From positions 4,547 to 68,546 of the forward strand of contig JACPJW010000001.1 of assembly GCA_016187335.1 (NCBI GenBank): a stretch of DNA of 64,000 nt, written 5' to 3'. Every line of letters starts with the position of its first letter. Positions within the stretch are counted from its first letter, which is position 1. A program made the position numbers and the translations under genes. Below the pieces are notes generated by a model. That model was not told the DNA's origin, did not search any database, and saw only the letters and a list, made by a program, of their open reading frames with translations. This stretch comes from Candidatus Aenigmatarchaeota archaeon. Its GTDB lineage: Archaea > Aenigmatarchaeota > Aenigmatarchaeia > GW2011-AR5. Shown in pieces: positions 1-64,000 of this stretch.

Positions 1-453
1 AGTAACGTACAAATACAAATTTTCCTGAGCATGACCCCCATAAGGACCGAAAATTTTAGCAACAGCTTCGATAGTCCAATCTCCGGTTTTAACTGCCTTG
101 ATAGTCGCATTCAGTGTTATAACCTCGCCCCTTTCCATTTCACCACTCCATGACAAATTCCCTGCAACAAGTTCGAATCCTTCGGGCAGCAGAATCTTTA
201 CAGTCCCATTTACTGGTCTTTTAGGTGCTATTTCAGCTTGAACTGTAAAGGAGATTCCGACTGGTTTATTTAGAGAAGGCGACTCAAACAATACCAATTC
301 TTTTTGAAAAATTTGCTCTATGCCTGCGGGTGTTGACGCCACGTATGGGCCGGACCCACCTTTCCCTGCACACCCCAGCACCAAAACGACAAGAAGCAGC
401 AAGCTGAATATGAGAAATCCAATTCTGTATTTTTTCAATTTATGATTATTCAT
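1..453 (-). CDS. Secreted lipoprotein-like protein (paralog family 1), 3'-truncated by window edge
   Basis: Minus-strand ATG at 451-453 reads MNNHKLKKYRIGFLIFSLLLLVVLVLGCAG... (signal peptide plus lipobox-like Cys) with an ...LPEGFELVAGNLSWSGE... repeat shared with ORFs 597..1589 and 1591..2154. Not in the ORF track because it runs off the window. Confidence 0.5.
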   Translation of the reverse strand, partial: MNNHKLKKYRIGFLIFSLLLLVVLVLGCAGKGGSGPYVASTPAGIEQIFQKELVLFESPSLNKPVGISFTVQAEIAPKRPVNGTVKILLPEGFELVAGNLSWSGEMERGEVITLNATIKAVKTGDWTIEAVAKIFGPYGGHAQENLYLYVT

Positions 454-596
454 TTCCTTTCCTCTGTAATAATTATTTAGCCCAACAACCTTTTAAGTGC
501 TGTTTTGTGCCTTCTCGGATTCGGCATCCTTTCAGCCTCTTTCTGGGGAAAATCAAAAAATGTATAGTCAGTTTCGCTGCGTTCTAAGGTATTAGG

Positions 597-1589
597 TTAG
601 GCAGGAAACGGGATTTCGCTCACCGAAGCGGTGTCGCTGGAAACCCTGACATGCAAGCAGCCGCCTACAGTGTAGCCGTCCCGTGAACCGTTTTCCGTCA
701 TTCTGACAGTTGTGTCAAGACCGGGGCAGGTTACATCAAACGGGGGCTCATTTATCGGCAGCGCTACAATCTTCCACTCCCCGGTTTTCACGGCCTTTAT
801 TTTAATTTTGAATTCTGCCTGCTTGTCTTTCGGCAGGCGCTCGAATAGCACGACATCCATCGGGCTTCTTCCTTTGGATATAACTTCTCTGGATAATGTC
901 TCGTCGTCTGCTCGGATGAGTTCCCTCGGAACTGCCGGAAGATTTCCAGTCCATGACGTATTCCCTTCAACCAACTTGAACCCTTCCGGCAGGAAAATAT
1001 TCATATTGGCATCCGGTTGCTCTACAAGGGACGCTACACTTGCTGTTAGCTCCACTGTATTGTTCAGGTAAGGGGTTCCTGAAATGGCAAGCTTGATGAC
1101 ATAAGGACGGGACGGGACTTCAGGCTTTCGTGCTTTTGGGAAGGGATTCTTGCTCATCTGCGTGCCGCTCTCTGAAATTAAAAGGACAATCTGGTCGCTG
1201 TAGCCTCCGGCAGGCCTTCCGTATACAAACCATTCGCCTGTTTTCACGGCTTTGACTAAAGCCTTGAACTGCACTGTCTGGTTCGGCAGAAGGTCGCCTT
1301 CCCATGAGAGGTTTCCGCTCACGTATTCCAGCCCTTCAGGAAGGACTATTTCTCCAGAGAAGTTCGAGAAAGTGTATCTATATAGCGAGGTCATGGTGAA
1401 CGTTAACTCTGCTGTCTCGCCGAGGGCAGGAGCCCTGGAGATGTCAAGGCCGACTGAGATTGGCACTCTTGGAGCCCCTCCGCCTGTCGGTTTTTGCACG
1501 CACCCGGAGGCAAAAATTGAAATCAGTATTAAAACAGCAATCAAAATAGAAAATCCGGTTTTCCGGTTTTTCAACGTATTTTTCTTCAT
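597..1589 (-). CDS. Secreted lipoprotein-like protein with two internal beta-sandwich-like repeats (paralog family 1)
   Basis: N-terminal signal with SGC lipobox. Internal duplication carrying LPEGxxxVxGNxSWxG and KAVKTGEW motifs. Paralogous to the two neighbouring genes. Confidence 0.6.
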   Translation of the reverse strand: MKKNTLKNRKTGFSILIAVLILISIFASGCVQKPTGGGAPRVPISVGLDISRAPALGETAELTFTMTSLYRYTFSNFSGEIVLPEGLEYVSGNLSWEGDLLPNQTVQFKALVKAVKTGEWFVYGRPAGGYSDQIVLLISESGTQMSKNPFPKARKPEVPSRPYVIKLAISGTPYLNNTVELTASVASLVEQPDANMNIFLPEGFKLVEGNTSWTGNLPAVPRELIRADDETLSREVISKGRSPMDVVLFERLPKDKQAEFKIKIKAVKTGEWKIVALPINEPPFDVTCPGLDTTVRMTENGSRDGYTVGGCLHVRVSSDTASVSEIPFPA

Positions 1590-1590
1590 A

Positions 1591-2154
1591 TCATTGACCT
1601 AATTCGTATGTTAAGTTCGAATCCGGAGGAAGTTCCCCAACCATCGTTCTATTGCTGCGGGAATAATCCTGCAGTGGTGATTTGCTCACAGTTGCCGTTG
1701 TTTCCGATACATTTATGAAAAGCATGCTTCGTTTTCCAAAACCGAATCTCATACTTTTTGCATATGCTTCAATAGCCCAATACCCCGCCTCAACTGCTTT
1801 CACCGTGCTTCTGATCTGAATCGTTTCATTCTTTGCAATATCTCCGTTCCAAGACAGATTTCCGCTTATTAATGAAAATCCTTCAGGCAACATAACCTGA
1901 ATAAGGGTGTTTGGAGCGTCGGTAAGTGGTGTTACAGTAAAAGTGAGCTCAACAGGCTGATTTAATGAAGGCGTTCCTGTTAGAGACAAATTTACATACA
2001 TTGGAGCGGAGGGTTTCACTCCAAGTTGTGCTTCGAGTTCTTCACTTTCCTGGAGCTGTGTCTTCTCTAACCATCCCAACACCAAAACGACAAGAAGCAG
2101 CAAGCTGAATATCAAAATTATGCTCTTGCGATTCCACATTTTATGATTATTCAT
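1591..2154 (-). CDS. Secreted protein (paralog family 1)
   Basis: Signal peptide MNNHKMWNRKSIILIFSLLLLVVLVLG. Motif MLPEGFSLISGNLSWNGD...KAVEAGYW. The 5' coding ~70 nt are nearly identical to nt 390-455. Confidence 0.6.
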   Translation of the reverse strand: MNNHKMWNRKSIILIFSLLLLVVLVLGWLEKTQLQESEELEAQLGVKPSAPMYVNLSLTGTPSLNQPVELTFTVTPLTDAPNTLIQVMLPEGFSLISGNLSWNGDIAKNETIQIRSTVKAVEAGYWAIEAYAKSMRFGFGKRSMLFINVSETTATVSKSPLQDYSRSNRTMVGELPPDSNLTYELGQ

Positions 2155-2331
2155 TTCCTTCGTGCAAACTTATCCGGCAAATAACTAACCTGAAGGGTGC
2201 GGGCTGCCTGCAGAATTAACATAGACATAAGCGTTGGCTGAAACGCCAATATCATTCTTTTATCTCCTGTTTGGAAGTTTTCTTTAGTCAGGTTCAAACA
2301 AGAAGCTCCTCTTGGCTGTTCAGGATGCCGG

Positions 2332-3594
2332 TCAGCCGCATGTGCATGTTCCGTCCGATGCGACCCCGGAGGAGCATGTCCCGAAATTGCCGCCCGATTT
2401 GACGCATATTACCTTCCCGGTTCCGTCTCCCGAGACGCCGTCCGCTCTGATTTCGCCTGCAACGTCAAGCATGGCGTCGGGCGTCGTGTCGCCGATACCT
2501 ACATTACCGTTCTTGTCTATCCGCACGGCACTCACAGATCCAGCTCCGCCAGTAGTTCCATTATGCACGTTGATCTGGAGCTCGCCTTCATCCCCATCCG
2601 AACCCGGTTGGATTGCCAGTAATGAGACCGAGCGGAACAGAGTCGCGGCATCGCTATTCAGGTTGTTAAAAACGAGAAAGCCGAATGGATCTCCAGCCCC
2701 GCCCGGAGTTCCAGCAACGTTGAAGCTCGCCCTTGAAGAGCCGCCGTGCATCACGAAGACGTTCTTGTCATTGGTAATGGCTGTGGGGTCATTCGTCCCG
2801 ACAGCCAGTATGGAGTTGGCGTCGTCCCAATAGAACTTCGTGATGTTCTGCCTAAAAATCCCGTTTGCTCCTGAAAAAATGACTGAACCTGACGTGAATG
2901 TGGGATTCTGGATTGTTGATGCATTTAGGAATGTCGTAGCGTTGATACCCCCGCCGTGCACTATCACATTCGCGTTCTGGAAATCCACGTAAGTCCCGCT
3001 GCTCGCGTCCCCTATCCTGTTCACCTCGCCGCCCGTGCTGCGGAATTTCGTGGGGCCGCTTACAAGCTCGCTGTTAACGTAAATGCACATCCAGTAGTCG
3101 CGGTTGAAGTCCAGCCACAGTGTATCGCCTTCGCCAAGCGTGAGCGAGAACGTGCCGGAAGATATCGAGCTGCTGAACGTCTCGTCGTAGATGACGCCGG
3201 CGGTGCACGATGTCGCGTTGCTGACCTTGATCCTGACGGACCCGCTCGACAGCGCAGTGCCGTCCGTCTTGTTCGTCGCCTTGCCCTGCACGGACATAGT
3301 TGTCGGCTGGGAGTGATGCTCAAGCAGGTCTCCTTGCAGGGCAGAAGATATTCCCAACTGGGAGTTTTGAAGAGACTGGGCAAACCCGGCGTTTATCCGG
3401 CCTGGTGCAGAAGAATCCTTCGCCTCTGTCTGCAGCTGGTATTTAGTATCTTCATGTTCGGCATTGTCGTATTGCGAATCACTGAGAACGAGAGCAGCGG
3501 TAAAAACATAGACCGTAAGCATAAATACGGTTTTCAGAATAATTGAGCGCCCTTTGTTCATGCTTGCGCGCCCGGCCTTACGTCGCAGTCCCAT
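2332..3594 (-). CDS. Secreted surface protein with tail-fibre-like C-terminal motif
   Basis: N-terminal TM/signal. Gly/Ser/Thr/Asn-rich beta-helix-like repeats. C-terminal block IDKNGNVGIGDTTPDAMLDVAG resembles the NGNVGIGTTxPxxxLxV motif of tail-fibre domain proteins. C-terminal Cys cluster. Confidence 0.5.
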   Translation of the reverse strand: MGLRRKAGRASMNKGRSIILKTVFMLTVYVFTAALVLSDSQYDNAEHEDTKYQLQTEAKDSSAPGRINAGFAQSLQNSQLGISSALQGDLLEHHSQPTTMSVQGKATNKTDGTALSSGSVRIKVSNATSCTAGVIYDETFSSSISSGTFSLTLGEGDTLWLDFNRDYWMCIYVNSELVSGPTKFRSTGGEVNRIGDASSGTYVDFQNANVIVHGGGINATTFLNASTIQNPTFTSGSVIFSGANGIFRQNITKFYWDDANSILAVGTNDPTAITNDKNVFVMHGGSSRASFNVAGTPGGAGDPFGFLVFNNLNSDAATLFRSVSLLAIQPGSDGDEGELQINVHNGTTGGAGSVSAVRIDKNGNVGIGDTTPDAMLDVAGEIRADGVSGDGTGKVICVKSGGNFGTCSSGVASDGTCTCG

Positions 3595-3759
3595 TAGTTT
3601 TAACAGACGCTAATAAACTTCTTAAAGTAATTCATCTGGAAAATTTCTACTTTCATGTAGTCAAACGGGGCAGAGGAAGGTAAACCAAAACCGTTTTGAT
3701 GCTCAGAAAGCAAAGCTTTCCTTTCTGGCATTGCCAAAATCCCTTGGATTTTGCGCAAT

Positions 3760-3885
3760 GAAACTTTTCTGATTCCGTTTCCTTGAAGAACGAAGTTCTT
3801 CGAGGTCCCAAAGAATCTTCGATTCTTTGAGATGATGAAACTTTTCTGATTCCGTTTTGATGAAACTTTTCTGAAAAGTTTCTAC
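3760..3885. repeat. Cluster of short repeats and palindromes downstream of the P-type ATPase stop
   Basis: Two copies of gaaacttttctgattccgttt (3760-3780, 3837-3857). Third copy ends in the 19-bp palindrome AAACTTTTCTGAAAAGTTT (3863-3881). Additional palindromes lie at 3785-3801 and 3810-3828. Confidence 0.7.
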
Positions 3886-6536
3886 CACGCCATCATCCTG
3901 TAGAAATGGTGCGAATAGTACTTCTTTATCTCAACAACCACAAAAATCAGAGTCATGACAAATAAAATCTCCAGCCAGTTCTGCGCATCCAGCGGCACCG
4001 TGTCAAATATCGCGTTGAAGAAAGGCACGTAGACTATCATTAAATGCAGCAGCACGGATGACGCTATTGCCAGGAGCATTTTCTTGTTGCCGAACGGGTT
4101 TATTTTAAGCAGGCTTTTTTCCGTGCGCAGGTTGAGCGCCACGGCCATCTCGGCCATCACCAGCGTTGTGAATGCGACTGTGCGCGCCTTTGCTTCGCCG
4201 TTTCTGCCTAATTCAATGTAGAACATTGCTAAAGTGCCCAGAGCCATTATGAGCCCTACCGCTATGATGACAAACATGACTCTTTTGTTCAGCACCTTGT
4301 CTTTGGGATTTCTCGGCGGCCGGTTCATTACGTCAGCTTCCGGCGGCTCGAATCCCAGCGCAAGCGCGGGAAGGCCGTCAGTGACGAGGTTCAGCCACAA
4401 AAGCTGTATCGGGAAAAGCGGCAGCGGAAGATTGATGAGAATTGACGTGAATATCACGATGACTTCGCCGATGTTGCAGCTAAGCAGGTATAAAACAAAC
4501 TTGCGGATGTTGTCGTAAATCGTGCGCCCTTCTTCTATGGCTGTGACTATGGTCGCAAAATTGTCGTCGGTGAGGACCATGTCCGAAGCTTCCTTTGTTA
4601 CGTCGGTTCCTGTTATGCCCATGGCTATTCCGATATCAGAGCGCTTCAGCGCAGGCGCGTCGTTGACGCCGTCGCCGGTCATCGCCACAACATGGCCCTT
4701 CTTTTTCAGCGCATCAGTGATGCGGACTTTATGTTCCGGCGACACGCGGGCATAGACAGTTACCTCTTCAACAATATCCTCGAATTTTTTGTCGTCCAGG
4801 TCGTCCAGCTCTTCTCCCGTGAGCGCCAGCGAGCCGCTGCCGAGCATTCCCAGTTCTTTGGCAATGGCCACGGCCGTTTCCCTGTGGTCGCCTGTTATCA
4901 TGACAACCTTCATTCCTGCGCGCTTGCATTTGTCTATGGCATCAGCCACCTCCGGCCTTGGCGGGTCTATCATTGCCTGCAGCCCTATGAAAATCAGCTT
5001 GCTTTCTTCTGGTTTTTCTCCCGGCTTCAGCTTCTTTGTCGCAAAGCCGAGGACGCGCAGCGCGTTTTTCGCAAAAGAAGAGTTTGCAAGGAGTATTTCC
5101 TTCCTGTCCTTTTCCGTAAGCCTGTCAATCTTTCCGTCGCGCATTATCGCAACGCATTTTTTCAGGACTTCTTCGGGCGCGCCCTTTGTGTACATTGTCC
5201 TGCCGCTGATGTCGTAAACAACGCTCATCATCTTCCTTTCGGATTCAAAGGGTATTTCCCCGGTCCGCCTGTATTTGTCACGCAGGTCGTGCACGCCGGC
5301 CTTGGATGCCGATACGAGCAGCGCAGCTTCCGTAGGGTCGCCGATGACCCTGTCGCCGATGACAGCGTCGTTGCAGAGCTTTCCTGTTTCCAGAAGCATC
5401 CTTGCCGTTTCGCTTATTTTTATTTCCTTTCCGCTTCGCATGAACGCTCCTTTCGTGTCGTAGCCTTCGCCCGTAACGTCAATGACCTCGCCGTCAGCAT
5501 AGAGCTTTTTCACGGTCATCTGGCTCATCGTGAGCGTTCCAGTTTTGTCGCTGCATACAACTGTCGTTGATCCCAGCGTTTCCGCGGAAGGCAGTTTGCG
5601 GATTATTGCGTTCTTTTTCGCCATTTTCGTCAGCCCGATAGCCAGCGTTATCGTCACGATGGCCGGGAGCCCTTCCGGTATCGCTGCTACAGCCAGGGAA
5701 ACGGCGATAAGGAACATTTCCAGGGCGTCCCTTCCCTGAAGGAACCCGGCAAAGAAAACAACGGCGCATATTGCAAGTATGATTATTCCCAGGCCCTTCC
5801 CTAATTCTTCCAGCTTCTGCTGCAGCGGGGTTTTTATTTCCTGCTCCTGCTGCAGCAGCGAGGCAATCTTTCCGAATTCCGTTCTCATGCCTGTTTCAAC
5901 AACGAGAGCCTTGCAGCTGCCGTAAACTATGGTTGTACCTGAGAAAAGCATGTTCTTCCTGTCGGCTACGCTCTTGCCGTCTTTCATCGCGCTGGTGTTT
6001 TTTGGAACAGGGAGCGATTCTCCCGTCAGGACGGCCTCATCCGCCTTCAGGTTCAGTGCTTCCGTAATCCTGCAGTCCGCCGGAACCTTGTCGCCGACTT
6101 TAAGGATGATCAGATCGCCGGGAACAAGCTCCCTTGAGTTTATCTCTGAAACCTTTCCGTCGCGTATGACCTCGCTTTTCGGCGCGGCCATGCGCTTCAA
6201 TGCCTCCAGGGCCTTCTCGGCGCGCCTTTCCTGGATGAAGCCCAGGATTGCATTAAGAAAAACGATGGCCATGATAACCGAAGCGTCCAGAAGCTCGCCG
6301 AGATAAGCGGAAACCGCTGATGCTGCTATCAGGATAAGGACAAGGACGTTGTTGAACTGCCGCAAAAACTGGATCCACGAGGGCGTTCTTTTCTTCTCGC
6401 GTATCTCGTTATGCCCGTACCTTACGAGCCTTTTCGCAACTTCTTCATCGCTCAAGCCCTTTGGCGAGGATTCCAGGGCGCCGAAAGCTTCGTCTGCAGC
6501 AATCTTATGCCATTCTTTCGTCATCATCGCAAGCAC
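3882..6536 (-). CDS. Cation-transporting P-type ATPase, type II (Ca2+-ATPase-like)
   Basis: Motifs TGES, DKTGTLT, PEGLPA, TGDGVNDAPAL and a 10-TM topology. Confidence 0.93.
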   Translation of the reverse strand: MLAMMTKEWHKIAADEAFGALESSPKGLSDEEVAKRLVRYGHNEIREKKRTPSWIQFLRQFNNVLVLILIAASAVSAYLGELLDASVIMAIVFLNAILGFIQERRAEKALEALKRMAAPKSEVIRDGKVSEINSRELVPGDLIILKVGDKVPADCRITEALNLKADEAVLTGESLPVPKNTSAMKDGKSVADRKNMLFSGTTIVYGSCKALVVETGMRTEFGKIASLLQQEQEIKTPLQQKLEELGKGLGIIILAICAVVFFAGFLQGRDALEMFLIAVSLAVAAIPEGLPAIVTITLAIGLTKMAKKNAIIRKLPSAETLGSTTVVCSDKTGTLTMSQMTVKKLYADGEVIDVTGEGYDTKGAFMRSGKEIKISETARMLLETGKLCNDAVIGDRVIGDPTEAALLVSASKAGVHDLRDKYRRTGEIPFESERKMMSVVYDISGRTMYTKGAPEEVLKKCVAIMRDGKIDRLTEKDRKEILLANSSFAKNALRVLGFATKKLKPGEKPEESKLIFIGLQAMIDPPRPEVADAIDKCKRAGMKVVMITGDHRETAVAIAKELGMLGSGSLALTGEELDDLDDKKFEDIVEEVTVYARVSPEHKVRITDALKKKGHVVAMTGDGVNDAPALKRSDIGIAMGITGTDVTKEASDMVLTDDNFATIVTAIEEGRTIYDNIRKFVLYLLSCNIGEVIVIFTSILINLPLPLFPIQLLWLNLVTDGLPALALGFEPPEADVMNRPPRNPKDKVLNKRVMFVIIAVGLIMALGTLAMFYIELGRNGEAKARTVAFTTLVMAEMAVALNLRTEKSLLKINPFGNKKMLLAIASSVLLHLMIVYVPFFNAIFDTVPLDAQNWLEILFVMTLIFVVVEIKKYYSHHFYRMMAW

Positions 6537-6566
6537 ATCACTGACGGCTTAGTTTCCATCAACGGT

Positions 6567-6596
6567 CGTTTTGATTAAACTTTTATGAAAAGTTTA
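6567..6596. repeat. Copy of the cgttttgat-N-AAACTTTTnTGAAAAGTTT element upstream of the ATPase start
   Basis: cgttttgattaaacttttatgaaaagttta. The 19-bp palindrome spans 6577-6595 and is nearly identical to 3852-3882 and 52288-52317. Confidence 0.7.
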
Positions 6597-6797
6597 CTAG
6601 AAACAATTGTCGCTTCTGTTTTTAAAGAATTGCCGGCAGAAAAAGAAAATAGAGTTTAAATTCGCCATGCAAAGAGTGAATGGAAAATTTCCTCTCCGCA
6701 ATTCTCTTCACCACGAACCTCTTTTGAGCAATTAAACTTTGCAAAATAAAGTAATATTTTCTTTTCCGCAGACGCTTTTCTTTCCAAAGAAAAGGGC

Positions 6798-7721
6798 CTA
6801 CTTCACCACAATCCTCATGAGGTCATCGGCGATGCGCACGTTGCGGAAATCACTTATCTTGTCCTTGAGCAGCTGCTCGTTCTGGTAGCGCCGCGATATG
6901 TGCGTGAGCACCAGCTGCTTCACGCGTGCCTGCTTTGCCAGGCCTATCGCATCCTCAAAGCCGGCGTGCCTGTAGTTCTTCTCCTCTTCTTCTTCCTCGC
7001 CGAAAAATGTTGAGTCGTGTATGAGCATGTCCGCATTTTCCGCAAGGCGCAGCATGTTCTTGTTCACGGTCGTGTCGCCGGAATAGACGACTTTTTTGCC
7101 TTTTTCCATGAAAGAAATGTCCTCGAACGTTATCTCCTTTCCCTGGAAAACGGCGGAGCCCTTCTCCTTTATGTCGCGGTAAATCTTGTGCTTCTCGGGC
7201 AGCCCTAGTTTTTTCGCTTTCTCCCTGTCTATCTTGACGCGGTCTTTTTCCTCAAAGGCGTAAGCAACAGCCGGAATTGAATGCTTCATGGGCATGGCGG
7301 TGATTCTGAACTCGGCTTCGTCAAGCAGCGTTTGTTTCTCAATGCCTTCGTGCCAGACGTCCTTCGGGACAACATCAAAATCCTTTGTTGAATAGCCCAT
7401 GCTCAGCAAAATGTCCACGAATTTTTCCGCCTCAGGGGCGTAGATGTTCAATGCTTCTTTTCTGCCCTCGAGGTTCATGGTTTCCATGAGGCCCAGCAGG
7501 CCCGCGAAATGGTCCGCGTGCCAGTGCGTGATGAATATGTCGCTTATCCGCATGAAGTTGACGCCCGCGAAGAGCATCTGCCTCTGCGTGCCCTCGCCGC
7601 AGTCAAACAGGCAGTGATATTCCTGCTCGCTCTGGTATTTCAGAAAGACGGAAGCGTGATTCCGCTTCTTTGTCGGGACGCCCGCTGTCGTGCCCAAGAA
7701 CACTACTTCTATCTGGGTCAT
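6798..7721 (-). CDS. rnz: Ribonuclease Z (tRNA 3' endonuclease, metallo-beta-lactamase fold)
   Basis: HWHADH motif and a ~300 aa short-form RNase Z architecture. Confidence 0.85.
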   Translation of the reverse strand: MTQIEVVFLGTTAGVPTKKRNHASVFLKYQSEQEYHCLFDCGEGTQRQMLFAGVNFMRISDIFITHWHADHFAGLLGLMETMNLEGRKEALNIYAPEAEKFVDILLSMGYSTKDFDVVPKDVWHEGIEKQTLLDEAEFRITAMPMKHSIPAVAYAFEEKDRVKIDREKAKKLGLPEKHKIYRDIKEKGSAVFQGKEITFEDISFMEKGKKVVYSGDTTVNKNMLRLAENADMLIHDSTFFGEEEEEEKNYRHAGFEDAIGLAKQARVKQLVLTHISRRYQNEQLLKDKISDFRNVRIADDLMRIVVK

Positions 7722-7836
7722 AGTTTTACCTTGTTGCGATAATGATTAAAAATTAAGAAAAAGCAATCTCCGTTCCGGTTTGATTCCCGTAATTGGCATG
7801 TAAAGGTTTATAAACCGCCGCGGAGAATAAGTAAAC

Positions 7837-8064
7837 ATGGCCAGGAAGCAAAGGAAGCCGCTGCACAGGCACATATACGACAGGGTCGTGCAGCATGACA
7901 TCACCCTGGACAGGCATGACGAGGAAAAAGTGCTTCTGTTCGCCACGGGCATCCTGTTCGGCATAGGCATTTCCCTGTACTTCATGCGCGTCCTGTGGTT
8001 CACGGGCCTGTCGCTGCTCATCTTCGCGCTGATTCTCCTGTTCATCGAATCGAGGCAGAAATGA
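7837..8064 (+). CDS. Small membrane protein, hypothetical
   Basis: 75 aa with two predicted TM helices. No recognisable family. Confidence 0.3.
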   Translation: MARKQRKPLHRHIYDRVVQHDITLDRHDEEKVLLFATGILFGIGISLYFMRVLWFTGLSLLIFALILLFIESRQK

Positions 8065-8074
8065 AGGAACCCTT

Positions 8075-8884
8075 CTAAGATTTTTTTAGGGAGTTCAGAA
8101 ATGCTGCCGCAGCAATCCCTAATGAAATTCCAACGGGAGGAGTGAAAAGTAGAGAAAAAATGGAACTTAGAACTAAGGCCAGTATTATATACATTGGTCT
8201 TGGGTCTTTTTGCACACTACTTATTATTTTTTCTTTAAGAGTTTTTTCTCTCAGTTCCAAATCTGTAAATTTCTTTTCTCGAACTTTAATTTGATTTATA
8301 CTTTCTAGACTTCCAAGTGTGTTACGGTCAATGTATTTGTTGTTTAGAATTTCGATTGCAGTATCCTTTAAATTCGAAATTAGTGATTTATATATGATTA
8401 AAGAATCTTCTTTTAAAGCAATTTCAATTCTTTTCAAAAGTAATTCTATATTTCTTAGCGAATATAATATTGTAATGCTATTTTCATCCAATGTTTTTTC
8501 CATATCGATTTCATCAAAATAATCCTCCATAGTTTTTCTGAGTTGTCTAATGATATTCTCAATAGATTTTCGATTATTTTTACGAAGTTCTGATGATAAA
8601 CTGTAAAGATTGTAACTAATTTTTTTATATAAAGCAATTTTTTCTTGTGGAAATAATGAGTAAAGAAGTGCTCCGGTGAGTATAATGAAAAATATAAATG
8701 TAGAGGCAAAATTATTTTCGAATGTAGGGTTTGCAGTGTAAATAATCCTGTAAGGTGAAATAAAAGTTACTATCAAAGCAATTATAATTGTAAAAATAAG
8801 TATATTTCTTTTACGCTTTATGTTTTTGTCAATACGCTCTTTAATTTCATCTATTTTATCCTTTATTTCAGTTTCGTTTTCCAT
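8075..8884 (-). CDS. Hypothetical coiled-coil membrane protein (strongly AT-rich gene)
   Basis: 269 aa, Lys/Ile/Glu/Asn-rich. TM segments near residue 30-80 and at the C-terminus. Base composition is far more AT-rich than the flanking rnz and aspS. Confidence 0.45.
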   Translation of the reverse strand: MENETEIKDKIDEIKERIDKNIKRKRNILIFTIIIALIVTFISPYRIIYTANPTFENNFASTFIFFIILTGALLYSLFPQEKIALYKKISYNLYSLSSELRKNNRKSIENIIRQLRKTMEDYFDEIDMEKTLDENSITILYSLRNIELLLKRIEIALKEDSLIIYKSLISNLKDTAIEILNNKYIDRNTLGSLESINQIKVREKKFTDLELREKTLKEKIISSVQKDPRPMYIILALVLSSIFSLLFTPPVGISLGIAAAAFLNSLKKS

Positions 8885-10186
8885 TCAAGGCACCAGCCTG
8901 TTTACATCTCTTGGGAATAAGACAGCTTCTCTCACGTTCTTCAGGCCGAGCAGCTGCATTGTCAGTCGTTCAATTCCCAGGGCAAATCCTCCGTGGGGCG
9001 GGACGCCGTACTTGAAGAAGTCTGCGAACCACTTCACGCTCTCCGGCTTCATGCCTTTTTCTTTTGCTTGACCCATTATCTTCTCGTACCGATGCTCGCG
9101 CTGCCCTCCGCTGCTGAGCTCGACCCCGCGGTAAACCAAATCAGTGCTCCGCGCCCACGTCGGGTCGTCGTCGACGCGCATGACGTAGAACGGCTTTTCA
9201 GCAAAAGGAAACCTGTTGACAAAGAAGAAATCCGAGTTGTATTTTTTCTTCACCCACTCGCCCAAGAGCCTTTCACCTTCCGTGCCATAACTGCTTTTTC
9301 CCTTTTCATACTTCTCGCCCAGTTCATCAAGGATATCGTACAGCTTGGGAAATTCCAGCACCGGGAACTTGTCGGGAATGTCAATAGAAACATTCAATAA
9401 TTTCAGTTCGTCCCTTGCGTCTTTCACGAGCTTTTTCAGGGCGTATATTACCATTTCCTCTTCAAGCTTGATGATGTCGTGCTCGTCATCAATGAAAGCC
9501 ATCTCCGCCGCGCACACGCGGTGCTCCGTCAGGTGCCTTGTGGTGTGGCTCAGCTCGGCGCGCCATGCAGGGCCGATGTCGTAGATTTTTTCAAAGCCTC
9601 CGGCAATGGTAAGCTGGCGGTGCAGCTGCGGGTCCTGCCGTAGGAACGCTTCCTTGTCAAAGTAAACAACGGAAAAAACCTCCGAGCCCCCTTCTGAAGG
9701 CACTCCCAGAAGGCACGGCGTGAATATCTGCAGAAAGCCTTTTTCCTTGAGAAATAGTTGTATTTCCTGCATCAGTAATGACTGTATTTTGAATACCGCC
9801 TGGTTCTCGGGCCTGCGCAAATCAACGCTCCTGAAGTCCAGCCGCTTGTCGAGGTTCGTCTTTATCTGCGGCGACATGTCTATAGGCAGTTCCTCCGCTT
9901 CCGCAATTATTTTCATGTCCGCAGGAAGCACTTCTATGCCGCCGGGCGCGTTTTTATTGCTCACTGCTTCCCCTTCAACAGCAATTACCGTCTCTTTTTT
10001 CAGCCCTTCGAACAAGGAGAACATTGCCGCATCCGTCCTGTCTTTCTTCGCAGTGACCTGGATAAGCCCCGTATGGTCGCGCAGAACAAGAAATAAAATG
10101 CTGCCGAGCGCGCGCTTTTCAGAGACCCATCCGGCTATCTTGACTGGACCAGGTTTCAAGTCCTTCGAAAAATGCGTGCGCATCAT
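8885..10186 (-). CDS. aspS: Aspartyl-tRNA synthetase, archaeal type
   Basis: N-terminal OB anticodon-binding domain (FLVLRDHTGLIQV). Class II motifs FRAE...GGSE...GLGIERL. Confidence 0.9.
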   Translation of the reverse strand: MMRTHFSKDLKPGPVKIAGWVSEKRALGSILFLVLRDHTGLIQVTAKKDRTDAAMFSLFEGLKKETVIAVEGEAVSNKNAPGGIEVLPADMKIIAEAEELPIDMSPQIKTNLDKRLDFRSVDLRRPENQAVFKIQSLLMQEIQLFLKEKGFLQIFTPCLLGVPSEGGSEVFSVVYFDKEAFLRQDPQLHRQLTIAGGFEKIYDIGPAWRAELSHTTRHLTEHRVCAAEMAFIDDEHDIIKLEEEMVIYALKKLVKDARDELKLLNVSIDIPDKFPVLEFPKLYDILDELGEKYEKGKSSYGTEGERLLGEWVKKKYNSDFFFVNRFPFAEKPFYVMRVDDDPTWARSTDLVYRGVELSSGGQREHRYEKIMGQAKEKGMKPESVKWFADFFKYGVPPHGGFALGIERLTMQLLGLKNVREAVLFPRDVNRLVP

Positions 10187-10316
10187 GATGTAACACCGAT
10201 ATTTCTTTACTGCTTTCTTTTGACGAATAAATTTTAAATCTTCAAAAATTGCTCAGAATGAATTTTCTGGCTTGTCAATCGGGATGAAAAGGAATTCTTC
10301 TTTCCGCGCTGGCAGT

Positions 10317-11495
10317 TCATTTCCTGATTCTCGCAACGCCTGTTTCAGCAGCGGTTTTGGAAATATTCGCCGCTATTTTCCTGTGCACGTCCATGTCCGT
10401 CGTTTTCGGCAGAATGTAGTCTTCGGAAAGGTTTTTCTCCGCGATGCCGGCGAGCGTCAGCGCGGCGCCCAGCATCATCTTCTCGTTTATTTTTTTCGCC
10501 CTCACGTCAAGGACTCCGCGAAGCACCCCGGGGAAAACCAGGCTGTTGTTTATCTGGTTATGAAAATCTGACCTGCCGGTTGCGATTATCCTTGCGCCGC
10601 CTTTCTTCGCCTCTTCCGGACTTATCTCCGGGTCGGGATTGCTCAATGCGAACACGACAGCGTCCCTGCTCATTTTCCTTACCATTCCGCCTGTCAGTAT
10701 ATTGCTGCGACCGCTCACGCCGATGAAAACGTCCGCTCCGTTTATAGCTTCCTCGATGCCGCCTTTCATCTTTTCTTTGTTGGTTCTCCTTGCGAGTTCT
10801 TCCTTGTATTTATCCAGGCCGCTCCTGCCCTCGTATACAATGCCCTTGGAATCAAGAAGAAGCAGGTTTGTTGCGCCGAAGCTTAGCAGCATCTTGGCTG
10901 TGCCTATCCCGGCCGAGCCTGCGCCCATTATGACTATCCTCGCTTTCCTGATGTCCTTCTTCACGACCTTCATGGAATTTATCAGCGCTGCAAGGACGAC
11001 AATGCCCGTTCCCTGCTGGTCGTCGTGGAAAACCGGTATGTCCAGTTCTTCATTCAGTCTGTCAACTATCCCGAAGCATTTCGGGGAATCAATGTCCTCT
11101 ATGTTTATGGCGCCGAAGGTGGGCGAGATGTTTTTCACGATGTTTACTATTTCTTCAGCGTCCTTCGTTCCCAGGCATATCGGGAAAGAATCAACGTTGC
11201 CGAACAATTTGAAAATGACCGACTTTCCTTCCATCACGGGCATCGCGGCCTCCGGCCCGATGTCGCCGAGCCCGAGGACCCTTGTGCCGTCGGTCACGAT
11301 GGCTACGGAGTTCTGCTTTGACGTGTACTCGTAGACCTTTTCCCTGTCGTTGAAAATTTCCCTGGAGACTTCCGCCACGCCCGGCGTGTAAAGCAGGCTC
11401 AGGATCTTCATGTCCTTCACGGGCGTTTTGCTGTTGACCTCTAGCTTTCCCTTGAGTTTTCTGTGTATATCCAGGGCATCCTCTTTGAGTCCCAT
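10317..11495 (-). CDS. NAD(P)-dependent malic enzyme
   Basis: LSLLYTPGVAEVS, VTDGTRVLGLGDIG and GAGSAGIG Rossmann motif. Length ~390 aa. Confidence 0.85.
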   Translation of the reverse strand: MGLKEDALDIHRKLKGKLEVNSKTPVKDMKILSLLYTPGVAEVSREIFNDREKVYEYTSKQNSVAIVTDGTRVLGLGDIGPEAAMPVMEGKSVIFKLFGNVDSFPICLGTKDAEEIVNIVKNISPTFGAINIEDIDSPKCFGIVDRLNEELDIPVFHDDQQGTGIVVLAALINSMKVVKKDIRKARIVIMGAGSAGIGTAKMLLSFGATNLLLLDSKGIVYEGRSGLDKYKEELARRTNKEKMKGGIEEAINGADVFIGVSGRSNILTGGMVRKMSRDAVVFALSNPDPEISPEEAKKGGARIIATGRSDFHNQINNSLVFPGVLRGVLDVRAKKINEKMMLGAALTLAGIAEKNLSEDYILPKTTDMDVHRKIAANISKTAAETGVARIRK

Positions 11496-11498
11496 AGT

Positions 11499-11828
11499 TT
11501 ACCTCAGCGCGATGTTGTAGAAAAGAGTCCACGTGATGAGCCACGAAAGCAGCAGAACGAAAGCGGAGCCGTACCATTTGCCTGCTTCCATCTTGAGATA
11601 ATGCACCGAAAATGCGTAGCCCGCGCCCCCGGCGATCAAAGCAAAAAGCAGCCCCATGGTTGTGGTGTTGAGCACGAACGAAGCGTAGCCGGCTATGGTC
11701 CCCAGAATCATGTGGACAGCGGTCGCCTTCAGCTCGTCGTCAAAATATTCGTCGAATTTCACAATAATTACCTTTATCAAGGCGGATGAAAAGTTATAGT
11801 GAAGGACATAATATTTTGGACATATCAT
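11499..11828 (-). CDS. Small integral membrane protein, hypothetical
   Basis: 109 aa with three predicted TM helices. Confidence 0.35.
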   Translation of the reverse strand: MICPKYYVLHYNFSSALIKVIIVKFDEYFDDELKATAVHMILGTIAGYASFVLNTTTMGLLFALIAGGAGYAFSVHYLKMEAGKWYGSAFVLLLSWLITWTLFYNIALR

Positions 11829-11907
11829 ATGTCTTTCACATATAGTAAGGGCGTCATAATACGTTCAATTATTTACGTCCATTACTATAAAGTCAGGTGT
11901 TTTCCGC

Positions 11908-12588
11908 TTAATCTTCTGCTAACATTTCATCCCTGACGAATTTCCCGATTTTCGTCTGCTCCTTTTCTTCCATGATGAGCTGCGCGGTTATCCAGCTTTT
12001 TCGGACGAAGTCAGGAAATTCTTTATTTTCTTTAATCCAATTCTTTAAAAACCCGATTGTTGCTGAATCGGAAGGATAGCCCGAGCCGAAATAGCCGTAT
12101 TTTTTGTGCAGGGTTTCTATCTCCCTGTCCCTGCTCACCTTGGCTATCACGGAAGCGGCTGCGACCTCAATGTAATTCTTGTCGGCGAAGTTTTCCGCGG
12201 CAATCACTGACTTTGCTTTCAATCCGGAAGAAATTTTCTTTTTGAAATTGGCTACGTTGGCCTCGGGCGCGTCTATGATTACCTTGTCCGGCTCCAGCAG
12301 CTCTATCATCTGCCTCATCCTTTCTATTTCCAGCTTGTTTAAATTGCTGACCGTGCGCAGCCTGTCTATCTCGGCGGCAGGGATGTGGAAAACTATCATG
12401 TCGTCCGCGAGCTTTTTCACGTGACTGAACAAAAACTCCCTTTGCTTTTTGCTGAGCAGCTTTGAATCCGTAACGCCCAGTTTTTTCAGCTTTGTGACGC
12501 TCTTTTCCCTGATAAGATAGCCGCACATGACCATCGGGCCGATGACCGGCCCGCGCCCGGCTTCGTCGATGCCCAGGATTAATGACAA
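11908..12588 (-). CDS. rnhB: Ribonuclease HII
   Basis: N-terminal ILGIDEAGRGPVIGPMV motif. Length 226 aa. Confidence 0.9.
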   Translation of the reverse strand: MSLILGIDEAGRGPVIGPMVMCGYLIREKSVTKLKKLGVTDSKLLSKKQREFLFSHVKKLADDMIVFHIPAAEIDRLRTVSNLNKLEIERMRQMIELLEPDKVIIDAPEANVANFKKKISSGLKAKSVIAAENFADKNYIEVAAASVIAKVSRDREIETLHKKYGYFGSGYPSDSATIGFLKNWIKENKEFPDFVRKSWITAQLIMEEKEQTKIGKFVRDEMLAED

Positions 12589-12636
12589 TTATGACACCTC
12601 TAATTCATTTTTCAAATAGAATTAGGATTCAAGCAC

Positions 12637-13362
12637 TTAAATGGGGTGCAAACCTATCTGGAACGGGACAAAATGATCTGCAAAATCTGTAAAGTACTCC
12701 GGAGGAATCCTATTCCTTCCTCGCTTTATTTTTATTTTGCGTTTTCTTGCTAGGTCTGACATTCTAATCATGTATCCCATTCTGTCTGCCTCGTTTACTG
12801 GATAGAAATTCTCGTCGGCCTCGACCTCCATTCTAAGACTTTCAGCAGGAATGTTGAGCATAAATAATTCTTGCATTAAGGTTGCCATCCATGACTTTAC
12901 ATTATCAGGATTGGAAAATGCATCCATAATTATGTCTGCGTCTTCGCGCCCCAAGGCCTTTACGACATTACATACACCGATTATCCACGTAACGTCGTAG
13001 GGATTTGCATTAGCAAGAGAGTCTTGTTGGCTCGTTTGTTGTCTTTCGTACAGCCATTTCTGAACGCTTTGTAAATGTTGTGGTGTGACTACGGTATACC
13101 TGAAATTCAGGTGTGTTATGTAAATTCCGTTTGGATGCTGCCTTTCGTCTTGTTTGAAAAGTGTTGATCTTAGTTTGGGAAGGGGAGGTTGTGATCCGTT
13201 AAGCTCCGAATCAGCTTCGCAGCCGACTATATATGACTTTTCCTTAAGGAAGCATCCTGATTCATCGATACCGTATTTAGGTCGTAATATCGTTGAACCA
13301 GAAGAAGACTGGTATAGAACTGTGGATTGGGATACCCCGTCTAGCTGACAATTCTGCCCCAT
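12637..13362 (-). CDS. Hypothetical protein
   Basis: 241 aa ORF with no recognisable motif. Lies adjacent to a tRNA gene. Confidence 0.35.
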   Translation of the reverse strand: MGQNCQLDGVSQSTVLYQSSSGSTILRPKYGIDESGCFLKEKSYIVGCEADSELNGSQPPLPKLRSTLFKQDERQHPNGIYITHLNFRYTVVTPQHLQSVQKWLYERQQTSQQDSLANANPYDVTWIIGVCNVVKALGREDADIIMDAFSNPDNVKSWMATLMQELFMLNIPAESLRMEVEADENFYPVNEADRMGYMIRMSDLARKRKIKIKRGRNRIPPEYFTDFADHFVPFQIGLHPI

Positions 13363-13496
13363 TAAGCATTACTATATGGTTCGTACCTATATTTATCTTT
13401 TCGGAAATTTTCCGGCCGTCTGAATGTAATTTCCTCGTAATGCGCATGCATGCTGTCTTATTATTTAAGCATTTGCCGATAACTTGTTAGCGTCAT

Positions 13497-13619
13497 AGCG
13501 GAGTGGAGCAGCCTGGAGTGCTCGTCGAGCAACTGGCACGAATGGCCCATAGGCATGCTCTAGGATACCCGAAAGCAATTATGCCGGGAAGGTCGGCAGT
13601 TCAAATCTGCCCTCCGCTA
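13497..13619 (+). tRNA. Intron-containing tRNA (anticodon not resolved)
   Basis: 5' acceptor AGCGGAG pairs with 3' CTCCGCT. D-arm GAGC/GCTC. T-arm GGCAG-TTCAAAT-CTGCC plus discriminator A. About 48 extra nt between D-arm and T-arm indicate one or more introns. Confidence 0.6.
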
Positions 13620-13824
13620 TATTTTTTCATTAAGACGAAAAGATGAAATGCCCTATGCAACCATTTTGCAGGCAGCATGAAAATGCTTCGCATCTTCGGT
13701 TTGCTTTCTGCAAGTTGAGCATTTCTTTTGCAATCGCTTCGTTTATCGGAAAGCGGTTTTCGCGATGGCAAAATGAATCAGTTTTTGTTTCTTCTTTTTA
13801 AGCGCTTTCTTTCAAGGTATAATC

Positions 13825-15066
13825 ATGAACCTTGTAGACAAGGCGCAGAAAATCTTGCAGCAGCCTGTATGCGACCACTGCCTGGGCAGGCAGTTCGGCC
13901 AGCTGCTGAGCGGCTTCGGGAACGAGCAGCGCGGCTCGATCATGAGAACGCTCGCGGCGATGGCAGTTGACAAGGAAGACTACAAGGGCGATATTGATTT
14001 TTCCAATTTCGCCGGCTATTCGTTTCATAATTTGGAACTGAAACAAACTTTTCCGAAAAGTTTGACCAAAAGGGAAACCGAAAAATGCTCCGTGTGCTTC
14101 GGCTTGTTTGAGAAGCTGCCGCAGTGGCTGAAGAAAATAGAAGCGAAGGCGAAGAATCAGGAGTTCAGGACATTCCTCATAGGCACCAAGCTGTCTTCAG
14201 CGCTTATCGGCGCAGAGGAGGATCTGTGGGAAAGGGTGGGGATAGATTACTGCGAGCCCCTCAAGGCTGAGATAAACAGGGAAATAGGAAAAACTGTGGA
14301 AAGGAAGTTCGGGGTCCGCTTTAACCCGAAAAATCCCGACGTGAATTTCATTCTAGACTTTGATTCCGGCAGCGTTAGCATAGAAGTAAATCCGTTGTTC
14401 ATCTACGGCGAATACCAGAAGCTCATACGAGGGATTCCCCAGACGAGATGGCCTTCGAGGAAGTACAGGACGAGCGTCGAGCAGATTATAGCAAAGCCTT
14501 TCATGAAAGCGACGCACGGCGCTGCGCATGCTTTCCACGGCATGGGCAGGGAAGACATAGACGCCCGCTGCCTGGCATGGCGCCCTTTTGTTTTGGAAAT
14601 ATCAAGGCCGCGCATAAGGTCGGTTGATTTGAAAAAACTCCCAAGGCAGATCCCGAAAAAAGTAAGGGTCAGGAATCTGAAGTTTTCAGGCATAAACGAA
14701 GTCCGTGCAATCAAGGAAGCCAAGGCGGATAAGACATACCGCGCCGTCGTGGAGTGCAGCGATAAAATAAATAAGAACGACTTGAAAAGACTTTCCGCCC
14801 TTGTTGCAACAATATACCAGAAAACCCCCCGGCGCGTTTTGCACCGCAGGGCGGACAAGGGGCGGAAGCGGGCTGTGCGCTCGATAAAAGCAAAATACCT
14901 CGGCCCCAAGAAGTTCCTGTTTGTTGTCAGGGGCGAGGGGGGGCTCTATATTAAAGAGCTTGTGAGCGGCGACGAAGGCAGGACAAGACCGAGCGTAGCA
15001 GAGCTGTTGGGAACAGCGTGCAGCTGCAGGGACCTGGACGTGATCAAGATACATGTCAAGAAGTAG
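13825..15066 (+). CDS. pus10: tRNA pseudouridine synthase Pus10 (Psi54/55)
   Basis: N-terminal Zn-ribbon motif VCDHCLGRQFGQL typical of archaeal Pus10. Length ~410 aa. Confidence 0.7.
   Translation: MNLVDKAQKILQQPVCDHCLGRQFGQLLSGFGNEQRGSIMRTLAAMAVDKEDYKGDIDFSNFAGYSFHNLELKQTFPKSLTKRETEKCSVCFGLFEKLPQWLKKIEAKAKNQEFRTFLIGTKLSSALIGAEEDLWERVGIDYCEPLKAEINREIGKTVERKFGVRFNPKNPDVNFILDFDSGSVSIEVNPLFIYGEYQKLIRGIPQTRWPSRKYRTSVEQIIAKPFMKATHGAAHAFHGMGREDIDARCLAWRPFVLEISRPRIRSVDLKKLPRQIPKKVRVRNLKFSGINEVRAIKEAKADKTYRAVVECSDKINKNDLKRLSALVATIYQKTPRRVLHRRADKGRKRAVRSIKAKYLGPKKFLFVVRGEGGLYIKELVSGDEGRTRPSVAELLGTACSCRDLDVIKIHVKK
14045..14063. repeat. Intragenic 19-bp palindrome AAACTTTTCCGAAAAGTTT
   Basis: Perfect palindrome inside the pus10 CDS with the same arms as the intergenic elements at 3863, 6577 and 52298. 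Confidence 0.6.
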
Positions 15067-15616
15067 CCGGCACAAATATTTCTCTTTTCCTTTCAAATCT
15101 TCTTCTGAGATCCGCCTGTATTGCCTTCATGTCTTCAGGCGTATTGTTCTGGTAAATTATTACCTCGCATCCCAATTCTTCCGAGCAATCCGGGCTGATA
15201 CGCTCCCATTGTGACAGCTGTTCGGATAAAAGCTCTAAGGATTTTCCTTCATCGCGCACTCTTCTTTCCAGAATACCTCTGTCTACATTTATCACCAGGA
15301 GGTATTTCTCATCAGAAAATCCTGTGATCAAGGCATTTGCGCGATCCTGCTGCCGGCGGTACGCTCCTTCCATTGCCAAATCGCGGCCGCCTATGAGCCT
15401 GATATTTCTTAAAATGTAGCTTGCTTTTCTGACCGCTGGGAATATTTCTTCATAGTCAGGCCATAAACGGAATTTTGCATAAGGAACTCCATATGCCTGC
15501 TCGATCATTTCATCATGGGATACACCGGCAAATGCCAATTCCTCCTGCAGAAATCTTCGCACAGTAGTCTTCCCTGAGCCGATAACACCTGTAACGAGCA
15601 CGAGCCTGGGGTACAT
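15056..15616 (-). CDS. P-loop NTPase / putative nucleotide kinase
   Basis: Walker A LVLVTGVIGSGKTT at the N-terminus when started at the internal Met (MYPRLV...). The longer ORF to 15832 would overlap rpl21e. Confidence 0.5.
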   Translation of the reverse strand: MYPRLVLVTGVIGSGKTTVRRFLQEELAFAGVSHDEMIEQAYGVPYAKFRLWPDYEEIFPAVRKASYILRNIRLIGGRDLAMEGAYRRQQDRANALITGFSDEKYLLVINVDRGILERRVRDEGKSLELLSEQLSQWERISPDCSEELGCEVIIYQNNTPEDMKAIQADLRRRFERKREIFVPATS

Positions 15617-15789
15617 AATTTCTAACCTGCGAATTACAAATTTCAACGCTTTTAAGGTTTTGTTTCGGATTAGTAAGTTGAATGGTGGTTCTCGGAGGTA
15701 TCGGAACTGCCTATCTTGACATAATAATTTGGGGTTCTGATTATCTTCAAAAACCAAAAGTTTTTGAGATGTCAAAATCATAGGAGATT

Positions 15790-16074
15790 TTGAACATGGT
15801 CCGGAAATCATACGGGAAGATGCGCGGCACAAGAAAGAAGCTGCGGATGCGCAGGAAGCCCACTTTGACAGGCTATCTGCGCGGATTTGATGAGGGGCAG
15901 AAAGTCCATATTAAGATTGTTTCCTCGGGCAGTTTTCCTCAGCCGAAATTCCACGGAATGACGGGAATGGTCGTTGAAAGGCGGGGAAAATCTTATGCAA
16001 TCCAGGTCCGCGACGGCAACAAATCAAAAACAGTTTACCTTAGGCCCGAGCATCTGGAGCCTGTGAAAAAGTAA
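15790..16074 (+). CDS. rpl21e: 50S ribosomal protein L21e
   Basis: MVRKSYGKMRGTRKKL...GMTGMVVERRG, the characteristic L21e sequence. Confidence 0.9.
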   Translation: MNMVRKSYGKMRGTRKKLRMRRKPTLTGYLRGFDEGQKVHIKIVSSGSFPQPKFHGMTGMVVERRGKSYAIQVRDGNKSKTVYLRPEHLEPVKK

Positions 16075-16150
16075 GTGAAACGGAAAGGAAATGGCAAGTT
16101 TGTAAGAATCTGGAAATTGCACTAATAAATCATTTCCATCTTGACAAAAG

Positions 16151-16489
16151 GTGAATGTTATCGAAATCCTCAGCGAAGAAGACGTGAACATTGTTGAAGC
16201 AAAGAGAATTCTGGAAGAGCGCAAAAAAGAAAGGGATCTGGTTTACGAGCAGAAAATCTGCCTGGAGTACCTGGAAAGGATACCCAAGCTCACGCAGAGG
16301 CAGGCCGAGGACCTGGCGCAAGAGCTGGCAAAGATACCGGTCATGAAGCCCAGGTACATAAACATCGTAATCAGCGTGCTGCCGGAAACGGAGGAAGAAG
16401 TGGATGCCTTGTTCAGCAAAGAAAGGACCAACCTCAAGAAAGAGGAAATAAAGCAGATTGCGGAAATCGTCAGCAAGGCGAGAAGGTAA
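16151..16489 (+). CDS. rpoF: DNA-directed RNA polymerase subunit Rpo4/F
   Basis: ~110 aa acidic protein matching the Rpo4 pattern (VEAKRILEER...LEYLERIPKL...). Conserved position downstream of rpl21e. Confidence 0.65.
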   Translation: MNVIEILSEEDVNIVEAKRILEERKKERDLVYEQKICLEYLERIPKLTQRQAEDLAQELAKIPVMKPRYINIVISVLPETEEEVDALFSKERTNLKKEEIKQIAEIVSKARR

Positions 16490-16618
16490 TTAACGGAATG
16501 GGGCGGCTTCGTTAATAATTCATGTTCATTCTCAGAATGACAGAATCAAGTCAAACTGAAACTTGGATCGTTAAGAAATCATATCATGCTTGATCAATTT
16601 CTTTGCCTTTTCCTGGAT

Positions 16619-19294
16619 TTACGGGCAGTATTGCCCCCATTCGTCCTCGGTAGGCTCCGCTCCCGAGCAGCAGGCCTGTCCTTCGCTTATTGAATAATAT
16701 TGATCCACACAGCTTACTTGAGTGAATTTGTCTTCGCCGCCGGTTCCGCTACCTCCGCCTGATGAGGGGCAGTAATAATATCCGTAATAATCCTGGACAG
16801 GCTGCTCGCCGGAACAGCACTGCTGCGTATACGGGTCAACATCCATGTAGTCTTCAACGCAGCCCGCAGGAACAAAGTCGTCCCAATAACCACCGCCTCC
16901 TGACGACGAGCTGCTTGTTTGCGCCAGGAGGTTGCTGGTCGCATCGTCCGCCCACACCCAGCATTGCGTTTCCGCGTCTTCGCCTTCAAATGTCTCGTAG
17001 CTCCCTATGCAATCGCCAGTGCTTTCTGAATCCACGCACCAGTAAGAGTATCCCGTATCACTGCCAACATCCGTAACAGCGCAACCGTAGAATGCATTTT
17101 CGCCTGCTGTCGCTCCGGCTGGTTCAAATCCCGGACCTGCTGCGAGCGTGTCGGAAGGGAGTTCCCTTTCTATCTCTGCTATAGTCCTGGTTCGTGTCGC
17201 TGCTGGTGTGCATGTTTCAAGGGTTCTGCTGCATCCCAATCCTCTGTAAACATACGCATCAGCGCCCATATCGTATTCGCATGAACATGCTCCGGCTGTT
17301 GTTCCTGTTTTGCTCTGCGCTGCTGCAACCGTGCACTCTCTGTCAGCATATAAAGTGGAAAGACAGTCGCTTCTTGCTCCGCTGGGATAGCACTGGTATC
17401 TTCCGGAATTATCTTTGCATAACTGGCTCGTTTCCTGCGCGGAAGTGGTTTTCTGCGCCGCTGGTGTTCCTTCCTCTACAACGCAATAGCTGTTCTTTGA
17501 AACAAGCTTCTTTCCTGCATCATTTGCATCACAGCATTTCGCACCTGAATCAAGGAACCCTCTTTCCTTCACGCAAGCCTGCCGGCCGTAAGGGAAGGAA
17601 GTAACGGACTCCGCTGTCTTGGGTTCTTCTGGTTTTGCTGACGTTCCTTTGTCTCCCAGCGATTCGCGTTTCGCTCCCCATGTCAGGCAGCACGTGTCGC
17701 CTTCGCCGGCTGTAGTGCATGACTGGGATTCCCTTGAAGACGAGGAGCTTCGCAGCCATCCCTTGCTTATTACGCAGTTCTTGTATGCTTCGCTGCTGCT
17801 GCTTATGCATTCGCCCTTGAGCTGGGCGCAGTATGTCCTCTTTGCTGCCGCCGTCGTTGCCGCGCCGCTTTTCTTGGCTTCGCATTCTTCTTTTGTTGAA
17901 TAAGATGACAAAGTCCTGCTGGGGTCGCATTCTGTAACGCACACTTCTGCGTATTCTCCCGAATCCGGCTCGTCAAGGGCGCAAAGCTTGTATTTCTGTT
18001 CTGCTGCGGCCTCGCCGTATTTGACAATAACAGCAAACCTGTCGTAAGTCTTGCCGTCAGCAACAAGCTGGACAGTACCGGTGTCAATGCTTGCTATCGG
18101 CCTGCTTCTCGCTGATGCCCTTGTCCTTTCCCGCAGGACTTCTTCCGTTGGCACGCTTCCCAGCACGTCGCCCGGTTTCAATGTATCTTTATACTTATTC
18201 AAAGCCGCCTGGCATTGAGAAAGCGCTGTGGAGCCTGCATAGCCTTCTGCTTTCAACACATCAAAGCCTGTATCGTACGGCAGTTCGCCGGAGCTGTCCC
18301 CGCATTTCTGCCTGCAGTATATCTTTTCCGTCAATGATGCTTCGTCGTACGCGGAGCACGCAAAAACGTTCTGCGACACTGCTACGGGTTTCGTTACTGT
18401 GGTGACAGGTCGCGCTGGCGCTTTTGTTGCTGGGGGTTTTGCAGTAGTTATCGTGGGTTTTTTAGCAGCTGCCTCGCTCTCACGTTGTTTTGTCCTTGCC
18501 TCGGCTTCCGCTTTCTGGCGGGCGTTAAGAACTGACGGTTCCGCAGGCTCTTTCTTTCCGCCTATGTTTATGCAGCATTCCTCTTCAAGTTTGCACTCCG
18601 AGACAGTTCCCTGAAACACTGTCCCGCCCAACTGGTCGCACCCGCTGGCTCCAAGTACAGTGTTCTTTATTCTTGTGCATCTCCCGTTAAGAGGCTGGCC
18701 GCTGCATTTTGGCGCAGAGCCTACGCGAATACAGCTTTCCCACCATGAACATCCCTCGCGGTCCAATCCTTCTCTTCCAAAGCCTAAGAATCTGCATTCG
18801 CCTTTCCTTCCGTACTGGTCTGTATCCGTGCACTTCAGTTTTTGAGAAGTCGGCGCGGCGGCGGGCGGCGGAGCAGGAGATGACGCCTTTGAAGCATCGG
18901 TCTTTGCCTTTTCACATTCAGCTTTTGCATAAGGTCCGCCTTTCGCGTACTGGGATTCGTCATTACAGCTTTCAAGGCAGTCAAATCTTTTGCTGTCCCT
19001 TACATATCCGCACAGGTAAAATTTCCCTGCAGTCTGCATCCCCGTTATCGGAATAGCCGCCTCTTCCTGCAGCGCCGCTTTTTCCTCCTGCGGCTGCAGC
19101 GCAAAGTATGTTCCTTTGTCCGTGTCTACCTTCACAACAGAATACGAAGCGAAGCCCGTCGCAGCAGAAAGATTTATCTGGGAATAAAAAATTGCCATCG
19201 CAACCAGCAGGGAAGCTGCAAGAATGTAGCGCGACGAGGGCACATTATGGCTCTTTTCGCCTTTGGAATGCTTTCTGTATTTCCGTGGCATCAA
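16619..19294 (-). CDS. Very large secreted Cys-rich surface protein (paralog family 2)
   Basis: N-terminal signal/TM. About 60 Cys. Thr/Ala/Pro-rich linkers. Shares blocks with 19419..21632 (LNARQKAEAEARTKQ, KLKCTDTDQYGRKGEC..GFGREGLDREGC, KIYCRQKCG, SQSCTTAGEGDTCCL). Confidence 0.6.
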   Translation of the reverse strand: MMPRKYRKHSKGEKSHNVPSSRYILAASLLVAMAIFYSQINLSAATGFASYSVVKVDTDKGTYFALQPQEEKAALQEEAAIPITGMQTAGKFYLCGYVRDSKRFDCLESCNDESQYAKGGPYAKAECEKAKTDASKASSPAPPPAAAPTSQKLKCTDTDQYGRKGECRFLGFGREGLDREGCSWWESCIRVGSAPKCSGQPLNGRCTRIKNTVLGASGCDQLGGTVFQGTVSECKLEEECCINIGGKKEPAEPSVLNARQKAEAEARTKQRESEAAAKKPTITTAKPPATKAPARPVTTVTKPVAVSQNVFACSAYDEASLTEKIYCRQKCGDSSGELPYDTGFDVLKAEGYAGSTALSQCQAALNKYKDTLKPGDVLGSVPTEEVLRERTRASARSRPIASIDTGTVQLVADGKTYDRFAVIVKYGEAAAEQKYKLCALDEPDSGEYAEVCVTECDPSRTLSSYSTKEECEAKKSGAATTAAAKRTYCAQLKGECISSSSEAYKNCVISKGWLRSSSSSRESQSCTTAGEGDTCCLTWGAKRESLGDKGTSAKPEEPKTAESVTSFPYGRQACVKERGFLDSGAKCCDANDAGKKLVSKNSYCVVEEGTPAAQKTTSAQETSQLCKDNSGRYQCYPSGARSDCLSTLYADRECTVAAAQSKTGTTAGACSCEYDMGADAYVYRGLGCSRTLETCTPAATRTRTIAEIERELPSDTLAAGPGFEPAGATAGENAFYGCAVTDVGSDTGYSYWCVDSESTGDCIGSYETFEGEDAETQCWVWADDATSNLLAQTSSSSSGGGGYWDDFVPAGCVEDYMDVDPYTQQCCSGEQPVQDYYGYYYCPSSGGGSGTGGEDKFTQVSCVDQYYSISEGQACCSGAEPTEDEWGQYCP

Positions 19295-19418
19295 ATATCA
19301 ATTGTTATTTGTGATAAGTGAAATAAATAGATTTTCGCCAAGACGGGAAGATGAAATACTGCAGCTTCGTTCCATGAATTTCCGTTTGACAATATCATAA
19401 GGAATAGAATTATGCCCT

Positions 19419-21632
19419 CTACGCGCCGCAGTAAAAGCTGTCCCACCCTTCGCCGCATCCCTGATAGACGGAGTAGTCGAGGTCATAATCGTAAACGCAT
19501 TCGCATGTATCCGTCTGGTCAGACGTCGGCACGAATTCGTCTCCGCCTTCAAATCCGCCGCCTTCGGCCGGAGTTCCCTGCCATTCTGCAGCAGGCGCCT
19601 TCAGTTCCCTGCCTGTTTTTTGCTCGCATTCTTCTTTAGGCATGTCTGATTCAACAACAGTATCCCAGCCGCAATCAGATGCTTCAGAGCAGTATTTAAC
19701 ATTATAGACATCGCCGTAGTAATCCGTCTCCTCGTATGAGCACAGCACCCTCGGCTCAAACTTCAGGCAGCACGTGTCGCCCTTGCCTGCTGTAACGCAC
19801 GACTGCGAAGCTGATGAATATGAAGGGCTTGTCAGTTCCAATCCTGTATAACATGAATCAACGCTTGAATCCACGCACCTGCCTATGAGGTCCTCGCAAT
19901 AAGTCCTTTCTGCAGCAGGCTTCGCAGGCTCGGCCGGTTTCGCGGGCTCTGCAGGTTCAGCAGCTTCGGCAAATCTGATGATTACTGCTGTCCTGTCGTA
20001 AGTATTTCCTTCAACAGTCAGCGTCTGGTAGCCCAGGTCAACGCTTTTTATCAAGTCGCCGTGAAACAGCGACCCAGGACTCAATTCATCTTTGTATTTC
20101 TTCAAAGCGACCTGGCAGTCAGAAAGGTAATCAAATCCATTTGACCTCATGATGCCTGTATCGTAAGGGTCGTTGAATATTCCTTCCAGGGCGTCCCCTC
20201 CGTTCTCCGGCCCGCACTTCTGCCTGCAGTATATTTTCTGCAGCAGCTTATCAGGTAGCAGACTCCCCGGCGGTTCCCCTTCATATCTAGTGCACCCGTA
20301 AAACGTCGTGGCGCGCAGGACTTCGGACGTGGTCGTCGTTGCGCCGCGCGTAGGGGTTGGCGCGGGCGCTGAAGGTTTTGTAGCCGCTCTTGAAGGCACT
20401 GACGATTCAGTACATAAAACATTTCCCTGTTCATCATTAACAGGATTGAGTCCTCCGCAGCATGACTCCCCTGCTTTTGTTATGTAATCACCTTTCTTCA
20501 CGCAGGAAGGTCCTGGTGCTTCAGGCACGCCCGTTTCTCTTTCCAGCCTTTTCTTGACAACTTCGCATTGAGCAAGGGTGCTGAATCCGCTCTCAAATCC
20601 TTTCACACTTACTTGGTAATCCGTAGCTGTCTTGTCACACTCAAAACCGCAGTAATACGGAACGTTTGTCACTAAAAACGTGGTTCTGCATAATTTATAA
20701 TAGCGGGAAACAGAAGGCGCCGCAGGCACTGCAGAAGATTTTACGCACTGCCTGTTTTTGGAAACCAATCCTTCGCAACAGCTGTCTCCAGACCTTTCAA
20801 TAAACTGTCCTTCCTTGACACAAAACGTTCTTGCAGCAGGCTGCGCTGCTGCAGGCTTCACGCATTGTTTATTTTTGGAAACAAGACCTTCGCAGCATGC
20901 ATCCTTGGCTCTTTCAATATATTGTCCTTCCTTGACGCAGAATTGTGCCGGTGGCTGCGCTGATGGTGTGGTAACTTTGTAGCATGCACTCCAGAAATCA
21001 CATCCCTCGCGATCTTTTAGTTGTTCCCTGCCAAAGAAGCCTTGCCAAGTACATTCTCCTACAACACCTTTGGAATCCTCTTGCCAGCATTTGAGTTTAG
21101 CAGAAACCGAAGACTGTGCAGCTGCTGACGGCTGTGCTTGTGATAGCCCCGCGGATGCTGCAGCTCCCTGGGTGCTCTCGCTCTGCCTTGTTCTCGCCTC
21201 GGCTTCTGCCCTTTGGCGGGCGTTAAGTCCCGATGCTGCGGATGGAGTTGATGGCTGCACTGATGGAAGCGCTCCTCTAAGACAGCATGCACCTGTATAT
21301 CCGCATGAGCCAGCTACCTCGCTGTCAGGACATGGCGAACCAAGAAGAAAGTAGGGTTTTCCTTTGCACTCAGCGCTGATTCTTGGATTATTCGCGCATG
21401 TTTTTTGCTGAGGCCGTGTTCCGGCTTCTTCCGTCGCAAATCCCGTCACCGGCACCGCAGCCTTTTCTTCCTGCACGTCAACGTAAAAAGAGCCCTGGGC
21501 AAGCTCGGGGTGCGCTTCGGTAAAATCTGTCACAAGCCCCGTCACGGAGCCTTTCACGTCTAAAGCCGAATAGGCAAACGCGAGGGAAACAAATAAGAAA
21601 AGCACCCCTAACTCTTTCAGAATGCGGGACAT
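19419..21632 (-). CDS. Very large secreted Cys-rich surface protein (paralog family 2)
   Basis: Signal peptide. Shares conserved Cys-containing blocks with 16619..19294. The upstream ~25 nt (21633-21660) are similar to 19295-19320. Confidence 0.6.
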   Translation of the reverse strand: MSRILKELGVLFLFVSLAFAYSALDVKGSVTGLVTDFTEAHPELAQGSFYVDVQEEKAAVPVTGFATEEAGTRPQQKTCANNPRISAECKGKPYFLLGSPCPDSEVAGSCGYTGACCLRGALPSVQPSTPSAASGLNARQRAEAEARTRQSESTQGAAASAGLSQAQPSAAAQSSVSAKLKCWQEDSKGVVGECTWQGFFGREQLKDREGCDFWSACYKVTTPSAQPPAQFCVKEGQYIERAKDACCEGLVSKNKQCVKPAAAQPAARTFCVKEGQFIERSGDSCCEGLVSKNRQCVKSSAVPAAPSVSRYYKLCRTTFLVTNVPYYCGFECDKTATDYQVSVKGFESGFSTLAQCEVVKKRLERETGVPEAPGPSCVKKGDYITKAGESCCGGLNPVNDEQGNVLCTESSVPSRAATKPSAPAPTPTRGATTTTSEVLRATTFYGCTRYEGEPPGSLLPDKLLQKIYCRQKCGPENGGDALEGIFNDPYDTGIMRSNGFDYLSDCQVALKKYKDELSPGSLFHGDLIKSVDLGYQTLTVEGNTYDRTAVIIRFAEAAEPAEPAKPAEPAKPAAERTYCEDLIGRCVDSSVDSCYTGLELTSPSYSSASQSCVTAGKGDTCCLKFEPRVLCSYEETDYYGDVYNVKYCSEASDCGWDTVVESDMPKEECEQKTGRELKAPAAEWQGTPAEGGGFEGGDEFVPTSDQTDTCECVYDYDLDYSVYQGCGEGWDSFYCGA

Positions 21633-21859
21633 CAGATATCAGATGTTATTTGTGAGACCCAGAACTTAAAGTTTTTTTGCAGAATTGCCGGAATCTCTTC
21701 GCATCTAGGACAGGATTTAGACCTCAAGCAGCTTGAAGCACAAAGTGCTTCGGTTTGTTTGCCTTGATTAACAACCTTTTAAAAAGACTATTATCTAATA
21801 ACATGAAAACGGTAAAATCACAAAAATGATAGACATGAAAAAGAGGGCGATGGTTTGCT

Positions 21860-22414
21860 ATGAAAGAGGAGCATTGCGTAATCCTGGATTTCCTGCCGAA
21901 CGGATACCCGGATCGGCGTCACGCAGAACCGGTAGCCCAGGCTTTAGGCACCTCGTTCTTTTCCTTGCTTGAGCTTGTCCCGAGGGAAGGCATCAATTTA
22001 TCGCAGGAGGAAGAAGTCTACATCGGCGAAGGCAAGCGCGACAAGATAAGGTTCATCAAGGGGCAGCTGCAATACAACGAACTGACAAACATGGCGCAGA
22101 ACACGCTGGAAGACGTCATGAACAAGATAGTGAGCGGCAGCGAGGCCCAGTTCGTGGATTTTTTCAACAAGGCGAAAATGATCACCCCAAGGATGCACCA
22201 GCTGCAGTTATTGCCGGGCGTTGGAAAAAAGCACCTCAGCGACTTGCTGGACGAGCGGAGGAAAAAACCTTTCGAGAGCTTTGCTGACATAAACCAGCGC
22301 GTCAAGTTCTTCCCCGACCCGAAAAAAACAATCATAGCGCGGGTATTAGAGGAATTGCGCAACGACGAGAAGTACTGCTTATTTGTCAACAAGCCGAAGA
22401 AGAGGGAGTACTGA
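21860..22414 (+). CDS. DUF655-family protein (HhH-containing, conserved partner of rpl21e/rpoF)
   Basis: VILDFLPNGYPD...LLPGVGKKHLSDLLDERRKKPFESFADI matches the archaeal DUF655 family. Confidence 0.65.
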   Translation: MKEEHCVILDFLPNGYPDRRHAEPVAQALGTSFFSLLELVPREGINLSQEEEVYIGEGKRDKIRFIKGQLQYNELTNMAQNTLEDVMNKIVSGSEAQFVDFFNKAKMITPRMHQLQLLPGVGKKHLSDLLDERRKKPFESFADINQRVKFFPDPKKTIIARVLEELRNDEKYCLFVNKPKKREY

Positions 22415-22415
22415 A

Positions 22416-22645
22416 TCACAAAGATTCGTTAAATTCTTCAACTGTCAATCCTGCTTCCTTTATAATAGCATAAAGTGTCCCTTTCTTCATGTCCTTGTTA
22501 TGCATAGGAACAACAATTCTTTTCATTTTGTTTCTTTATGGCGCATAATAACATGACTGCCGCTCTGATGATGGATAAAGAATCCATGTTTTGCAAGAAT
22601 TCTTATAACTTCTTTCGGCTTAACAGAAGGTAGTTTAGAAGTCAT
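22416..22645 (-). pseudogene. hicA: hicA-like toxin gene disrupted by a +1/-1 frameshift
   Basis: Minus-strand translation gives MTSKLPSVKPKEVIRILAKHGFFIHHQSGSHVIMRHKETK then a stop in an A-run (~22535-22545). The next frame continues RIVVPMHNKDMKKGTLYAIIKEAGLTVEEF, the HicA signature. Confidence 0.55.
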
Positions 22646-22646
22646 C

Positions 22647-22901
22647 TCAATCTTCTATAGCGAATCTTATTTTTTCTCTTATGGGTATTTTCCTTATATC
22701 CGTTGGAAGTTCTTCCCCGTCTTTTACAAGGCTCTCGCAATAAAGCCTTATGGCTTCCCTTACGTTTTTCTTTGCTTCAGCCAGCGTGTCGCCTTCCGTT
22801 ATGCAACCCGGCAGAGAAGGAACCAAAACAGTATAGCCGCCTTCCGGTTGAGGCTCAAATATAACAGTGTATTCCAGATACTTCATTTTTTTCTTTCCCA
22901 C
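22647..22901 (-). CDS. hicB: HicB-family antitoxin
   Basis: YTVIFEPQPEGGYTVLVPSLPGCITEGDTLAEAKKNVREAIRLY, the HicB/UPF0150 signature. Confidence 0.75.
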   Translation of the reverse strand: MGKKKMKYLEYTVIFEPQPEGGYTVLVPSLPGCITEGDTLAEAKKNVREAIRLYCESLVKDGEELPTDIRKIPIREKIRFAIED

Positions 22902-22951
22902 AATTTCACCTGTAACTACATGCAGTCAGAAACTTATAAGCATATTTTCCT

Positions 22952-23221
22952 TCACGCGCAGCTGCACGCGCAGTAGTACACCGTATCGTTTGCTCCGGTC
23001 ACGTTCGCATTGTAGAAGGTGAGGTTGTTCCCGGTGCATGTGGTGTTGCACCAGCTGCTGCACATCTTGTTGGGAGTGAACGTGTCGTCTATGAGGGCAG
23101 CGGCGTAGAAGTCGCTTTTCAATAATTCAAGAGAGAATTCGCGCAAATTTGCAGATGATACGCACCCGGAAACAAGGAGAACCGCAGCAAGCGCGATTAA
23201 ATATTTCACAAAGACTTTCAT
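22952..23221 (-). CDS. Small secreted Cys-rich lipoprotein
   Basis: Internal Met start gives MKVFVKYLIALAAVLLVSGC lipobox. Mature part carries eight Cys (CSSWCNTTCTG...CACSCA). Confidence 0.4.
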   Translation of the reverse strand: MKVFVKYLIALAAVLLVSGCVSSANLREFSLELLKSDFYAAALIDDTFTPNKMCSSWCNTTCTGNNLTFYNANVTGANDTVYYCACSCA

Positions 23222-23256
23222 AAAGACTATCTTAAGGTGCAAAAATTTTAAAGACT

Positions 23257-24063
23257 TTAGAAACCGCTCTCCATCAGAATTTTCTCCGGGTTTTCCAAGA
23301 ACATTTTTTTCCAGATAACTTTTCCTTTCCTCCTGGTGTAATTTTTTACAATATAATATCCTATAGAATAGCCTGTCCACATTGGATATCTTACGCTGCC
23401 GTAAAGCACTTCCTGACGAAGATTGGGATTCTTGGAATTCAGCTTGTTTTTCATTCTTCTGAAAAAAGTTCTTGCTTCCTTTTCAGTAAGTGCTTTCGAC
23501 CAAGGGCTTGGCTTTCCGCTTAGAACAGATTCGCAAAAATCCTCTGCGATACCTTCATCTATCATCGCTTCTAATAGCGTTTTATTTTTGTGATAACCAG
23601 ACGTTGCGGCATGCGCATATTCGTGGCATATAGTGTTTGCAAGGGATTTTTGCCATTTGGATTTCGGATGGACAAAAATTGTAATTACATTTTTCCACAC
23701 GCAGAATCCGGAAGAACCTGACAAATTTTCCTTTACAAATCTGCTGTTCGTCGGAAAAATGAAAATCTTAATGTCAGAAAGCGGAACAGCTTTCTGGCAT
23801 TTTTTCAGCGCAGCAGTGATTATCCTTACTATTCTTTTTTCATCATTTTTTCCGAATGGTGGAATTCTGCCTCTGCCAATGCCCCACAAAAGATGCTTTC
23901 TCAACGCGGATTTTTGCCTGAACCCTGCATAGCCGGTATCAGAAAAGAAAAGAATTTCTTTTAGAACATCTTCAATAAAATCTTCTGTTCCGTCTTCATG
24001 ACTATTGATGAAAGTATATAGATGACTGTCGTAGATTCCTGCATTTATTTTGTAGTGCTTCAT
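23257..24063 (-). CDS. Putative Zn-dependent protease (DUF2268-like)
   Basis: HExxH-like ICHEYAHAAT motif at ~residue 135 of a ~270 aa protein. Confidence 0.45.
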   Translation of the reverse strand: MKHYKINAGIYDSHLYTFINSHEDGTEDFIEDVLKEILFFSDTGYAGFRQKSALRKHLLWGIGRGRIPPFGKNDEKRIVRIITAALKKCQKAVPLSDIKIFIFPTNSRFVKENLSGSSGFCVWKNVITIFVHPKSKWQKSLANTICHEYAHAATSGYHKNKTLLEAMIDEGIAEDFCESVLSGKPSPWSKALTEKEARTFFRRMKNKLNSKNPNLRQEVLYGSVRYPMWTGYSIGYYIVKNYTRRKGKVIWKKMFLENPEKILMESGF

Positions 24064-24073
24064 GAAATTATGT

Positions 24074-26464
24074 TTATTTCTTCCTTCTTATTTTTATTTT
24101 CCTTTTTCCGCCGGCTGTTTTCTTCTGCATGTAGAGCCAGTAGCCGAACGCCGCGATAAACAGCAGGCCGATCAGCTGCACAGAGCTGAATTCCGCAAGC
24201 CCTTCTGCGAATATGAGAACGGACCCCACAGCCTCGTACTTCTTCCCGCTGCTCCTGCTCGTCGCCGTGTATTTTATTCCGTACGAGCCGGAGCGGGCGG
24301 CCGTATCCATAAAAACTGAAACGCCCTTGCTGCCCAGTGCCGGAACATCAAGCACGGCTGCGTCGTTGTTGCCCTGGACAATTGAGCAGCCAGAAGGATT
24401 AGGGCATTCCGCGTGCATCCACTGCAGCGGCGTCACGGGGTCGTCCGACGGCTTTGAAGCTAAATCGAACGTTGCAGCTTCCAGGGGATTCCACACAGTG
24501 ACGTCGTAAGCCTTCTTATCCAGCTCGCCCGCGCTGAACCGCTTCTCAACAGGCACAACAGTGACGCGCGGCGTGCACGTGACAAAAAAGCGGAACTGGT
24601 TCACGGCGCTTAATCCCTTGTCAGGGTCCCTTGTCTTGTTCGAAAGTATGTACAAAGTATGGTAAGCGTCGCAGCTTAACGCTGCTGTAGGCGGGCTTCC
24701 GACAAATGCGTTGTCAAAATCATTCCAGCTCAGCTTTTTCCACTCAAACCTGTCTATGTCGTAAGACGCCTCGCAGTCGGCATCGTTGCATTCCTTCAGC
24801 GATGACGGATTCCCCAGAATGCCCTGCGTGACGCGCGCCAGAAAGTTGACGTTGGTGCCTCTGGTCAGGTTCGGCTCGCCTGTTGGCGTATAAGGAAACA
24901 ATTGGTTGACAACGTCAGGATATTCAACTGTGGTGCGCAAATAGCGGTTTGTCACATTCAGGTTCTTGCATCCAGGCGGAACGCACGGTGATGGCTGACC
25001 CGGCGGTATGGGTCCCGGAGGCTTCGGCTCGTTGGCAGCTGAGTATGTCACGCCGAATGTTCCGGGCTTCGTGGAGTTCCACGCCCCGGTATTGTCAACA
25101 GCAACTACGTAGGCGGTGTAGCTGCCTACGGCGAGCGATGATGTATCATAATAAGTGCACCTGTAGATGTTCCCGGAAAACAGCAGCATTTCACAGAACT
25201 TCGCCTCGCATCCGGTCGCCGTCACGTTGTTGCACGCCTTAACAGCGGAAACGGCAACATCGTCTGTCACGTCCGCGGAAAATATCACCTCGTTGCCTTG
25301 CATCACCATGCCGGGCACTATCGTGAAATTGCTTATCTGCGGCAGCAGGTTCACGCCGAAGGTGTCAGAGCCGCACCCCTCCAGCCCCTCGCTCTCAACG
25401 CATCCTGTTATTTCAGATTTGTACCTGCTCGTGTCAATCTCAACAACCCATCTCTTGTTGCTGTCGTCATAATTGCTGTTCTGGTTCCAGTTTTCCGCAA
25501 GCAGATAGTTCCTTTCCTTCGGCGTGCCTTTGTCTATGGTTATGCTTCTTATCGTAGTATCTGTCCTCGTGCAGTCCCTGCGGGCGCCCTGCGCATCGAC
25601 AAGGTAGCACGATATGTACGCGTAGACCTTCTCGCCCTCGCGCGGGTATTTGTTGGAAACAGCTGTTGTCACGTAGAGCCGCGCGGTTCCCTGCTCGAAG
25701 CGCTGCACAGTGAAGGTCGCTGTCTTTGTCGGCGAGAGCAGCGTCCCGTCGAAGGCCCTGCAATATACCGTCTTCGCCCCGGCTGAATTGCCCCACGGGT
25801 TCGTGTCAAACGTGCACGAAGGGTTCTGCGGCACGTAGCTGCTCGTGCACGCGTTGTTGCTTCCTTCAGCCGTTCCGCACTCCAGCCGGATGTTCTGGCC
25901 GTCCGGATCCGAGGCGCTGCTCGATATCGTTCCCCTTTCGTTATTGTCGGCGTTGATGACCGAAGGCGACACGCTTATCCAGTCAAGTGCCGGCGCCCTG
26001 TTCGGCTGCGATATGCACTGGCCATTTACGCACTGGTATTCGCACGCCTGGCAGTTCGATGACTGCGCTCTTGTTTGTGTCACGCTGTAGGTGCACTGGC
26101 CCTGGGTCGAGCTGCATGAATAATCCCTGTATTCCTGGTTCTGGAAAGTGCACTTCTGGTTGCCGGAGCATCCCTGGTAAGTTCCGCCGGTGTCGAACCA
26201 TCCGTTCTCGCGGCATTGCCACGTAACAATTAACGTGCACGAGCCGCAGTCGGCAGCGCATCTGCCGCAGTCTTCGTTGAACGTGAACCACATGCCGCTT
26301 TCGCATATGCCGTTGCCGCATAGAGGGTCCTCCGTGCCGCCGCGTCCCCCGTCATGGTCGGCGTAAACGATGCTTACTGAAAACATGACGGCAACAAAAA
26401 TGATTATTGTTGCTAAAAAAGCTGGCTTAGGGACCGCAATAACTTCATCCTTTTCGCGTGTCAT
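24074..26464 (-). CDS. Large Cys-rich cell-surface protein with C-terminal membrane anchor
   Basis: N-terminal signal. CGNGICE..CGRCAADCGSC module. Many Cys pairs and Ig/beta-sandwich-like regions. C-terminal TM followed by a basic tail (KKTAGGKRKIKIRRKK). Confidence 0.6.
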   Translation of the reverse strand: MTREKDEVIAVPKPAFLATIIIFVAVMFSVSIVYADHDGGRGGTEDPLCGNGICESGMWFTFNEDCGRCAADCGSCTLIVTWQCRENGWFDTGGTYQGCSGNQKCTFQNQEYRDYSCSSTQGQCTYSVTQTRAQSSNCQACEYQCVNGQCISQPNRAPALDWISVSPSVINADNNERGTISSSASDPDGQNIRLECGTAEGSNNACTSSYVPQNPSCTFDTNPWGNSAGAKTVYCRAFDGTLLSPTKTATFTVQRFEQGTARLYVTTAVSNKYPREGEKVYAYISCYLVDAQGARRDCTRTDTTIRSITIDKGTPKERNYLLAENWNQNSNYDDSNKRWVVEIDTSRYKSEITGCVESEGLEGCGSDTFGVNLLPQISNFTIVPGMVMQGNEVIFSADVTDDVAVSAVKACNNVTATGCEAKFCEMLLFSGNIYRCTYYDTSSLAVGSYTAYVVAVDNTGAWNSTKPGTFGVTYSAANEPKPPGPIPPGQPSPCVPPGCKNLNVTNRYLRTTVEYPDVVNQLFPYTPTGEPNLTRGTNVNFLARVTQGILGNPSSLKECNDADCEASYDIDRFEWKKLSWNDFDNAFVGSPPTAALSCDAYHTLYILSNKTRDPDKGLSAVNQFRFFVTCTPRVTVVPVEKRFSAGELDKKAYDVTVWNPLEAATFDLASKPSDDPVTPLQWMHAECPNPSGCSIVQGNNDAAVLDVPALGSKGVSVFMDTAARSGSYGIKYTATSRSSGKKYEAVGSVLIFAEGLAEFSSVQLIGLLFIAAFGYWLYMQKKTAGGKRKIKIRRKK

Positions 26465-27048
26465 AGCACTTCCCCCTCGAACCTCAGCACTTCCGTATCG
26501 GGCCCTATCTTGTCGAGGAAATCATCAACTGACCTGTAAACTCCGTCAGGAAAGATGTGCACGGCCATGAAAAGGTATCTTCCCTTTTCCTTTGGCGCAA
26601 AGCCCGCCACGTTGGCCGTGTGGAAGTCCTCGCCAAGCAGGGATTCAGTGCCGCATGAAATCCTGTTCACTAAATAAGTTCCCTCGAAATGCTCGTGCTG
26701 CGCAAATCTCTGCGGATAATTCACTTTCTCGACAGGCCCCCTGACAACGCAGACGTAATAAGTGTCATAATTAGCAAGGCGCTTCAGGTTCGCCTGAACC
26801 GAAAACAGCTCGCCCGGCTTGAAGCTGCTGCCCTTAAGCTGAACGAAATTGCCGTCCAGACCGCAAACAACGTAATCGCGGCCGCTGGTCAGCAGTTCGC
26901 TGGTGCACTGGTCGATGAAGGCGAGGATTTTCGCTTCCGTCAGCGGCGCTGCAGCAACAGGAGCGGATGCAGCGGGCTGTTTGATAGAAAATACAGCCAC
27001 GGCGGCAACGGCGGCGAGCACAAGAACCAATGCAGCGCCTTGTTTCAT
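26461..27048 (-). CDS. Secreted hypothetical protein
   Basis: Signal peptide MKQGAALVLVLAAVAAVAV. Stop overlaps the start of 24074..26464 by 4 nt, so likely co-transcribed. Confidence 0.45.
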   Translation of the reverse strand: MKQGAALVLVLAAVAAVAVFSIKQPAASAPVAAAPLTEAKILAFIDQCTSELLTSGRDYVVCGLDGNFVQLKGSSFKPGELFSVQANLKRLANYDTYYVCVVRGPVEKVNYPQRFAQHEHFEGTYLVNRISCGTESLLGEDFHTANVAGFAPKEKGRYLFMAVHIFPDGVYRSVDDFLDKIGPDTEVLRFEGEVL

Positions 27049-27267
27049 AAAACAACAAACCTCTTTTAATCAAACTTTGAAAATCGAATGACGCATAAAG
27101 TGCGTCTGTCTGCCTCAAAGTTTGGTTTCATGCTTTATTATTACACAGGGCGGTATAAAAATTTGTTTTGCGCTGCCTGACAGCGAAGAAAGTGCGTAAT
27201 TCCCCTGTAAAGCGCTGCCAAAAACAGAAAATGCAACTTATTTTAATCCCGTTCGGGAATAGTTAAT

Positions 27268-27927
27268 ATGCCCTACGAAGTCGAAGGCATGAGCGAGCAT
27301 CCTACCAAAAGGGCGATAGAATTTGTGCTTTTCCTGATAATCGTTTCCGCCGCGCTGACGCTCTGGTTCAACGCCGAGGCGCAGAAGCAGGAAAACGCGC
27401 CGGTATTTCCTGCCACAGGCAACGATGAGATAAACAGGATCCTGGCCACGAAGAACAACAACCTCGGCAAGAACATGAACGAGATATGGATGAGCAACTG
27501 CCGCGTTCCGAAAGAGCGCTCGCTCGTCAACCTTGTGCACATCAGCAAAAAAAGCGGCGGTTATGAAATCAGCTGCGAGTTCGGGCCTTCCTATGATTAC
27601 GTGTCGTACAATGTCGGCGGTTCGACCCCTTCCGTTTACGCCGGCTGGATCGCGGACAGGAAATGCGACGGGGAAATCGCGGCGGAAATCGACAAGGCCG
27701 TGAGGGAAGTGAACAGCTGCCCCGTGCTGCTGAGGGAAAAAATACCCGACGACCTGGCGGATTACTACGTGGTCTCGCTTTACTGCAGGAGCAATTTCAA
27801 GAAGGAATACGTGATATCCACCCGGGATATTCCAAAATGCGTGGAGCCGCTTTTGTCAGGTAATGTCGTGATACCGATTTCATACGACAGCGTCGTTGAC
27901 GTCAGGACGGGGAGGGCTTGGATTTAG
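27268..27927 (+). CDS. Membrane-anchored hypothetical protein
   Basis: Single N-terminal TM then an extracytoplasmic domain. C-terminal ~50 aa are duplicated at 28620-28784. Confidence 0.45.
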   Translation: MPYEVEGMSEHPTKRAIEFVLFLIIVSAALTLWFNAEAQKQENAPVFPATGNDEINRILATKNNNLGKNMNEIWMSNCRVPKERSLVNLVHISKKSGGYEISCEFGPSYDYVSYNVGGSTPSVYAGWIADRKCDGEIAAEIDKAVREVNSCPVLLREKIPDDLADYYVVSLYCRSNFKKEYVISTRDIPKCVEPLLSGNVVIPISYDSVVDVRTGRAWI

Positions 27928-27965
27928 AGATTAAAGCATATAATACTGGAAATTGAAATAAAATT

Positions 27966-28418
27966 ATGCCAGTTTCAGGACAATTTCCAAAACACCATAT
28001 AGACACATCTGTAATTATAGAGCCTGAAAATACCGAAGACGGAAGGTTCTGTAAACGTTATCTACAAAAACTCAATTATAATTATACCGGTATTTTATCA
28101 TTTCCAGTATTAAGCGAGATTTTTGTTATTCTCAATTCTTTGGAGGATTTCAATGAAAGATACGATTTTATAGAACCTCTGCTGGCTATGGTTAAATCAA
28201 GAAATATAGAGTTCTACGCTCCGAAAGATATAGGAAATCTTCTTAACAGCATTAAATCAACTGAGAAAAGAATTGGTTTTGTAGACAGCGAAATAGTTGC
28301 CTGCGCAGCTGAAGATAAAGCTGATGCCTTGATAACCCTTGATAGAGATTTGATAAACAACAAGAACCTGGAAAAGTTATTGAGAATAAGGATACTTCAT
28401 CCTAAAGATTTGCTGTAA
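27966..28418 (+). CDS. PIN-domain ribonuclease (VapC-like), no adjacent antitoxin
   Basis: Acidic PIN residues (IDTSVII...AAEDKADALITLDRDL). AT-rich relative to flanks. Confidence 0.65.
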   Translation: MPVSGQFPKHHIDTSVIIEPENTEDGRFCKRYLQKLNYNYTGILSFPVLSEIFVILNSLEDFNERYDFIEPLLAMVKSRNIEFYAPKDIGNLLNSIKSTEKRIGFVDSEIVACAAEDKADALITLDRDLINNKNLEKLLRIRILHPKDLL

Positions 28419-28577
28419 TTTATTTGTTATACTTTTTGTGCAATGACTTGTGTATGGCTTTGGCTTTTTCAAATACGCCCTTCGCTTCCGCCTTTCTGCG
28501 CAACATTTCGGCTCTCTTTTCTTCGTCTGTCATAATAGCACTAACCATATATCAGGCCAGAGAATATTTAAGGCTTC

Positions 28578-28784
28578 TTGCAAAAACATCAGAACCCTCC
28601 GCCCGCATCCAGCGAGCGGTCGGACTACCAAGTTTTCACGCTTTACTGCAGAGATTTCAAGAAAGAGTACTTGTCCTTGCGCAGCGACATACCTCAGTGC
28701 GTCTCGAAGATATTTGACAACGTCATTGTGGATGTGACAGTTACGGACGTCGTTGACGTCAGGACGGGAAGGTTCTGGGTGTAG
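28578..28784 (+). pseudogene. Duplicated 3' fragment of gene 27268..27927
   Basis: Translation ...YCRDFKKEYLSLRSDIPQCV...VDVRTGRFWV parallels the C-terminus ...YCRSNFKKEYVISTRDIPKCV...VDVRTGRAWI of the upstream gene. Nucleotide similarity is visible from 27770-27927 versus 28620-28784. Confidence 0.55.
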
Positions 28785-28793
28785 ATAAAGACA

Positions 28794-29906
28794 CTAAGCC
28801 GCTCTGTAAAGATTAATGTATTTTCCTTCTTCGATTCCGGTGACAACAATGCTTCTTTCTGGAACAAGCAAGCCGTCGCTTCTTTCCGAAAAGCCAAAAA
28901 GCTGCTCTAAAAATCTTCCTGCCTCTTCTAGAAATTCTCTTCGGCCCTCCTGCCTGTACAAGTCGGGCCTGCAAGGGTTTTTGAAAGGCGGAAAATATCT
29001 TGGCTCTGCTCTGAATGTTTTCTGTTCAAGGAAATTCTTTAAATCTCGTTTTTTCGGATCTAAATCTATTTTTCCTTTTTTACCAGACAGATAGGCATGA
29101 GCCCATTCTACTGCCCTGACTACTCGCGGCGTATATACAGATTCAGAATCAAAGTCTTCTCCTTTCTTGAATGAGGGATCCGTTCCCAATTCAAGTTCAT
29201 TAACTCTTTCTTCCGTTTCTTTCGCAACATTCTCAAAATCTACGTTAGGATTACTGCCATCATAGATAACAATGTTCCCTTTATCATCCCTAACAAAAAG
29301 CAGGAAGGGATTTACAGTCCTGACGACGTTGTATCTTTTGTTAGGATAACCTTTGTCTGTCCATTTTTGGTATCTTCCTCCCCGAAACCACGTTGGTACG
29401 ATACAGCCGAAATGAAGAACGTAATCTCCTTTTCTTGTACCTGTATTGCCGCCTTCACCTAGTTGAGTTGTTGGGGAAACATTTTGACCTAAAAATACGT
29501 TCCATGAATTCAAGTGCTGGTAATCTGTAAGATGTCCTAAACCGTGGCCAACTGTTACACTTTTGATTGAACCAAAACGGGTTTTGTAAGATGGTGGATC
29601 ATCTCCCCGATAAACCACAATCCCATTTCCTGCCGCCATAACTGGCGTGTAAGGCGGGCGCTCCCTTACTTTAAAATCTACTCCTCCCGGATCTATACCT
29701 AAATGGTTTTCATAACCCCCGCCTTCTATTATTACCGGTTGTCCTGGAACACATGCAGCAGGAGAAGAATAAGCGGATGGATTTCCAATAGCCTTTATAT
29801 CGGCATAAGACGGTCTAACCCCAAGTAAAGTTATACCATCGCCGATACTGCCTGCGACCAAGATTTTGACAACTTCTCTGCGCGTATACGAAGGACCTGA
29901 ACTCAT
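28794..29906 (-). CDS. M23-family metallopeptidase (LytM-like), Tat/Sec-exported
   Basis: RREVVKILVAG twin-Arg-like signal. HLGIDPGG (HxxxD) ... GHGLGHLTDYQHL ... GNTGTRKGDYVLHFG M23 motifs. Confidence 0.7.
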   Translation of the reverse strand: MSSGPSYTRREVVKILVAGSIGDGITLLGVRPSYADIKAIGNPSAYSSPAACVPGQPVIIEGGGYENHLGIDPGGVDFKVRERPPYTPVMAAGNGIVVYRGDDPPSYKTRFGSIKSVTVGHGLGHLTDYQHLNSWNVFLGQNVSPTTQLGEGGNTGTRKGDYVLHFGCIVPTWFRGGRYQKWTDKGYPNKRYNVVRTVNPFLLFVRDDKGNIVIYDGSNPNVDFENVAKETEERVNELELGTDPSFKKGEDFDSESVYTPRVVRAVEWAHAYLSGKKGKIDLDPKKRDLKNFLEQKTFRAEPRYFPPFKNPCRPDLYRQEGRREFLEEAGRFLEQLFGFSERSDGLLVPERSIVVTGIEEGKYINLYRAA

Positions 29907-29976
29907 AGATAATATTTATTTTTCATTACATTTAAAGGTTTCGTTTTTAATTACTTAAAAGAAGTAACGTTTTAAA

Positions 29977-30627
29977 TTATGGTTCACCACCACTGGTAAG
30001 TTGCTCACCTGTGCCACCGCCGGTTCCGCCAGAATTAGTGCCCTTTCCTCCTCCGCCAGCTGGCCCGCTCCCGGTCTGTATTTGAGGATCTACATTCCCT
30101 CCTCCGCTTGGCCCCCCTTGCTCGCTCCCGCCCCCCGGGCACCCCGTAAACGTCACCGTGCATGACCTGCCGCGCTGCACCACTGGGCCTGTGTCCGTGC
30201 AGCCGGTGGAGTAGCCCCTAATGTCGGCTTCAGAACCTGATCTTACTAGCTGAGCACCCCACCCATTGTCCGTCTCGAATGCTTGGCAGTCGCCGCTGCC
30301 GCATTGCTGCATAGCATAAGCAGCGCTTGCGCACGTTCCTGCCCTGTCGCAGCCGCCTTGGTCTTTGAACGATTCATATCCTGTTTCTGTTATTTGTGAA
30401 CCTCCACCAAACGAGCTGACAACAGCATTAGCAACCGCGCTTATTGCATCAACAATAGCATCAAAAAAATCTCTTACTGCGTCCCAAAACCCGAATTTAA
30501 CAAATTTTTTCCCGGATAGGTCTTCCGTATTTGTATTAAAAAGGAAAGATGAAACTGCACCTATTGCGTATATGAAAGAAGTCATGACAAGCAATGCCAC
30601 GAGAGAGGCAAGAAACTCGTTTCTCAT
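29977..30627 (-). CDS. Secreted Gly-rich Cys-containing protein
   Basis: Signal/TM at the N-terminus. Eight Cys in the middle. C-terminal GGxGG low-complexity tail. Confidence 0.4.
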   Translation of the reverse strand: MRNEFLASLVALLVMTSFIYAIGAVSSFLFNTNTEDLSGKKFVKFGFWDAVRDFFDAIVDAISAVANAVVSSFGGGSQITETGYESFKDQGGCDRAGTCASAAYAMQQCGSGDCQAFETDNGWGAQLVRSGSEADIRGYSTGCTDTGPVVQRGRSCTVTFTGCPGGGSEQGGPSGGGNVDPQIQTGSGPAGGGGKGTNSGGTGGGTGEQLTSGGEP

Positions 30628-30690
30628 GGTAATAGTATGAATAAAGCCGCAATAAATAGTTTTTGAACTAACCTTTGAAAACTTTGGATT

Positions 30691-31827
30691 TTAATTTCTT
30701 CTGAAATCACTTTCATAAATTTGGTAATATTTACCTCTTTCAAGGGCATCCATAATTTCCCATATTGTTTTACCTAACCTTTCTGTTCTAAGCGACTCAA
30801 TAAAATTCCTGCCTGCTGGTGTATGAGCTTTACGACCTTGTGGCGGTATTCCTTTCCTTTCGGGTGCAAGAAAATACCATATGCTAAGATCGTAATTATT
30901 ACGGGTCCTAGGACTTAACCATATGTCTGTAGCATATCCAGCCACATCGTATCTTATTCCTTCTATTGTCACCCTCCATCTTCCTTTAGGTGGTGGATCA
31001 AATTTTATAATTTGTAAATTAGCTCTGTTTTCATCTATTGGCAGTCTAACTCCTTCTAATCCCTTGATTCTACTCACATCAATTGTAGCGTAAATATTCA
31101 AATTTGGTGGATCGGCAGGGTCGTATTTGTTTTTAATCACTCTTATCAATAATTCGCCTTGGCCTATTGCCCTCAAAGAAAGCGGTTTCAGTTTCCCTGA
31201 ACCTGGAAAATAAACATCGTATCCTTTGCATGTGGCTGCAATTTCGCCCTTTCTTACGCCTTCTAAATAAGGTTCAGCAAAACCAGAAAATTTCAATGCT
31301 TGCGGGTTTCTGCGCAAAAGTTCACTAAGTTTAGAAAAGTCCCATCTTTCCGGTGTTGTTGAGCAAGGGAAAATAGGTGCCTCTTCCTGCGGTGTCGGTT
31401 GAGTCGTTACAGGCTGCTGCCCGTCTGCCGGCTGCTGGTCCTGTGCCGCTCCGGGCGGCGCTGGAGGAGGCGCATCCGTGCTCTGGCTTGCGCTAATATT
31501 CGGTGCGTAAGAAAGCGCTCCAAGCAATGCGATCGCTGTAAGTTCTGTTGCAAGCCGGGTTCTTTGGTTATATCCTCTTTTCATTACGCTTGCTTCCACA
31601 TTTTCCGGGTCCACAACATTCTGCTGCACATACCTTAAAGCGACATCACGCTGCTTTAACAGGTATTGTCCTGTCGCACTGGCACGATTCATTGCGGCAC
31701 TAAATTGGTCTCGTGCATAGCCTCGTGCGGCATTCCAGTAGCTTGCCAATGAACGACTTCCAGAAGTAACCCTGCCCATTATTTCTGTCCTTTGCTGCTG
31801 CTCCGTCGGCCTTAATACTATTCCCAT
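30691..31827 (-). CDS. Membrane-anchored protein with Pro-rich linker (paralog family 3)
   Basis: Cytoplasmic N-terminal domain, TM (LATELTAIALLGALSYAPNI), linker DAPPPAPPGAAQDQQPADGQQPVTTQPTPQEE, then a ~220 aa C-terminal domain. ~120 nt are near-identical to the paralog 31863..32987. Confidence 0.55.
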   Translation of the reverse strand: MGIVLRPTEQQQRTEIMGRVTSGSRSLASYWNAARGYARDQFSAAMNRASATGQYLLKQRDVALRYVQQNVVDPENVEASVMKRGYNQRTRLATELTAIALLGALSYAPNISASQSTDAPPPAPPGAAQDQQPADGQQPVTTQPTPQEEAPIFPCSTTPERWDFSKLSELLRRNPQALKFSGFAEPYLEGVRKGEIAATCKGYDVYFPGSGKLKPLSLRAIGQGELLIRVIKNKYDPADPPNLNIYATIDVSRIKGLEGVRLPIDENRANLQIIKFDPPPKGRWRVTIEGIRYDVAGYATDIWLSPRTRNNYDLSIWYFLAPERKGIPPQGRKAHTPAGRNFIESLRTERLGKTIWEIMDALERGKYYQIYESDFRRN

Positions 31828-31862
31828 CTTTTCAATGTTCATCTTATTTAGTTTTTTGTTAA

Positions 31863-32987
31863 TTAATGTTTAAATTCGTCAGAATGACGACCATAGTAAT
31901 TGCCTTTATTCATTTTATCTATAACTTCCCACATAATATCTCCAAATATTCTTGATTTATCAATATTTTTAAAATTCCTGCCAGCCGGTGTGTAGCCCTT
32001 GAACCCTTGCACGGGTGGTATCATTCCGGATTTAAAATACAATATACCAAAATCAAATTTGTTGGATGTTTTGGGGTTGAGCCACACATCTATTCCAAAT
32101 TCGGTTATATCGTATCTTATTCCTCCGAATGTTATTGGCCACCTTCCTTGAACAGATGGATCATATTTGTATACTCTTAAGTTAGGTCTATTTTCATTTA
32201 TTGGAAAGTTTATTTGCTCTAAGCCTCTAATTCCTTTTACAGTTATTACGAAATCAGTATTCAAATTCGTAGGGGCATCTGGGTAGTACTTATTTCCAAT
32301 GACATTCATCAACAATTCCCCATCGGGCCCAATAGCTCTGAGTGGGAAAGGCTTTTGCCCTCTTCTCAGGAAAGAAATATCATAACCTATGCACGTTGCT
32401 GTAGTTTCTCCTGATTCAACAGCTTTTACATAAGGCGCGGCATGACTGGAAAATTTCAGTACTCTCTGTCTTCTTGGACCTAAAAATAATTCTTTGAATT
32501 TAGGGTTGCTCGCATTCCATGTTTCTCCTGATTTGGCGCAAGGGAAAATAGTTCCTTCTTCCTGCGGTGCCGGTTGAGTCGTTACAGGCTGCTGCCCGTC
32601 TGCCGGAGGCTGGTCCTGCCCCGCTCCCGGTGGTGCAGGCGGCGGCGCATCCGTGCCCTGGCTTGCGCTAATATTCGGTGCGTAAAGCATTAGACCGGCT
32701 AAACCTGTGGCAAGCGCTCCGGCGCGTCTTTTTTGTGATGGTCTGTTCCGCAGTACGTCTCCTTCAACTTGAGCTGCCAGCTTCAATCCCGATAAATAAT
32801 CAGAAACAGCTTTGCTTTGCCTTCCGGCGTATTTTGAAAAAGTGTCCGCTTTATCTAAGGCATAAGTTCCAGCAGTTCTGGCTTGGCTTGACAAGTAACC
32901 TCTCACTGCGCCTAAGTAACCTCTTGGATTTCCGCTGACGATTTCTGCCCTGACCTGCTCTTCTGGCATTCGTATACTTATTCCCAT
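31863..32987 (-). CDS. Membrane-anchored protein with Pro-rich linker (paralog family 3)
   Basis: Same architecture and same linker sequence as 30691..31827. Confidence 0.55.
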   Translation of the reverse strand: MGISIRMPEEQVRAEIVSGNPRGYLGAVRGYLSSQARTAGTYALDKADTFSKYAGRQSKAVSDYLSGLKLAAQVEGDVLRNRPSQKRRAGALATGLAGLMLYAPNISASQGTDAPPPAPPGAGQDQPPADGQQPVTTQPAPQEEGTIFPCAKSGETWNASNPKFKELFLGPRRQRVLKFSSHAAPYVKAVESGETTATCIGYDISFLRRGQKPFPLRAIGPDGELLMNVIGNKYYPDAPTNLNTDFVITVKGIRGLEQINFPINENRPNLRVYKYDPSVQGRWPITFGGIRYDITEFGIDVWLNPKTSNKFDFGILYFKSGMIPPVQGFKGYTPAGRNFKNIDKSRIFGDIMWEVIDKMNKGNYYGRHSDEFKH

Positions 32988-33097
32988 CTCTACCCTCTCT
33001 TAACCACTCTTAAGTGACAAGTATAAATATATCCGCGGCGGTATATAAAGTTTCCGCCTGGACCCTGTTTATATAGGGCTTGAAAGGATTAAAGGGT

Positions 33098-33469
33098 TTA
33101 GACCTTCAGCGGAATTACTGGGATGCCCAGTTTCCCGTATTTCCTGTCAGAGCTTATTATGGGCTGGCCTTCTGCCAGGACGGCGTTGAAGGCGTCAAAA
33201 ACGCCCAGATTGTTATTCTTTATGTGATTTACAATTTCCATGCCCTGCTTTATCGTCATTCCTTTTATGTCAGCTATCTGGAAAATGGAAGCGACGATAT
33301 TTTCCATGTCCAAATTCTCCCTTTTCGCGACAAGTAGGAGTCCGGCCAGCGTAAGGACAGAAGTTTCTATACTGCCTTTGTATTCCTCGTAAATCTTCTT
33401 GGCGCCCGTCTTCAGCCAGTCTTCCTTTTTTATCATGGCGAGAAAAAAATCCGTGTCCGCGTAAACCAT
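33098..33469 (-). CDS. vapC: PIN-domain toxin VapC
   Basis: MVYADTDFFLA N-terminal PIN signature. 123 aa. Confidence 0.7.
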   Translation of the reverse strand: MVYADTDFFLAMIKKEDWLKTGAKKIYEEYKGSIETSVLTLAGLLLVAKRENLDMENIVASIFQIADIKGMTIKQGMEIVNHIKNNNLGVFDAFNAVLAEGQPIISSDRKYGKLGIPVIPLKV

Positions 33470-33470
33470 G

Positions 33471-33719
33471 CTATCTTCCTGCCTCTTTCAGCGCTTCCTC
33501 GTACGCCTCCTTTCGGAGCTGCTTTATCGTCTTGCCCTTTAGCTTTTCCCCTTCCTTCTGCAGTGTTTTTACCGGGTCCTTTGGCAGCGGCTTCAGCAGT
33601 ATCCCTTCTTTTTTGATTGGGATTACAACAAATTCGTCGGTTCCGAATTCTTCAACAACATCCCTGCTTAATGTAATTCTCCTTCTTTCGTCCATTCTTG
33701 TTTTTGTCATGCTTTTCAC
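33471..33719 (-). CDS. vapB: AbrB/SpoVT-type antitoxin VapB
   Basis: RRITLSRDVVEEFG swapped-hairpin motif. Stop abuts the vapC start. Confidence 0.65.
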   Translation of the reverse strand: MKSMTKTRMDERRRITLSRDVVEEFGTDEFVVIPIKKEGILLKPLPKDPVKTLQKEGEKLKGKTIKQLRKEAYEEALKEAGR

Positions 33720-33869
33720 CCACGTATATTCAATATGTGGGTAAATATTTAAATTTATGGGTAATTTAAACTATAACCCATTATTGAACTTTTCTCAGAA
33801 ATCACATCACAATCACACAAGCTCACGCTTATATACCGCCCACGACAAAAATTTATCTGAGGTGGATAC

Positions 33870-34154
33870 ATGCCGTTATTGAGCGTACATAACATGGATT
33901 TGCTCCTTGTGCTGTTCGCGGTCCTCTATTTGGGAAGGGCAGCGCTGTTCAGGGATAAGGTGCCGAACGGGTTCAAGTGGCTCGCGGCCGGAGGCCTGGT
34001 TATACTCGTGCCTGTGGGCCTGTCAGCTGTGAACTGGACACTGCTGGGAATGCTCGAGGTGTTCCGCACGGTCGACACGTGGCTGAGCCTGCTTGGAGGA
34101 CTTCTTATCCTGGCCGGTTCCGTCAAGACCCTGATGGAGCTCTTCAGCAAGTGA
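33870..34154 (+). CDS. Small membrane protein, hypothetical
   Basis: 94 aa with three predicted TM helices. Confidence 0.35.
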   Translation: MPLLSVHNMDLLLVLFAVLYLGRAALFRDKVPNGFKWLAAGGLVILVPVGLSAVNWTLLGMLEVFRTVDTWLSLLGGLLILAGSVKTLMELFSK

Positions 34155-34249
34155 CCCTTTTCACGAGTAAACGCGAAAAAGCGTCAACGGAAAAGTATAT
34201 GGCCCGGACAGAATTGAGAACGCTGACAGTTTTTTGCTTTTCTTTTTTC

Positions 34250-34272
34250 AATAAATATCTGCGGGCTAAAGC
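34250..34272 (+). promoter_or_regulatory. Conserved upstream motif AATAAATATCTGCGGG(C/A)TAAAGC
   Basis: Same 23-nt motif recurs at 40347-40369. Both copies sit ~20-45 nt upstream of +-strand start codons (34317 and 40390). Confidence 0.35.
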
Positions 34273-34316
34273 CCGAATGAGACAGGAAGCTGAGCATTCG
34301 CTTCCGCTTGTAGATA

Positions 34317-34958
34317 ATGATTTTTATGCCTAAAAGAAAACCGAAGCGGGCAGTGAAAAAGAAAAGCCCCCTTTACGTTATCCTTGTTCTAGGCGTCATC
34401 GCGCTGTTCGCTGTTGTGTATTCGTACCGCGGCGCTGCGCTGGTGAATGCCAGCGCGGACGACGATCCTTCGCTGGGCAGTGAAAACGCCCCTGTCACGA
34501 TGATAATGTTCAGCAATTACGCCTGTTCGTTCAGCAGGGACTTCTGGCAGGACACCTTCCCGCTTCTGAAGCAGCAGTATATAGACACGGGCAAAATCAG
34601 GTTCGTTTTCAGGGATTTCCCCGTTCAGACGCCAGGCGTCATTGATTCCTCGCTCGCTGCGGAGTGCGCCGACGACCAGGGGAAATTCTGGGAATACAAC
34701 AATGCGCTTGTCAATTCCGTCCGCATCGACAAGGACAGCCTGAAAGAATACGCTTCTGATCTTGGCCTGGATACGGAACAATTCAACAGCTGCCTCGATT
34801 CGCAGCAGCGTCTGGCAGAAGTCAGGAAGGACTTCAGCAACGGCGTTTCCTACGGCGTCCGCGGCACGCCCACGTTCTTCATCAACGGCCTGCGCGTCGA
34901 GGGCGGCGAGAGCTTTTCGTTCTTCGCGCAGCTGATTGAGAAGGAATTGGCGAAGTAA
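34317..34958 (+). CDS. DsbA-family thioredoxin-fold protein with CxxS active-site variant
   Basis: N-terminal TM. MIMFSNYACSFSRDF (C-S-F-S in place of CxxC). C-terminal RGTPTFFINGLRVEGG. Confidence 0.65.
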   Translation: MIFMPKRKPKRAVKKKSPLYVILVLGVIALFAVVYSYRGAALVNASADDDPSLGSENAPVTMIMFSNYACSFSRDFWQDTFPLLKQQYIDTGKIRFVFRDFPVQTPGVIDSSLAAECADDQGKFWEYNNALVNSVRIDKDSLKEYASDLGLDTEQFNSCLDSQQRLAEVRKDFSNGVSYGVRGTPTFFINGLRVEGGESFSFFAQLIEKELAK

Positions 34959-34998
34959 ATGGCTGATTTTCTCTAGACGGCCCTCATCGTTAATGCAG

Positions 34999-35625
34999 TT
35001 ACCTGATTTCTCTCAGTATTTTTTCCTTGAGCATCTTTATTTTCCTGGCGTCTTCTATTCCCAGGTAGCTGAACTCGCTTCTTGCGCCCCGGACTATTTC
35101 TTTCAGCCTTCTGGGATAATTTTCCATGCCGTATTTTTCCGCGGTGGCAATATAATTTTTCAGGCTTATTCCGGAATTCAGCAGCAGGTTAAGTATATCA
35201 ACCCTGTCCTTCTGCCCTTTTATGGAGTCTTTTCTTGCAAGCTCGGCCTGCTGTTTCAGGATCAGCAGTATTTCAGGCTTCGGCACCTTGAATCCTTCTA
35301 TTCTTATTGTATTCTTTTTCACCGCTTCTGCGGGAATAATAAACTTCGAATAAAACGGCACGTATATGTCCACGGATATTTCGTTTATTTTCGTTTCGTA
35401 TTTTTTCAGGAAATCCGTTTTCTTAATCCCGTGCGCCAGCTTAAGCTTTTCCAATCCTTCAAAGTCGACTATTATGTCGATGTCCTTGGACTTTATTGCC
35501 TTTGTGTGCAGGTAAACTGCCCAGCCTCCTATCAGGATGAAATCTATCTCCTTTGCCAGCGATATCAGAACGTCCCAGCTCCTGTCAACTATAAGGTCAT
35601 CCCAGAACTCGCTTGATGTGCTCAT
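34999..35625 (-). CDS. Nucleotidyltransferase (AbiEii/minimal NTase-like)
   Basis: LIGGWAVYLH...SKDIDIIVD nucleotidyltransferase motif. Confidence 0.5.
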   Translation of the reverse strand: MSTSSEFWDDLIVDRSWDVLISLAKEIDFILIGGWAVYLHTKAIKSKDIDIIVDFEGLEKLKLAHGIKKTDFLKKYETKINEISVDIYVPFYSKFIIPAEAVKKNTIRIEGFKVPKPEILLILKQQAELARKDSIKGQKDRVDILNLLLNSGISLKNYIATAEKYGMENYPRRLKEIVRGARSEFSYLGIEDARKIKMLKEKILREIR

Positions 35626-36184
35626 CTATCTTCGCCTCCAATGCCTTCAGGAATTCCTGCGCGTACCATGTGTTTATGTTCCAGAGATCAGCGAAAAGCT
35701 GGGCCATCGGCACGGATTTGAATTTCCTCAGGTGCTCATCCATTCTAAGGACGATGACATTCGGCTTCCCTTTTTTCAACGGGAACCTTTCAGCAATGTG
35801 CTCGTCGCCGTAGACGTAAACCTCGCCGTAATCAGACGGCACTGAACGGAAAAGCATCTTGTAGCCGGAATACGCTGTAAATACCACCTCAGGCATGCTT
35901 TTCTCTATCTCTTCAACAGGCGCATCAGAATGCGTTTGGTAAACAACATCCCTTTGCAGCTTCCTGACCGAGGCCCAGTAAAGCAGCATCTTCTTTGCAT
36001 CCAGTACCCTGAAGCCCATGTGCTTTTTTTCTATGGCGCCCATGCTTTCCAGCGGCTTCAGTGCGTGGTTAACGCTGCCTATTGATATGCCGCATTCCTC
36101 AGCAAGCTTTTTCTGGCTGAAGAAATTCTTCTTCTTTTCCAGCAACTGGAATAAAATCTCGCGATAAACCCGCTCAATTTTCAT
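35597..36184 (-). CDS. Winged-HTH transcriptional regulator (AbiEi-like partner)
   Basis: N-terminal HTH (LAEECGISIGSVNHALKPL). Overlaps the start of the downstream NTase gene. Confidence 0.5.
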   Translation of the reverse strand: MKIERVYREILFQLLEKKKNFFSQKKLAEECGISIGSVNHALKPLESMGAIEKKHMGFRVLDAKKMLLYWASVRKLQRDVVYQTHSDAPVEEIEKSMPEVVFTAYSGYKMLFRSVPSDYGEVYVYGDEHIAERFPLKKGKPNVIVLRMDEHLRKFKSVPMAQLFADLWNINTWYAQEFLKALEAKIDEHIKRVLG

Positions 36185-36221
36185 TTATTTCACTATTTCA
36201 TTTTTATAATAGATAATTATT

Positions 36222-36249
36222 TAAAGGTTTCAAATTTTATTGAAACCTT
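36222..36249. promoter_or_regulatory. Inverted repeat AAAGGTTTCAA-N6-TTGAAACCTTT upstream of the HTH gene
   Basis: Perfect 11-bp arms ~40 nt upstream of the 36184 start codon. Confidence 0.35.
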
Positions 36250-36302
36250 TATATTTTAATCAAAAAACAAATTGAAAGCAACAACCGATGCCATGCCATA
36301 AA

Positions 36303-36347
36303 GTTACTAATACAAATATTTCAATCTAGCTAAATTGTATTAGTAAC
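36303..36347 (-). terminator. Strong hairpin immediately 3' of the M50 protease gene
   Basis: GTTACTAATACAA-N19-TTGTATTAGTAAC, perfect 13-bp arms beginning 3 nt after the stop at 36350. Confidence 0.4.
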
Positions 36348-36349
36348 TT

Positions 36350-37606
36350 CTACCCGCCCACAATCGCCGGCCCTATGAAGTTGAAAATAAGCAGGAAAAC
36401 CATGAACATAGTTACTAACTTTACAATGAAAGCGTTGTTCTTTGTCAGGGCGCCGGTGAGCTCCTCGAAAAGCAGGCCTCCGTCCAGGGGTTTTATGGGA
36501 AGCAGGTTCACGATGCCGATGGCCACGCTGAACAGGAACGCCCAGAAGAGGATCAGGTAGAGCCATAAAGGCCCGGTAAAGCTGCCGGCAGGCACGGGGT
36601 TGGCAATCCCGAGCATCGCCTTGCCCTCCTGCTGCGGATGCTCTGCCAGCGTTATTGTATAGATTTTTTCTTTGTCGCCCTGGACAACAAACCCTCCGCC
36701 GCCGAAAACGCTGCTTAAGCTGGGGCTGAGTTTTGCCGCAGGCGCGAAATCCTTGTTGCTGAGCGTTTTCACAGAAATGACATCGCCCGGCTTCTTTTCG
36801 CCGAGCAGTCCGGCTATGTCCTCGTGCGTTACAATCTTTTTGCCGTCTATTTCAACTATATTGCCGCTCATGTTCGCATTGTAAGCAGGCGTATTGTTCA
36901 GGACGAAAAATGCGACGCCGTTCTGCGTGAACGCGAAAGACAGCCATGCGCTGAGCAGCACCAGAATGATAAAGCCTACAACGAAATTTGCAAATGAGCC
37001 CGCGGCGTACACCTTCAGCTTTGTGCTTCGCTTCGCCCGCTGCAGCTGCTTCTCGTCCGGCTCAACAAAAGCGCCCGGCAGGAACAAAAGGAACAGCCAG
37101 CCGACGGATTTTATCCTTATCTTATCAAGCCTGCACACGATGCCATGGGCTGTCTCGTGCGGAAACATGACAACAGCGACGCCGATAACCCATATCCACC
37201 ACGGGATGATGAACAAACCCGGCAGCGTGACAGGTGTAGAAGCGGGCCCGGGCAGAAGCAGTCCTACGCCGGGTGTTTTTGTCGCGCCCGTGTATATCCT
37301 GAACGCCTGCTCCATAAGCATTAACGAGCCCAGGATCATCGCGGCTGTTGCGACAAAAACGCCAAGCAAAGCAAGCCTGTTCCAGAATCTAGGGTGCTTC
37401 CTTGCTATGCCGTCAATAACGCCGATGCCTTTTCTTGTCCTGTGTATGATCACAATGCCTTCCCTTTTCACGGAGCCGCGCTTCATGTAGATGAACAAGG
37501 CTATGCTGATCAGGAAGAGGAAGAATAATAGTATGTCCATTGAAATGAAACCAAGAAAGTTCGCTCCCAGCAGCGCAGCAACGACAAGCGCAAAAACGTA
37601 GAACAT
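36350..37606 (-). CDS. Site-2 protease (M50 family) with PDZ domain
   Basis: HETAHGIV (HExxH in TM), NLLPIKPLDGG motif and a PDZ-like middle region. Confidence 0.8.
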   Translation of the reverse strand: MFYVFALVVAALLGANFLGFISMDILLFFLFLISIALFIYMKRGSVKREGIVIIHRTRKGIGVIDGIARKHPRFWNRLALLGVFVATAAMILGSLMLMEQAFRIYTGATKTPGVGLLLPGPASTPVTLPGLFIIPWWIWVIGVAVVMFPHETAHGIVCRLDKIRIKSVGWLFLLFLPGAFVEPDEKQLQRAKRSTKLKVYAAGSFANFVVGFIILVLLSAWLSFAFTQNGVAFFVLNNTPAYNANMSGNIVEIDGKKIVTHEDIAGLLGEKKPGDVISVKTLSNKDFAPAAKLSPSLSSVFGGGGFVVQGDKEKIYTITLAEHPQQEGKAMLGIANPVPAGSFTGPLWLYLILFWAFLFSVAIGIVNLLPIKPLDGGLLFEELTGALTKNNAFIVKLVTMFMVFLLIFNFIGPAIVGG

Positions 37607-37659
37607 GACTTTAACATAGAGGCAGAATGCTAATAAAGATATAAAATAAGTTCGGTAAA

Positions 37660-38553
37660 TTGATAGCTATGAGCTGGTTTTTGTTCGTGCTTCTTGCCGT
37701 CAATTTGTGGTCATTTTCCAATATAATTGACAAGCACGTCGTGAGCAATCACGTAAAGAATCCCATGATACCTATAAGTGTGCAGGCTCTCGGCATAGCG
37801 GTTTATATTGTCTTTATAGCGCTCATATGGGGAATTTCTGTTCCATCACCACTGTACATAGTACTGTCTCTTTTCAGCGGATTTCTACTGTTTTCCGGAA
37901 TTGTTCTATACTTCGAGGCTCTGAAGCATGATGAAGTTTCAAGGGTAATGCCTCTTTTTGCCACTGCCCCGATATTTACGCTGATATTTGCAACATTCTT
38001 CCTCGGAGAACTCTTTACGGCAGACAAATATATAGGAATAGCCTTGCTGGTTCTGGGCTCCGTTATTATCTCATACAGACGCAATCAACAATACAAATTC
38101 AGCAAAGGGGTTATTTTCATGCTTGCCTCCTCTCTCATTTTCAGCATTAGCTACATTATAACCAAATATCTTAGCGGTTCAATGGACGTTCTCAATATAT
38201 TTCTTCTGACGGAACTAGGCCTTGCTTTTTTTGGCGGTATCGTTTTCCTGAAGTATAGGTCCGAGATCTCGAGTATTTATAGAAAAAATAGCAAGGTCAT
38301 CTACTTTATAATTCTGTCTGGAGCGTTCGGTTTCTTTGGCTTCCTGCTATATTTCAGCGCCATTTCCCAGGGGTCTGTATCTCTTGTAGTCGCTCTGGAC
38401 AACACCCAATGGGTCTTTGTCCTATTTTATGCAACGCTGATAAGCATCTTCCTGCCCGGTGTGCTTAAGGAAGATCTGAAAGGCTCTGTTGTGGCTTTAA
38501 AATTGCTCGCGATAGCAATCATATTTGCCGGAGCGTATTTGGTATCGGTGTAA
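37660..38553 (+). CDS. EamA/DMT-family transporter
   Basis: ~10 TM helices in two repeated halves. Confidence 0.55.
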   Translation: MIAMSWFLFVLLAVNLWSFSNIIDKHVVSNHVKNPMIPISVQALGIAVYIVFIALIWGISVPSPLYIVLSLFSGFLLFSGIVLYFEALKHDEVSRVMPLFATAPIFTLIFATFFLGELFTADKYIGIALLVLGSVIISYRRNQQYKFSKGVIFMLASSLIFSISYIITKYLSGSMDVLNIFLLTELGLAFFGGIVFLKYRSEISSIYRKNSKVIYFIILSGAFGFFGFLLYFSAISQGSVSLVVALDNTQWVFVLFYATLISIFLPGVLKEDLKGSVVALKLLAIAIIFAGAYLVSV

Positions 38554-38556
38554 TTT

Positions 38557-40164
38557 ATGGCTGTTGAACATTTCACATGGGCTGACAAGATCGCTGGCGA
38601 ACTGCTGAAAAGAGGCAGGAAGCATATAGTTCACGGCATGTGGACGCCTTCCGGCTACTTTCACATAGGCAACGCGCGCGGCGAGCTGCTTGTTCCTGCG
38701 ATGGTGGCGCGCGCGGTGAAGGATGCAGGAGGCTCCGCAAGGCAGAATTTCCTGGCTGACGACTTCGACGACATGGACAAGGTCCCGGCCGGGATTGCTG
38801 TAAACGCAGAGAAATACAATGAGTTTTTAGGAAAGCCGCTGAGAGAATGTCCTTCGCCCGTGAAAGGCTACGACAACTGGGCTTCCTATTTCACGGAACT
38901 CGCGCTGGAAGACATGGAAAAGTTTACAGAGAAGCCGAAGTTCCATTCCGTTTACGACGAATACAGGAAAGGGAAATACGACAAGGTGATAAGGATTGTT
39001 CTGGATAATGCCGGCAAGGTCCGCGACCTGTGGGAAATAATCGCAGGGACGCACAAGCCGGAAAACTGGCTGCCCGTGATGGTTGTGTGCGAAAACTGCG
39101 GCAGAAGCGCCACGACAAAAGCGGTGTCATGGGACGGAAAAAAACTGGGCTATGTTTGCAGCGAGGCCCGCGAATACGCAAAGCCATGCCGTCATGAAGG
39201 AGAAATTATACCGCGCAAAGGCAACGTCAAACTGCCTTGGCGCGTCCACTGGCCTGCCACGTGGTTTGTTTTCGGAACCACGTTTGAATCGGCGGGAAAG
39301 GACCACTTCACGAAAGGCGGCTCTGTTGATACGGGCCACGCTTTCATGCGCGAAGTGTTCGGCAAGGAGCCGCCGTATCAGGTCGGCACGGAATTCATCC
39401 AGTTAGCCGGCCAGAAAATCTCCGGGTCGCGCGGCAACGTAATCACGCTTAAGGACTGGCTGGAAGTGGCTGAGCCTGAGCTTCTCCGCTTCATGATGAT
39501 TTCCTACCAGCCTTCGACAGCTATAGATTTCGACATGCATTCCGGAAAATTATTCCTGCTCGAGCAGAGGCACCACGAATCCGAGGCGGTTTATTACGGC
39601 CAGAAGTCGCTGGGCGAGAAAAGGGACAGTCAGCTGAAAAGGGAATACATGCTTTCGCAGGTAAAGAAGCCCGCAAAACAGATGCCTGTCCAGCTGGATT
39701 ATTCCCTGCTCACGATGGTCGTCCAGATGTATCCGCACAAGAGCATGGGAAAAATCATTGAGCTGCTGCATTCCCTGAAAGCCCTGAAGAAAGACAAACT
39801 GGCAAAAGGTGATGAGCAGAGAATTTCTGTCATGATAAATCGCGCGCGGGTCTGGGTGGAAAAATACGCGCCTGATGACTTGAAATTGAAGCTGAACGAA
39901 ACAGCCCCGCTGCTCAACCTGACTGAAGACGAGATTGACGCCGTGTTCACTTTGAGCAAAGAGCTGAGCAAGGACTGGACCGAGCAGGACTTGCAGTCAA
40001 GGATTTACGAGATAGCGCGCGAGGAAGACGTGGAGCCGAGGAGGTTCTTCCAGATTTTGTATAAAATTCTTCTCAACCGCGAATCCGGCCCGCGCCTTGG
40101 TCCGTTCATCATCGTGGTCGGGAAAGAAAAAATCAGGGAAATCCTTGATACCCTGAAGAAGTAA
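38557..40164 (+). CDS. lysK: Lysyl-tRNA synthetase, class I
   Basis: PSGYFHIGNARGE (HIGH-type) and KISGSRG (KMSKS-type). ~535 aa. Confidence 0.85.
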   Translation: MAVEHFTWADKIAGELLKRGRKHIVHGMWTPSGYFHIGNARGELLVPAMVARAVKDAGGSARQNFLADDFDDMDKVPAGIAVNAEKYNEFLGKPLRECPSPVKGYDNWASYFTELALEDMEKFTEKPKFHSVYDEYRKGKYDKVIRIVLDNAGKVRDLWEIIAGTHKPENWLPVMVVCENCGRSATTKAVSWDGKKLGYVCSEAREYAKPCRHEGEIIPRKGNVKLPWRVHWPATWFVFGTTFESAGKDHFTKGGSVDTGHAFMREVFGKEPPYQVGTEFIQLAGQKISGSRGNVITLKDWLEVAEPELLRFMMISYQPSTAIDFDMHSGKLFLLEQRHHESEAVYYGQKSLGEKRDSQLKREYMLSQVKKPAKQMPVQLDYSLLTMVVQMYPHKSMGKIIELLHSLKALKKDKLAKGDEQRISVMINRARVWVEKYAPDDLKLKLNETAPLLNLTEDEIDAVFTLSKELSKDWTEQDLQSRIYEIAREEDVEPRRFFQILYKILLNRESGPRLGPFIIVVGKEKIREILDTLKK

Positions 40165-40285
40165 ATTATTCAGCTGATGCAATTCTTTTTATAATTTTTG
40201 GTTCTTTCTATAAATAATCTTGGTCCATCTCGCAACGGTTTATTTCTGCTGCAAAAATTTTGACTTAGCGGGCGCGGTGATCGAT

Positions 40286-40351
40286 ATGAGCAGGGACATT
40301 ATGGAATTTGATGACGACGACTATCCTGAAGGGTTCGACGACGACGAATAA
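40286..40351 (+). CDS. Possible 21-aa highly acidic micro-ORF (MSRDIMEFDDDDYPEGFDDDE)
   Basis: ATG..TAA reading frame. The stop is embedded in the conserved upstream motif at 40347-40369. Speculative. Confidence 0.2.
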   Translation: MSRDIMEFDDDDYPEGFDDDE

Positions 40352-40389
40352 ATATCTGCGGGATAAAGCTCTGGCAAAAAGTATACTGG

Positions 40390-40593
40390 ATGGTGGTACG
40401 GATGCCTAGGTACGGCAAACTGGCGCAGAAATACGTTAAGAGCGCGTTAAAGCGCATGAAAAAAGGCACCCTGAAAAGCGGCAGGAGCGGGAAAATTGTA
40501 AGGAGCAGGAAGCAGGCAATAGCCATAGGGCTTTCGGAAGCGAGGGAAAAAGGCGGGAAAGTACCTAGACCGCCAAAAAGGAAAGGGAGATAG
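40390..40593 (+). CDS. Small basic protein, hypothetical
   Basis: 67 aa, Lys/Arg-rich. Preceded by the conserved motif at 40347-40369. Confidence 0.4.
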   Translation: MVVRMPRYGKLAQKYVKSALKRMKKGTLKSGRSGKIVRSRKQAIAIGLSEAREKGGKVPRPPKRKGR

Positions 40594-41143
40594 AGGACTG
40601 TTTCTATTGCGAAAAGATATGACCGTAATTACTTCGGCTGGTACTCGGCGTGCTTGCTCAGTGCTTCCTTCACCGGCACAGGCGGCCTGTCGCCGGCGTA
40701 AATGAAATATCCCATTGAGCAGAGAACAGGATAAGCTCTTTCATCAGGTTTTCTGTCTGAATTCGCTTCGTTCAGCCTGATGTCCGTCTGAAGCATTGTA
40801 TCATCTTTGATGCAAATCTTAAGAAACAATCTTATGGATCCGAGACCCTCAATGCAAATGCCTCTAATTCTTTTTGGAACAGCGTATAAGCAGCTCTTTC
40901 AAAAATGCGCCTGTGAGTTGCATCGTCGGACTTCGCCGCGGCTCTCGCAAAGAAATCCGAAGCCTCGTAAAAAACTGCCGCTCCGTCGTCTTCATCTATA
41001 CGGCCTTCCATTAATGTACGATATAATTTTCATTTTTATCTTCTCAATATAGCATGCGCAGATTTCCGGCGGCACATTTCCTGTTACTGTTTCTATCATT
41101 AGAGATGGTAAAATAACAAAGCTTAAATGTGCATCGTAATAGT

Positions 41144-42199
41144 CTATTGAACAAATTCGTTTAGTCGTCTTAATGCCCTCGTTTTGTCAACGTTGCCGAG
41201 CTTCGCTTCTTCCACCGCGGACTTCAGCATGCTTATCGTATTGTCGTAAGTTTTTTTGTCAACAGGCATCGGGATTCCGTCCTTCCCGCCGTGGCTGAAG
41301 GAAAACTTCGCCGGGTCCTGCCATGACAATTCCGTGCCGTAAACCAGATTCGCCGTCAAAGCAAGAGCCCGCACTGCAGCAGGCCCCAAGCCGCGTATCG
41401 CTATTAATTCCTCATAGTTCGCGGGATTTATTTCCCTCGCCTGGTTGAGCGCTTTCACAACCTGCTTGCTTAATTCAATGTGATGGTGTTCAGGCATGCT
41501 CAGCGTCTTCATTTCCTCTTTTCTTTTCAGCTTCGCATAGTCGCCTTCGTTCAATGCATCTACTGACGCAAAGCGCGCGACAGTACTCTGCTTCGCCGTC
41601 ATGTCAAGAGCATGCGCGGAGCGCGCGTCACAGCATATCGCGGCATGCGGCTCGTCAACAAAGCTCCTTGCAATCCTTGAAGACCAGTGATACCTGCGCG
41701 CGTATTTGTTTTCATCATTCATGCCCTGCTGCACCACCGTCCAGTCGTCTTTTGAAAAGAAAAACGAATGTTGGTAAAGCGAATAACCGTCCTGGACGCA
41801 GGCGTTGTCAACCTTAGCCGAAAGCTTGCTTGCCCTGACAAGCGAGGCGCTGTTGCTAAAACCGAGCCTGTCGCTCAATTCTATAATCTGCTCCGGAGCT
41901 TGCAGTGATTTTTTTCCCTTCCCTCCAGCAACGCCTATTCCTATTTCTTCCAGCCCGCATTCTTTCAGCGCGCCGCACACGGTTGTTGTGACGCCCGACG
42001 AGTGCCAGTCAAACCCGAGGACACAGCCGAATGCCTGGAACCAGTATGGGTCAGCAAGCCGGCGCAAAAATTCCTCTTCGCTGTATTCATTTACAACAGC
42101 TTCTGCTACGGGCCTTGCCAGCTGCTTCATCTTGCTGAAAAGCCAAGGCGGGCAGTGGCCTGAATGCAGCGGAAGATTTGCTGTCCCAGTGCGGCGCAT
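41144..42199 (-). CDS. Conserved hypothetical protein (DUF763-like)
   Basis: LPLHSGHCPPWLFSKMKQLA N-terminal region reminiscent of the archaeal DUF763 family. Assignment from memory only. Confidence 0.4.
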   Translation of the reverse strand: MRRTGTANLPLHSGHCPPWLFSKMKQLARPVAEAVVNEYSEEEFLRRLADPYWFQAFGCVLGFDWHSSGVTTTVCGALKECGLEEIGIGVAGGKGKKSLQAPEQIIELSDRLGFSNSASLVRASKLSAKVDNACVQDGYSLYQHSFFFSKDDWTVVQQGMNDENKYARRYHWSSRIARSFVDEPHAAICCDARSAHALDMTAKQSTVARFASVDALNEGDYAKLKRKEEMKTLSMPEHHHIELSKQVVKALNQAREINPANYEELIAIRGLGPAAVRALALTANLVYGTELSWQDPAKFSFSHGGKDGIPMPVDKKTYDNTISMLKSAVEEAKLGNVDKTRALRRLNEFVQ

Positions 42200-42248
42200 G
42201 GTTAACTAAGAACAAAAGGGGAATATATTTTTTTCGGTCAGGAAACGG

Positions 42249-42470
42249 CTATTTCTTCGCCTTCACGAGAAAATAATACAGAATCGCCCCGATGACGTTA
42301 AGGAAAAGCAGGACAAGGACCCATATCAGGCGCTCGTTGCCGCCCTTGTTCGGGAAATTCCTGTCTTTTCTTGTCAGGCAGTCAACAAGCATCCACAGCC
42401 AGAAAACTACGGCTAAAACTATCAGGATCATGAATACCGCCATCGCGCCGAACATCCAGGCAAAGACCAT
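42249..42470 (-). CDS. Small membrane protein
   Basis: 73 aa with two TM helices. Confidence 0.35.
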   Translation of the reverse strand: MVFAWMFGAMAVFMILIVLAVVFWLWMLVDCLTRKDRNFPNKGGNERLIWVLVLLFLNVIGAILYYFLVKAKK

Positions 42471-42601
42471 TCAAATCTAAACTCATTTGATGCAGCAGGA
42501 ATATAAAAAGATTCGAACAGGCGAAACTGATAGAAAAAATCAACAAAAAATGTCATTATAGATTATTGGTTCCTCAAATGACAGAATTTTTAAAATAGAC
42601 A

Positions 42602-44005
42602 CTAAATGAATATTGAATATGTCGTCAAAGCTACATTATCATTTCCGTTTTTTGCCCAAAGTACAACAGTATAGACTCCACTCCCCTTAGAAAGAAGCGG
42701 TTGAATATTCGCTGTAATTGCAAAGCTTCCTCCGTTTACGTGCCATCTTGATGCCTCAACGTATTTGTAATTCATACTTGAAGTGTCATAATAAGAGCCT
42801 AGAGGTGGTGGTGCCAAAATATATCCTGCTTCATCTCCAAGACTATAAGCACCTCTATAAAAATAACTTAGCAAATCGCTCTGAGTAAGCCGCACAGGAG
42901 TCAGGTCATAATAGAGTGCAACATTCTGTATTGTTCCTAAAGACGATGTGCCTTCCATACTAAGAATTCCAGAACTGTAACTTATTGGTTCTGACCACAA
43001 AATGTAATCATCCTCGAAATCCTGCACATATGCAAGATGCGTGCTGTCATAAGCGATTCCTATGTTGACTTTATTATGATTTTTATCAAGAATGTTATCT
43101 CTATGTCCCCAATTTGAGTCCGCATCATCATTTACCATTTGATATTCATGAGTTTCGATACTTTCTTTCGGATCTATTGTTACGGCATTAGGTTCATAAT
43201 AAAAGAAACCAGAAAACGCAGCATTTTCGGCTATAGACCCTTTGCCTCCTGCCTTTGTATATCGCATATATGGTTTAGACCCGTCGCTCCCCCAATGAGA
43301 AAGAAATCGGTTTTCAATCATATCTTCTGCATGTTGTTGGGCTGCGTTATTATTGCCTAATGCTACGGGCTTAAGCCCATTTTGTGTTCTATCCTCGTTA
43401 ATCAATTGTAATGCATAATTGCGCAATTCCTGAAGTGTATACTGCTTTGGTTGTGCAAACCTTGTTTCTACCGTCGGTCTATAAACTTGTCTACTAAAAT
43501 TAAGTGTTATTTTGTTAGTGTCGTTAAAAGAAATGTTGGGCAAATAACTCGATACTTTGCTCCAATTAGTGTAAATCAGAAACCCAGCTACTATCAGAAC
43601 GATAATAAAAACCACAGTTCTTGACACTTTTATTTCGTCTTTTTTTGCACGTTCATATGGTATCGGAATACCATCTTTGAAAACAACAGACGGCTCTTCG
43701 TGATGCTTGATTGGCTTCGACTTTACAAACTTATCTAAGGCCTCTTTATATTGTTGCAGTTTTCGTTTGTTTTCTTCTTCCCAATGCTCCAAATAAGGTG
43801 GACAAGGATGTCCTCCAGGCTTATGCCATTCTTCCATAAAAAGTCTGTCTTTCTGAGTAGAACCTTCAAATCTAGGAAGGCCAGCCGGCTTTGGCCTGAT
43901 ATGCACATTGCAGAAATACTTTTGGCAATACCGACATTTTTTGAAGAATTTGTTACCCATGTCGCATAAATGGTAATTGCATTCTATCCTCCGATTTTTA
44001 ACCAT
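42602..44005 (-). CDS. Membrane protein: N-terminal AN1-like zinc finger, TM, extracellular CAP/SCP-like domain
   Basis: Cys/His cluster CNYHLC..CRYCQKYFCNVH..H..HPC. One TM. LSHWGSDGSKPYMRY...GENAA CAP-domain-like block. AT-rich gene. Confidence 0.5.
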   Translation of the reverse strand: MVKNRRIECNYHLCDMGNKFFKKCRYCQKYFCNVHIRPKPAGLPRFEGSTQKDRLFMEEWHKPGGHPCPPYLEHWEEENKRKLQQYKEALDKFVKSKPIKHHEEPSVVFKDGIPIPYERAKKDEIKVSRTVVFIIVLIVAGFLIYTNWSKVSSYLPNISFNDTNKITLNFSRQVYRPTVETRFAQPKQYTLQELRNYALQLINEDRTQNGLKPVALGNNNAAQQHAEDMIENRFLSHWGSDGSKPYMRYTKAGGKGSIAENAAFSGFFYYEPNAVTIDPKESIETHEYQMVNDDADSNWGHRDNILDKNHNKVNIGIAYDSTHLAYVQDFEDDYILWSEPISYSSGILSMEGTSSLGTIQNVALYYDLTPVRLTQSDLLSYFYRGAYSLGDEAGYILAPPPLGSYYDTSSMNYKYVEASRWHVNGGSFAITANIQPLLSKGSGVYTVVLWAKNGNDNVALTTYSIFI

Positions 44006-44063
44006 CTAGTCACTAAAAAACTTTAGTTTGGTTCTTTAAAAAATCTCCTTTTTTATATAATTT

Positions 44064-44297
44064 ATGAAAAAGAACGGACTAAGGAATAGACACAAAATTA
44101 AAATAAAGTCAAAAGTTAGAAAAACAAAACCTAAATTTAGCTACGATATTCTTGTCGATAAGTTCATTTATTCTGATTTTAACAGTAGTGAAATGCCGCT
44201 TGAGTTGGAAATTATGAAATTTATGGAAGTGAATAGAATTCCAGAGAAACATTTTGAGATATTATTTTCAAAGGTAAATAGAAAATTTTATGGATGA
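44064..44297 (+). CDS. Hypothetical small protein (AT-rich)
   Basis: ORF only. Confidence 0.2.
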   Translation: MKKNGLRNRHKIKIKSKVRKTKPKFSYDILVDKFIYSDFNSSEMPLELEIMKFMEVNRIPEKHFEILFSKVNRKFYG

Positions 44298-44345
44298 CAG
44301 TTTATTGTAATAAAAAATAGTCTTTATTCCTTTAAAGATAATTAA

Positions 44346-44582
44346 TTACTCATACGGTTCTCCGGATGGTGTTACCCAAGTTTTTAGTTTTCCACATCTT
44401 CGACATCTTGAATGGTGATCAACAACATGGGAAGCACCGTGAAAAATTGATGTTGATGGTCCATAATCATGAAGTCCTAATTTACATTTTAAGGATCTTC
44501 CAAAATCAATTTTATAATATCCACGTATTAAAGCATAGGGGAAAGTAATAATTCTAAGTATCCATTTTATTATCCGATTCAT
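44346..44582 (-). CDS. Hypothetical small protein
   Basis: 78 aa ORF with C-terminal C..C/H..H pattern. Confidence 0.3.
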   Translation of the reverse strand: MNRIIKWILRIITFPYALIRGYYKIDFGRSLKCKLGLHDYGPSTSIFHGASHVVDHHSRCRRCGKLKTWVTPSGEPYE

Positions 44583-44637
44583 TTGATCATCTTAATATTC
44601 TCAGATTTCAAGTGTTTGCACCTACCCTTTTTATATG

Positions 44638-44793
44638 CGAGGGGCCGGATTCGAACCGACGAAGGCACTAAGCCACTAGGTATCTCACATGAGACCAGAT
44701 GGCTCCATGGCCTGAACATAGCCTCAGGACCTAAGCTTGGCTTACAGCTGTTACCTGATCTAGCCCCTTTGTCCACTCGGGAACCCTCGCTTA
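44638..44793 (-). tRNA. Long intron-containing tRNA, class II-like (probably Leu)
   Basis: Minus strand: 5' GCGAGGG...T-arm GTCGG-TTCGAAT-CCGGC-CCCTCGC-A. D-arm TTCCCGAGTGGACAAAGGG is class II-like. A variable-arm hairpin is present. CTTAGG/CTGAGG candidate anticodon loops both read Leu. ~65 extra nt imply one or more introns. Confidence 0.55.
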
Positions 44794-45414
44794 AGGCTTT
44801 TGAATTATTGCAACAATATCCATCGGGAACAATTTAAACGCTTTATGGCTGCTGTCAAAGACTCTTAGAACTTTAAAGCCGCTTTCTTCCAGAAGCTTTC
44901 TTAGCTCCTTTCTTGAGAAGAAGTAATAGTAACGATGATACTCATTATCTCCTATTTTCCACCGCACGAAATCCTCCTTCCTTTTGAAATTAAGCCTTGG
45001 CTGGTTCTTGTTCCAGACGCTTATTATTGCTGACGATCCGGGCTTCATTACCCTCCACATTTCCATTACGGATTTCTTTCTTGGTTCTTCTCCCTCAATC
45101 TGGTGGATAACATTTGCCGCGACAACAGCGTCGAAAACATTATCCTTGAACGGCATCGCATCTGCACGCGCGACGGCAAAAAAGGCTTTTATTTTTTCCT
45201 TAGAGGCTTTTTCCTTAGCAAGTTTGATCATTTTCTCTGCAAAATCAAAACCCACATATTTTTTCCCTTTGATCATGTGTCTGCCAGATCCACATCCTAA
45301 ATCAAGAATCAAGCCTTCTGAATTAGAGATGAAATCCACTATATCTTTATGGGGCTTTGTCCTCAAGCGATGCCATTCCGGAGCAATAGAATTCCATACT
45401 TCCCTTTGTTTCAT
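44791..45414 (-). CDS. Class I SAM-dependent methyltransferase
   Basis: LDLGCGSGRH motif I and DAVVAANVIHQ motif. Confidence 0.75.
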   Translation of the reverse strand: MKQREVWNSIAPEWHRLRTKPHKDIVDFISNSEGLILDLGCGSGRHMIKGKKYVGFDFAEKMIKLAKEKASKEKIKAFFAVARADAMPFKDNVFDAVVAANVIHQIEGEEPRKKSVMEMWRVMKPGSSAIISVWNKNQPRLNFKRKEDFVRWKIGDNEYHRYYYFFSRKELRKLLEESGFKVLRVFDSSHKAFKLFPMDIVAIIQKP

Positions 45415-45476
45415 GGTAATAATCAGAAAAAAGCCCTTTTAAAATATAGTTTGTAATTTGTTACAGTCTTCAAATT

Positions 45477-45723
45477 GCTCCCGTAGTCTAGCCCGGCAAA
45501 GGAGAAACTGCGTTTCTCCCTTTACCCTCTTCCTTTCTGAAAAAGAAGGGAATGAGGTTACAAGGAGAGAACCGTAGGTTCTTCTCCTGTTAGGATATCG
45601 GCCTCTCAGCACCCTTTCTTTTGAAAAAGAAAGTGTGCACGGAAAGAAAACTTCAGAAAAGCGTGAACGGAAAGAATGGGTGGAAGTTCGCCGAAGACGC
45701 GGGTTCAAATCCCGCCGGGAGCA
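45477..45723 (+). tRNA. Very long tRNA-like gene with probable multiple introns (anticodon unresolved)
   Basis: 5' GCTCCCG-TA-GTCTAGCCCGG... and 3' ...GCGGG-TTCAAAT-CCCGC-CGGGAGC-A give a perfectly paired acceptor and T-arm ~247 nt apart. Interior contains palindromic hairpins (CTTTCTTTTGAAAAAGAAAG). Confidence 0.5.
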
Positions 45724-45791
45724 TAGAATTATCGGGATATATATAGCAACGGAAAAATTGAACGCTGACGTATATCCTGAAGAATATAGAA

Positions 45792-47252
45792 TTATGGTGA
45801 CTGACAGTCAAATGTAATATTCATAAAAACTTGTGAGTTTATAGGCATAGACAATTGTGTAAAGGTGAATCCATTGTTGTCGTTATTTGAAAATGAGTTC
45901 CTCGTAGAAGCCCAGAATATTCTCCTACTTGTTTCTATATCACAATAATTTGAATTTGTGCAAGTTGAAAGTCTAACATCTTCAATAATCGTTGCGTTAC
46001 TAAATTTACCAGTCACATTAGTAATTGAGCATAACCTTCCTATGTTCTGGAAAGCTTGAAGAAAGACTTCTTGAATTACAAGATCTTTTGGAAGGTTGTT
46101 TGTAATATTAACTTCAAAATAAGATACGTTGTAGATTTTTCTAACGTCTGTTTTTGGGATTTTGATTTTATCAATATTTCCTTGATCCAATACAAATCCA
46201 GTGAGATTTATCGACCTAAAAGAGAAGTTTGACCCAGTCAAAACAATTACGTTAGAATTATTGTAGTATATTACTTCCTTAAGTCCAATCTTATTGAATT
46301 CGTCATACTTTTGTTTTAAAGAAATTGGGTATGTTCTATATGTTTCATTAACATTCAATATTACTCCAAAATAATTTTGATATGCATAATTGAAATCCAG
46401 ATCATTAACAGTATAGTTTCCAATTTCAAACGGTACCCATCCATAAAACCCTTCATTTTCTATTTCAAATTGTTGAGATTTGTGTTTGTAAAGAACTGCA
46501 TTATTGAAACTTTCAAAACTACTAACAGAAGTACCATTACCGTCCAAGTAATAGAAATCAGTACTTTCTGAAATGAAATGTGTCTGTGGCATAGAGGAAT
46601 AACTTATTAAAGTAAAAATTATCAAAGACGCGATAAGAAAACTAATCAAAAATTTCCTTTCGAATGGCTTTAGAGTTACAACGGGTAGTTCATATTTGAT
46701 CTTATTGTTCTTATACAAAGTCAAACATACCAACGATAAAATTACTAATGAAAATGATGTTTGAAGAAGAATAATAGAAAATATTCCATATGCCGAAAAT
46801 ATTGCTGTTGCGCTATTCAGAAGAATTACGCAGGACAAAATGAAGAAAGCAATAATACCCATTTCTAAAGCTAGAAATGAATTTTCACGCTCTTTTTTTG
46901 AAAATACTCCACCCCATACAAAAACAATACTTAGAAGTAAGATAAAACTTATTATGTAATTCAAACTATCAATAATATTTTTATTATATAGGAAAATATT
47001 GTTCGAATAAACTAAAAATCCACCTATAACAATGTAAAGTGTAATGTATACAATTAGCCCAAGTCCTCCTGAAAGAATTAACTTATCAACATCGCTCAAT
47101 CCAAATCTAAATTTTTTTGATTTGAAATCGTAAGTTGATGCAAAAATTAACGAATATCCAAGAAATAAGACCAATACTTTAACGAGCGTATTAGCACCGA
47201 AATAATCAAAGGCTGCATTTACAGCGTCTGCAATTCCAAGTGGGTCTGCCAT
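45792..47252 (-). CDS. Polytopic membrane protein with large C-terminal extracytoplasmic domain (AT-rich)
   Basis: ~8 N-terminal TM helices then a ~250 aa Asn/Ile-rich domain. No family recognised. Confidence 0.45.
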   Translation of the reverse strand: MADPLGIADAVNAAFDYFGANTLVKVLVLFLGYSLIFASTYDFKSKKFRFGLSDVDKLILSGGLGLIVYITLYIVIGGFLVYSNNIFLYNKNIIDSLNYIISFILLLSIVFVWGGVFSKKERENSFLALEMGIIAFFILSCVILLNSATAIFSAYGIFSIILLQTSFSLVILSLVCLTLYKNNKIKYELPVVTLKPFERKFLISFLIASLIIFTLISYSSMPQTHFISESTDFYYLDGNGTSVSSFESFNNAVLYKHKSQQFEIENEGFYGWVPFEIGNYTVNDLDFNYAYQNYFGVILNVNETYRTYPISLKQKYDEFNKIGLKEVIYYNNSNVIVLTGSNFSFRSINLTGFVLDQGNIDKIKIPKTDVRKIYNVSYFEVNITNNLPKDLVIQEVFLQAFQNIGRLCSITNVTGKFSNATIIEDVRLSTCTNSNYCDIETSRRIFWASTRNSFSNNDNNGFTFTQLSMPINSQVFMNITFDCQSP

Positions 47253-47398
47253 AATTCACATACTTCAGTGAATTATTAAACAGTCTAATTACGGACTTTT
47301 TCGGACCCTTCAACTTCTCCACTTTTCCCTGCCTTTCGCGGGAGCATTTTTCACGCCCTTCTGAACGCTATTAATTCGTTCCTGTCCTATTCTTCATG

Positions 47399-47992
47399 AT
47401 GAGGGAGTTCATAATGCGCGCGAGGAAGGCGCACACGAAGCCTGACGTGAACCTTAACGAGCTGCCGCAGCAGGGGAAGATGGACTCGGTCTGCGCGGCG
47501 ATAGCAGGCGCGCTGTGGATATCAGGCGACGTGAGGAGGGACACGGCCATCCATGTCGTGCTGGAGGGTCCCGGCAACGCGCCGAAGACCATAAGCTTCT
47601 ACGGCTCCGAGATAAGGGGCCTGCGCCACGATGAAAGATCTATGGCTTCGTACATTGCCGACGCGCTGAAGAAGGGCGCGTGGCTGGAACTGAACGAAGA
47701 GGCAAAGGTCAGGACGGGGATAAGGGTCGCCAAGAAAAGTTTTGAAAGGCTGGTTTGGGAAAAGAAAGGAAAGAAGATGTTCGTCCTCGACAAGGACGGC
47801 AGGGACATAAGGGACGCCGAGATTCCCGCGGATTGCGTCATAATCTTCGGCTCCGCGGAGGGCCTGCCGGCAAAAACAGAAAAGCTCTTTCGCGACCTCA
47901 GGGCGGAAAAAATAAGCCTCGGGCCGACGATGCTCTTTGCCGCCCACTGCCCGGTGATCGTTAACAACGAGATGGACAGGAGAAAGCCCTGA
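47399..47992 (+). CDS. trmY: tRNA (pseudouridine54-N1)-methyltransferase TrmY (SPOUT, DUF358)
   Basis: MREFI..., RRD, ISLGP..LFAAHC match archaeal TrmY almost residue-for-residue at conserved positions. Confidence 0.85.
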   Translation: MREFIMRARKAHTKPDVNLNELPQQGKMDSVCAAIAGALWISGDVRRDTAIHVVLEGPGNAPKTISFYGSEIRGLRHDERSMASYIADALKKGAWLELNEEAKVRTGIRVAKKSFERLVWEKKGKKMFVLDKDGRDIRDAEIPADCVIIFGSAEGLPAKTEKLFRDLRAEKISLGPTMLFAAHCPVIVNNEMDRRKP

Positions 47993-48299
47993 AAGCGAGC
48001 CAAAAAGTCCGCTTGCCGTGCATAATCAGTCCTAACTCAGAAGAATTATTTTTAGTAAAAAGTTTTAATAAAAAAGGAAAAAAATTGAGAACTAAGTTTT
48101 CATTATGTGCTTGCCGGCGCGCCTGTATTTTACCCTTCCTCTTCCGCCAGGCCTCTTGGCCGCCCTTTTAATTGCCATTTTCATCCTTATTCCTCTTGTT
48201 TTCTTGGCCATTCTTATCCACCCCATTGAATGAAGGTGCAGGCAATAGAAATTTATACAGGTAAATCATCTCAACGGGCGCCTGTTTTCATTCTGTGAG

Positions 48300-49046
48300 T
48301 CACTCGATGAAAACAAGCAGGTACATCGTGGCTATGCCGAGGGTTATCGACAAGAATTGTATTATGGAATTTCTTATATCGTTTTTCTTGTGCAGCTCCG
48401 GTATGAGGTCTGCCCCTGCTATGTAAACGAAGCCGCCGGCGGCAAAGGCTACCATGACCGGGAGCGAGCTTTCTATGTAAGTGCTGATGAATATTGACAC
48501 GACTGCGCCGAAGACTGCAAAGAGCGCCGAGATAAAATTCCAGAACAGCGCCTTCTTTCTGGAAAAGCCTCCGTGCAGCAGGACCCCGAAATCGCCTATT
48601 TCCTGGGGTATTTCATGGAAAACAACGGCAATAGTGGTTGCTATGCCTATGGGCACGCTGACCAGATAGGAAGCTGCCACGACAGCGCCGTCGATGAAAT
48701 TATGGATGGCGTCGCCGAACAGGTTCATGTAGGCGAAAGGCTGCGGGCGCGAAGCGGGAGCCAGTGTATGCTTGTGCTTCCAGTGCACGATCTTCTCGAC
48801 GATGAACGAAACCACGATGCCCAGCAGTATGTACAGTGATATGGAAGCGCTGAATCCGCCTTCAGCTGCCTCCGGGATCAGGTGTATGAACGCGTCCCCC
48901 AGGAGCGCGCCCGCCGAGAATCCCACGAGCAGGGGCAGTATGTTCCGTATCATTCTGTCGTTGACTACAAGCGTAATCACGCCTATGAAAGACACGAGGC
49001 TGACGACGGCCACGCTGGCCAGCGACATCAGGACCGGATCGACCAT
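48300..49046 (-). CDS. zupT: ZIP-family zinc transporter
   Basis: HEIPQEIGDFGVLLHGG motif and 8 TM helices. Confidence 0.85.
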   Translation of the reverse strand: MVDPVLMSLASVAVVSLVSFIGVITLVVNDRMIRNILPLLVGFSAGALLGDAFIHLIPEAAEGGFSASISLYILLGIVVSFIVEKIVHWKHKHTLAPASRPQPFAYMNLFGDAIHNFIDGAVVAASYLVSVPIGIATTIAVVFHEIPQEIGDFGVLLHGGFSRKKALFWNFISALFAVFGAVVSIFISTYIESSLPVMVAFAAGGFVYIAGADLIPELHKKNDIRNSIIQFLSITLGIATMYLLVFIE

Positions 49047-49058
49047 GAAAATATCTAT

Positions 49059-49091
49059 TGTTATTAAATTTAAGCTTTGTTGTTAATAACA
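49059..49091. promoter_or_regulatory. Candidate NikR operator: TGTTATTAA-N15-TTAATAACA
   Basis: Perfect 9-bp inverted arms with a 15-nt spacer in the 84-nt divergent zupT/nikR intergenic region. The architecture resembles known two-half-site NikR operators. Confidence 0.4.
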
Positions 49092-49130
49092 TACATGGGC
49101 TCTAGGATGAAAATTTAATAAGGCGGTTTC

Positions 49131-49517
49131 ATGGCGAAGATAATCAGCGTGTCTTTGGGCGAAGAGCTGCTCAGTGAAATAGACAGCGTGCAGAAAGACG
49201 TGGGGTTTTCAGGCCGCTCTGAAGCCATAAGGTCCGGAATGAAGCTTCTGCTTGACGACCTGAAGGAAAAGGAAAAACTGAAGGGCCACGCCGAGTGCGT
49301 TCTTGTCCTTGCTCACGACAGGAAGTTCGAAGACGCGTTCACGCAGGCGAAGCACGACCATGAGGACATCATAAGCACCCAGATTCACAGCAATTTCTGC
49401 AATAACAAGTGCCTCGAGGTGTTCGTGCTGCACGGCTCTGCTGACAAGATAAGGGATTTCTTTTCGGAAATAAGGAAAAACAAGCGCTCGGAATACGTGA
49501 AGCTGATAGTGCCTTGA
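49131..49517 (+). CDS. nikR: Nickel-responsive regulator NikR (RHH + metal-binding domain)
   Basis: N-terminal ribbon-helix-helix (SVSLGEELLSEIDSV...GRSEAIRSGM). C-terminal His/Cys ligands (HAECVLVLAHDRK...H..H...C). Confidence 0.7.
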   Translation: MAKIISVSLGEELLSEIDSVQKDVGFSGRSEAIRSGMKLLLDDLKEKEKLKGHAECVLVLAHDRKFEDAFTQAKHDHEDIISTQIHSNFCNNKCLEVFVLHGSADKIRDFFSEIRKNKRSEYVKLIVP

Positions 49518-49554
49518 TTCGGGTTTTTATAATTATCCCTTCCCCACTTTATTT

Positions 49555-49701
49555 ATGGCGCTATTGGAACTGGTATTCAGCATAATTGTCCTAGCCGCGG
49601 CGTTCTACCTGGGCATCAAGATAATCGGGAACATCATTTACACTGTCCTGCTGATCGCAGCCCTGTTCCTGCTCCTGTGGTTCGCCGGATTCCTGGCATG
49701 A
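49555..49701 (+). CDS. Possible 48-aa membrane peptide
   Basis: MALLELVFSIIVLAAAFYLGIKIIGNIIYTVLLIAALFLLLWFAGFLA. Overlaps the 3' end of the convergent glycosylase gene. Speculative. Confidence 0.2.
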   Translation: MALLELVFSIIVLAAAFYLGIKIIGNIIYTVLLIAALFLLLWFAGFLA

Positions 49702-50279
49702 GCCTTCCCGTCTTCGACAATCAGGGCGTGGAATTCCCTGAACATGTTAACATCTTTGGGCAGGGCTTTCTCAAAAAGCTGCCTTATTTCCTCGTAGCCT
49801 TCGCCGCCGCCGATCAGGCCCAGCCGTGACAGCATGCGCCGCGTATAGGCATCAACGACAAAGCAGGGCCTGCCGCAGGCGTAAAGCAGGATGCTGTCCG
49901 CGGTCTCGCGGCCGATGCCGTTTAATGCAAGCAGTTGTTCGCGTGTCACTTCTTTGTAGAAATTCCCGTTGAAATTTTTCACGAAAACGCAGAAATTCTT
50001 CAGGCGCTTTGATTTCTGGCGGTAAAATCCTGAGGGCTTTATGAGTTTCTGCAATTTCGGCAAGGGCATTTCTGCTATTTTATCCGCCGATGTGATTTTT
50101 GCGTCGCTGAGGTTTTGCAGCGCCTTCTCGGCGTTCCGCCAGCTGGTGTTCTGCGTCAGGATTGCCCCGACGCATATTTCAAATTCCTGCGGAGCAAAGC
50201 TGTGCTTGACAGGCCACCATTTCTGCGGGCCGTGCTTGGCGAGCAGCGATTCGTAGAGTTGTTTGTAAAGGGCTTTCAT
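49638..50279 (-). CDS. HhH-GPD DNA glycosylase (EndoIII-like, no Fe-S cluster motif)
   Basis: LLALNGIGRETADSILLYA helix-hairpin-helix/GPD motif. No C-terminal Cys4 cluster. Confidence 0.65.
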   Translation of the reverse strand: MKALYKQLYESLLAKHGPQKWWPVKHSFAPQEFEICVGAILTQNTSWRNAEKALQNLSDAKITSADKIAEMPLPKLQKLIKPSGFYRQKSKRLKNFCVFVKNFNGNFYKEVTREQLLALNGIGRETADSILLYACGRPCFVVDAYTRRMLSRLGLIGGGEGYEEIRQLFEKALPKDVNMFREFHALIVEDGKAHARNPANHRSRNRAAISRTV

Positions 50280-50295
50280 GAGAAAAACTGTCCGC

Positions 50296-52092
50296 TCAAT
50301 TTTTAATTGTTTGCTTCCGGGCTTTCCTGTATTTCCTCCACATTCTGCCGAATTCCTTGGTCTTCATGATTTCGCCGAAGCTGCCGCTTGCCACGAGCCT
50401 GCCCCCCCTGAAGACGTAAATCCTGTCGAACATAGGAAGCAGGTGAAGCCTATGGACCGAGGAAAGTATAGTCCTGTCCTTGAACTCGCGGAATATATTC
50501 GTGTATATCGCCATTTCATTGACCGTGTCCACGCTGCTGGTCGGTTCGTCAAGAAGTATTATCGGCGAGTCTTCCGCCGCAAGCAGCCCGCGGGCCAGAG
50601 CCAGCCTTTGCTTCTCGCCCGTGCTCAGGTTCACGCCCCTCTCCTTGATGTGGGAATTGTATTTCTTCGGAAGCCTTGCCGCCACTTTGGCGAATCGCGC
50701 GATCCCCGCATATTTCTGGATTTTCTTCATGCTTGCGCGCCTCAGCATCGTTATGTTATCCTTCACGGTCGCGTCAAACAATTCCGGGTCCTGCGGAAGC
50801 AGCGTCATGTTCCCGGCCAGTGGCTCGAAGTCCTTGAATTTCCTGCCGTTTATCTCGATAAGGACATGCTTGGGCTTGTAGAGTGCTCTTATCAGCTTGA
50901 GGAACGTGGTTTTCCCGCCGCCGCTCTCGCCTACAAGAGCTATTTTCTCGCCGTTGCGTATTTCCAGCGAAACGTTATTGAGGTGAAGATTGCTTTCCGC
51001 ATCATGATAGTGGAAAGAAAGGCCTGTAATTTTCATTTTTTCCCATGGCATACTAAGATCAAAAGATCTGGTCATATCCTTTTTCCCGAATTCCTTGCTT
51101 ATCTCGTTGGCATTCTGCATCGCTGTCTTCTGCCTTACCAGATCGCTGTAGCTGGCTGCGAACTGGAAGAAGCTCTCGCGTATTTTACCGACATAACCGT
51201 AGAATATGTACACCGTCCCTATCAGCACCGCGCTTCCTGCCGCGTAGCTGCCCAGAATATATGATATGAGCACTGCGGCGAACATCACCGCGCCCAGGAT
51301 GGACACGAGAAACCATTTTGTTTCGTTGGTCTTCGACGCACTGCTGTGCATGGAGAATGGTGCGATTATTTTCCTGTACATCATGTTCGATGAAAGCCTT
51401 TCAAGCCTGAGTATTACGACGGTCGCTATATTGCTTATTATGTCAAATACCTTCGCGGATATCTCGTTCTCGGCCCTGAAAATCTTCCTGTACATGATTA
51501 TCAGGGTCCTGTCAAGCCGCAATACAATCAGAAAGCTGAGCAGTGTTATTATCCCCACGATGTACGCGGAATTTATGTCAAACAATGCGAGCACGATGTA
51601 CGCGGTAATGAAGCCCACGATTATTCTTATTATCTGCCAGGAGTTCTGCGAGAAATTGTAGATGCTGCTGGCCCCTTTCTCTATCCTGTCTATTGTTTCG
51701 CCTGAATGGTGCTCGGCATGCCACTTCATTGGCAGGCTCATCGTGCCCTCAAGCATCCGCTTCCTGTATCTCGCCCTTGCGTAGAAAGCGTTGTTCGTTT
51801 CGATCACCCTCGAAGGACCGTGAAAAACCCAGAATCCCACCTCTATTGTTACCAGCGCCGCGATAAGCCAGAATATCGCATTGGTGCTGGAAGCGGTGAT
51901 GCCCTGCGTCTGTATCGTGTTGAGCATCATCGCGAAAATCACGGGCTCAAGCAGGGATATCAGATTGGCTATCGTCGACAGGGCGAGGTAAAGCACGACC
52001 ATGCGCCTGTTGCCTTCGGAGTACTTCCACATCTCCCGCGCCATGTAAATTAGAGGGTTTTCGCCTGTTTTCATGCGGCTCACTGTAATCAT
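50296..52092 (-). CDS. ABC exporter, fused permease/ATPase
   Basis: 6-TM N-terminal domain. Walker A GESGGGKTT, signature LSTGEKQRLALARGLL, Walker B ILLDEPTSSVD. Confidence 0.85.
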   Translation of the reverse strand: MITVSRMKTGENPLIYMAREMWKYSEGNRRMVVLYLALSTIANLISLLEPVIFAMMLNTIQTQGITASSTNAIFWLIAALVTIEVGFWVFHGPSRVIETNNAFYARARYRKRMLEGTMSLPMKWHAEHHSGETIDRIEKGASSIYNFSQNSWQIIRIIVGFITAYIVLALFDINSAYIVGIITLLSFLIVLRLDRTLIIMYRKIFRAENEISAKVFDIISNIATVVILRLERLSSNMMYRKIIAPFSMHSSASKTNETKWFLVSILGAVMFAAVLISYILGSYAAGSAVLIGTVYIFYGYVGKIRESFFQFAASYSDLVRQKTAMQNANEISKEFGKKDMTRSFDLSMPWEKMKITGLSFHYHDAESNLHLNNVSLEIRNGEKIALVGESGGGKTTFLKLIRALYKPKHVLIEINGRKFKDFEPLAGNMTLLPQDPELFDATVKDNITMLRRASMKKIQKYAGIARFAKVAARLPKKYNSHIKERGVNLSTGEKQRLALARGLLAAEDSPIILLDEPTSSVDTVNEMAIYTNIFREFKDRTILSSVHRLHLLPMFDRIYVFRGGRLVASGSFGEIMKTKEFGRMWRKYRKARKQTIKN

Positions 52093-52153
52093 TCGGAGGA
52101 CTAGGCTTTAATGAGTTCAAATGGGCACGACAGGATATTCGCCACTGACCTCT

Positions 52154-52184
52154 TTTGATGAAACTTTGGAGCAGCAAAGTTTCT
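52154..52184. repeat. Variant copy of the ttttgatgAAACTTT palindromic element
   Basis: ttttgatgaaactttg-gagcag-caaagtttc with 9-bp inverted arms, immediately 5' (plus coordinates) of the tRNA-like fragment. Confidence 0.55.
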
Positions 52185-52185
52185 A

Positions 52186-52230
52186 TGAGCCCGATGGGAT
52201 TCGAACCCACGACCTTCTTGGACCTATTCT
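52186..52230 (-). other. Orphan tRNA 3' fragment (T-arm + acceptor 3' strand) or highly non-canonical tRNA
   Basis: Minus strand GGTCGTGGG-TTCGAAT-CCCAT-CGGGCTC-A is a clean T-arm and 3' acceptor. No matching 5' acceptor strand could be found within 100 nt. Confidence 0.4.
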
Positions 52231-52287
52231 TACATCACTGCAAAAACAGTCGGTCCGAAGCCGGACGCTCTATTTGCCACAACTTTT

Positions 52288-52317
52288 CGTTTTGATGCAA
52301 CTTTTCTGAAAAGTTGC
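52288..52317. repeat. Copy of the cgttttgatgcAACTTTTCTGAAAAGTTg element
   Basis: Near-identical over ~30 nt to 3852-3882 and 6567-6596. Palindrome spans 52298-52316. Confidence 0.7.
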
Positions 52318-52382
52318 CCTGGCTAAGCTACGGGCCCAGCAGCATAATGATGTATGTTAGAACAAGCGCTTATAAATTATAT

Positions 52383-53747
52383 TCATCCGAGGTATTTCAT
52401 CATAACCTTGCGGATTGTCGCGGGGTCGCCTCTTCCTTCTGTCTTCCGCATGACCTGGCCTACAAGGAAATTGAATGCTTCCTGCTTGCCAGATTTGTAA
52501 TCAACGACAGCAGAAGCGTTCTCCGCAATCGTCTGCTTCACTGACTGCTCCAGAACTGTTTCATCATAAATGCGCTTTCTCGTGCCGACTGCTTTTTCAG
52601 GATCCGTCGGCCGCAGGACCATCTCGCGCAGCAGCATCTCCGCGCTGCGCTCCGTGATTGCTTTCTCTTGTACCATTTTCAGCAGTTTCACCAGCCCTTC
52701 CTCTGTCAGCTCGCTTTCAGATATCCGCAGAGTGTTGTAGTTCAGCGTCTTTTTGATTTCCCCGGCGAACCATTTCGCGGCCAATTGAACGTCTGTTTTC
52801 TTTATTACTTTTTCGAACATGTCGGCAAGATCAGGCTCTGATGCTATGGCTTCGGCTATTTCCTGCTGCAGCTTCGTTTCCTTCACGTAACGCCGCACTT
52901 TCTGCTCCGCGAATTCGGGCATCAGCTTTTTCAGCTCATCCGTTTTCTTCGCGTCAATGGTTATTTTCACTAGGTCCGGTTCCATGATGTATCCGTAGTC
53001 CTCTTCCTCTTCCTTCGTGCGCAGCGTTTTCGTCGTTCCCGAGACAGGATCCCATCCGCGCGTTTCTCTTACAATTTTCCTGCCGTGCCTCAGCATGTAG
53101 TTCTGCCTGACAATTTCATAGTTCAATGCTTTTTCCACGTCTTTAAAACCGGAAATGTTCTTCACTTCCACCCTTTCCTTCTTGACGGAAATGTTTGCGT
53201 CAACCCTCATCGAGCCTTCTATGTTAGGGTCAAAAACTCCCAGGTATTGCAGGATGCTTGAAAGCTTCTGCAAAAAGATGCGCGCTTCCTTGACGTCAAC
53301 AAAGCTGGGTTCAGTTACAATCTCGCAGAGCGGCGTTCCGCTGCGGTTGTAATCAACAAGAACGTAGTCGCCTGCGTGAACGAGCCGCGCAGGGTCTTCC
53401 TCAAGGTTGATTCTTCTGATTTCAATCCTTTTCTCCCCGATGCTCAGCCATCCGTTCTGCGCCAGCGGGATTTCATACTGCGTTATCTGGTAGTTCTTGG
53501 AAAGGTCCGGATAGAAATACGATTTTCTTGAAAAGAATGTTTCCTTCGGGAACTTGCAGTTCAATGCCAAAGCTACCTTCATCCCGTATTCTATTGCTTT
53601 TTTATTGACCCTCGGCTTGCTTCCGGGAAATCCCAAACAGGTTTCACAGGTTAAAGTATTCGGCTCTTTCACAAATTCGTTCCTGCAGCCGCAGAACATC
53701 TTTGTCTGCGTGAGCAGCTGTGTGTGGATTTCCAGGCCGATTTTCAT
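52383..53747 (-). CDS. gatB: Asp-tRNA(Asn)/Glu-tRNA(Gln) amidotransferase subunit B
   Basis: MKIGLEIHTQL...CGC...CETCLGFPG GatB N-terminus. Start set at the internal Met whose ATG overlaps the upstream stop (ATGA). Confidence 0.85.
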   Translation of the reverse strand: MKIGLEIHTQLLTQTKMFCGCRNEFVKEPNTLTCETCLGFPGSKPRVNKKAIEYGMKVALALNCKFPKETFFSRKSYFYPDLSKNYQITQYEIPLAQNGWLSIGEKRIEIRRINLEEDPARLVHAGDYVLVDYNRSGTPLCEIVTEPSFVDVKEARIFLQKLSSILQYLGVFDPNIEGSMRVDANISVKKERVEVKNISGFKDVEKALNYEIVRQNYMLRHGRKIVRETRGWDPVSGTTKTLRTKEEEEDYGYIMEPDLVKITIDAKKTDELKKLMPEFAEQKVRRYVKETKLQQEIAEAIASEPDLADMFEKVIKKTDVQLAAKWFAGEIKKTLNYNTLRISESELTEEGLVKLLKMVQEKAITERSAEMLLREMVLRPTDPEKAVGTRKRIYDETVLEQSVKQTIAENASAVVDYKSGKQEAFNFLVGQVMRKTEGRGDPATIRKVMMKYLG

Positions 53748-54358
53748 GCGTGAACACCATAATTGCGCAAAGCCCTTTCCAGCTGCTTCGCATTTTTGAA
53801 CATGATAGTTTTCGCGCCCGTTTTTTTCACGGCTTCCAGAAATTCTTTTGAATCGTCCACGACGATGCATTCCGCAGGGCGAAGCCGCATTTTCCTTGCG
53901 GCGCTTTTGAAAAGCCTGACATCAGGCTTGGCAAAGCCATGGTCAAAAGAAAAGTGGTGCCCGTGAAATTCCTTCAGAACTCTGTATTTCCTGTCAAGAT
54001 AGCGCACCCTTTCCCGTATGTTTCCGGAAAGGACTACAACCCGGTATTTTTTCCTTAATTTCCTGACAAGCTGTTTCATTTCTCGCAGCGGAACATACGA
54101 AGAAAACCATATCTTTTCCATTTCTCTTGCCTGTTTTCTGGAAATTTTGAGCTTTCCTGATACCCCTTTCCAGAATTCCGCGGGCCCTGCCTTGCCTTCA
54201 TGGTATTTCTTATAATAGTTTCCGCTGAACGAGCCTGCAACGGTCTTTTCAGGCATCATGAATTTTCTTGCTATCCTTTTCATGCCGATGCTTCTGCCGT
54301 GGGTGAAATAAACGCCGCCGAAATCCAGCATGATGACGGGTTTGTCGTTGGTTTTCAT
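53744..54358 (-). CDS. HAD-superfamily hydrolase
   Basis: IMLDFGGV (DxDG-type motif I) and VVDDS motif IV. Start at internal Met; the longer ORF to 54418 would overlap the NUDIX gene. Confidence 0.6.
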   Translation of the reverse strand: MKTNDKPVIMLDFGGVYFTHGRSIGMKRIARKFMMPEKTVAGSFSGNYYKKYHEGKAGPAEFWKGVSGKLKISRKQAREMEKIWFSSYVPLREMKQLVRKLRKKYRVVVLSGNIRERVRYLDRKYRVLKEFHGHHFSFDHGFAKPDVRLFKSAARKMRLRPAECIVVDDSKEFLEAVKKTGAKTIMFKNAKQLERALRNYGVHA

Positions 54359-54362
54359 TTGT

Positions 54363-54902
54363 TCACCTTTTTTTCTTATGAGTTTGTAAATATCTTCTTG
54401 CAAGGTACAATGACGCAATTACCCTTGCTTCAGTAAGTTGTTTTTTATCAATGAATTTTTCAAAATGTTCAAAAGGGATTTTTGTTAATTCCATTTCTTC
54501 ATCTTCGTCGCCCGGCAGTTTGTTTTTGGCCAGTTTCCTTGCCAGATACACATGGGTCTTGTGTCTTGTATTTCCTGGAGAAACAATCAGAGTGCCTAAT
54601 GAAATAAGCTCGCCTGCTTTGTAGCCGATCTCTTCCTGCAGTTCCCTGTTTGCAGCTTCCAGAGGATTTCCAGAATCAACCCTGCCTTTAGGCAGGCTAA
54701 GTTGGTAATCATCGATAGCAGCAAAATACTCCTTTATCAATATCAACTTTCCGTCATCAGTTATAGGCACAATCAAAGATGAGTCCTTTTTCTCTACTAA
54801 ATTGAACGTAATTTTTTTATCGTTTTTCAGCTTCAGGTCTATTTCCTTTATGGTGAAAATGCTAGTCTTGAAAACTTCTCTTTCCGCTATTACTTTTTTC
54901 AT
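54363..54902 (-). CDS. NUDIX hydrolase
   Basis: Nudix box GRVDSGNPLEAANRELQEEIGY. Confidence 0.75.
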   Translation of the reverse strand: MKKVIAEREVFKTSIFTIKEIDLKLKNDKKITFNLVEKKDSSLIVPITDDGKLILIKEYFAAIDDYQLSLPKGRVDSGNPLEAANRELQEEIGYKAGELISLGTLIVSPGNTRHKTHVYLARKLAKNKLPGDEDEEMELTKIPFEHFEKFIDKKQLTEARVIASLYLARRYLQTHKKKR

Positions 54903-56299
54903 TTTTGCTCACGCTCGAAAGCCGCGGCTGTTTCTATCAGTTTCGCTTCAGCGAGATGGTCCCCCAGTAAATGCAAGCCTACCGGCATGTTGTTGGTGAA
55001 TCCGCAATTGATTGATAAATGCGGAATGCCTGCGAGGTTAGCAGGCACGGTCAAAACGTCCATCTGGTAGTTCTGCAGCGGCGTTAATTTTGCAATGTCA
55101 GCAAATTTGGGCGGCGCCACGGGCATCGTCGGTGCCGCGATGACGTCGTACTTGCCGAATGCTTTCTTGAAGTCCCTGATTATCAGCGTGCGCACCTGCA
55201 TTGCCTTGAGGTAATAAGCGTCCCTGTAGCCGGACATGCGCGCGAAAGTTCCCAGCATCACGCGGCGCTTCGCTTCCGTGCCCAAGCCGGCGGCGCGCAC
55301 CTTTGAGAAATATTCGTTGTATGTTCCTTCCAGGGGCATGTGCAGCCCGTACCTCATGCCGCAGTATTTCGCAAGGTTCGTTGATGCCTCGGCAGTTGCG
55401 ATAATGTAGTAAGCGGCTAAAGCATACTTCGTCGTCGGAAGCGAGAACTCGCTGTAGGATGCGCCCAGGCTTTCCAGGCGCTCTATGGCTGACCAAACAT
55501 TCCTGCTCACGGCTTCGTCGACGTTTTCAAAGTATTCCTTCGGCACTCCAATGCGCAATCCCGACAAATCTTTTTTCGCGGCATGCTTCGTGTAATCCTT
55601 TTTCTTTTCCTGCAGCGAGGTGCTATCCCTTGCATCATGTCCTGCGATGCACGAAAGCAGCAGTGCAACATCGTAAACCTGCCTTCCTATTAAGCCTATC
55701 TTGTCCAGGGAATTCGCGTAATCGATAAGCCCGTAGCGCGAAACCAGGCCGTAAGTGGGCGTCAGGCCGACAACGCCGCAGAAAGAAGCAGGGCATGAAA
55801 TGCTCCCTCCTGTTGATTCTGCTAACGCCACGTGCGGCATGTTCAATGCGGCAGCAAGCCCTGCAGCGCCGCCTGACGAGCCGCCTGTGCTTCTTTGCGG
55901 GTCGTAAGGGTTTTTCGGCACGCCGTAAGCGCTGTTGGTGCTGAATGTGCCGAAGCCGAACTCGTCCTGCTGCGTCTTTCCTAAAATCCTGCAGCCTTCA
56001 GCGCGCAGCCTTTCAACAGCCGTGGCGTCGAAGTGCGGGACATAGCCTTCCAGAATCCTAGACCCTGCCGTGCTTTGTATCCTTGCAGTGCATATGTTGT
56101 CCTTCACGCTTATCGGCAATCCGAAGAAGGAAGGCTCTATCGAAACAAACTTTGTCAGGTCTTCTATCGTTATGAGGAAATTATACTGCTCGTCCAGGGC
56201 GCGCGTTTTTTCCATCAGCTTCGCGACGAAATCAAGATAATCTATATTGCCGGCTTTCGACTGCTCAAGGAACTCGCGGACGGTGATGCTGTATTTCAT
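54899..56299 (-). CDS. gatA: Glu-tRNA(Gln)/Asp-tRNA(Asn) amidotransferase subunit A
   Basis: Amidase signature GGSSGGAAGLAA...GGSISCPASFCGVVGLTPTYG. Confidence 0.9.
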   Translation of the reverse strand: MKYSITVREFLEQSKAGNIDYLDFVAKLMEKTRALDEQYNFLITIEDLTKFVSIEPSFFGLPISVKDNICTARIQSTAGSRILEGYVPHFDATAVERLRAEGCRILGKTQQDEFGFGTFSTNSAYGVPKNPYDPQRSTGGSSGGAAGLAAALNMPHVALAESTGGSISCPASFCGVVGLTPTYGLVSRYGLIDYANSLDKIGLIGRQVYDVALLLSCIAGHDARDSTSLQEKKKDYTKHAAKKDLSGLRIGVPKEYFENVDEAVSRNVWSAIERLESLGASYSEFSLPTTKYALAAYYIIATAEASTNLAKYCGMRYGLHMPLEGTYNEYFSKVRAAGLGTEAKRRVMLGTFARMSGYRDAYYLKAMQVRTLIIRDFKKAFGKYDVIAAPTMPVAPPKFADIAKLTPLQNYQMDVLTVPANLAGIPHLSINCGFTNNMPVGLHLLGDHLAEAKLIETAAAFEREQK

Positions 56300-57033
56300 G
56301 CCAGGGATTCGCCTCCGTCAACATTGTAGGCAGAACCTGTAACAAAGCTTGCGTCGTCCGAAGCCAGAAACAGGGCGACGTTCGCCACTTCTTCGGGTTT
56401 TCCCAGTCTCTTGAAAAGCGTGTGGTGGTCTATGTAATCTTTCAGGCCTTTTTTATCGAACGATTTTCTCAGCAATGGCGTGTCTATAGGCCCGGGACAG
56501 ATGCAATTAACCCTTATGTTCTGCTTTGCATAGGTCAGCGCCATTACCTTTGTCAGGTGTATAACCGCAGCCTTGGAAGCGCAATAAGCAGGCGATCCGG
56601 TTTCAGGAATTATTCCAAGCTCGGATGCAGTGTTAATAATAACTCCGGATTTTTTTCTTATCATTCCGGGGATGACGTATTTCGAGCACAGAAAAACTCC
56701 TTTCAGATTCACGTCGATGATTCTGTCCAATGTTTCCTCGGGAACCTCATGCAGAGGCATGTCTTCCCCGTAGATTCCTGCATTGTTGAACATAATATCA
56801 GTTTTGCCGTATTTTCTGAGCGTAGCTGAAACCAGGTTTTTTACGTCCTCGGGGTTGGAAACGTCGCATTTTACGAACAATCCTTTAATTTTATCCGCGA
56901 CCCGTTTCCCTTCCATCTCGTTTACATCAGCTACAACAACCTTTGCGCCTTCCTTGGCAAACAGCAGCGCGGTGGCTTTCCCTATTCCTGATGCGCCGCC
57001 TGTAACAATGGCAACCCTGTCTCTGAGTTTCAT
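56296..57033 (-). CDS. Short-chain dehydrogenase/reductase (SDR)
   Basis: VAIVTGGASGIGKA and YCASKAAV catalytic motif. Start at the internal MKLRDR. Confidence 0.8.
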   Translation of the reverse strand: MKLRDRVAIVTGGASGIGKATALLFAKEGAKVVVADVNEMEGKRVADKIKGLFVKCDVSNPEDVKNLVSATLRKYGKTDIMFNNAGIYGEDMPLHEVPEETLDRIIDVNLKGVFLCSKYVIPGMIRKKSGVIINTASELGIIPETGSPAYCASKAAVIHLTKVMALTYAKQNIRVNCICPGPIDTPLLRKSFDKKGLKDYIDHHTLFKRLGKPEEVANVALFLASDDASFVTGSAYNVDGGESLA

Positions 57034-57035
57034 AT

Positions 57036-57347
57036 TCAAACAACCTTCGGTCCCTTGAAAAATCCCTTCTCCTTGTGGTCGGTATTGAACAAGGCGCGCT
57101 CCTGCGTTATGCATTTTTCCGCGCTGTCTTCCCTCAAAACGTCGGCGAGCGGCAGCGGCTGGAACGACGGCTCCACATTCTTTGTATCAACACTATCGAG
57201 AACACGAAAAGCTGCAAGGATTTCGTTGAGGTCCTTCAGGAAGCGTTTTTTCTCGTCTTCTGTCAGGTCCAGGCGTGCCAGAGAAGCGACATGCTCGATG
57301 ACAGCTGGGGTTATCCCGCCTGTTTTTTTCTTGGTCTTCGGAAGCAT
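57036..57347 (-). CDS. gatC: Amidotransferase subunit C
   Basis: ITPAVIEHVASLARLDLTEDEKKRFLKDLNEIL, the GatC pattern. ~100 aa. Confidence 0.7.
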   Translation of the reverse strand: MLPKTKKKTGGITPAVIEHVASLARLDLTEDEKKRFLKDLNEILAAFRVLDSVDTKNVEPSFQPLPLADVLREDSAEKCITQERALFNTDHKEKGFFKGPKVV

Positions 57348-57382
57348 ACATTTTAATTGGAAATAAACTATAAAAATTAGAA

Positions 57383-57934
57383 ATGTCAAAACAAAAAGCT
57401 CTCTCGGAACTGAAAGCTTTTATGCTTCGCGCCTTTCCGGGCAGGAAGCTCGTTTTTGGTCATGACAGGCTGAACGCAAAGACAGCGCTTATAGGCGAGG
57501 CGCCTGGCAAAGAAGAAGAAAGGACAGGAAAGCCCTTCGTCGGCAGGGCGGGAAAGCTGCTTGATAAAGCTCTGGAAAATGCAGGAATCAGCCGCAGCGG
57601 TGCTTACATAACAAACGTCGTGAAATTCCGCCCAACCAAGGGCAAGGCGAACAGGAAGCCAAATAAAAATGAAGTCCAGGCGTTCGCTCCTTTTTTGATA
57701 AAAGAACTGAAAATAATAAAGCCGCGTGTCGTCTGCACTTTAGGCGCAACTGCACTTGAGGCTCTTACAGGCAGGAAGGAAATAACAAAACTTCGGGGAA
57801 AGATAATAAAAATAAAATCCGGCGGCCCGGTTTTGATTATTCTGCCGACTTATCATCCTGCTGCTGTCCTGCGCTTCCGCAGGCTGCAGGGAAAATTTTT
57901 CAGCGACATCAGAAAACTGAAGAAGCTTGCGTGA
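57383..57934 (+). CDS. udg: Uracil-DNA glycosylase, family 4
   Basis: GEAPGKEEERTGKPFVGRAGKLL motif. Confidence 0.8.
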   Translation: MSKQKALSELKAFMLRAFPGRKLVFGHDRLNAKTALIGEAPGKEEERTGKPFVGRAGKLLDKALENAGISRSGAYITNVVKFRPTKGKANRKPNKNEVQAFAPFLIKELKIIKPRVVCTLGATALEALTGRKEITKLRGKIIKIKSGGPVLIILPTYHPAAVLRFRRLQGKFFSDIRKLKKLA

Positions 57935-59335
57935 TTACTCCTTGTAGCCCATGAATCTCTGCTCCGCTTCTCTTCCCCAGTCAATGCTGCCCGCGGCGCG
58001 CTGCACGACCTCTGACGCCGCAGGATGTATATGCACGGTGCCGGCAAGCTGGTCTGCCGTCAGGCCGCATTTCATCGCGATGATTGCTTCATGTATCAGC
58101 GTGGGGGCTTCAGGACCCATAATGTGGCAGCCGAGGATTTTCCTGCTGCGCCTGTCGGCAAGGATTTTCGCAAATCCGTTTTCCTCCGCTATTGCCAGAC
58201 CCATTCCCGTGTCCTTGTAATGGTAAACCCCTTTTGCGTAATCCTTTTTCATCTCCTGCAATTCCTGCTCTGTATAGCCGGCAGCAGCAATCTGGGGCGA
58301 AGTGAATATGGCGTGCCCCATGGGCCAGTAATCAACGGGGTGCTTGTGCTTTGTAAAGGCATTGTGCCAGACGTATTCCGCCTCGAGGTTCGCGCTGTGC
58401 TTCAATAAGTATTTCCCTACAATGTCGCCGAGCGCCCACGTGCCCGGCGCTGTCGTTTCCAAGAATTTGTTGACCTTGACAAAGCCCTTCTCATTCACAG
58501 CGATGCCGCCTTTTTTAACGTCAAGCAGGTCCGTGTTCGGCACGCGCCCTGTCGCGACAAGCAGCGATTCCGCGCTGAGCTTTATCTGCCTTTTCTTCTG
58601 GTTTTCTGCAATAATGTAAATGCCGCCGGATTTTTTCTTCGCTTCCTTTGGCGTGTAGCCTAAAACTACTTTATGCTTTTTTGAAAACGCGTGCGTGAAT
58701 GCTTCAGCAATCTCCCTGTCCTCCTCGCGCAGCATCACGCTTCTCTGCAATATTGTAACCTTTGTTCCGAGAGCGCCGAAGAAGTGTCCCAGCTCAGCGG
58801 CGATGTACCCGCCGCCGAGAATTATCATTGATTTTGGCTGCTTCGTGATGCGCATTGCATTGTCGCTTGTCAGGTACTCTATGTCCTGCAGTCCTTCGAT
58901 TAGCGGCACCGAAGGCCTTGTGCCCGCGGCCACGACGACTTTCCTGCCGCGTATTTTCTTGCTGCCCACGGCGATCGTCCTTTCGCCGACGAAGCGCCCC
59001 CGCTTCTTGAAAAGCTCCATATTCTTGGCATGCCGGATGCTCTCCTCGATTTCCCTTGCTTCTTTATCAACAGCAGCGGACGCGCGCCTTGTTACTCTGG
59101 CAAAATCTATTTTCTGTATTTTAGAAATCACGCCGAACAGATGCGAAGTGCTTATGGTCTCCGCCACGTCCGCGGAATGTATTATCATCTTGCTTGGTAT
59201 GCACCCGCGGTTCAGGCACGTCCCGCCCATGGGACCTTCCTCGACTATTGCAACCGAGAGCCCTTGCTCCGCAGCGGCCGAGGAAATATGCAGCCCCGAG
59301 CCCGCGCCGATGACGATGACGTCGAATTCCTTCAT
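57935..59335 (-). CDS. FAD-dependent pyridine nucleotide-disulfide oxidoreductase (dihydrolipoamide dehydrogenase family)
   Basis: VIVIGAGSGL FAD motif, redox-active GGTCLNRGCIPSK, C-terminal dimerisation domain HPAASE. Confidence 0.75.
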   Translation of the reverse strand: MKEFDVIVIGAGSGLHISSAAAEQGLSVAIVEEGPMGGTCLNRGCIPSKMIIHSADVAETISTSHLFGVISKIQKIDFARVTRRASAAVDKEAREIEESIRHAKNMELFKKRGRFVGERTIAVGSKKIRGRKVVVAAGTRPSVPLIEGLQDIEYLTSDNAMRITKQPKSMIILGGGYIAAELGHFFGALGTKVTILQRSVMLREEDREIAEAFTHAFSKKHKVVLGYTPKEAKKKSGGIYIIAENQKKRQIKLSAESLLVATGRVPNTDLLDVKKGGIAVNEKGFVKVNKFLETTAPGTWALGDIVGKYLLKHSANLEAEYVWHNAFTKHKHPVDYWPMGHAIFTSPQIAAAGYTEQELQEMKKDYAKGVYHYKDTGMGLAIAEENGFAKILADRRSRKILGCHIMGPEAPTLIHEAIIAMKCGLTADQLAGTVHIHPAASEVVQRAAGSIDWGREAEQRFMGYKE

Positions 59336-59712
59336 TAGAAATAATTATGCAGAACTGCAAATAAAAGCGATGTTTAACACAAGCTTTTCCGTTTTGATAA
59401 ATTTTTGATGCAAATTTTTCCGTCACAAGCAGAACACCGTTCTGCTGTGCAACAGAAACGAAGTTTCTGTTTGCAACGATTTTTGCGAAGCAAAAAGGGT
59501 TGAAAGAAAGAGGGGCGGCCGGCAAGGGGACTTGAATTTTAGGTTCTTGTCCTCAAACCAGCCGCCGTCTTTCGTGGGGTGTGGTCAGTATCAGGGTGAA
59601 AATCCAACAGGCGTTTCTGCGCTGTCTGGACCTATCATCGCTGTTTTCTGGACAGCGAAGGAATCTCAGAAAATTTTATTTCCCGAGATGGATGATGACA
59701 TTTCCGTCTTTG

Positions 59713-61026
59713 CTATTTCTTCAATATTTTGATTCCGAGCTCTTTTTCCAGTGATTCCTGCTTCCTCGGCAGGGAGCCCATGATGTACGGCGATTTGACG
59801 CCCGTGATGATGGTGATGACCTGGACCTTGTGCGCAAATTCCGGCAGTATGCGCGCGCCCCAGATTACCTGCGCGCTCGGGTCCAGCTGCGACTGCACGT
59901 AGTTGCCTATCCTGTTCACTTCCTCCAGGCGCAAATCAGGCCCGCCCGTAACGTGAACCATTGCTCCCTTTGCGCCGTTGTAGTCGACGTTGAGCAGCGG
60001 GTGGTTCATGGCTCGCTGCACCGCAAGCTCAGCGCGGTCCTCGTCCTCGGCATTCCCTACGCCGATAGCGGCAACGCCTCCGTAGCGCATTATGGCCTTC
60101 ACGTCGGCGTAATCCAGGTTGATGAGGGACGGCTCGTAGATGGTCTCTGTTATCCCTTTTATCATTGAAGCAATCAGCCCGTCAGCAATGCCGAAAGCAG
60201 TCTTGAGCGGCAGGCTCTTGCCTAATTCAAGCAGTCGCTGGTTTTCTATGGCGATTACGGTGTCGCAGCTCTGGCGCAGCGCAACCAGGCCCTCTTCGGC
60301 TTTGACGGCGCGGGCGCCTTCCAGCTTGAGCGGCAACGTCACTGCAGCAATAACTATGGCGCCGGCATCCTTGGCAAATTTTGAGATAACAGGCGCGGCT
60401 CCCGTTCCTGTTCCGCCGCCGAGTCCGCATGTCACAAAAACCAGGTCTGTGTCCGCGAGCAGCTCCTTCAGTTCTCTTTTATTTTCCATGGCGGCGTTCT
60501 TGCCGACATCCGGATATCCGCCGGCTCCCAGGCCCTTTGTCAGGTTTTTTCCGATAAGCACCTTCTGCTGCGCCTTCGTTATGTGAAGGTGTTTTGCGTC
60601 AGTATTGACAGCCACGGTCATCGCCCCGCTCACGCCCTTTTCGGTCAGCGCGGTTATGGTGTTGTTCCCTGCGCCGCCGACGCCGATGACCAGGATGCGC
60701 GCCTTGAACGCTTGGAATTCTTGCACATTATCAAAAGTAAGCCCGCTGTTCTTCTTCGGCTCTGGTGGAACCTGCTCTACCACGGGTTCTGCTATGGGTT
60801 CTGCTGCAGGCTCTATAGAAATAGGCTCATTTTGTACAGCCGGTTGTGCTTCTTGCATATCAGGAACTACAACTTCTTGTATTTCTGCAGCAGGAAGTGT
60901 TTCCTGGCTTTCAGCAGAAAAAACCTCTTGAACAGGTTCAGCTGGCCCTGCTGCCGGCACTGACGCTTCCGCATTTTCAGCAGCCGCAGCCTCGGTATTT
61001 TCTGTTATTTTTTCTTCCTCGGACAT
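59713..61026 (-). CDS. ftsZ: Cell division GTPase FtsZ with ~110-aa acidic/Pro-rich N-terminal extension
   Basis: VIGVGGAGNN and GGGTGTGAAPV tubulin motifs. Start chosen at MSEEEK (ATG 61024-61026); the ORF continues upstream to 61203 without an obvious alternative. Confidence 0.85.
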   Translation of the reverse strand: MSEEEKITENTEAAAAENAEASVPAAGPAEPVQEVFSAESQETLPAAEIQEVVVPDMQEAQPAVQNEPISIEPAAEPIAEPVVEQVPPEPKKNSGLTFDNVQEFQAFKARILVIGVGGAGNNTITALTEKGVSGAMTVAVNTDAKHLHITKAQQKVLIGKNLTKGLGAGGYPDVGKNAAMENKRELKELLADTDLVFVTCGLGGGTGTGAAPVISKFAKDAGAIVIAAVTLPLKLEGARAVKAEEGLVALRQSCDTVIAIENQRLLELGKSLPLKTAFGIADGLIASMIKGITETIYEPSLINLDYADVKAIMRYGGVAAIGVGNAEDEDRAELAVQRAMNHPLLNVDYNGAKGAMVHVTGGPDLRLEEVNRIGNYVQSQLDPSAQVIWGARILPEFAHKVQVITIITGVKSPYIMGSLPRKQESLEKELGIKILKK

Positions 61027-61041
61027 GGTTCTCCCACGGTT

Positions 61042-61049
61042 GTATATAA
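61042..61049 (-). promoter_or_regulatory. TATA-box-like element for ftsZ
   Basis: TTATATA on the minus strand ~20-25 nt upstream of the chosen ATG. Confidence 0.3.
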
Positions 61050-61380
61050 CCGAAAATATACTTTCAGGCATCAAAAACTTCTTTTTAACCCCGTGATATA
61101 TTCCCATGTCCAAAGAATTAGTCCAAACGGTAAATATTTCCAAATTCGCTAGAAAATGTCCCAATTGTCCAACCGATTGTCCAGATCGGAAGTGCAATAA
61201 CATTACGTCCCTGTCCAGGGGATGTAACTGATTCTTTTTTCTTTACCCAAGTTAAAAAGGATTTGTTTACTGGAGCATATATGTTAAATTGGCGGGTGGT
61301 TTCCTGTTTTATTCTGAATGTTAACCTACGCGAGTTGTAAGGGAAGAGTAGCTTAACGGAACAGAAAGATGTAAATATAA

Positions 61381-61740
61381 TTAATCCTCTTTCTCTAACC
61401 ATGCTGTCTTGTTTTTTCCGTCGATTATCAGCTTGAAGCCGTGTTCAACAAGAAAGTTGATACCTATGAGATTAGGGGATTCAATACTTCCGTCCGTGTT
61501 TTCAATTGTGTCTCGTGTTGCCTTAAGCTCTTTAAAGCGCATCACATGAACACCTTCTTTACCATCATCATTTATTTTCTTGACCCAAAGAGTAACGTTT
61601 CGGACATAACCCATTTTGAACGGAGTTTCACCCCAGTAAATCAAATCCTTTTTTGTTCGGTATCTTATCGGTAAATTAAGTCTTTGGGAATCAGCGCCAC
61701 CAATAAATGTCGTTGGGCTTCCGGTATAAACATAATCCAC
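61381..61740 (-). CDS. Hypothetical protein
   Basis: 119 aa ORF in an AT-rich stretch. Confidence 0.3.
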   Translation of the reverse strand: MDYVYTGSPTTFIGGADSQRLNLPIRYRTKKDLIYWGETPFKMGYVRNVTLWVKKINDDGKEGVHVMRFKELKATRDTIENTDGSIESPNLIGINFLVEHGFKLIIDGKNKTAWLEKED

Positions 61741-61962
61741 CGACTAAAGTCGGTGGTATTTTGGAGAAATACCACATATCTTATTTGTGGATTATGTTAT
61801 ACAGAACATACCACTCATAATACCACCATCTGAAGATAGGTGGTATGTTCTTGTATCAATGGCAAAAAACAATCTACCCATTTTACCCATTCTTTCACAA
61901 AGCATTACACAGGAAAAGCCGATTTCATCTGTAAAAATCAGGGGGATCTTCATACTATATGT

Positions 61963-62211
61963 TTACCAGATAACAACAAAATCCTTTTCGGGTATGAATT
62001 TTATAACAAGCTCTGCCGGATTTTCTCCTCTTTTCTTAAGTTTTTTAATTAATTTATCTAGTTTCTTATCAGTTTCAATAACTTTCCCATCTTTAACTGC
62101 AACATATTCGTTCTTGTATTCTTTTCTTACGGCCTCTTTATTTTCTGTAAGCCAAAGAAAATCCTTTTCGAACGCTTTTAGTGATTCTAGAATTTGTGCC
62201 TCCTCTTCCAT
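61963..62211 (-). CDS. Small DUF5678-like protein
   Basis: EYKNEYVAVKDGKVIETDKKLDKLIKKLKKRGENPAELVIKFIP pattern seen in a family of small archaeal proteins. Assignment from memory. Confidence 0.4.
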   Translation of the reverse strand: MEEEAQILESLKAFEKDFLWLTENKEAVRKEYKNEYVAVKDGKVIETDKKLDKLIKKLKKRGENPAELVIKFIPEKDFVVIW

Positions 62212-62435
62212 TGGCGTTCCCTCTCGACCACTTTATTTTATTTGATTTTCCGTGATATATAAGCGTAGTTTTATATTTTTCTTATTAAACCACAAGATAC
62301 TTAAGCCGCTACCGCTCGCCAAGCTTACCGCTCCAAAAACCCTTTATCATCACTCGTTTCTTGAACGATAATGCTGGAGAATATATGTTAATCAGCCTCA
62401 TAAGGGTGCTTTGCACAAAAATTTTGCCTTAGAAT

Positions 62436-63575
62436 CTAAACCCTGCTTTCCAGGCTGAACAGCACAGGCGCCAGAACTACCGTCAGCACGATGAACGATA
62501 TCAGGATGGTGTAAATCTCACTGCTTATCAGGCCTTTCGTCAGCGCCACCTGCGAAATGACTATGCCGTACTCGCCGCGCGGTATCATGCCGACGGCGAA
62601 AATCCTCTGCGCCCTTCCGTCAAAGCCCGCGTAGCGCGACAAATAGCCGGAGCCGACAGCCTTTGCAGCGACGCCTGCGAAAAGTATGAGAAGTATGGTG
62701 TCGTAGTGCCTGAACATCGTAGGTATGTCAATGAAGACGGCGCTGTAGGCGAAGAACACGGGGATTATGAAATATCCCAGCGTGTTTATTTTAGGGGTGA
62801 TCAGCGAATCCTTCAGCTCGCTCCTGCTCAAAGCCATGCCGGCAAGGAACGCCCCGCTTATCGCCGCCAGGTGGATTGATTCGCTGACAAAGGCGACGAT
62901 GAAGACTATAGCCATCGGTATGGCAAGAAAAACCCCCTCGTCGTGCATCACTGTGAACATGTTGACGAAGCGGTTGATTATCTTGTCGCCCACTGCGTAT
63001 ATCAGGAATATGAATCCCAGAATAGCAAAGAAAAGCTTTGCCACGCCGTACAGGGAAATGCCCGCTCCTGAAAAGAATGCCACAAGCAGCGACAATGCAA
63101 GGATGGCTATTATGTCGTCAGCTATTGCCATTATGGCAAACACTTTGCCCATGCGCGTGTGATACTGCCCCCTGTCAATGAGTATTTTCAGCGGTATTGC
63201 CGTGCTCGTTGAAATCATCGCGACGCCGACCACGATGCCGGTTTTCCAGTCAGCGAAAATCAGGTCGCCCATCAGAAAGCCTGCCATGAACGTGAGCAAA
63301 GCCCCGCTGAAGGCAAGAGCGGAGCCGGTGTAAATGTCCCTCTGCAGATCCTCGAATTTCGTTTCCATGCCTATGAGGAACGCAAGAATCATGATGCCCA
63401 GAAGAGAAAATATCTCCAGAGCCCCGCTGGGATGAACCAGGCCGAGGACAGGCCCGGCAATAAGTCCTGCAGAAATCTGTCCCACAAGCGGGCTCATTCT
63501 CATCCTGCGGGTTATTTCCCCGAGGACGGTCGCGAGAAGTATTATCGTGCCCAGGTCCAGCAGCAGCTCGGACAT
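62436..63575 (-). CDS. Cation:proton antiporter (CPA/Kef-type Na+/H+ exchanger family)
   Basis: ~12 TM helices in a 379 aa protein with a typical CPA hydrophobic pattern. Confidence 0.65.
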   Translation of the reverse strand: MSELLLDLGTIILLATVLGEITRRMRMSPLVGQISAGLIAGPVLGLVHPSGALEIFSLLGIMILAFLIGMETKFEDLQRDIYTGSALAFSGALLTFMAGFLMGDLIFADWKTGIVVGVAMISTSTAIPLKILIDRGQYHTRMGKVFAIMAIADDIIAILALSLLVAFFSGAGISLYGVAKLFFAILGFIFLIYAVGDKIINRFVNMFTVMHDEGVFLAIPMAIVFIVAFVSESIHLAAISGAFLAGMALSRSELKDSLITPKINTLGYFIIPVFFAYSAVFIDIPTMFRHYDTILLILFAGVAAKAVGSGYLSRYAGFDGRAQRIFAVGMIPRGEYGIVISQVALTKGLISSEIYTILISFIVLTVVLAPVLFSLESRV

Positions 63576-63694
63576 GAAAGTAATTACGCCGCTTCAATAT
63601 TAAAAGAAAGGGCTCGGGACGGCAGTAAAACAGGAATTTTTGACAAATTCACCACTTAATCATAGTTTAAATTTCTAACGGTTAATGACAAAAC

Positions 63695-64000
63695 ATGGCA
63701 GACCTTGCATACAGGCTTGCAGAGCATGAAAGAATACTAAGAAGGCACGAACAACTTCTGCAAGTAATTGCCACTATGCGTGGATACGAAGAATATTTGG
63801 AAGATCATTCTCATTACAGGGATGAAGTTGACATTTTAACAGACGGTGCTACGGTCAAGAAGAGACGCAAAGTCGCGCAGAAAATCCTTCCAATAGTTTT
63901 TAGAAGTCCGGAACCATTGCGAATATACAGGCGCGAACCCATTTCGCATCCGAAATTCGGAAATCCTCTCAGATGGTTAGAAAATAATTTGCAAGAAATG
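63695..64000 (+). CDS. Hypothetical protein, 3'-truncated by window edge
   Basis: ATG at 63695; 102 codons open to the end of the window (MADLAYRLAEHERILRRHEQLL...). Confidence 0.3.
   Translation, partial: MADLAYRLAEHERILRRHEQLLQVIATMRGYEEYLEDHSHYRDEVDILTDGATVKKRRKVAQKILPIVFRSPEPLRIYRREPISHPKFGNPLRWLENNLQEM

Follow-up and report, generated by a model that had tools for sequence, protein, structure and literature searches.

A palindromic element of ~30 nt recurs in the 64,000-nt stretch of DNA analysed here (the window), which belongs to an Aenigmatarchaeota (DPANN) genome, and is probably a short mobile, structure-constrained palindromic repeat that resembles REP and RPE and appears to be selfish. 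It forms a repeat family with covariation in its hairpin, its copies are present or absent in relatives, one copy is inserted in frame into a protein gene, and another shows the architecture of a tRNA intron.

Structure and recurrence of the element

On the transcribed strand, the unit consists of a 9-bp stem-loop, NN-AACUUUU-CAN-AAAAGUU-N'N', followed by a tail, AUCAAAAC. It is ~30 nt long, or ~70 nt with its appendage, and often forms the 5' module of a larger insert of ~55-135 nt. When the window is searched for AACTTTTNTGAAAAGTT with up to two mismatches, four sites (3864-3880, 6578-6594, 14046-14062 and 52299-52315) are found, corresponding to eight matches over both strands, as compared with 0.17 expected, and none of 100 shuffled sequences gives an equal count. 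This result confirms that the recurring palindromic element described in an earlier note on this DNA is real and that its recurrence is beyond chance; all coordinates given in that note hold on re-examination. A covariance model (R1), whose training set included the five best-scoring sequences of the window, detects six copies in the window, of which five are strong and one is degenerate. Five of these six copies are located in non-coding DNA, which accounts for 12% of the window. For the window, this answers the refuting condition set in the earlier note, namely a random motif without enrichment in intergenic regions. All copies in the window are arranged as hairpin and then tail along the direction of the local gene.

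In the hairpin alignment, 97% of the stem cells are paired. The outer two stem pairs covary, with 23 and 12 double changes, and the covariation score is not reached by any of 500 shuffles, while every slid register scores worse.

Copies around the P-type ATPase gene

Canonical copy 1 (3853..3882, minus strand; hit by R1 at 3854-3882 with 49.4 bits) consists of GAAACTTTTCAGAAAAGTTTC and ATCAAAACG, and its hairpin begins at the last base of the stop codon TAG of the ATPase gene (3882-3884). It is directly followed by a partial copy (3834..3857, minus strand), AAACGGAATCAGAAAAGTTTCATC, which represents a second 3' arm and the start of the tail. Together they form a 56-nt composite that shows 94.6% identity with positions 2332-2387 of locus L081, where it is located 3' of an unrelated glycosyltransferase gene. 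TGGTAG, which is common to the window and L081, is rejected as a part of the element at the ATPase gene, because the ATPase of a relative likewise ends with MAW and a stop codon. The partial copies at 3757-3780 and 3834-3857 are an exact repeat of 21-24 nt, GAAACTTTTCTGATTCCGTTT. The former (3757..3780, minus strand) is a junction piece that provides the second exact AAACGGAATCAGAAAAGTTTCAT, 77 nt from the first, and two other perfect hairpins (3809-3829 and ~3782-3806) are located between the AAACGGAATCAGAAAAGTTTCAT repeats. The sites listed in the earlier note are all retained, but the list is not complete, because it lacks a related site at 3683..3730 (minus strand), at which an imperfect hairpin of different sequence (-14.9 kcal/mol) is followed by the same tail, ATCAAAACGG; the next gene (2332-3594) starts ~90 nt further downstream.

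Canonical copy 2 (6568..6596, minus strand; 47.5 bits), which consists of TAAACTTTTCATAAAAGTTTA and ATCAAAAC, is located upstream of the ATPase start. Alignment with L201, which represents the empty site, indicates that copy 2 forms the 5' end of a lineage-specific insertion of ~70 nt (6536..6605, minus strand) placed between the conserved GACAA(T) and TGCTTGC, and hence between a TATA-like box and the ATPase start codon. A target-site duplication at this empty and filled pair comprises at most two to three ambiguous bases. The TATA-like box CTTTAAAAA (6619..6627, minus strand) is conserved with L201; its centre is ~27 nt upstream of the hairpin start in the window, and the same box is ~27 nt from the ATPase ATG in L201. 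Because the insert lies downstream of the TATA-like box and ahead of the start codon, the ATPase transcript probably begins with a leader that has the hairpin of copy 2 at its 5' end.

Syntenic relatives of the ATPase gene were found via the neighbouring RNase Z gene, and a metagenome scan for the ATPase gave only relatives of ~50% identity. In the spacer upstream of the ATPase gene, L200 has a copy at a different place and L198 has none. The syntenic ATPase of L198 ends with MAW-TAA, followed by a different hairpin without the canonical element; in this locus, a copy overlaps the stop codon of the next gene and none follows that of the ATPase gene. One or both flanking copies are missing from the closest syntenic ATPase loci. 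The palindrome is absent from all 80 loci with related P-type ATPases (~50% identity), so that an ATPase-specific element is rejected. The earlier note correctly placed the element on both sides of the ATPase gene, but a joint meaning of these positions is not supported by the syntenic relatives that lack one or both copies. In the favoured reading, the flanking copies are independent, lineage-specific insertions and not a regulatory pair.

Copies in and next to tRNA genes

The tRNA-Arg(UCG) gene of the window (52186..52337, minus strand; exons 52337-52318, 52273-52251 and 52217-52186) contains two introns. None of the four tRNA genes in the window is detected by default tRNA finders. When the introns are removed in silico, a canonical 75-nt cloverleaf is obtained, as expected for BHB introns, and is called tRNA-Arg(UCG) by ARAGORN. 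The D-loop intron (52274..52317, minus strand; 44 nt) consists of a canonical copy (52289-52317, minus strand; 47.4 bits with R1), a second GAAAAGTTG arm and TGGCAA. In the BHB motif (hBHBh'), the exon-intron junctions are located in two 3-nt bulges on either side of a 4-bp helix, with further helices on the outer sides. The D-loop intron can form this structure with the D-stem, GCCA/UGGC, the bulges GGG and AAA, and the stem CAACUUUUC/GAAAAGUUG. Its minimum-energy fold has a nearly identical register (z = -3.8). The D-loop insert is a predicted BHB intron with the element as its core. When the sequences around the ATPase 3' end and the pus10 copy are checked by hand, no BHB motif is formed.

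The tRNA-Arg ortholog in the syntenic locus L065 has no D-loop intron; its copy of the unit is located in an intron of the anticodon loop. The spliced D-loop of the window tRNA-Arg matches the intron-free D-loop of this ortholog. A T-loop mini-intron built from the palindrome is present in L086 and absent in L099; as judged by eye, it is arranged as TTCG, AAA, hairpin, CGAA and TGT.

A variant copy (52152..52183, minus strand; 36.5 bits) begins 3 nt past the 3' end of the tRNA gene. It consists of GAAACTTTG-ctgctc-CAAAGTTTC followed by ATCAAAAG, and has a 6-nt loop and a compensated stem change from U-A to G-C.

Copies in and next to protein genes

The copy in pus10 (14044..14072, plus strand; 41.5 bits with R1) is in frame. 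Its 21-nt hairpin CAAACTTTTCCGAAAAGTTTG (14044-14064) encodes QTFPKSL. The earlier note described this copy as a palindrome only, which is not the case, because CAAACTTTTCCGAAAAGTTTG is followed by the tail-like ACCAAAAG in the orientation and reading frame of the gene. The 7-residue insertion is missing in 37 homologues in the protein alignment, and the DNA shows a net gain of 21 nt (seven codons) relative to L116 and L117; homologues without the insertion show 76-80% identity. Copies are also found in ORFs elsewhere, namely in a Y1_Tnp gene (L010), for which the Pfam match is truncated, and in a prephenate dehydratase gene (L072), for which the Pfam match spans the insert.

The degenerate copy (59391..59417, minus strand; 23.6 bits with R1, E = 0.03) is located upstream of a pyridine-nucleotide disulphide oxidoreductase gene (57935-59335). 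It retains the tail, TTATCAAAACGG, and its arms are decayed.

Distribution and orientation in archaea

The 19-base pattern of the element is matched at 110 loci or more, of which at least 98 are archaeal and have the GTTTT tail. The carrier lineages are DPANN, ANME-1, ANME-2/Methanosarcinales, Methanocaldococcus and Thermoplasmatales. The ~11 bacterial matches among those listed have neither the tail nor outer complementarity, and look like chance matches. Rfam gives no family for the element, either at gathering thresholds for the window or at E <= 1 for 13 loci, with tRNA hits only, and the papers searched, both with the 17-base palindrome cores and by topic, contain neither a match to the cores nor a description of the element. 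Near-identity of the 7-bp arms and tail across phyla is uncommon in a non-autonomous element and suggests that the sequence is recognised by a specific partner, possibly a factor of the host.

The spacer copies of L004 and L042 are located between genes that look like rpl14-rpl24 and rpoB-rpoA1, respectively, as named only from the translated flanks and conserved gene order. The orientation is strongly biased towards the direction of transcription. As read from the loci, all of ~10 intron copies are oriented along the tRNA, and ~10 intergenic copies are oriented along both neighbouring genes, as compared with three that are opposed. In the first set of loci, eight copies begin no more than 3 nt from a stop codon; two further copies, those of L198 and L200, overlap one. 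The distance from the end of the tail to the next start codon is 6-45 nt. The orientation bias is probably caused by selection. Together with the proximity to stop codons, it could also reflect a role at the RNA level and not selection alone.

The inserts of L039, L050 and L055 are flanked on both sides by direct repeats of 13-20 nt, and duplications of tRNA fragments are present beside those of L039 and L055. Neither a consistent target-site duplication nor a parent insertion sequence is found at the inserts examined, and mobile-element enzymes (transposase, integrase) are not enriched among the Pfam families of 131 neighbouring ORFs. The sole inverted pair of copies (L053) flanks a RhuM-family gene.

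Comparison with known systems

The element resembles REP/BIME sequences, which are hairpin palindromes of 20-40 nt located in spacers, often just past stop codons, either singly or in clusters, and with compensatory stem changes; it is likewise a short hairpin-forming palindrome with such changes. It differs from them in that it is archaeal, crosses phyla, has a nearly invariant 7-bp arm and has a conserved 3' tail in place of the 5' GTAG of REP. Furthermore, it is not strictly extragenic, being also present in ORFs (pus10, L010 and L072) and tRNA introns. No RAYT-like (Y1/HUH) gene flanked by copies is found among the 131 neighbouring ORFs.

The Rickettsia palindromic elements (RPE), reportedly described by Ogata and co-workers in 2000, are also palindromic selfish DNA present in frame in protein genes as well as in RNA genes and spacers, and the copies of pus10, L010 and L072 are placed in the same manner, the insertion in pus10 being in frame with the ORF kept intact. 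However, the element is five-fold shorter than RPE (21-30 nt versus 100-150 bp), is found in a different domain of life and is not confined to one genus.

The earlier note also considered a miniature, MITE-like repeat, and this candidate comes nearest, because the element is a small dispersed palindrome that is non-autonomous and that, at orthologous sites, some relatives have and others lack. However, it is not a classical MITE. Its arms of 9-11 bp are 3 nt apart and are not separated terminal inverted repeats around an interior of 50-500 bp, and its unit of 21-30 nt is shorter than the usual 50-500 bp of a MITE.

Intron gain through integration of mobile elements has been reported (PMC3293823), as have transposed tRNA introns in Thermoproteales (Fujishima et al. 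2010, as summarised in PMC4090602), for which the transposition mechanism is unknown according to PMC4090602. As far as this summary describes them, the transposed introns share with the element near-identical introns at different positions of different tRNAs, rapid turnover between relatives, and duplications of tRNA fragments beside some inserts (L039 and L055 for the element). The element differs in that its common module is a defined 30-nt hairpin also present in spacers and ORFs, and in that it extends beyond one order to DPANN and euryarchaeal lineages.

Alternative explanations

The hairpin and AUCAAAAC may instead serve the host as RNA punctuation. A conserved archaeal activity that processes or protects RNA, such as a nuclease of the beta-CASP or RNase Z/P type, would recognise them, or they would simply block exonucleases. 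The ends of transcripts would then be set or stabilised by the element between cistrons, 3' of tRNAs and on both sides of the ATPase transcript (5' and 3'), and its mobility would be secondary. This explanation is possible but rather unlikely. It accounts for the co-orientation of most copies with transcription, for the many hairpins within 3 nt of a stop codon whose tails end 6-45 nt before the next start, for the conservation of arms and tail over phyla with compensatory outer pairs, and for the recurrence of ATCAAAACGG with a different hairpin at 3683-3730; the loop, when read as 7 nt (UUCANAA), may resemble a T-loop or anticodon loop. However, copies come and go at the same genes in relatives that are 77-81% identical, and are present in ORFs and tRNA introns, in which RNA processing at the element would do damage or serve no purpose. 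A strong hairpin (perfect stem of at least 7 bp) is located just after the stop codon in only two of the 59 window genes, so that a general post-stop hairpin is rejected as well.

An intrinsic terminator consists of a G+C-rich stem followed by a T run along transcription. The element has an A/U-rich stem and the tail AUCAAAAC, and a terminator scan of the window gives no terminator-like site at any copy. Termination is unlikely in the usual orientation of the element, because its tail is A-rich and its copies are located between the rpl14-rpl24-like and rpoB-rpoA1-like genes. The processing or termination signal considered in the earlier note is therefore improbable as far as termination is concerned, and is a candidate role as far as processing is concerned.

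An HUH/Y1 enzyme could mobilise the element in trans as a single-stranded DNA hairpin, as for derivatives of REP/RAYT or IS200/IS605; this is the selfish repeat with its mechanism specified. IS200/IS605 elements are common in archaea. The conserved stem, covarying foot pairs, conserved single-stranded flank, clustering of copies in tandem arrays and lack of an obvious target duplication at the window sites are consistent with this mechanism, but it is improbable. Y1 transposase and TnpB are not enriched near copies among the 131 neighbouring ORFs, and a copy of the element interrupts the only Y1_Tnp gene found, that of L010. In addition, these enzymes need two ends, which a single hairpin does not have, and do not generate direct repeats of 13-20 nt such as those at three inserts.

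It is very unlikely that the element is an operator of a dimeric transcription factor for the P-type ATPase gene and a small regulon, an operator being the first candidate named in the earlier note, despite its perfect dyad symmetry and the presence of a copy 31-45 nt upstream of the ATPase start, adjoining the TATA-like box. The two bases beyond the conserved core covary such that the hairpin is kept, which counts against an operator because hairpin pairing is not required for the binding of a dimer to duplex DNA. Copies are found in a tRNA intron, a tRNA trailer and the pus10 coding sequence, and, in other archaea, between genes of unrelated function, including ribosomal-protein and RNA-polymerase operons. 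The position is not conserved at orthologous promoters, the ATPase promoters of L201 and L198 having no upstream copy, and none of the 80 loci of ATPase relatives has the palindrome.

It is equally unlikely that the copies derive from CRISPR repeats and occur as solo repeats on which a Cas6-type nuclease acts. The unit of 29-30 nt, in which 8 nt (AUCAAAAC) come after a stable hairpin, is similar in architecture to a class 1 CRISPR repeat, for which AUUGAAAC is the common handle, and arrays with a period of 62-74 bp are found in ANME-2 genome bins. However, these arrays are tandem repeats without true spacers, because their inter-repeat sequences are themselves repeated and nearly identical, and the units of DPANN arrays abut without spacers. 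The element is dispersed, with some copies in ORFs and introns; no cas gene is among the commonest Pfam families of the 131 neighbouring ORFs, and neither a CRISPR array nor unique spacers are found in a scan of the window.

A box C/D small RNA has boxes C (RUGAUGA) and D (CUGA) and guides of ~12 nt on the transcribed strand. Box-like strings are present solely on the antisense (plus) strand of copy 1, 7 nt apart, and are mutated in copies 2 and 3 (TGATTA/ATGA and TGATGC), so that a box C/D K-turn is rejected. An archaeal BRE/TATA promoter is rejected for AAAAGTTTNATCAAAA, from which the TATA-like boxes of the tRNA and ATPase genes look different; no conserved AT-rich box at a fixed distance is found over 46 instances. 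An origin-recognition box and an integron attC site do not fit the element in length, consensus or location in introns and ORFs.

Proposed spread of the element and its implications

If the element is a selfish mobile repeat, new copies would arise through insertion and would persist only where the transcribed hairpin is harmless. Tolerated sites would be intergenic spacers, often in contact with a stop codon; variable protein linkers, when the insert is in frame and in the stop-free orientation; and tRNA genes, in which the palindrome would represent the intron-internal helix of the BHB motif. Because the palindrome supplies the BHB helix in the tRNA, the insert is proposed to be removed by the splicing endonuclease, and the use of the palindrome as the h' helix would turn a lethal insertion into a spliceable intron. 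Upstream of the ATPase gene, a new leader of ~70 nt would begin with the hairpin. A role of the element as a switch of this gene is not supported, because copies insert between genes, inside genes and into tRNA genes. The element may in addition contribute to the stability or processing of RNA.

It is possible, although less likely than not, that the element is a new kind of archaeal mobile element and the smallest known (~30-70 nt), is exchanged between DPANN and methanogens/ANME, and serves as the direct raw material for non-canonical tRNA introns. How archaea gain such introns has been an open question since the reports of 'intron transposition' in Thermoproteales, for which this proposal, if true, would provide a concrete mechanism. 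The 30-nt module is defined and easy to search for, and it is found in several states. In orthologous or related tRNAs it makes up an intron of the D-loop, anticodon loop or T-loop; it is also found in a tRNA trailer, in frame within a protein gene, and in a spacer for which a relative shows the corresponding empty site. Intron birth thereby becomes testable with the covariance model and population metagenomes. Short palindromes adjacent to DPANN genes call for a comparative check before they are read as operators. The near-identity of the element between DPANN and methanogens/ANME points either to gene flow or to a conserved hairpin-binding factor.

The rare CAT loop is common to the copies of the window and L200, whose outer pairs differ in a compensatory manner, and this combination could reflect long-term maintenance.

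Recurrence of the element in the window

The core of the element, AACTTTTNTGAAAAGTT, is found with two or fewer mismatches at four sites, compared with 0.17 expected, and none of 100 shuffled sequences equals this number. This result agrees with the earlier note, which considered the recurrence to be far beyond chance and whose coordinates for the copies are all correct. The covariance model of the element (R1) gives 36-49 bits to the five strong copies, all of which were in its training set, and 23.6 bits to the copy at 59391-59417, which had been recognized as a degenerate one. The copy in pus10 had been described as the palindrome only, but it also contains the tail-like sequence ACCAAAAG and is in frame. 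A site at 3683-3730, which had not been listed, contains another hairpin followed by the same tail, ATCAAAACGG. The order of hairpin and tail runs with the local gene direction in every copy in the window, the minus-strand copies being located beside minus-strand genes and the plus-strand copy within the plus-strand gene pus10. Five of the six copies are located in the non-coding 12% of the window, indicating that they are enriched outside genes rather than randomly distributed.

Further perfect hairpins of unrelated sequence, with stems of 8-12 bp and loops mostly of 3-6 nt, are present in the spacers of the window (3735-3753, 3809-3829, 6775-6794, 36222-36251, 59428-59446, 59451-59471 and 61737-61775). 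A hairpin scan lists 32 hairpins for the window and 3-8 for shuffled sequences, when overlapping calls at one site are counted separately.

Structure and distribution of the element

The element reads NN-AACUUUU-CAN-AAAAGUU-N'N' and then AUCAAAAC(G) on the transcribed strand, with a total length of 29-30 nt, and computed folding confirms the predicted hairpins. When 42 distinct variants are aligned, 97% of the stem cells are paired overall. The seven inner pairs are nearly invariant. Double changes affect one outer pair in 23 sequences and the other in 12, and these pairs take four and three standard types, respectively. The observed covariation score is reached by none of 500 shuffles, and every slid register is worse. 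The inner arms were prescribed by the pattern used to collect the sequences, so that the information comes from the outer pairs and the tail alone, both of which were left free. Conservation is not detected outside the 29-30-nt unit across 46 independent instances.

At least 110 loci were obtained when one genome per prokaryotic species was scanned with the pattern GATNNAACTTTTNTGAAAAGTT, and approximately 98 of those listed are archaeal. Homologues of Pus10 and RNase Z assign the window itself to Candidatus Aenigmarchaeota (DPANN), and a 918-kb contig encodes an identical RNase Z. The carriers are Aenigmat-, Woese-, Pace-, Iain-, Micr- and Altiarchaeota, ANME-1, ANME-2/Methanosarcinales, a Methanosarcina isolate, Methanocaldococcus, Methanofastidiosia and Thermoplasmatales. 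This spread is a lower bound; Thermoproteota, Asgard archaea and haloarchaea give no matches among the at least 110 loci listed. A GTTTT tail and outer bases that pair with each other are found at the archaeal loci. Of the dozen loci assigned to bacteria, most have neither and look like chance matches, roughly four of which are expected for 19 fixed bases. A full copy with the tail and complementary outer pairs in a Falkowbacteria bin of the candidate phyla radiation (CPR; L083) represents either mis-binning or cross-domain transfer, and a 1.5-kb contig with an ANME-2-type array in a Thermodesulfobacteriota bin (L035) is probably mis-binned. Full copies are also present on three viral contigs. 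No Rfam family matches the element, and a literature search by 17-base palindrome cores found no description of it.

In ANME-2, the element is located within a tandem or dispersed repeat of 62-74 bp. In bins of ANME-2/Methanosarcinales (L021, L061, L012, L089, L110 and others), this unit consists of the element and, fused to it, a second hairpin that is GC-rich, GCCCTTCGGG; the unit forms tandem arrays and breaks assemblies at contig ends. These arrays could wrongly pass for CRISPR; they are not CRISPR arrays, because the sequence between the units is itself conserved.

Presence and absence of the element in relatives

The copies are inserts whose sites vary from one close relative to the next. 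Pus10 of the window is longer by seven residues, QTFPKSL, which are located in a variable linker and are absent from 37 homologues, including some with 72-80% identity, and the insertion in the DNA is exactly the 21-nt palindrome. At the 5' side of the ATPase gene of a syntenic relative (L201), whose RNase Z is 79% identical, the TATA-like box CTTTAAAAACAG..GACAA is directly joined to TGCTTGC..ATG. In the window, 70 extra bases, with TGTTTCTAG first and then the hairpin and tail, are located between GACAA and TGCTTGC. The RNase Z-ATPase spacer is 261 nt long in the window and only 84 nt long in L201, and is apparently enlarged in the window by hairpin inserts. Another syntenic relative (L200) has a copy at a different position in this spacer, where it overlaps the stop codon of the RNase Z gene; the third (L198) has no copy in this spacer, and in a further locus (L203) the 77 nt next to the RNase Z stop codon are free of it. 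In L198, an unrelated hairpin comes after the syntenic ATPase gene, which ends in ...MAW-TAA, and the contig has its canonical element one gene further on, across the stop codon of a Na/Ca exchanger gene. The 56-nt composite located 3' of the window ATPase gene has a 94.6% identical copy after a glycosyltransferase gene at another locus (L081). In ANME-1, two genes contain the element in frame, one for an IS200-type transposase and one for a prephenate dehydratase.

A metagenome scan seeded with ATPase peptides (window 3882-6536) returned only relatives of approximately 50% identity and missed the closest ones; the syntenic ATPases were reached through contigs of the neighbouring RNase Z gene. 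In L198 (3017-4009) and L199 (2335-3327), an ORF resembling a LAGLIDADG homing endonuclease adjoins the aspartyl/asparaginyl-tRNA synthetase gene, and the window has no ORF at this position.

The element in tRNA genes

The copy at 52289-52317 is located inside a tRNA gene that default ARAGORN misses. A canonical 75-nt tRNA-Arg(UCG) results when two introns are spliced out in silico, one of 44 nt in the D-loop (52317-52274) and one of 33 nt in the anticodon stem (52250-52218). The D-loop intron consists of the element, a second GAAAAGUUG arm and UGGCAA, and can form a bulge-helix-bulge (BHB), the motif of archaeal tRNA introns, with the D-stem, GCCA/UGGC, the bulges GGG and AAA, and a 9-bp helix from the 5' arm of the element. 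The minimum-energy fold recovers this BHB with the register shifted by one base (z = -3.8). The syntenic tRNA-Arg gene of a related genome bin (L065), with 75-80% DNA identity in the flanking genes, has no D-loop intron and contains the element in an anticodon-loop intron instead. In further DPANN tRNA genes, the element begins anticodon-loop introns or abuts the tRNA 3' end. A T-loop mini-intron (L086) comprises little more than the palindrome itself, within a BHB of textbook form, TTCG|AAA|hairpin|CGAA|TGT, and is absent from a relative (L099). Eight of 49 non-ANME-2 instances are located in or against a tRNA gene by ARAGORN alone, and approximately 14 by eye; tRNA genes represent well under 1% of such genomes.

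The four tRNA genes of the window, at 13496-13620 (+), 44636-44790 (-), 45476-45724 (+) and 52186-52337 (-), each contain at least one intron, and some of these introns are at non-canonical positions. All four genes escape default ARAGORN, and none gives an Rfam tRNA match at the gathering threshold. The gene at 45476-45724 has approximately 150 nt of intron sequence, which is rich in similar Y-run/R-run hairpins such as CTTTCTTTtgaaAAAGAAAG.

Between the same flanking genes, an ABC-transporter gene and tRNA-Arg are present in the window (50256-52384), as compared with an unrelated 255-residue gene and tRNA-Arg in the Aenigmatarchaeota bin L065 (857-1846). The spot beside tRNA-Arg is thus a putative gene-replacement hot spot, and a variant element (52152-52183) is located at the junction of the replacement. 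Element-bearing inserts of 70-135 nt are located between direct repeats, 13-20 nt long, that duplicate a tRNA end or the 3' end of a gene in L039 (about 750-900), L055 (about 1-205) and L050 (about 5800-6000). These repeats resemble the tRNA-fragment duplications of Caldiarchaeum, which have been attributed to integrating elements (PMC3293823).

Possible origin and alternatives

We interpret the element as a mobile palindrome, a piece of selfish DNA whose insertions are sieved by selection. They would survive in spacers, and those within ORFs would survive when oriented so that all frames are free of stop codons; two frames contain TGA in the other orientation. Where the target is a tRNA gene, the palindrome may act as the h' helix of a BHB, so that the splicing endonuclease is predicted to remove the insert. 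The bias to the direction of transcription can be explained without mobility at the RNA level: when the element is reversed, its non-template strand has T4-T6 runs (GTTTTGAT, CTTTTTTG), which may act as termination signals, since archaeal transcription terminates at oligo-T.

A role of the element as RNA in end protection or processing is a less likely alternative. A sequence-specific host partner is conceivable, as the arms and tail hardly vary between DPANN and Methanosarcinales, copies often abut stop codons, and the rare CAT loop is common to the window and L200, in which the outer pairs are compensated. The gene encoding FttA/aCPSF1, a termination and cleavage factor, adjoins the element, on differing sides, in one Aenigmatarchaeota locus (L029, 162-2030) and two Methanosarcinales-related loci (L034, 4066-5979; L051, 410-2323), which is probably coincidence, though notable for an RNA-processing role. 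An operator of the ATPase gene does not fit the copies, although a transcription-factor operator was among the candidates of the earlier note; it does not fit those copies that come and go at orthologous ATPase loci, and the palindrome is found in none of 80 ATPase-relative loci, all of approximately 50% identity. A classical terminator is unlikely, since the tail, read along the transcript, is rich in A, copies are located between genes resembling rpl14-rpl24 and rpoB-rpoA1, as judged from translated flanks and conserved order, a terminator scan is blank at the copies, and a strong hairpin follows the stop codon in only 2 of the 59 window genes. A box C/D small RNA and a CRISPR repeat array are rejected for the element.

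The element may be copied by a hairpin-specific HUH/Y1 enzyme, by recombination between copies, or by integration leaving 13-20 nt direct repeats, as at the L039, L050 and L055 inserts, none of these candidates having a linked gene in its support; the commonest Pfam families among 131 neighbouring ORFs include nothing notable as a transposase link. The conserved TATA-like box has its centre approximately 27 nt before the insert that precedes the ATPase gene, and in L201 the same box is approximately 27 nt from the ATG. We therefore infer that the hairpin heads a new ATPase leader of approximately 70 nt as its first structure.

Follow-up and report, generated by a model that had tools for sequence, protein, structure and literature searches.

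An old, clade-restricted pair of cysteine-rich mosaic proteins occupies the slot between rpoF and DUF655 in an Aenigmarchaeota subclade

The genomes of DPANN archaea are tiny, and the cells are believed to live attached to others, through contact molecules of which hardly any are known. The DPANN surface proteins described so far have Ig/PKD, pectin-lyase or lectin-like folds, 14 to 49 N-glycosylation sites, and often a C-terminal transmembrane (TM) helix (bioRxiv 10.1101/2023.10.27.564410). Trans-defensins, the other group considered below, have been described from animals only (PMC11561630). Here we report on a 64-kb stretch of DNA (the window) from a Candidatus Aenigmarchaeota (DPANN) MAG, in which two genes for Cys-rich proteins, Cys891 and Cys737, lie within a conserved string of informational genes.

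Pus10, L21e, RpoF, and DUF655 are all present in the window, collinear and in canonical order (Table 1). The Pfam matches of L21e, Rpb4/RpoF, and DUF655 are above gathering scores (for RpoF, PF03874 with an E value of 1.3e-6 and 29.1 bits against a cut-off of 25.6), and Pfam also confirmed the Pus10 gene upstream of L21e; ORFs and Pfam agree with the original prediction on the positions and identities of rpl21e, rpoF, and DUF655. The L21e gene probably starts at ATG 15796, as in independent gene calls (92 amino acids [aa], as in locus L017), rather than at TTG 15790, as in the ORF list. Whereas RpoF and DUF655 are about 100 bp apart in the canonical string, the gap in the window is 5.4 kb, and here an AAA-type gene also lies between Pus10 and L21e. 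The only plausible coding sequences at positions 16490 to 21860 are the two large genes, and the remaining ORFs of at least 60 aa lie over them in different frames. Both genes are real, and the segment is not an assembly artefact: the locus (13498 to 22045) is 100% identical in seven independent assemblies, and one contig covers all three junctions. Given its detachment from rpoF and the gene orientations, DUF655 would need its own promoter in the remainder of the divergent intergenic region.

TABLE 1 Features of the locus, with positions numbered from the first letter of the window
Feature	Positions	Strand	Basis and remarks
Ribosomal protein L21e gene	15796..16074	+	PF01157, E 1.7e-19; left part of conserved string
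RNA polymerase subunit Rpo4/RpoF gene	16151..16489	+	PF03874
Convergent intergenic spacer, rpoF stop to Cys891 stop	16490..16618	.	Sequence read, repeat search; left segment boundary, no repeat or scar
Cys891 gene (NCBI HYW26_00100), 890-aa Cys-rich mosaic protein, exported-type	16619..19291	-	ORF, sequence, module list
6-Cys module copy 2 of Cys891, "RTYC...GDTCCL" subtype	17678..17839	-	Paralogue BLASTP, module list, alignment A4
6-Cys module copy 1 of Cys891, aa 194-244	18563..18715	-	Framework C-x9-C-x12-C-x14-C-x5-CC
Conserved promoter/leader of Cys891	19292..19335	-	Alignment A9, pattern searches, repeat D8
Cys737 gene, 737-aa Cys-rich mosaic protein, exported-type	19419..21632	-	ORF, paralogy, module list
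6-Cys module copy 2 of Cys737, "RTYC...GDTCCL" subtype	19758..19907	-	Module list, alignment A4
Tandem duplication of D module (C-x14-CC-x10-C) in Cys737	20745..20939	-	Repeat families D3, D6; module list
6-Cys module copy 1 of Cys737	21273..21407	-	Module list, alignment A4
Conserved promoter/leader of Cys737	21633..21680	-	Sequence read, repeat D8, alignment A9, pattern search
Rest of divergent intergenic region	21681..21859	.	Sequence read
DUF655 gene	21860..22414	+	PF04919, E 3.9e-62; right part of conserved string
Membrane-anchored DsbA-like thioredoxin gene	34317..34958	+	Pfam Thioredoxin_4, E 1.8e-30; DSBA, E 2.8e-15

L21e, RpoF, and DUF655 form a contiguous string, with Pus10 ahead of L21e, in two other Aenigmarchaeota (L002 and L008) and in Methanolinea (L012 and L014), a count that leaves out L013, where no RpoF was detected; RpoF adjoins DUF655 in Micrarchaeota (L010 and L011). 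These arrangements imply that the 5.4-kb segment interrupts an ancestral adjacency. Linkage is nevertheless looser than the original prediction assumed when it called the string conserved, since the order is permuted in Aenigmarchaeota L003 to L006, where DUF655 lies ahead of L21e, and L21e-RpoF is inverted in L007.

The pair occupies the identical slot, in the same orientation, in two closer relatives (L015 and L016), and only more distant loci lack it. Most flanking core proteins of these relatives are 76 to 93% identical to those of the window (RpoF, 93% in L015 and 86% in L016; DUF655, 83% in L016; L21e, only 64% in L016), whereas proteins of the Cys-rich family share only 33 to 65% identity between genomes. 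Because the site is identical and core identity is only 76 to 93%, any acquisition must be older than the divergence of these lineages. The pair is thus old and clade-restricted, not a recent or genome-specific acquisition, as judged from three genomes. The proposal of a lineage-specific acquisition holds insofar as an ancestral adjacency was interrupted within one subclade, but relatives do carry the pair as an ancestral arrangement, if only for that subclade.

ORFs, BLASTP, and Cys content bear out the prediction of two opposite-strand, Cys-rich paralogues with signal-like segments between rpoF and DUF655. The two proteins match each other at E values of 5e-19 and 3e-23 (two BLASTP runs) and contain 5.8 and 6.0% Cys, compared to about 0 to 3.5% in other proteins of the window. 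Their Cys counts are even (52 in Cys891 and 44 in Cys737), and each has a single N-terminal hydrophobic segment (residues 18 to 42 and 4 to 28, respectively). Of the predicted sizes, 737 aa stands, but the 891-aa product most likely has 890 aa and starts at ATG 19291, since the NCBI protein HYW26_00100 has the same start, which also fits the leader common with the paralogue; "giant" overstates lengths of 737 to 890 aa. Neither protein has a C-terminal hydrophobic segment or a recognised cell-wall-binding domain, so surface retention would require either an N-terminal anchor that stays uncleaved or another interaction.

Upstream of Cys891, a BRE/TATA-like AAAATCTATTTATT is followed by TCACAAATAA (19305 to 19314), a short leader, and the ATG; upstream of Cys737, TCACAAATAA recurs at 21646 to 21655 with an A-rich TATA-like box ahead of it. 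All five family genes available, from three genomes, have this TATA/leader element upstream in conserved form (alignment A9), and pattern searches found no further occurrence of the full element in the 64-kb window. The best reading is that the genes are independently transcribed and probably co-regulated through the shared element. Values of dN/dS in alignable blocks were 0.08 to 0.28, below 1 but rough because dS is saturated, and purifying selection appears to act on the alignable modules.

Each protein is built of 4-Cys and 6-Cys mini-modules strung together by low-complexity linkers, and within any one module type, the Cys columns do not vary. Cys891 has 12 modules (four A, including a variant; one B; two 6-Cys; three D; one unclassified 4-Cys; and one CxC-type [F]), while Cys737 has 10 (two 6-Cys; one B; three D; three A, including a variant; and a C-terminal CxC-type [F]). 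The tandem D duplication in Cys737 has a period of 117 nucleotides (nt) and 75 to 88% DNA identity. In alignment A4, six Cys are invariant over 16 copies of the 6-Cys module, and copy 2 of Cys891 is the best-conserved block among paralogues and orthologues. Copy numbers vary among orthologues: L015_849cut has eight 6-Cys modules and Cys737 two, and L016_1000 has 11 A modules. N-x-S/T sequons are nearly absent: there is one in Cys891 and none in Cys737, and the family as a whole has one in approximately 5,400 residues, compared to 17.5 expected (0 of 2,000 shuffles were as low).

Among 1.84 billion representative proteins, the only homologues were P0001, P0002, and P0003, all from within the subclade. 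Scans of metagenome contigs and viral contigs returned no homologue of the family, the whole of Cys891 had no Pfam, NCBIfam, or PDB sequence match, and Cys737 had no Pfam or NCBIfam match. The pair is therefore an orphan family of one Aenigmarchaeota subclade.

We favor, with a little better than even confidence, the interpretation that the pair arose at the base of this small subclade, by acquisition or by invention within the lineage, was kept in the rpoF/DUF655 slot, and encodes co-regulated, fast-evolving extracellular interaction proteins. We postulate that each product is exported by its N-terminal Sec-type signal peptide or signal anchor and, outside the cell, would fold into a chain of 10 to 12 small disulfide-locked modules joined by Ala/Pro/Ser/Thr-rich linkers, with 26 predicted disulfides in Cys891 and 22 in Cys737. 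The protein would remain unglycosylated, and the chain could serve as an extended, protease-resistant binding or contact protein. Its target may be the surface of a host or partner cell, as expected of an episymbiotic DPANN archaeon, a lifestyle that we assume for this MAG from DPANN generally, and its specificity could be retuned through gain, loss, and divergence of modules.

Export, disulfide formation, and extracellular location, and above all the role in binding or host contact, are what we infer from these sequence features. The even Cys counts, the invariant Cys columns, the N-terminal segments, and the DsbA-like protein would support export and disulfides, and we count sequon depletion as probably favoring extracellular exposure. 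The DsbA-like thioredoxin, which we regard as context only, indicates that disulfides can be formed outside the cytoplasm. As for the original prediction, its "cell-surface or host-interaction module" is plausible.

An alternative hypothesis, which we consider unlikely, is that these are secreted multi-module effectors, that is, defensin-, knottin-, or inhibitor-like arrays that act on a host or competitor, intact or after linker cleavage, as multi-headed protease inhibitors or membrane-active proteins. The 6-Cys profile had only two matches in the PDB, Defensin-BvL (E value of 0.0031) and a carboxypeptidase inhibitor (E value of 0.14), both of which we take to have the beta-defensin fold, and in these matches the module aligns at each of its six Cys and at the G-x-C motif. 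By hhalign, the 6-Cys module matched a beta-defensin alignment with a P value of 0.0013 over 36 columns, compared to 0.28 and 0.025 for the control modules A and D, but its probability of 18.8% (controls, 0.2 and 2%) is sub-threshold. The other resemblances are sub-threshold as well: module D reached 18.2 bits against Toxin_7 (cut-off, 27) and an E value of 0.05 against the Xt3a toxin, and each of four 6-Cys modules, searched alone against Pfam, matched no family at E values of ≤10 and hence no defensin. That the signal segment is the only membrane anchor would suit a secreted effector, but the four 6-Cys modules of the window are not cationic (net charges of 0, +1, +2, and −3), and the inter-Cys loops exceed beta-defensin lengths. 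Predicted structures were of low confidence (pLDDT of 33 at full length; 54 in the AF2 model of the module), and Foldseek with the module model gave no meaningful match. We rejected module D as an inhibitor-cystine-knot toxin, with Toxin_7 below its gathering score and only four Cys instead of a six-Cys knot.

The 6-Cys module thus weakly resembles beta-defensin-type proteins, a likeness that may or may not reflect homology. Were the modules genuine beta-defensin-fold (trans-defensin) domains, three-stranded beta-sheets with C1-C5, C2-C4, and C3-C6 disulfides, they would be the first prokaryotic members, secreted as tandem arrays by an episymbiont to bind, inhibit, or permeabilise host envelope components; we regard this as a long shot.

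It is also quite unlikely, in our view, that the proteins are structural cell-envelope components, either S-layer or S-layer-associated. Their size, exported-type architecture, and individual TATA-type promoters would fit such a role, and DPANN S-layer candidates are likewise lineage-specific and without detectable homologues (bioRxiv 10.1101/2023.10.27.564410). However, surface-layer proteins of archaea, DPANN included, are described as rich in Ig/PKD domains, with heavy N-glycosylation and often a C-terminal anchor (bioRxiv 10.1101/2023.10.27.564410), while the pair combines sequon depletion with the lack of a C-terminal helix and of any Pfam domain. Codon usage is less biased in the pair than in core genes, rapid module turnover would be unusual in a lattice-forming protein, and a better envelope candidate, the Cys796 protein, is encoded nearby. 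Cys796 is conserved throughout Aenigmarchaeota and has TM segments at both termini.

We hold it to be distinctly improbable that the rpoF-DUF655 spacer of this genome recently received a horizontally transferred island or the cargo of a mobile element, and the evidence largely refutes "recent" acquisition. The string is uninterrupted in L002 and L008, and codon usage of the pair, which the original prediction had proposed to compare with the flanks, does differ from that of core genes, with third-position GC content (GC3) of 0.49 to 0.52 in the two genes and 0.60 to 0.72 in core genes of the window. Neighboring slots of the locus have clearly acquired toxin-antitoxin and other accessory genes, with different sets in different genomes, and these junctions act as repeated landing sites for toxin-antitoxin genes. 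Against a recent island, the presence of the pair is not patchy among close relatives, and its low GC3 is similar across the three genomes, irrespective of host GC3 (0.49 to 0.57 in the family versus 0.46 to 0.85 in core genes, the lowest being L21e of L015; 0.55 versus 0.80 in L016). Low GC3 consequently looks like a property of the Cys-rich genes rather than an un-ameliorated foreign signature; it argues against very high expression and is compatible with repeated foreign input.

Marks of insertion were likewise absent. Neither ORFs nor Pfam and NCBIfam searches revealed a gene for an integrase, a transposase, or a recombinase in the segment or next to it, and the window contains no tRNA. 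The original prediction had proposed a look for direct repeats at the segment edges; the repeat search found no meaningful pair bracketing it; the sole candidate (18 nt, 83% match) has its partner inside the DUF655 coding region and is at chance level. No donor lineage emerged from representative proteins, metagenome contigs, or viral contigs.

Metal-binding, metallothionein-like, or redox-buffer proteins, a reading prompted by the approximately 6% Cys with CC and CxC motifs, are hardly credible, since the even Cys counts, the fixed 4-/6-Cys frameworks spaced by 10 to 70 Cys-free residues, the export signal, the DsbA-like protein encoded nearby, and the lack of any CxxC in the Cys spacing lists of either protein are typical of structural disulfides and not of metal clusters.

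Approximately 0.5% of this genome of roughly 0.9 Mb goes to the two co-regulated, exported-type proteins, and the locus illustrates how a universally conserved informational string can tolerate and long retain a foreign-looking insert. If the proteins act as contact proteins or effectors, they offer a concrete target for the study of Aenigmarchaeota-host interactions and an archaeal case of a "cysteine-rich mosaic" design that is otherwise mainly eukaryotic.

Described DPANN surface proteins, for example those of Nanobdella aerobiophila (bioRxiv 10.1101/2023.10.27.564410), resemble the pair in being large, in carrying a signal peptide (a signal-like N-terminal segment in the pair), and in their restriction to a narrow clade with very small genomes and presumed symbiont-host contact. 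The pair differs from them in its 4-/6-Cys mini-modules, near absence of sequons, and lack of a C-terminal anchor. It is modular and fast-evolving and is predicted to be disulfide-locked and unglycosylated, unlike the usual glycosylated Ig-fold surface proteins of archaea.

Platypus Defensin-BvL (PDB 2mn3) and the tick carboxypeptidase inhibitor (TCI) domain (PDB 2k2z) share with the 6-Cys module six Cys ending in CC and a Gly-x-Cys at the second Cys. The module has longer loops than beta-defensins (C2-C3, 6 to 13 residues; C3-C4, 9 to 19) and, unlike trans-defensins, is not cationic and is embedded in multi-module proteins of 700 to 1,000 aa. In TCI, such domains can be tandem-arrayed and act as inhibitors.

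Giardia VSP/HCMP proteins differ from the pair in having CxxC repeats, a C-terminal TM helix or conserved tail, and a large variant repertoire instead of two genes per genome, and there is no sequence relationship. The likeness is one of working principle only: in both cases a host-dependent organism would deploy an exported, disulfide-stabilised, protease-resistant, and fast-diversifying coat or contact protein.

Two long opposite-strand ORFs, encoding the cysteine-rich paralogues Cys891 and Cys737, lie between rpoF and DUF655 (see table), where the original prediction had placed them, and Pfam identifies each of the flanking genes it had named (rpl21e, rpoF, and DUF655). The paralogy is evident by BLASTP (E values of 5e-19 to 3e-23), and cysteine makes up 5.8% of Cys891 and 6.0% of Cys737, compared to 0 to 3.5% of all other proteins in the window. 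The start of Cys891 is most likely the ATG at 19291, one codon after the TTG, because this choice matches the 890-aa NCBI protein HYW26_00100, independent gene calls, and the register of the paralogue's leader. Hydrophobic segments were limited to one at the N terminus of each protein, with none at the C terminus. The region from 13498 to 22045 was 100% identical, with no strain variation seen, across seven assemblies made independently within a single sample series, one contig of which covered all three junctions; the gene arrangement is therefore no assembly artifact, and a chimera was ruled out. Spurious or noncoding ORFs were likewise ruled out by conservation, by dN/dS below 1, and by invariant cysteines.

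The window is part of a 918-kb contig from a Candidatus Aenigmarchaeota (DPANN) MAG. Fourteen loci from species-representative genomes were retrieved with DUF655 as the anchor, and the window proteins were then compared to them by tblastn. Pus10, L21e, RpoF, and DUF655 are contiguous, with a gap of about 100 bp between RpoF and DUF655, in two Aenigmarchaeota loci (L002 and L008) and two Methanolinea loci (L012 and L014); RpoF is also next to DUF655 in Micrarchaeota (L010 and L011). Given the contiguous string in L002, L008, and Methanolinea, the RpoF-DUF655 adjacency is ancestral and was broken in the window. The interruption of a conserved string, as first proposed, is thus real, but the linkage is not rigid within the phylum: in Aenigmarchaeota loci L003 to L007 the order is permuted, with DUF655 upstream of L21e or with L21e-RpoF inverted. 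A homologue of the 796-aa protein encoded beyond DUF655 in the window adjoins DUF655 in these five loci (29 to 37% identity) and is 78% identical in L016, a closer relative; the protein is thus conserved throughout Aenigmarchaeota, and the window copy has N- and C-terminal transmembrane segments and a basic tail.

Database homologues of Cys891 and Cys737 were confined to two contigs, L015 (Logan SRR22388212) and L016 (GCA_016198625.1). L015 has the order malic enzyme-EMC6-RNase HII ... Pus10-HicBA-L21e-RpoF, followed on the opposite strand by a nucleotidyltransferase pair, a 943-aa protein, a DUF433/DUF5615 pair, and an 849-aa protein, a fragment that ends at the contig edge. L016 has Pus10-L21e-RpoF, opposite-strand genes for 219-aa, 976-aa, and 1,000-aa proteins, DUF655, and then the 796-aa orthologue. 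In an all-against-all BLASTP comparison, Cys891 was paired with the 943-aa protein (60% over 512 aa) and Cys737 with the 849-aa fragment (65% over 332 aa); from L016, the 976-aa and 1,000-aa proteins were more distant matches to the pair (33 to 39%). Since the pair is found in L015 and L016 as well, it was in place already in the common ancestor of the subclade. Most core proteins are 76 to 93% identical between the window and these two relatives (L21e, 64% to L016), and by such comparisons the pair evolves much faster than the neighboring genes; the DUF655 genes of L001 to L008 are only 66 to 71% identical to that of the window.

Searches around the segment, including both of its edges, recovered no flanking direct repeats, recombinase, or tRNA. 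The arrival of the pair is ancient within the subclade, without a mobile-element signature and without an identifiable donor. The original prediction was correct in its observation and partly correct in its interpretation: a clade-restricted pair of exported-type paralogues does interrupt a core informational string, whereas a recent or genome-specific acquisition is contradicted by the same pair in L015 and L016.

Toxin-antitoxin accessory genes entered the locus later, at junctions that vary with the genome. The Pus10-L21e junction is occupied by an AAA/zeta-toxin-like kinase gene in the window, by HicAB in L015, and by an ORF of 45 aa in L016, which suggests that genes of the toxin-antitoxin type have landed at this site repeatedly. 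DUF655 and the 796-aa gene, which adjoin in L016, are separated in the window by genes for a HicB antitoxin, a Cys-rich membrane protein of 142 aa, and a DUF2268 Zn-protease (GC3, 0.39 to 0.55); this block is therefore a younger insertion, confined to the window's lineage. Four other genes of very low GC (0.28 to 0.34; GC3, 0.21 to 0.30; window, 47%), one of them encoding a PIN-domain protein, were probably acquired recently.

Coordinates of the features discussed, in the window and in the related contigs L015 and L016
Feature	Sequence	Position	Strand	Detail
Low-GC gene	Window	8075-8884	-	
Pus10	Window	13825-15066		Pfam
AAA/zeta-toxin-like kinase	Window	15056-15832	-	Long ORF overlapping L21e start; 186-241 aa in independent calls
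L21e	Window	15790/15796-16074		Pfam E 1.7e-19
Rpb4/RpoF	Window	16151-16489		Pfam 29.1 bits, cutoff 25.6
Cys891 ORF	Window	16619-19294	-	891 aa from TTG start
Promoter/leader element	Window	19292-19335	-	
Cys737 ORF	Window	19419-21632	-	737 aa
Promoter/leader element	Window	21633-21680	-	
DUF655	Window	21860-22414		Pfam E 3.9e-62
HicB, 142-aa protein, DUF2268	Window	22647-24063	-	
796-aa protein	Window	24074-26464	-	
Low-GC gene	Window	27966-28418	+	
M23 peptidase region	Window	28794-32987	-	
DsbA-like thioredoxin	Window	34317-34958	+	
226-aa ORF	Window	34936-35616	+	Overlaps end of DsbA-like gene
Low-GC gene	Window	45792-47252	-	
Low-GC gene	Window	61787-62245	+	
Promoter/leader element	L015	~3320-3365		
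HicAB	L015	8149-8589		
796-aa orthologue	L016	2-1645		
Promoter/leader element	L016	~2370-2417		
Promoter/leader element	L016	~5475-5522		
45-aa ORF	L016	10110-10247		

Overall GC in both genes of the pair (0.52 to 0.53) is higher than in the flanks because codon positions 1 and 2 are GC rich in proteins with abundant Ala, Gly, Pro, Ser, and Thr. GC3 was 0.49 to 0.52 for the pair versus 0.60 to 0.72 for core genes in the window, 0.50 to 0.53 versus 0.46 to 0.62 in L015, and, with a sharper contrast, 0.55 to 0.57 versus 0.76 to 0.85 in L016. The comparison with flanking codon usage thus bore out a difference from core genes, but a similar GC3 in the relatives does not look like an unameliorated foreign signature. 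GC3 that stays around 0.5 regardless of host bias seems characteristic of the family itself; weak codon selection, fast turnover, and selection on the translation of exported proteins are possible causes, and repeated foreign input is still conceivable.

The cysteines of the family cluster in fours or sixes with recurring spacing. We distinguished module A (C-x11-22-C-x3-9-C-x15-33-C, with aromatic residues in front), module B (KLKC...GEC...REGC..W..C), a 6-Cys module (C-x6-9-C-x5-12-C-x8-18-C-x5-15-CC), module D (C-x12-13-CC-x9-15-C), and module F (a C-terminal CxC...C...C). Cys891 has 52 cysteines in 12 modules and Cys737 has 44 in 10, every module holding an even number, and the Cys columns were invariant in alignments of 16 6-Cys, 27 A, and 8 D copies. 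Module number varies widely among orthologues: the 849-aa L015 fragment has eight 6-Cys modules versus two in Cys737, the 1,000-aa L016 protein has eleven A modules, and module D of Cys737 is tandemly duplicated with a 117-nt period and 75 to 88% DNA identity. The linkers are rich in Ala, Pro, Ser, Thr, Glu, and Lys, and the whole proteins are acidic (net charges of -23 and -26). Two Cys-free stretches are kept in both paralogues, a beta-rich block at about residues 400 to 430 of Cys891 and a segment right after the signal peptide (about residues 45 to 90 of Cys891 and 28 to 66 of Cys737; ..TG[LF]...G[ST][FY][YF]...EEKAA[LV]..P[IV]TG[MF]), which could be a pro-region or attachment region. Module HMMs matched no further ORF in the window or in L001 to L016; kinship with the Cys-containing 796-aa and 142-aa neighbors was rejected, as they share no modules with the pair.

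In alignable blocks, dN/dS was 0.08 to 0.28 versus 0.03 to 0.12 in flanking core genes, rough values given that dS is saturated (at least 1.1). The modules thus appear to be under purifying selection, with large stretches of the proteins unalignable. Upstream of every family gene whose 5' flank was available (five genes: two from the window, one from L015, and two from L016) lies the element AAAnCTaTTTATT-N8-TCACAAAtaA...TGATG, kept across three genomes despite strongly diverged coding sequences; the 64-kb window has no further copy of the full element. This BRE/TATA-type box lies about 25 to 35 nt ahead of the ATG and implies leaderless or short-leader transcripts, a separate promoter per gene, and common regulation.

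N-x-S/T sequons number 1, 0, 0, 0, 0, and 0 in the six family proteins, a total of 1 versus 17.5 expected from composition and as low in 0 of 2,000 shuffles; for the two window proteins alone (1 versus about 4.6), the depletion is not significant. The 796-aa neighbor shows no such depletion. Sequon avoidance would make sense only in proteins that meet the N-glycosylation machinery, that is, exported ones. A DsbA-like membrane-anchored thioredoxin is encoded elsewhere in the window; the 226-aa ORF overlapping its end (3.5% Cys, no Pfam match) could be its reoxidizing partner. Another extracellular gene cluster may be present where genes for a secreted M23 peptidase and a secreted protein of 216 aa lie beside tandem paralogues of 383 and 374 aa, one of which was scanned and had no Pfam match.

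The homology searches called for at the outset left the family an orphan outside the subclade, with an architecture unusual for Archaea. The full-length proteins had no Pfam or NCBIfam match, and a PDB sequence search returned one chance match. Word-indexed searches gave one nonself relative per query, and exhaustive HMMER among 1.84 billion representatives recovered self, P0002, and weakly P0003 (P0001 to P0003 being the only family proteins in that set). Scanning metagenome contigs (twice) and viral contigs (once) brought up no relatives, and neither did a search of 5.8 billion proteins with the 6-Cys profile, a weak negative given only 15 candidates from the word index. When ten modules were compared singly with Pfam at E ≤ 10, the one match, of module D to Toxin_7, was subthreshold; module D weakly matches the Cys-rich toxin entry Xt3a as well. 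AF2 pLDDT was 33 for full-length Cys737 and 54 for one 6-Cys module, and Foldseek with this low-confidence model against the PDB gave meaningless matches only. A metallothionein-like function was considered and rejected.

At E ≤ 10, the 6-Cys profile had exactly two PDB matches, Defensin-BvL (2mn3; E = 0.0031) and a carboxypeptidase inhibitor (2k2z; E = 0.14), with six cysteines and a G-x-C motif aligned in both; module A had none. Defensin-BvL is a beta-defensin-like peptide of the platypus and 2k2z a domain of tick carboxypeptidase inhibitor, and both have the beta-defensin fold. Compared profile to profile with a small beta-defensin alignment (six sequences plus two PDB fragments), the 6-Cys module gave a P value of 0.0013 over 36 columns at a probability of only 18.8%, versus 0.2% and 2% for control modules A and D. 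A main rival reading would make the pair a multidomain secreted effector or inhibitor. The defensin likeness is a lead, not a classification, because, unlike beta-defensins, the modules are not cationic, have longer loops, and match no Pfam defensin model; trans-defensins have been described solely from animals (PMC11561630).

The other main rival reading gives the pair a structural role in the envelope; the unrelated 796-aa protein is more likely than the pair to be an envelope or S-layer component. Most likely, we predict, the pair has an extracellular, disulfide-stabilized, modular role in binding or contact between this DPANN archaeon and other cells, and it should be of moderate interest to DPANN specialists. 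The surface proteins of the DPANN archaeon Nanobdella have Ig/PKD folds, 14 to 49 sequons, and a C-terminal helix (bioRxiv 10.1101/2023.10.27.564410); the pair differs from them on every point testable here.

Follow-up and report, generated by a model that had tools for sequence, protein, structure and literature searches.

Two neighboring genes, here termed A and B, from Candidatus Aenigmarchaeota, a small-genome, symbiotic-type DPANN archaeon, form an old, conserved tandem pair of a lineage-specific orphan family. Reading their sequences, we tentatively propose that the products could well be co-expressed, Sec-exported and N-terminally anchored, i.e., putative "beads-on-a-string" surface or adhesion proteins; the label "surface protein" is used here in a presumptive sense. 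Both genes lie in the window, i.e., the whole 64,000-nucleotide stretch of DNA that was analyzed.

Results

A Tandem Pair of Paralogs at a Conserved Locus

Open reading frames were present for both genes:

16619 to 19291, minus strand: gene A, the A-type paralog, 890 amino acids with 52 cysteines
19419 to 21632, minus strand: gene B, the B-type paralog, 737 amino acids with 44 cysteines

The frame of A spans 16619-19294 if a TTG start is used; the ATG at 19291, which gives the 890-residue product, is the start in the NCBI and Logan gene calls, and this product is identical to NCBI MBI2578092.1 (HYW26_00100, Candidatus Aenigmarchaeota).

An earlier note on this DNA had taken A and B for paralogs, and pairwise alignment bore this out. 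BLASTP gave E values of 5e-19 for the region KIYCRQKCG...TYDR...SQSC..CCL, 2e-9 for the N-terminus with the KLKC block, and 3e-6 for LNARQ(K/R)AEAEART. With SEG filtering the best match between the two proteins had an E value of 1.4e-14, and under the same conditions no third paralog was found among the 248 ORFs of the window. Every shared block that the note had quoted was present, but the common order that it had described is not fully co-linear: in B the 6-Cys module and LNARQ block precede KLKC, and in A they follow it. At the DNA level, A and B share repeats at KIYCRQKCG (27 nt, 93% identical), LNARQ (54 nt, 80%), SQSC..CCL (73 nt, 75%) and TYDR (57 nt, 70%).

The gene order in family loci is DUF655, B, A, Rpo4, L21e, Pus10. 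At locus L007 a B-type and then an A-type gene lie between DUF655 and Rpo4/L21e/Pus10; at L006 the B-type/A-type order is kept upstream of Rpo4/L21e/Pus10, on a contig that stops before any DUF655 gene. Significant pairwise similarity, together with the occurrence of both types at the orthologous locus elsewhere, identifies A and B as tandem paralogs of an old duplication. A 219-residue protein adjoining the pair at L007 was compared with the 219-residue ORF of the window, and the two are unrelated. Also near the pair in the window (24074-26464) is a gene whose product, another candidate for an envelope protein, has its membrane anchor at the C-terminus.

A and B evolve far faster than the genes around them: the neighboring genes are 81-94% identical to those of L006 and 64-86% identical to those of L007, whereas the overall identities of A and B are 51% and 40% (L006) and 11% and 12% (L007), respectively.

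Leaders and Probable Promoters

The following elements lie upstream of the two genes:

19292 to 19314, minus strand: leader/promoter-proximal element of A (TCACAAATAACAATTGATATTTG), immediately 5' of the ATG
19322 to 19336, minus strand: BRE/TATA-like box of A (GAAAATCTATTTATT), a presumptive promoter element lying some 31-45 nt 5' of the ATG
21633 to 21655, minus strand: leader/promoter-proximal element of B (TCACAAATAACATCTGATATCTG)
21663 to 21677, minus strand: BRE/TATA-like box of B (AAAAAACTTTAAGTT), presumptive promoter element

The similarity reported earlier between the sequences just upstream of the two ATGs was confirmed. A 26-mer, TCACAAATAACAnnTGATATnTGATG, has exactly two copies in the window (19289-19314 and 21630-21655; 0 expected by chance), each ending in the ATG of A or B, and within the window it is unique to these genes; the two leaders are identical at 22 of 26 positions. 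The BRE/TATA-like box, together with TCACAAA and TGATG, is conserved in 5 of 5 promoters from three genomes, and it is because of this conservation that we assign the box a probable promoter role. When TCACAAAWWA was tried as the motif of a wider regulon, only two further matches were obtained, both inside ORFs and compatible with chance.

The explanation offered earlier, i.e., that each gene was duplicated together with its leader, was not supported. The duplication is old, because both paralog types are already at the same locus in two other genomes, and coding identity is about 33% in the best blocks, against 22/26 in the leaders. Since the promoter also stands in front of the orthologs, and since a 7-nt insertion in the leaders is private to A and B of the window (orthologs in other genomes lack it), the similarity points to an archaeal promoter that has been conserved and to an exchange of sequence from one paralog to the other, rather than to recent co-duplication.

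An Orphan Family of Narrow Range

Searches of Pfam, NCBIfam, and PDB sequences and profiles with A and B found no family, in line with the earlier suggestion that the family is undescribed. Pfam and NCBIfam also returned no family, and no S-layer domain family, for A, B, P0001, P0002 and P0004; membership of a known S-layer or adhesin family, which would have spoken against that suggestion, was thus not seen for A or B in these two databases. The proposed search for homologs, covering 1.84 billion representative proteins, GTDB species genomes, JGI metagenomes and IMG/VR, found relatives in two other Aenigmarchaeota assemblies only. Here the search informative on absence was exhaustive phmmer. 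A word-index search with full-length B matched P0001 alone, and word-index alignment queries A1 and A2, which were empty even for proteins present in the collection, say little on absence. A scan of genome contigs matched only the JACQIH01 Aenigmatarchaeota MAG, and scans of metagenome and viral contigs gave no relatives. No description of a modular cysteine-rich pair with a conserved locus and promoter was found in the literature searched.

Cysteine Modules and Their Turnover

Each protein is a series of 10-14 small cysteine modules with spacers rich in Thr/Ala/Pro between them; the module types are here termed 4-Cys β-hairpin+helix, KLKC 4-Cys, 6-Cys ending in CC, C-CC-C, and CxC. The features of A are:

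19157 to 19291, minus strand: residues 1-45, basic n-region and hydrophobic segment (predicted Sec signal or signal-anchor)
19028 to 19156, minus strand: residues 46-88, conserved post-signal segment ATGF..GTYFALQPQEEKAA..IPITGM, common to B and orthologs
18722 to 18844, minus strand: residues 150-190, KLKC 4-Cys module
18563 to 18715, minus strand: residues 193-243, 6-Cys module with a possible β-defensin-like cysteine framework
18476 to 18529, minus strand: LNARQKAEAEART block, 80% nucleotide identity with the copy in B
18011 to 18376, minus strand: residues 306-427, conserved 4-Cys and β-hairpin domain (KIYCRQKCG ... GKTYDRFAVIV)
17678 to 17839, minus strand: residues 485-538, conserved 6-Cys module (RTYC..SQSC..DTCCL)
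16622 to 17584, minus strand: residues 570-890, variable C-terminal part with the module order C-CC-C (570-606), 4-Cys (621-659), CxC (667-697), 4-Cys (733-783), C-CC-C (808-844) and C-CC-C (858-890)

Those of B are:

21561 to 21632, minus strand: residues 1-24, predicted Sec-type signal or anchor
21273 to 21407, minus strand: residues 76-120, 6-Cys module
21174 to 21227, minus strand: LNARQRAEAEART block
20967 to 21101, minus strand: residues 178-222, KLKC 4-Cys module
20736 to 20948, minus strand: residues 229-299, two tandem C-CC-C modules, a 117-nt tandem duplication
19968 to 20312, minus strand: residues 441-555, conserved 4-Cys and β-hairpin domain
19758 to 19907, minus strand: residues 576-625, conserved 6-Cys module (SQSC..DTCCL)
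19422 to 19754, minus strand: residues 627-737, 4-Cys module (627-675) and C-terminal CxC 4-Cys module (708-737)

Besides the N-terminus and the KLKC module, one 115-residue domain with its 6-Cys neighbor is conserved. Elsewhere the family evolves by duplication, gain, loss and shuffling of modules, with short tracts exchanged between the paralogs. Turnover is seen in the tandem duplication in B, in eight 6-Cys repeats in the B-type protein of L006, and in matches of module HMMs across genomes; for example, an HMM of the L006 repeats matched the 6-Cys module at residues 193-243 of A (E = 9.5e-9). Exchange is indicated by the leader insertion and the LNARQ block, both shared by A and B and both missing from the L006 orthologs. 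An HMM of the 4-Cys repeats of P0001 did not detect the 4-Cys modules of the window, and the "4-Cys module" is a loose class, whose proposed homology is loosely supported by weak, positionally consistent cross-matches.

Predicted Export and Oxidation

Both N-termini have the attributes of a Sec-type signal, i.e., a basic n-region and a hydrophobic segment of about 14-15 residues followed by small residues: B begins MSRILKE-LGVLFLFVSLAFAY-SAL and A begins MPRKYRKHSKGEKSHNVPSSR-YILAASLLVAMAIFY-SQINLSAA. The hydrophobic segments occupy residues 10-24 in B and 24-38 in A, with maximum 15-residue Kyte-Doolittle hydropathies of 2.30 and 2.24, respectively, and a conserved stretch of about 40-60 residues follows in each protein. 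On reading the termini of A and B we found no type IV pilin-like signal, lipobox or PGF-CTERM. The C-termini (...EDEWGQYCP and ...GWDSFYCGA) have no hydrophobic tail; a C-terminal anchor is lacking from both proteins, as is any recognizable binding or lectin domain. We also asked whether [IV]TG[FM] is of wider occurrence: of the window proteins that have a hydrophobic segment near the N-terminus, only A and B carry it.

N-x-S/T sequons are strongly depleted. The six family proteins contain 1 against 17.6 expected, a value reached in none of 5000 shuffles (a statistic in which partly related orthologs count as independent); A and B alone contain 1 against 4.6 expected (A 1, B 0), and the other proteins of the window show no depletion (77 against 75.2 expected). 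The family proteins, of 737-1000 residues, are acidic (pI 4.8-5.4; about 5 for A and B).

Cysteine makes up about 6% of A and B and falls in recurring sets of four and six, with even totals in all six family proteins. The extracellular, disulfide-bonded state suggested in the earlier note thus finds indirect support in the Sec-type segments, the even and modular cysteines, the sequon depletion, and a membrane-anchored DsbA-like gene in the window (34317-34958). It is scarcely credible that the cysteines instead serve metal binding or redox chemistry (metallothionein-like, Fe-S or electron transfer): the high cysteine content would fit, and is the sole point in favor, but histidine is nearly absent (0.2-0.3%), there are no CxxCH motifs or CxxC clusters, spacing is conserved within strict four- or six-cysteine modules, and the predicted export signal and DsbA-like gene favor oxidation outside the cytoplasm.

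Structure Predictions and Fold Comparisons

Two domains were modeled with AlphaFold2 and compared by Foldseek, a check that the note had proposed, and neither gave a match. For the conserved 115-residue domain (B 441-555) the model was of fair confidence (pLDDT 79.6, pTM 0.72), the only one to reach that level, and Foldseek gave no functional lead from its fold. The model of a 6-Cys module (B 570-625), with three short strands, was of low confidence (pLDDT 60.4, pTM 0.40) and had no match in the PDB; its alignment contained only 5 sequences and left out the partial B-type protein of L006, in which most of the 6-Cys repeats are found. Alignments of mixed modules were discarded, the cysteines having been misregistered by MAFFT.

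When a 6-Cys profile was run against all PDB sequences (E ≤ 10), two chains alone were matched: Defensin-BvL (2MN3; E = 0.0038), with all six cysteines and GxC in register, and a domain of the tick carboxypeptidase inhibitor (2K2Z; E = 0.32), a protein with the β-defensin fold. We defined the β-defensin framework as C-x(4-8)-C-x(3-5)-C-x(9-13)-C-x(4-7)-CC, and the fold as a three-stranded antiparallel β-sheet with disulfides C1-C5, C2-C4 and C3-C6. The L006 B-type repeats come near this spacing (6,5,8,6,0; 6,5,14,5,0; 6,6,12,5,0), and the modules of the window are looser (A, 8,12,14,5,0 and 6,10,18,8,0; B, 9,11,8,5,0 and 6,7,17,8,0). The possible resemblance to β-defensin and trans-defensin peptides lies in the framework C-x6-8-C-x5-C-x8-14-C-x5-8-CC with Gly-x-Cys at the second cysteine. 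However, those are small, cationic, separately secreted peptides, whereas the modules here lie inside acidic proteins of 700-1000 residues, and those of the window have longer C2-C3 loops (7-12 residues). The 6-Cys module may have a β-defensin-like cysteine framework, a weak suggestion from marginal scores that are driven by the framework itself.

The sole match of the C-CC-C profile was the double-knottin toxin Xt3a (7RZ3; E = 4.4); Xt3a was also matched at E = 0.62, and neither value is significant. The local pattern C-x-EGxF-x-(S/A)G-x-CC-xGL...GY-x-C is alike, and the two tandem C-CC-C modules of B align to the two domains of the toxin. A knottin has six cysteines, knotted C1-C4, C2-C5 and C3-C6; the C-CC-C module has four invariant cysteines, lacking the second and fifth of the knottin, and a cystine knot therefore cannot form.

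Since the only PDB matches of the 6-Cys profile are defensin-like, and the only match of the C-CC-C profile is a toxin, A and B might serve as precursor polyproteins for, or carriers of, defensin-like and knottin-like peptides that attack or permeabilize host or competitor cells, whether freed by proteolysis or still attached. The B-type protein of L006, which repeats 6-Cys modules between stereotyped TSEVLREG linkers, would suit this. Nevertheless, we consider it very unlikely: the scores are marginal and framework-driven, none of 14 modules matched Pfam defensin models (E ≤ 10), the 6-Cys model has low confidence and no Foldseek match, the proteins are acidic rather than cationic, dibasic or other known processing sites are not evident, and the best-conserved part is the larger 115-residue domain, which resembles no toxin.

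Comparison with S-Layer Proteins

Archaeal S-layer proteins are normally N-glycosylated, and SlaA/SlaB of the Sulfolobales are a two-gene archaeal S-layer system, which A and B resemble in being tandem genes for two large, fast-evolving, acidic envelope proteins with predicted secretion. That A and B are two such components, a lattice and a stalk, rather than flexible adhesin-like fibers seems to us rather unlikely. The strong-looking conserved promoters and the position among housekeeping genes are compatible with it, as are the very fast divergence and narrow distribution, which are usual for S-layer proteins, and S-layer genes have been reported for most Aenigmarchaeota MAGs (PMC8407114). 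However, Pfam and NCBIfam detected no S-layer family, and there is no sequence or domain similarity to SlaA/SlaB. Unlike the latter, A and B are cysteine-rich and modular, with small disulfide modules and long low-complexity linkers in place of compact lattice-forming domains; they lack a C-terminal anchor or PGF-CTERM, and sequons are nearly absent, as against the heavy N-glycosylation of SlaA/SlaB. In addition, the window offers another candidate in the nearby envelope protein with a C-terminal membrane anchor.

Discussion

We favor, tentatively, the reading of A and B as anchored surface or adhesion proteins. Each gene has its own copy of a near-identical leader and probable archaeal promoter, and the two would be co-expressed from short-leader transcripts. 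The products would be exported, their cysteines would be oxidized beyond the membrane, perhaps with the DsbA-like protein of the window as the oxidant, and the unusually conserved N-terminus would stay in the membrane as an anchor. We infer an N-terminal anchor because B matches P0001 with 78% identity over its first 50 residues, whereas the remainder gives no convincing alignment (28% in a gapped global alignment); if a signal peptide is cleaved, nothing obvious holds A or B at the cell. From this anchor the proteins would project as flexible, non-N-glycosylated "beads-on-a-string" fibers, contacting a host cell or substrate through variable modules that would form a quickly diversifying contact surface.

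The VSPs of Giardia, which are cysteine-rich variable surface proteins of protists, provide a parallel by analogy only, in that a conserved membrane-anchoring end is joined to a rapidly diversifying cysteine-rich ectodomain. There is no homology; the VSP anchor is C-terminal whereas that of A and B would be N-terminal, A and B lack CXXC repeats, and VSPs form a large switching repertoire, as against two genes in an archaeon. Lineage-specific, unannotated extracellular or membrane families have been reported as typical of DPANN (Castelle et al., 2021; PMC8204110). A and B are like these families in being unannotated, predicted to be secreted or membrane-bound, and of very narrow range, although the families are described there only collectively, and ours is one particular modular pair. 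Aenigmarchaeota have been inferred to depend on host contact (PMC8407114).

A further reading, which we regard as distinctly unlikely, is that in the 6-Cys and C-CC-C modules Archaea have true counterparts of β-defensin-fold and knottin-like domains, linked in series in polyvalent proteins, secreted or on the surface, by which a host's membrane or envelope would be bound or breached, and that the 115-residue domain is a new fold. To our knowledge, β-defensin-fold and knottin-like folds are essentially restricted to eukaryotes, and trans-defensins to animals; if the defensin-like framework is real, the fold class would be extended to Archaea.

DPANN archaea are generally regarded as living in attachment to other cells, yet hardly any of the molecules that mediate this contact have been identified, and many lineage-specific DPANN proteins are unannotated, with a predicted extracellular location. 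As anchored surface proteins, A and B would be clean, well-delimited candidates for such molecules, with a conserved locus, promoter and N-terminal end, a rapidly remodeled ectodomain held by disulfides, and selective avoidance of N-glycosylation sites. They offer a small model for protein evolution through module shuffling and paralog exchange, and in work on the cell surface of Aenigmarchaeota they are well-defined objects for raising antibodies, producing recombinant modules and choosing metaproteomic peptides.

A and B Are Paralogs with Shared Cysteine-Containing Blocks

Genes A and B, and the relatives matched by B
16619-19294, minus strand: ORF A, TTG start; the ATG at 19291 gives 890 aa, as in the NCBI and Logan gene calls
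19419-21632, minus strand: ORF B, 737 aa
P0002: 943 aa, Logan assembly, phmmer match of B
P0001: 1000 aa, HY368_00120, NC_groundwater Aenigmatarchaeota MAG, phmmer match of B

The earlier note had described A and B as paralogs with ordered, shared cysteine-containing blocks. Pairwise BLASTP bore out the paralogy, with E values of 5e-19 for the KIYCRQKCG...TYDR...SQSC..DTCCL region, 2e-9 for the N-terminus with the KLKC block, and 3e-6 for LNARQ(K/R)AEAEART; the best match was still 1.4e-14 under low-complexity filtering. The blocks were also visible in the DNA: KIYCRQKCG (93% identity over 27 nt), LNARQ (80% over 54 nt), SQSC..CCL (75% over 73 nt), and TYDR (70% over 57 nt). The common order did not hold, however, since the 6-Cys module with LNARQ precedes KLKC in B and follows it in A. 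No third relative was found among the other ORFs of the window.

The product of A matches MBI2578092.1 (HYW26_00100) exactly; this entry is annotated as hypothetical and lies on a 918-kb contig of a Candidatus Aenigmarchaeota MAG. The exact B sequence is present on Logan contigs. When B was compared exhaustively with 1.84 billion representative proteins using phmmer, the only three matches were A, P0002, and P0001, and no further relatives came from scanning GTDB species genomes, JGI metagenomes, and IMG/VR. Sequence searches of Pfam, NCBIfam, and the PDB placed A and B in no known family, in agreement with the suggestion that no known domain was recognizable. They belong to a real, well-defined orphan family.

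A and B Are Built from Five Kinds of Cysteine Module

A contains 52 cysteines and B 44 (about 6%), histidine is nearly missing from both, and both are acidic (pI about 4.8-5.0). The cysteines are arranged as recurring modules of five kinds, separated by Thr/Ala/Pro/Ser-rich spacers:

Cysteine modules of A and B
4-Cys module: [FY]x[LAG]C...[YF]xC-x3-6-C...C
KLKC 4-Cys module
6-Cys module: CC at the end
C-CC-C module: CVKEGxFI..G..CC.GL....C
CxC 4-Cys module

In both proteins a basic N-terminus leads into ~15 hydrophobic residues and then into the conserved stretch ...TG...G[ST][FY][YF]...Q(PQ)EEKAA...[IV]P[IV]TG[FM]. The C-termini of A and B lack a hydrophobic tail. In two other Aenigmarchaeota assemblies, the A orthologs (L006 3366-6197 and L007 5523-8453) close with short tails that are hydrophobic and resemble disulfide loops (ECPWGFFCDIF and LCFFGFCV); A and B have none of this kind.

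HMMs were built from modules outside the window. The 6-Cys HMM matched A 195-242 (E = 9.5e-9), and the C-CC-C HMM matched three modules of B and one of A. The 4-Cys modules of the window were not detected by an HMM of the P0001 4-Cys repeats; cross-type 4-Cys HMMs gave only weak matches, yet these coincided with module boundaries. The 4-Cys modules thus form a looser class than the 6-Cys and C-CC-C modules.

Several features attest to turnover of the modules. P0001 carries over ten 4-Cys repeats, and the partial B ortholog of L006 has eight 6-Cys repeats joined by TSEVLREG-type linkers. In gene B, a 117-nt tandem duplication (20736-20948, minus strand; copies 75%-88% identical) gives two adjoining C-CC-C modules and is direct evidence for module duplication. 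In the L006 protein (L006 1-2550), the stereotyped linker (V)PTSEVLREG precedes most of the 6-Cys modules; similar EVLR motifs occur in B (TSEVLRA, residues 435-441) and A (EEVLRER, residues 383-389).

The Duplication Is Old, and the Two Putative Promoters Have Probably Been Kept Alike

The gene order of L007 (DUF655, B-type, A-type, ..., Rpo4, L21e, Pus10) is that of the window. L006 has B-type, A-type, Rpo4, L21e, and Pus10, the contig ending inside the B-type gene with the DUF655 side outside. The MSRI.KEL... N-terminus of B is common to P0001 and the L006 partial protein, and two A-type proteins (P0002 and P0004) have the long basic N-terminus of A and its version of the core. Since both paralog types, with type-specific N-termini and cores, are found in the other genomes, these comparisons indicate that the duplication is older than the split of the three lineages. 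A and B, retained as a pair, might form a two-component S-layer, although we consider this unlikely.

Neighboring housekeeping proteins of the window are 81%-94% identical to those of L006 and 64%-86% to those of L007. Overall identity to the orthologs is only 51% (A) and 40% (B) for L006, and 11% (A) and 12% (B) for L007, so the pair has diverged much more rapidly than the genes around it. Conservation is mosaic, at 78% for the first 50 residues of B versus P0001, 60% for the KLKC module, and 73%-80% for the core region (a 115-aa domain plus adjoining modules); outside these parts, modules have been gained, lost, or relocated. The syntenic locus appears to tolerate insertions. Toxin-antitoxin genes lie within or next to it: in the window a HicB-like gene (22647-22901, minus strand), and in L006 DUF433/DUF5615 (L006 2697-3308) between the B-type and A-type genes, with HicA/HicB farther along (L006 8149-8589).

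As the earlier note had observed, the sequences just upstream of the two ATGs are similar (84% identity over 31 nt): the 26-nt leader TCACAAATAACAnnTGATATnTGATG occurs in the window only at 19289-19314 and 21630-21655, with 0 occurrences expected by chance. All five upstream regions compared (A and B, the L006 A-type gene, and both L007 genes) could be aligned, with a purine-rich/TATA-like box (GAAAATCTATTTATT and variants), ~7 nt, TCACAAA(T/A)A, and a TGATG containing the start codon. A TATA-like box stands 25-35 nt upstream of the ATG in many other window genes, and a GGTG Shine-Dalgarno sequence in some. Given the usual distance between an archaeal TATA box and the transcription start, each of the two genes would have its own transcript, with a leader of ~10 nt or less.

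The promoters of A and B share an extra 7 nt (ATnTGAT) missing from all three orthologous promoters, and the LNARQ block, despite its DNA identity between A and B, is not found in the L006 orthologs. Both observations suggest that A and B have exchanged short tracts within the window lineage. Together with the five-way alignment, they indicate a conserved promoter whose two copies selection and conversion have kept similar. On this reading the leader similarity is no remnant of a recent duplication of gene plus leader, and the proposal that the two were duplicated together is not supported.

Structural Resemblances of the Modules

The conserved domain B 441-555, modeled from a 29-row alignment, gave a fair prediction (mean pLDDT 79.6, pTM 0.72) comprising a beta-hairpin, loop, helix, and long beta-hairpin, with the C-terminal half above pLDDT 90. 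The 6-Cys model, from only five sequences, was poor (pLDDT 60), and no structural matches to this low-confidence model were found.

When a profile built on fourteen 6-Cys modules was run against every PDB sequence (E ≤ 10), only two chains matched: Defensin-BvL (E = 0.0038), with six cysteines and GxC all in register, and a domain of the tick carboxypeptidase inhibitor (E = 0.32), a protein with the beta-defensin fold. The spacing of the L006 repeats (e.g., C-x6-C-x5-C-x8-C-x6-CC) also resembles the beta-defensin framework. However, the profile score is carried by the cysteines, the proteins are acidic, and Pfam defensin models did not match the 6-Cys modules, all of which speaks against kinship. 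We regard a true relationship as improbable, a lead rather than membership. The only match of the C-CC-C module was a double-knottin toxin, with non-significant E values; with four cysteines, this module cannot form a cystine knot. That A and B are defensin-like or knottin-like polyproteins seems very improbable.

A and B as Putative Exported, Disulfide-Stabilized Proteins

Several features support the suggestion that A and B are disulfide-rich and extracellular, which remains a prediction from sequence. Both have putative Sec-type N-termini, total cysteines are even in six of six family proteins, and spacing inside modules is conserved. A membrane-anchored DsbA-like thioredoxin-fold protein (34317-34958, plus strand; Thioredoxin_4, E = 1.8e-30; DSBA, E = 2.8e-15) could plausibly act as the oxidase for disulfides outside the cytoplasm. 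N-x-S/T sequons are nearly missing from the six family proteins from the window, L006, and L007 (1 observed versus 17.6 expected; none of 5000 shuffles was as low), among which orthologs are not fully independent; A and B alone have 1 versus 4.6 expected, and other window proteins show no depletion (77 versus 75.2). We read this avoidance as selection on proteins that, beyond the membrane, come past the machinery for N-glycosylation. That A and B are instead metal or redox cysteine proteins we consider extremely improbable.

Otherwise the window encodes what is usual on an archaeal chromosome (Pus10, L21e, Rpo4/F, DUF655, RNase HII, malic enzyme, LysRS, GatB, FtsZ, and others); no tRNA genes or Rfam families (gathering threshold) were found in 1-64000. 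In the FtsZ homolog (59713-61203, minus strand), the tubulin/FtsZ GTPase domain does not begin until residue 169, which leaves a long N-terminal extension. Besides A and B, there is a third large protein rich in cysteine (24074-26464, minus strand; 796 aa, 35 Cys). It has N- and C-terminal hydrophobic segments and a basic tail, no Pfam match, and no BLAST relation to A or B, and is a possible component of the envelope or S-layer. A CAP domain (cysteine-rich secretory protein; E = 2.5e-10) occurs in a 467-aa protein (42602-44005, minus strand). A small cysteine-rich ORF (22952-23380, minus strand; 8 Cys) overlaps the ORF of the DUF2268 gene at the latter's start; in it an internal Met is followed by the lipobox-like LLVSGC, and several N-x-T sites lie close to the C-terminus.

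The reading with most support, held tentatively at slightly less than even confidence, makes A and B modular proteins that are expressed together, exported, and stabilized by disulfides. The conserved N-terminal end would remain at the membrane, and the variable, linker-spaced modules would point away from the cell, forming a coat or adhesin at its surface and diversifying under selection. Such a role would fit the life in contact with hosts that has been inferred for Aenigmarchaeota (PMC8407114), as well as the abundance of unannotated extracellular families in DPANN archaea (PMC8204110). The general kind is familiar, namely modular, cysteine-rich secreted proteins specific to the lineage of a symbiotic-type microbe; what is new is the sequence, the modules, and probably one fold. 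The interest of the family is moderate, and would be sharply greater if a defensin-like fold or a host-contact role were demonstrated.
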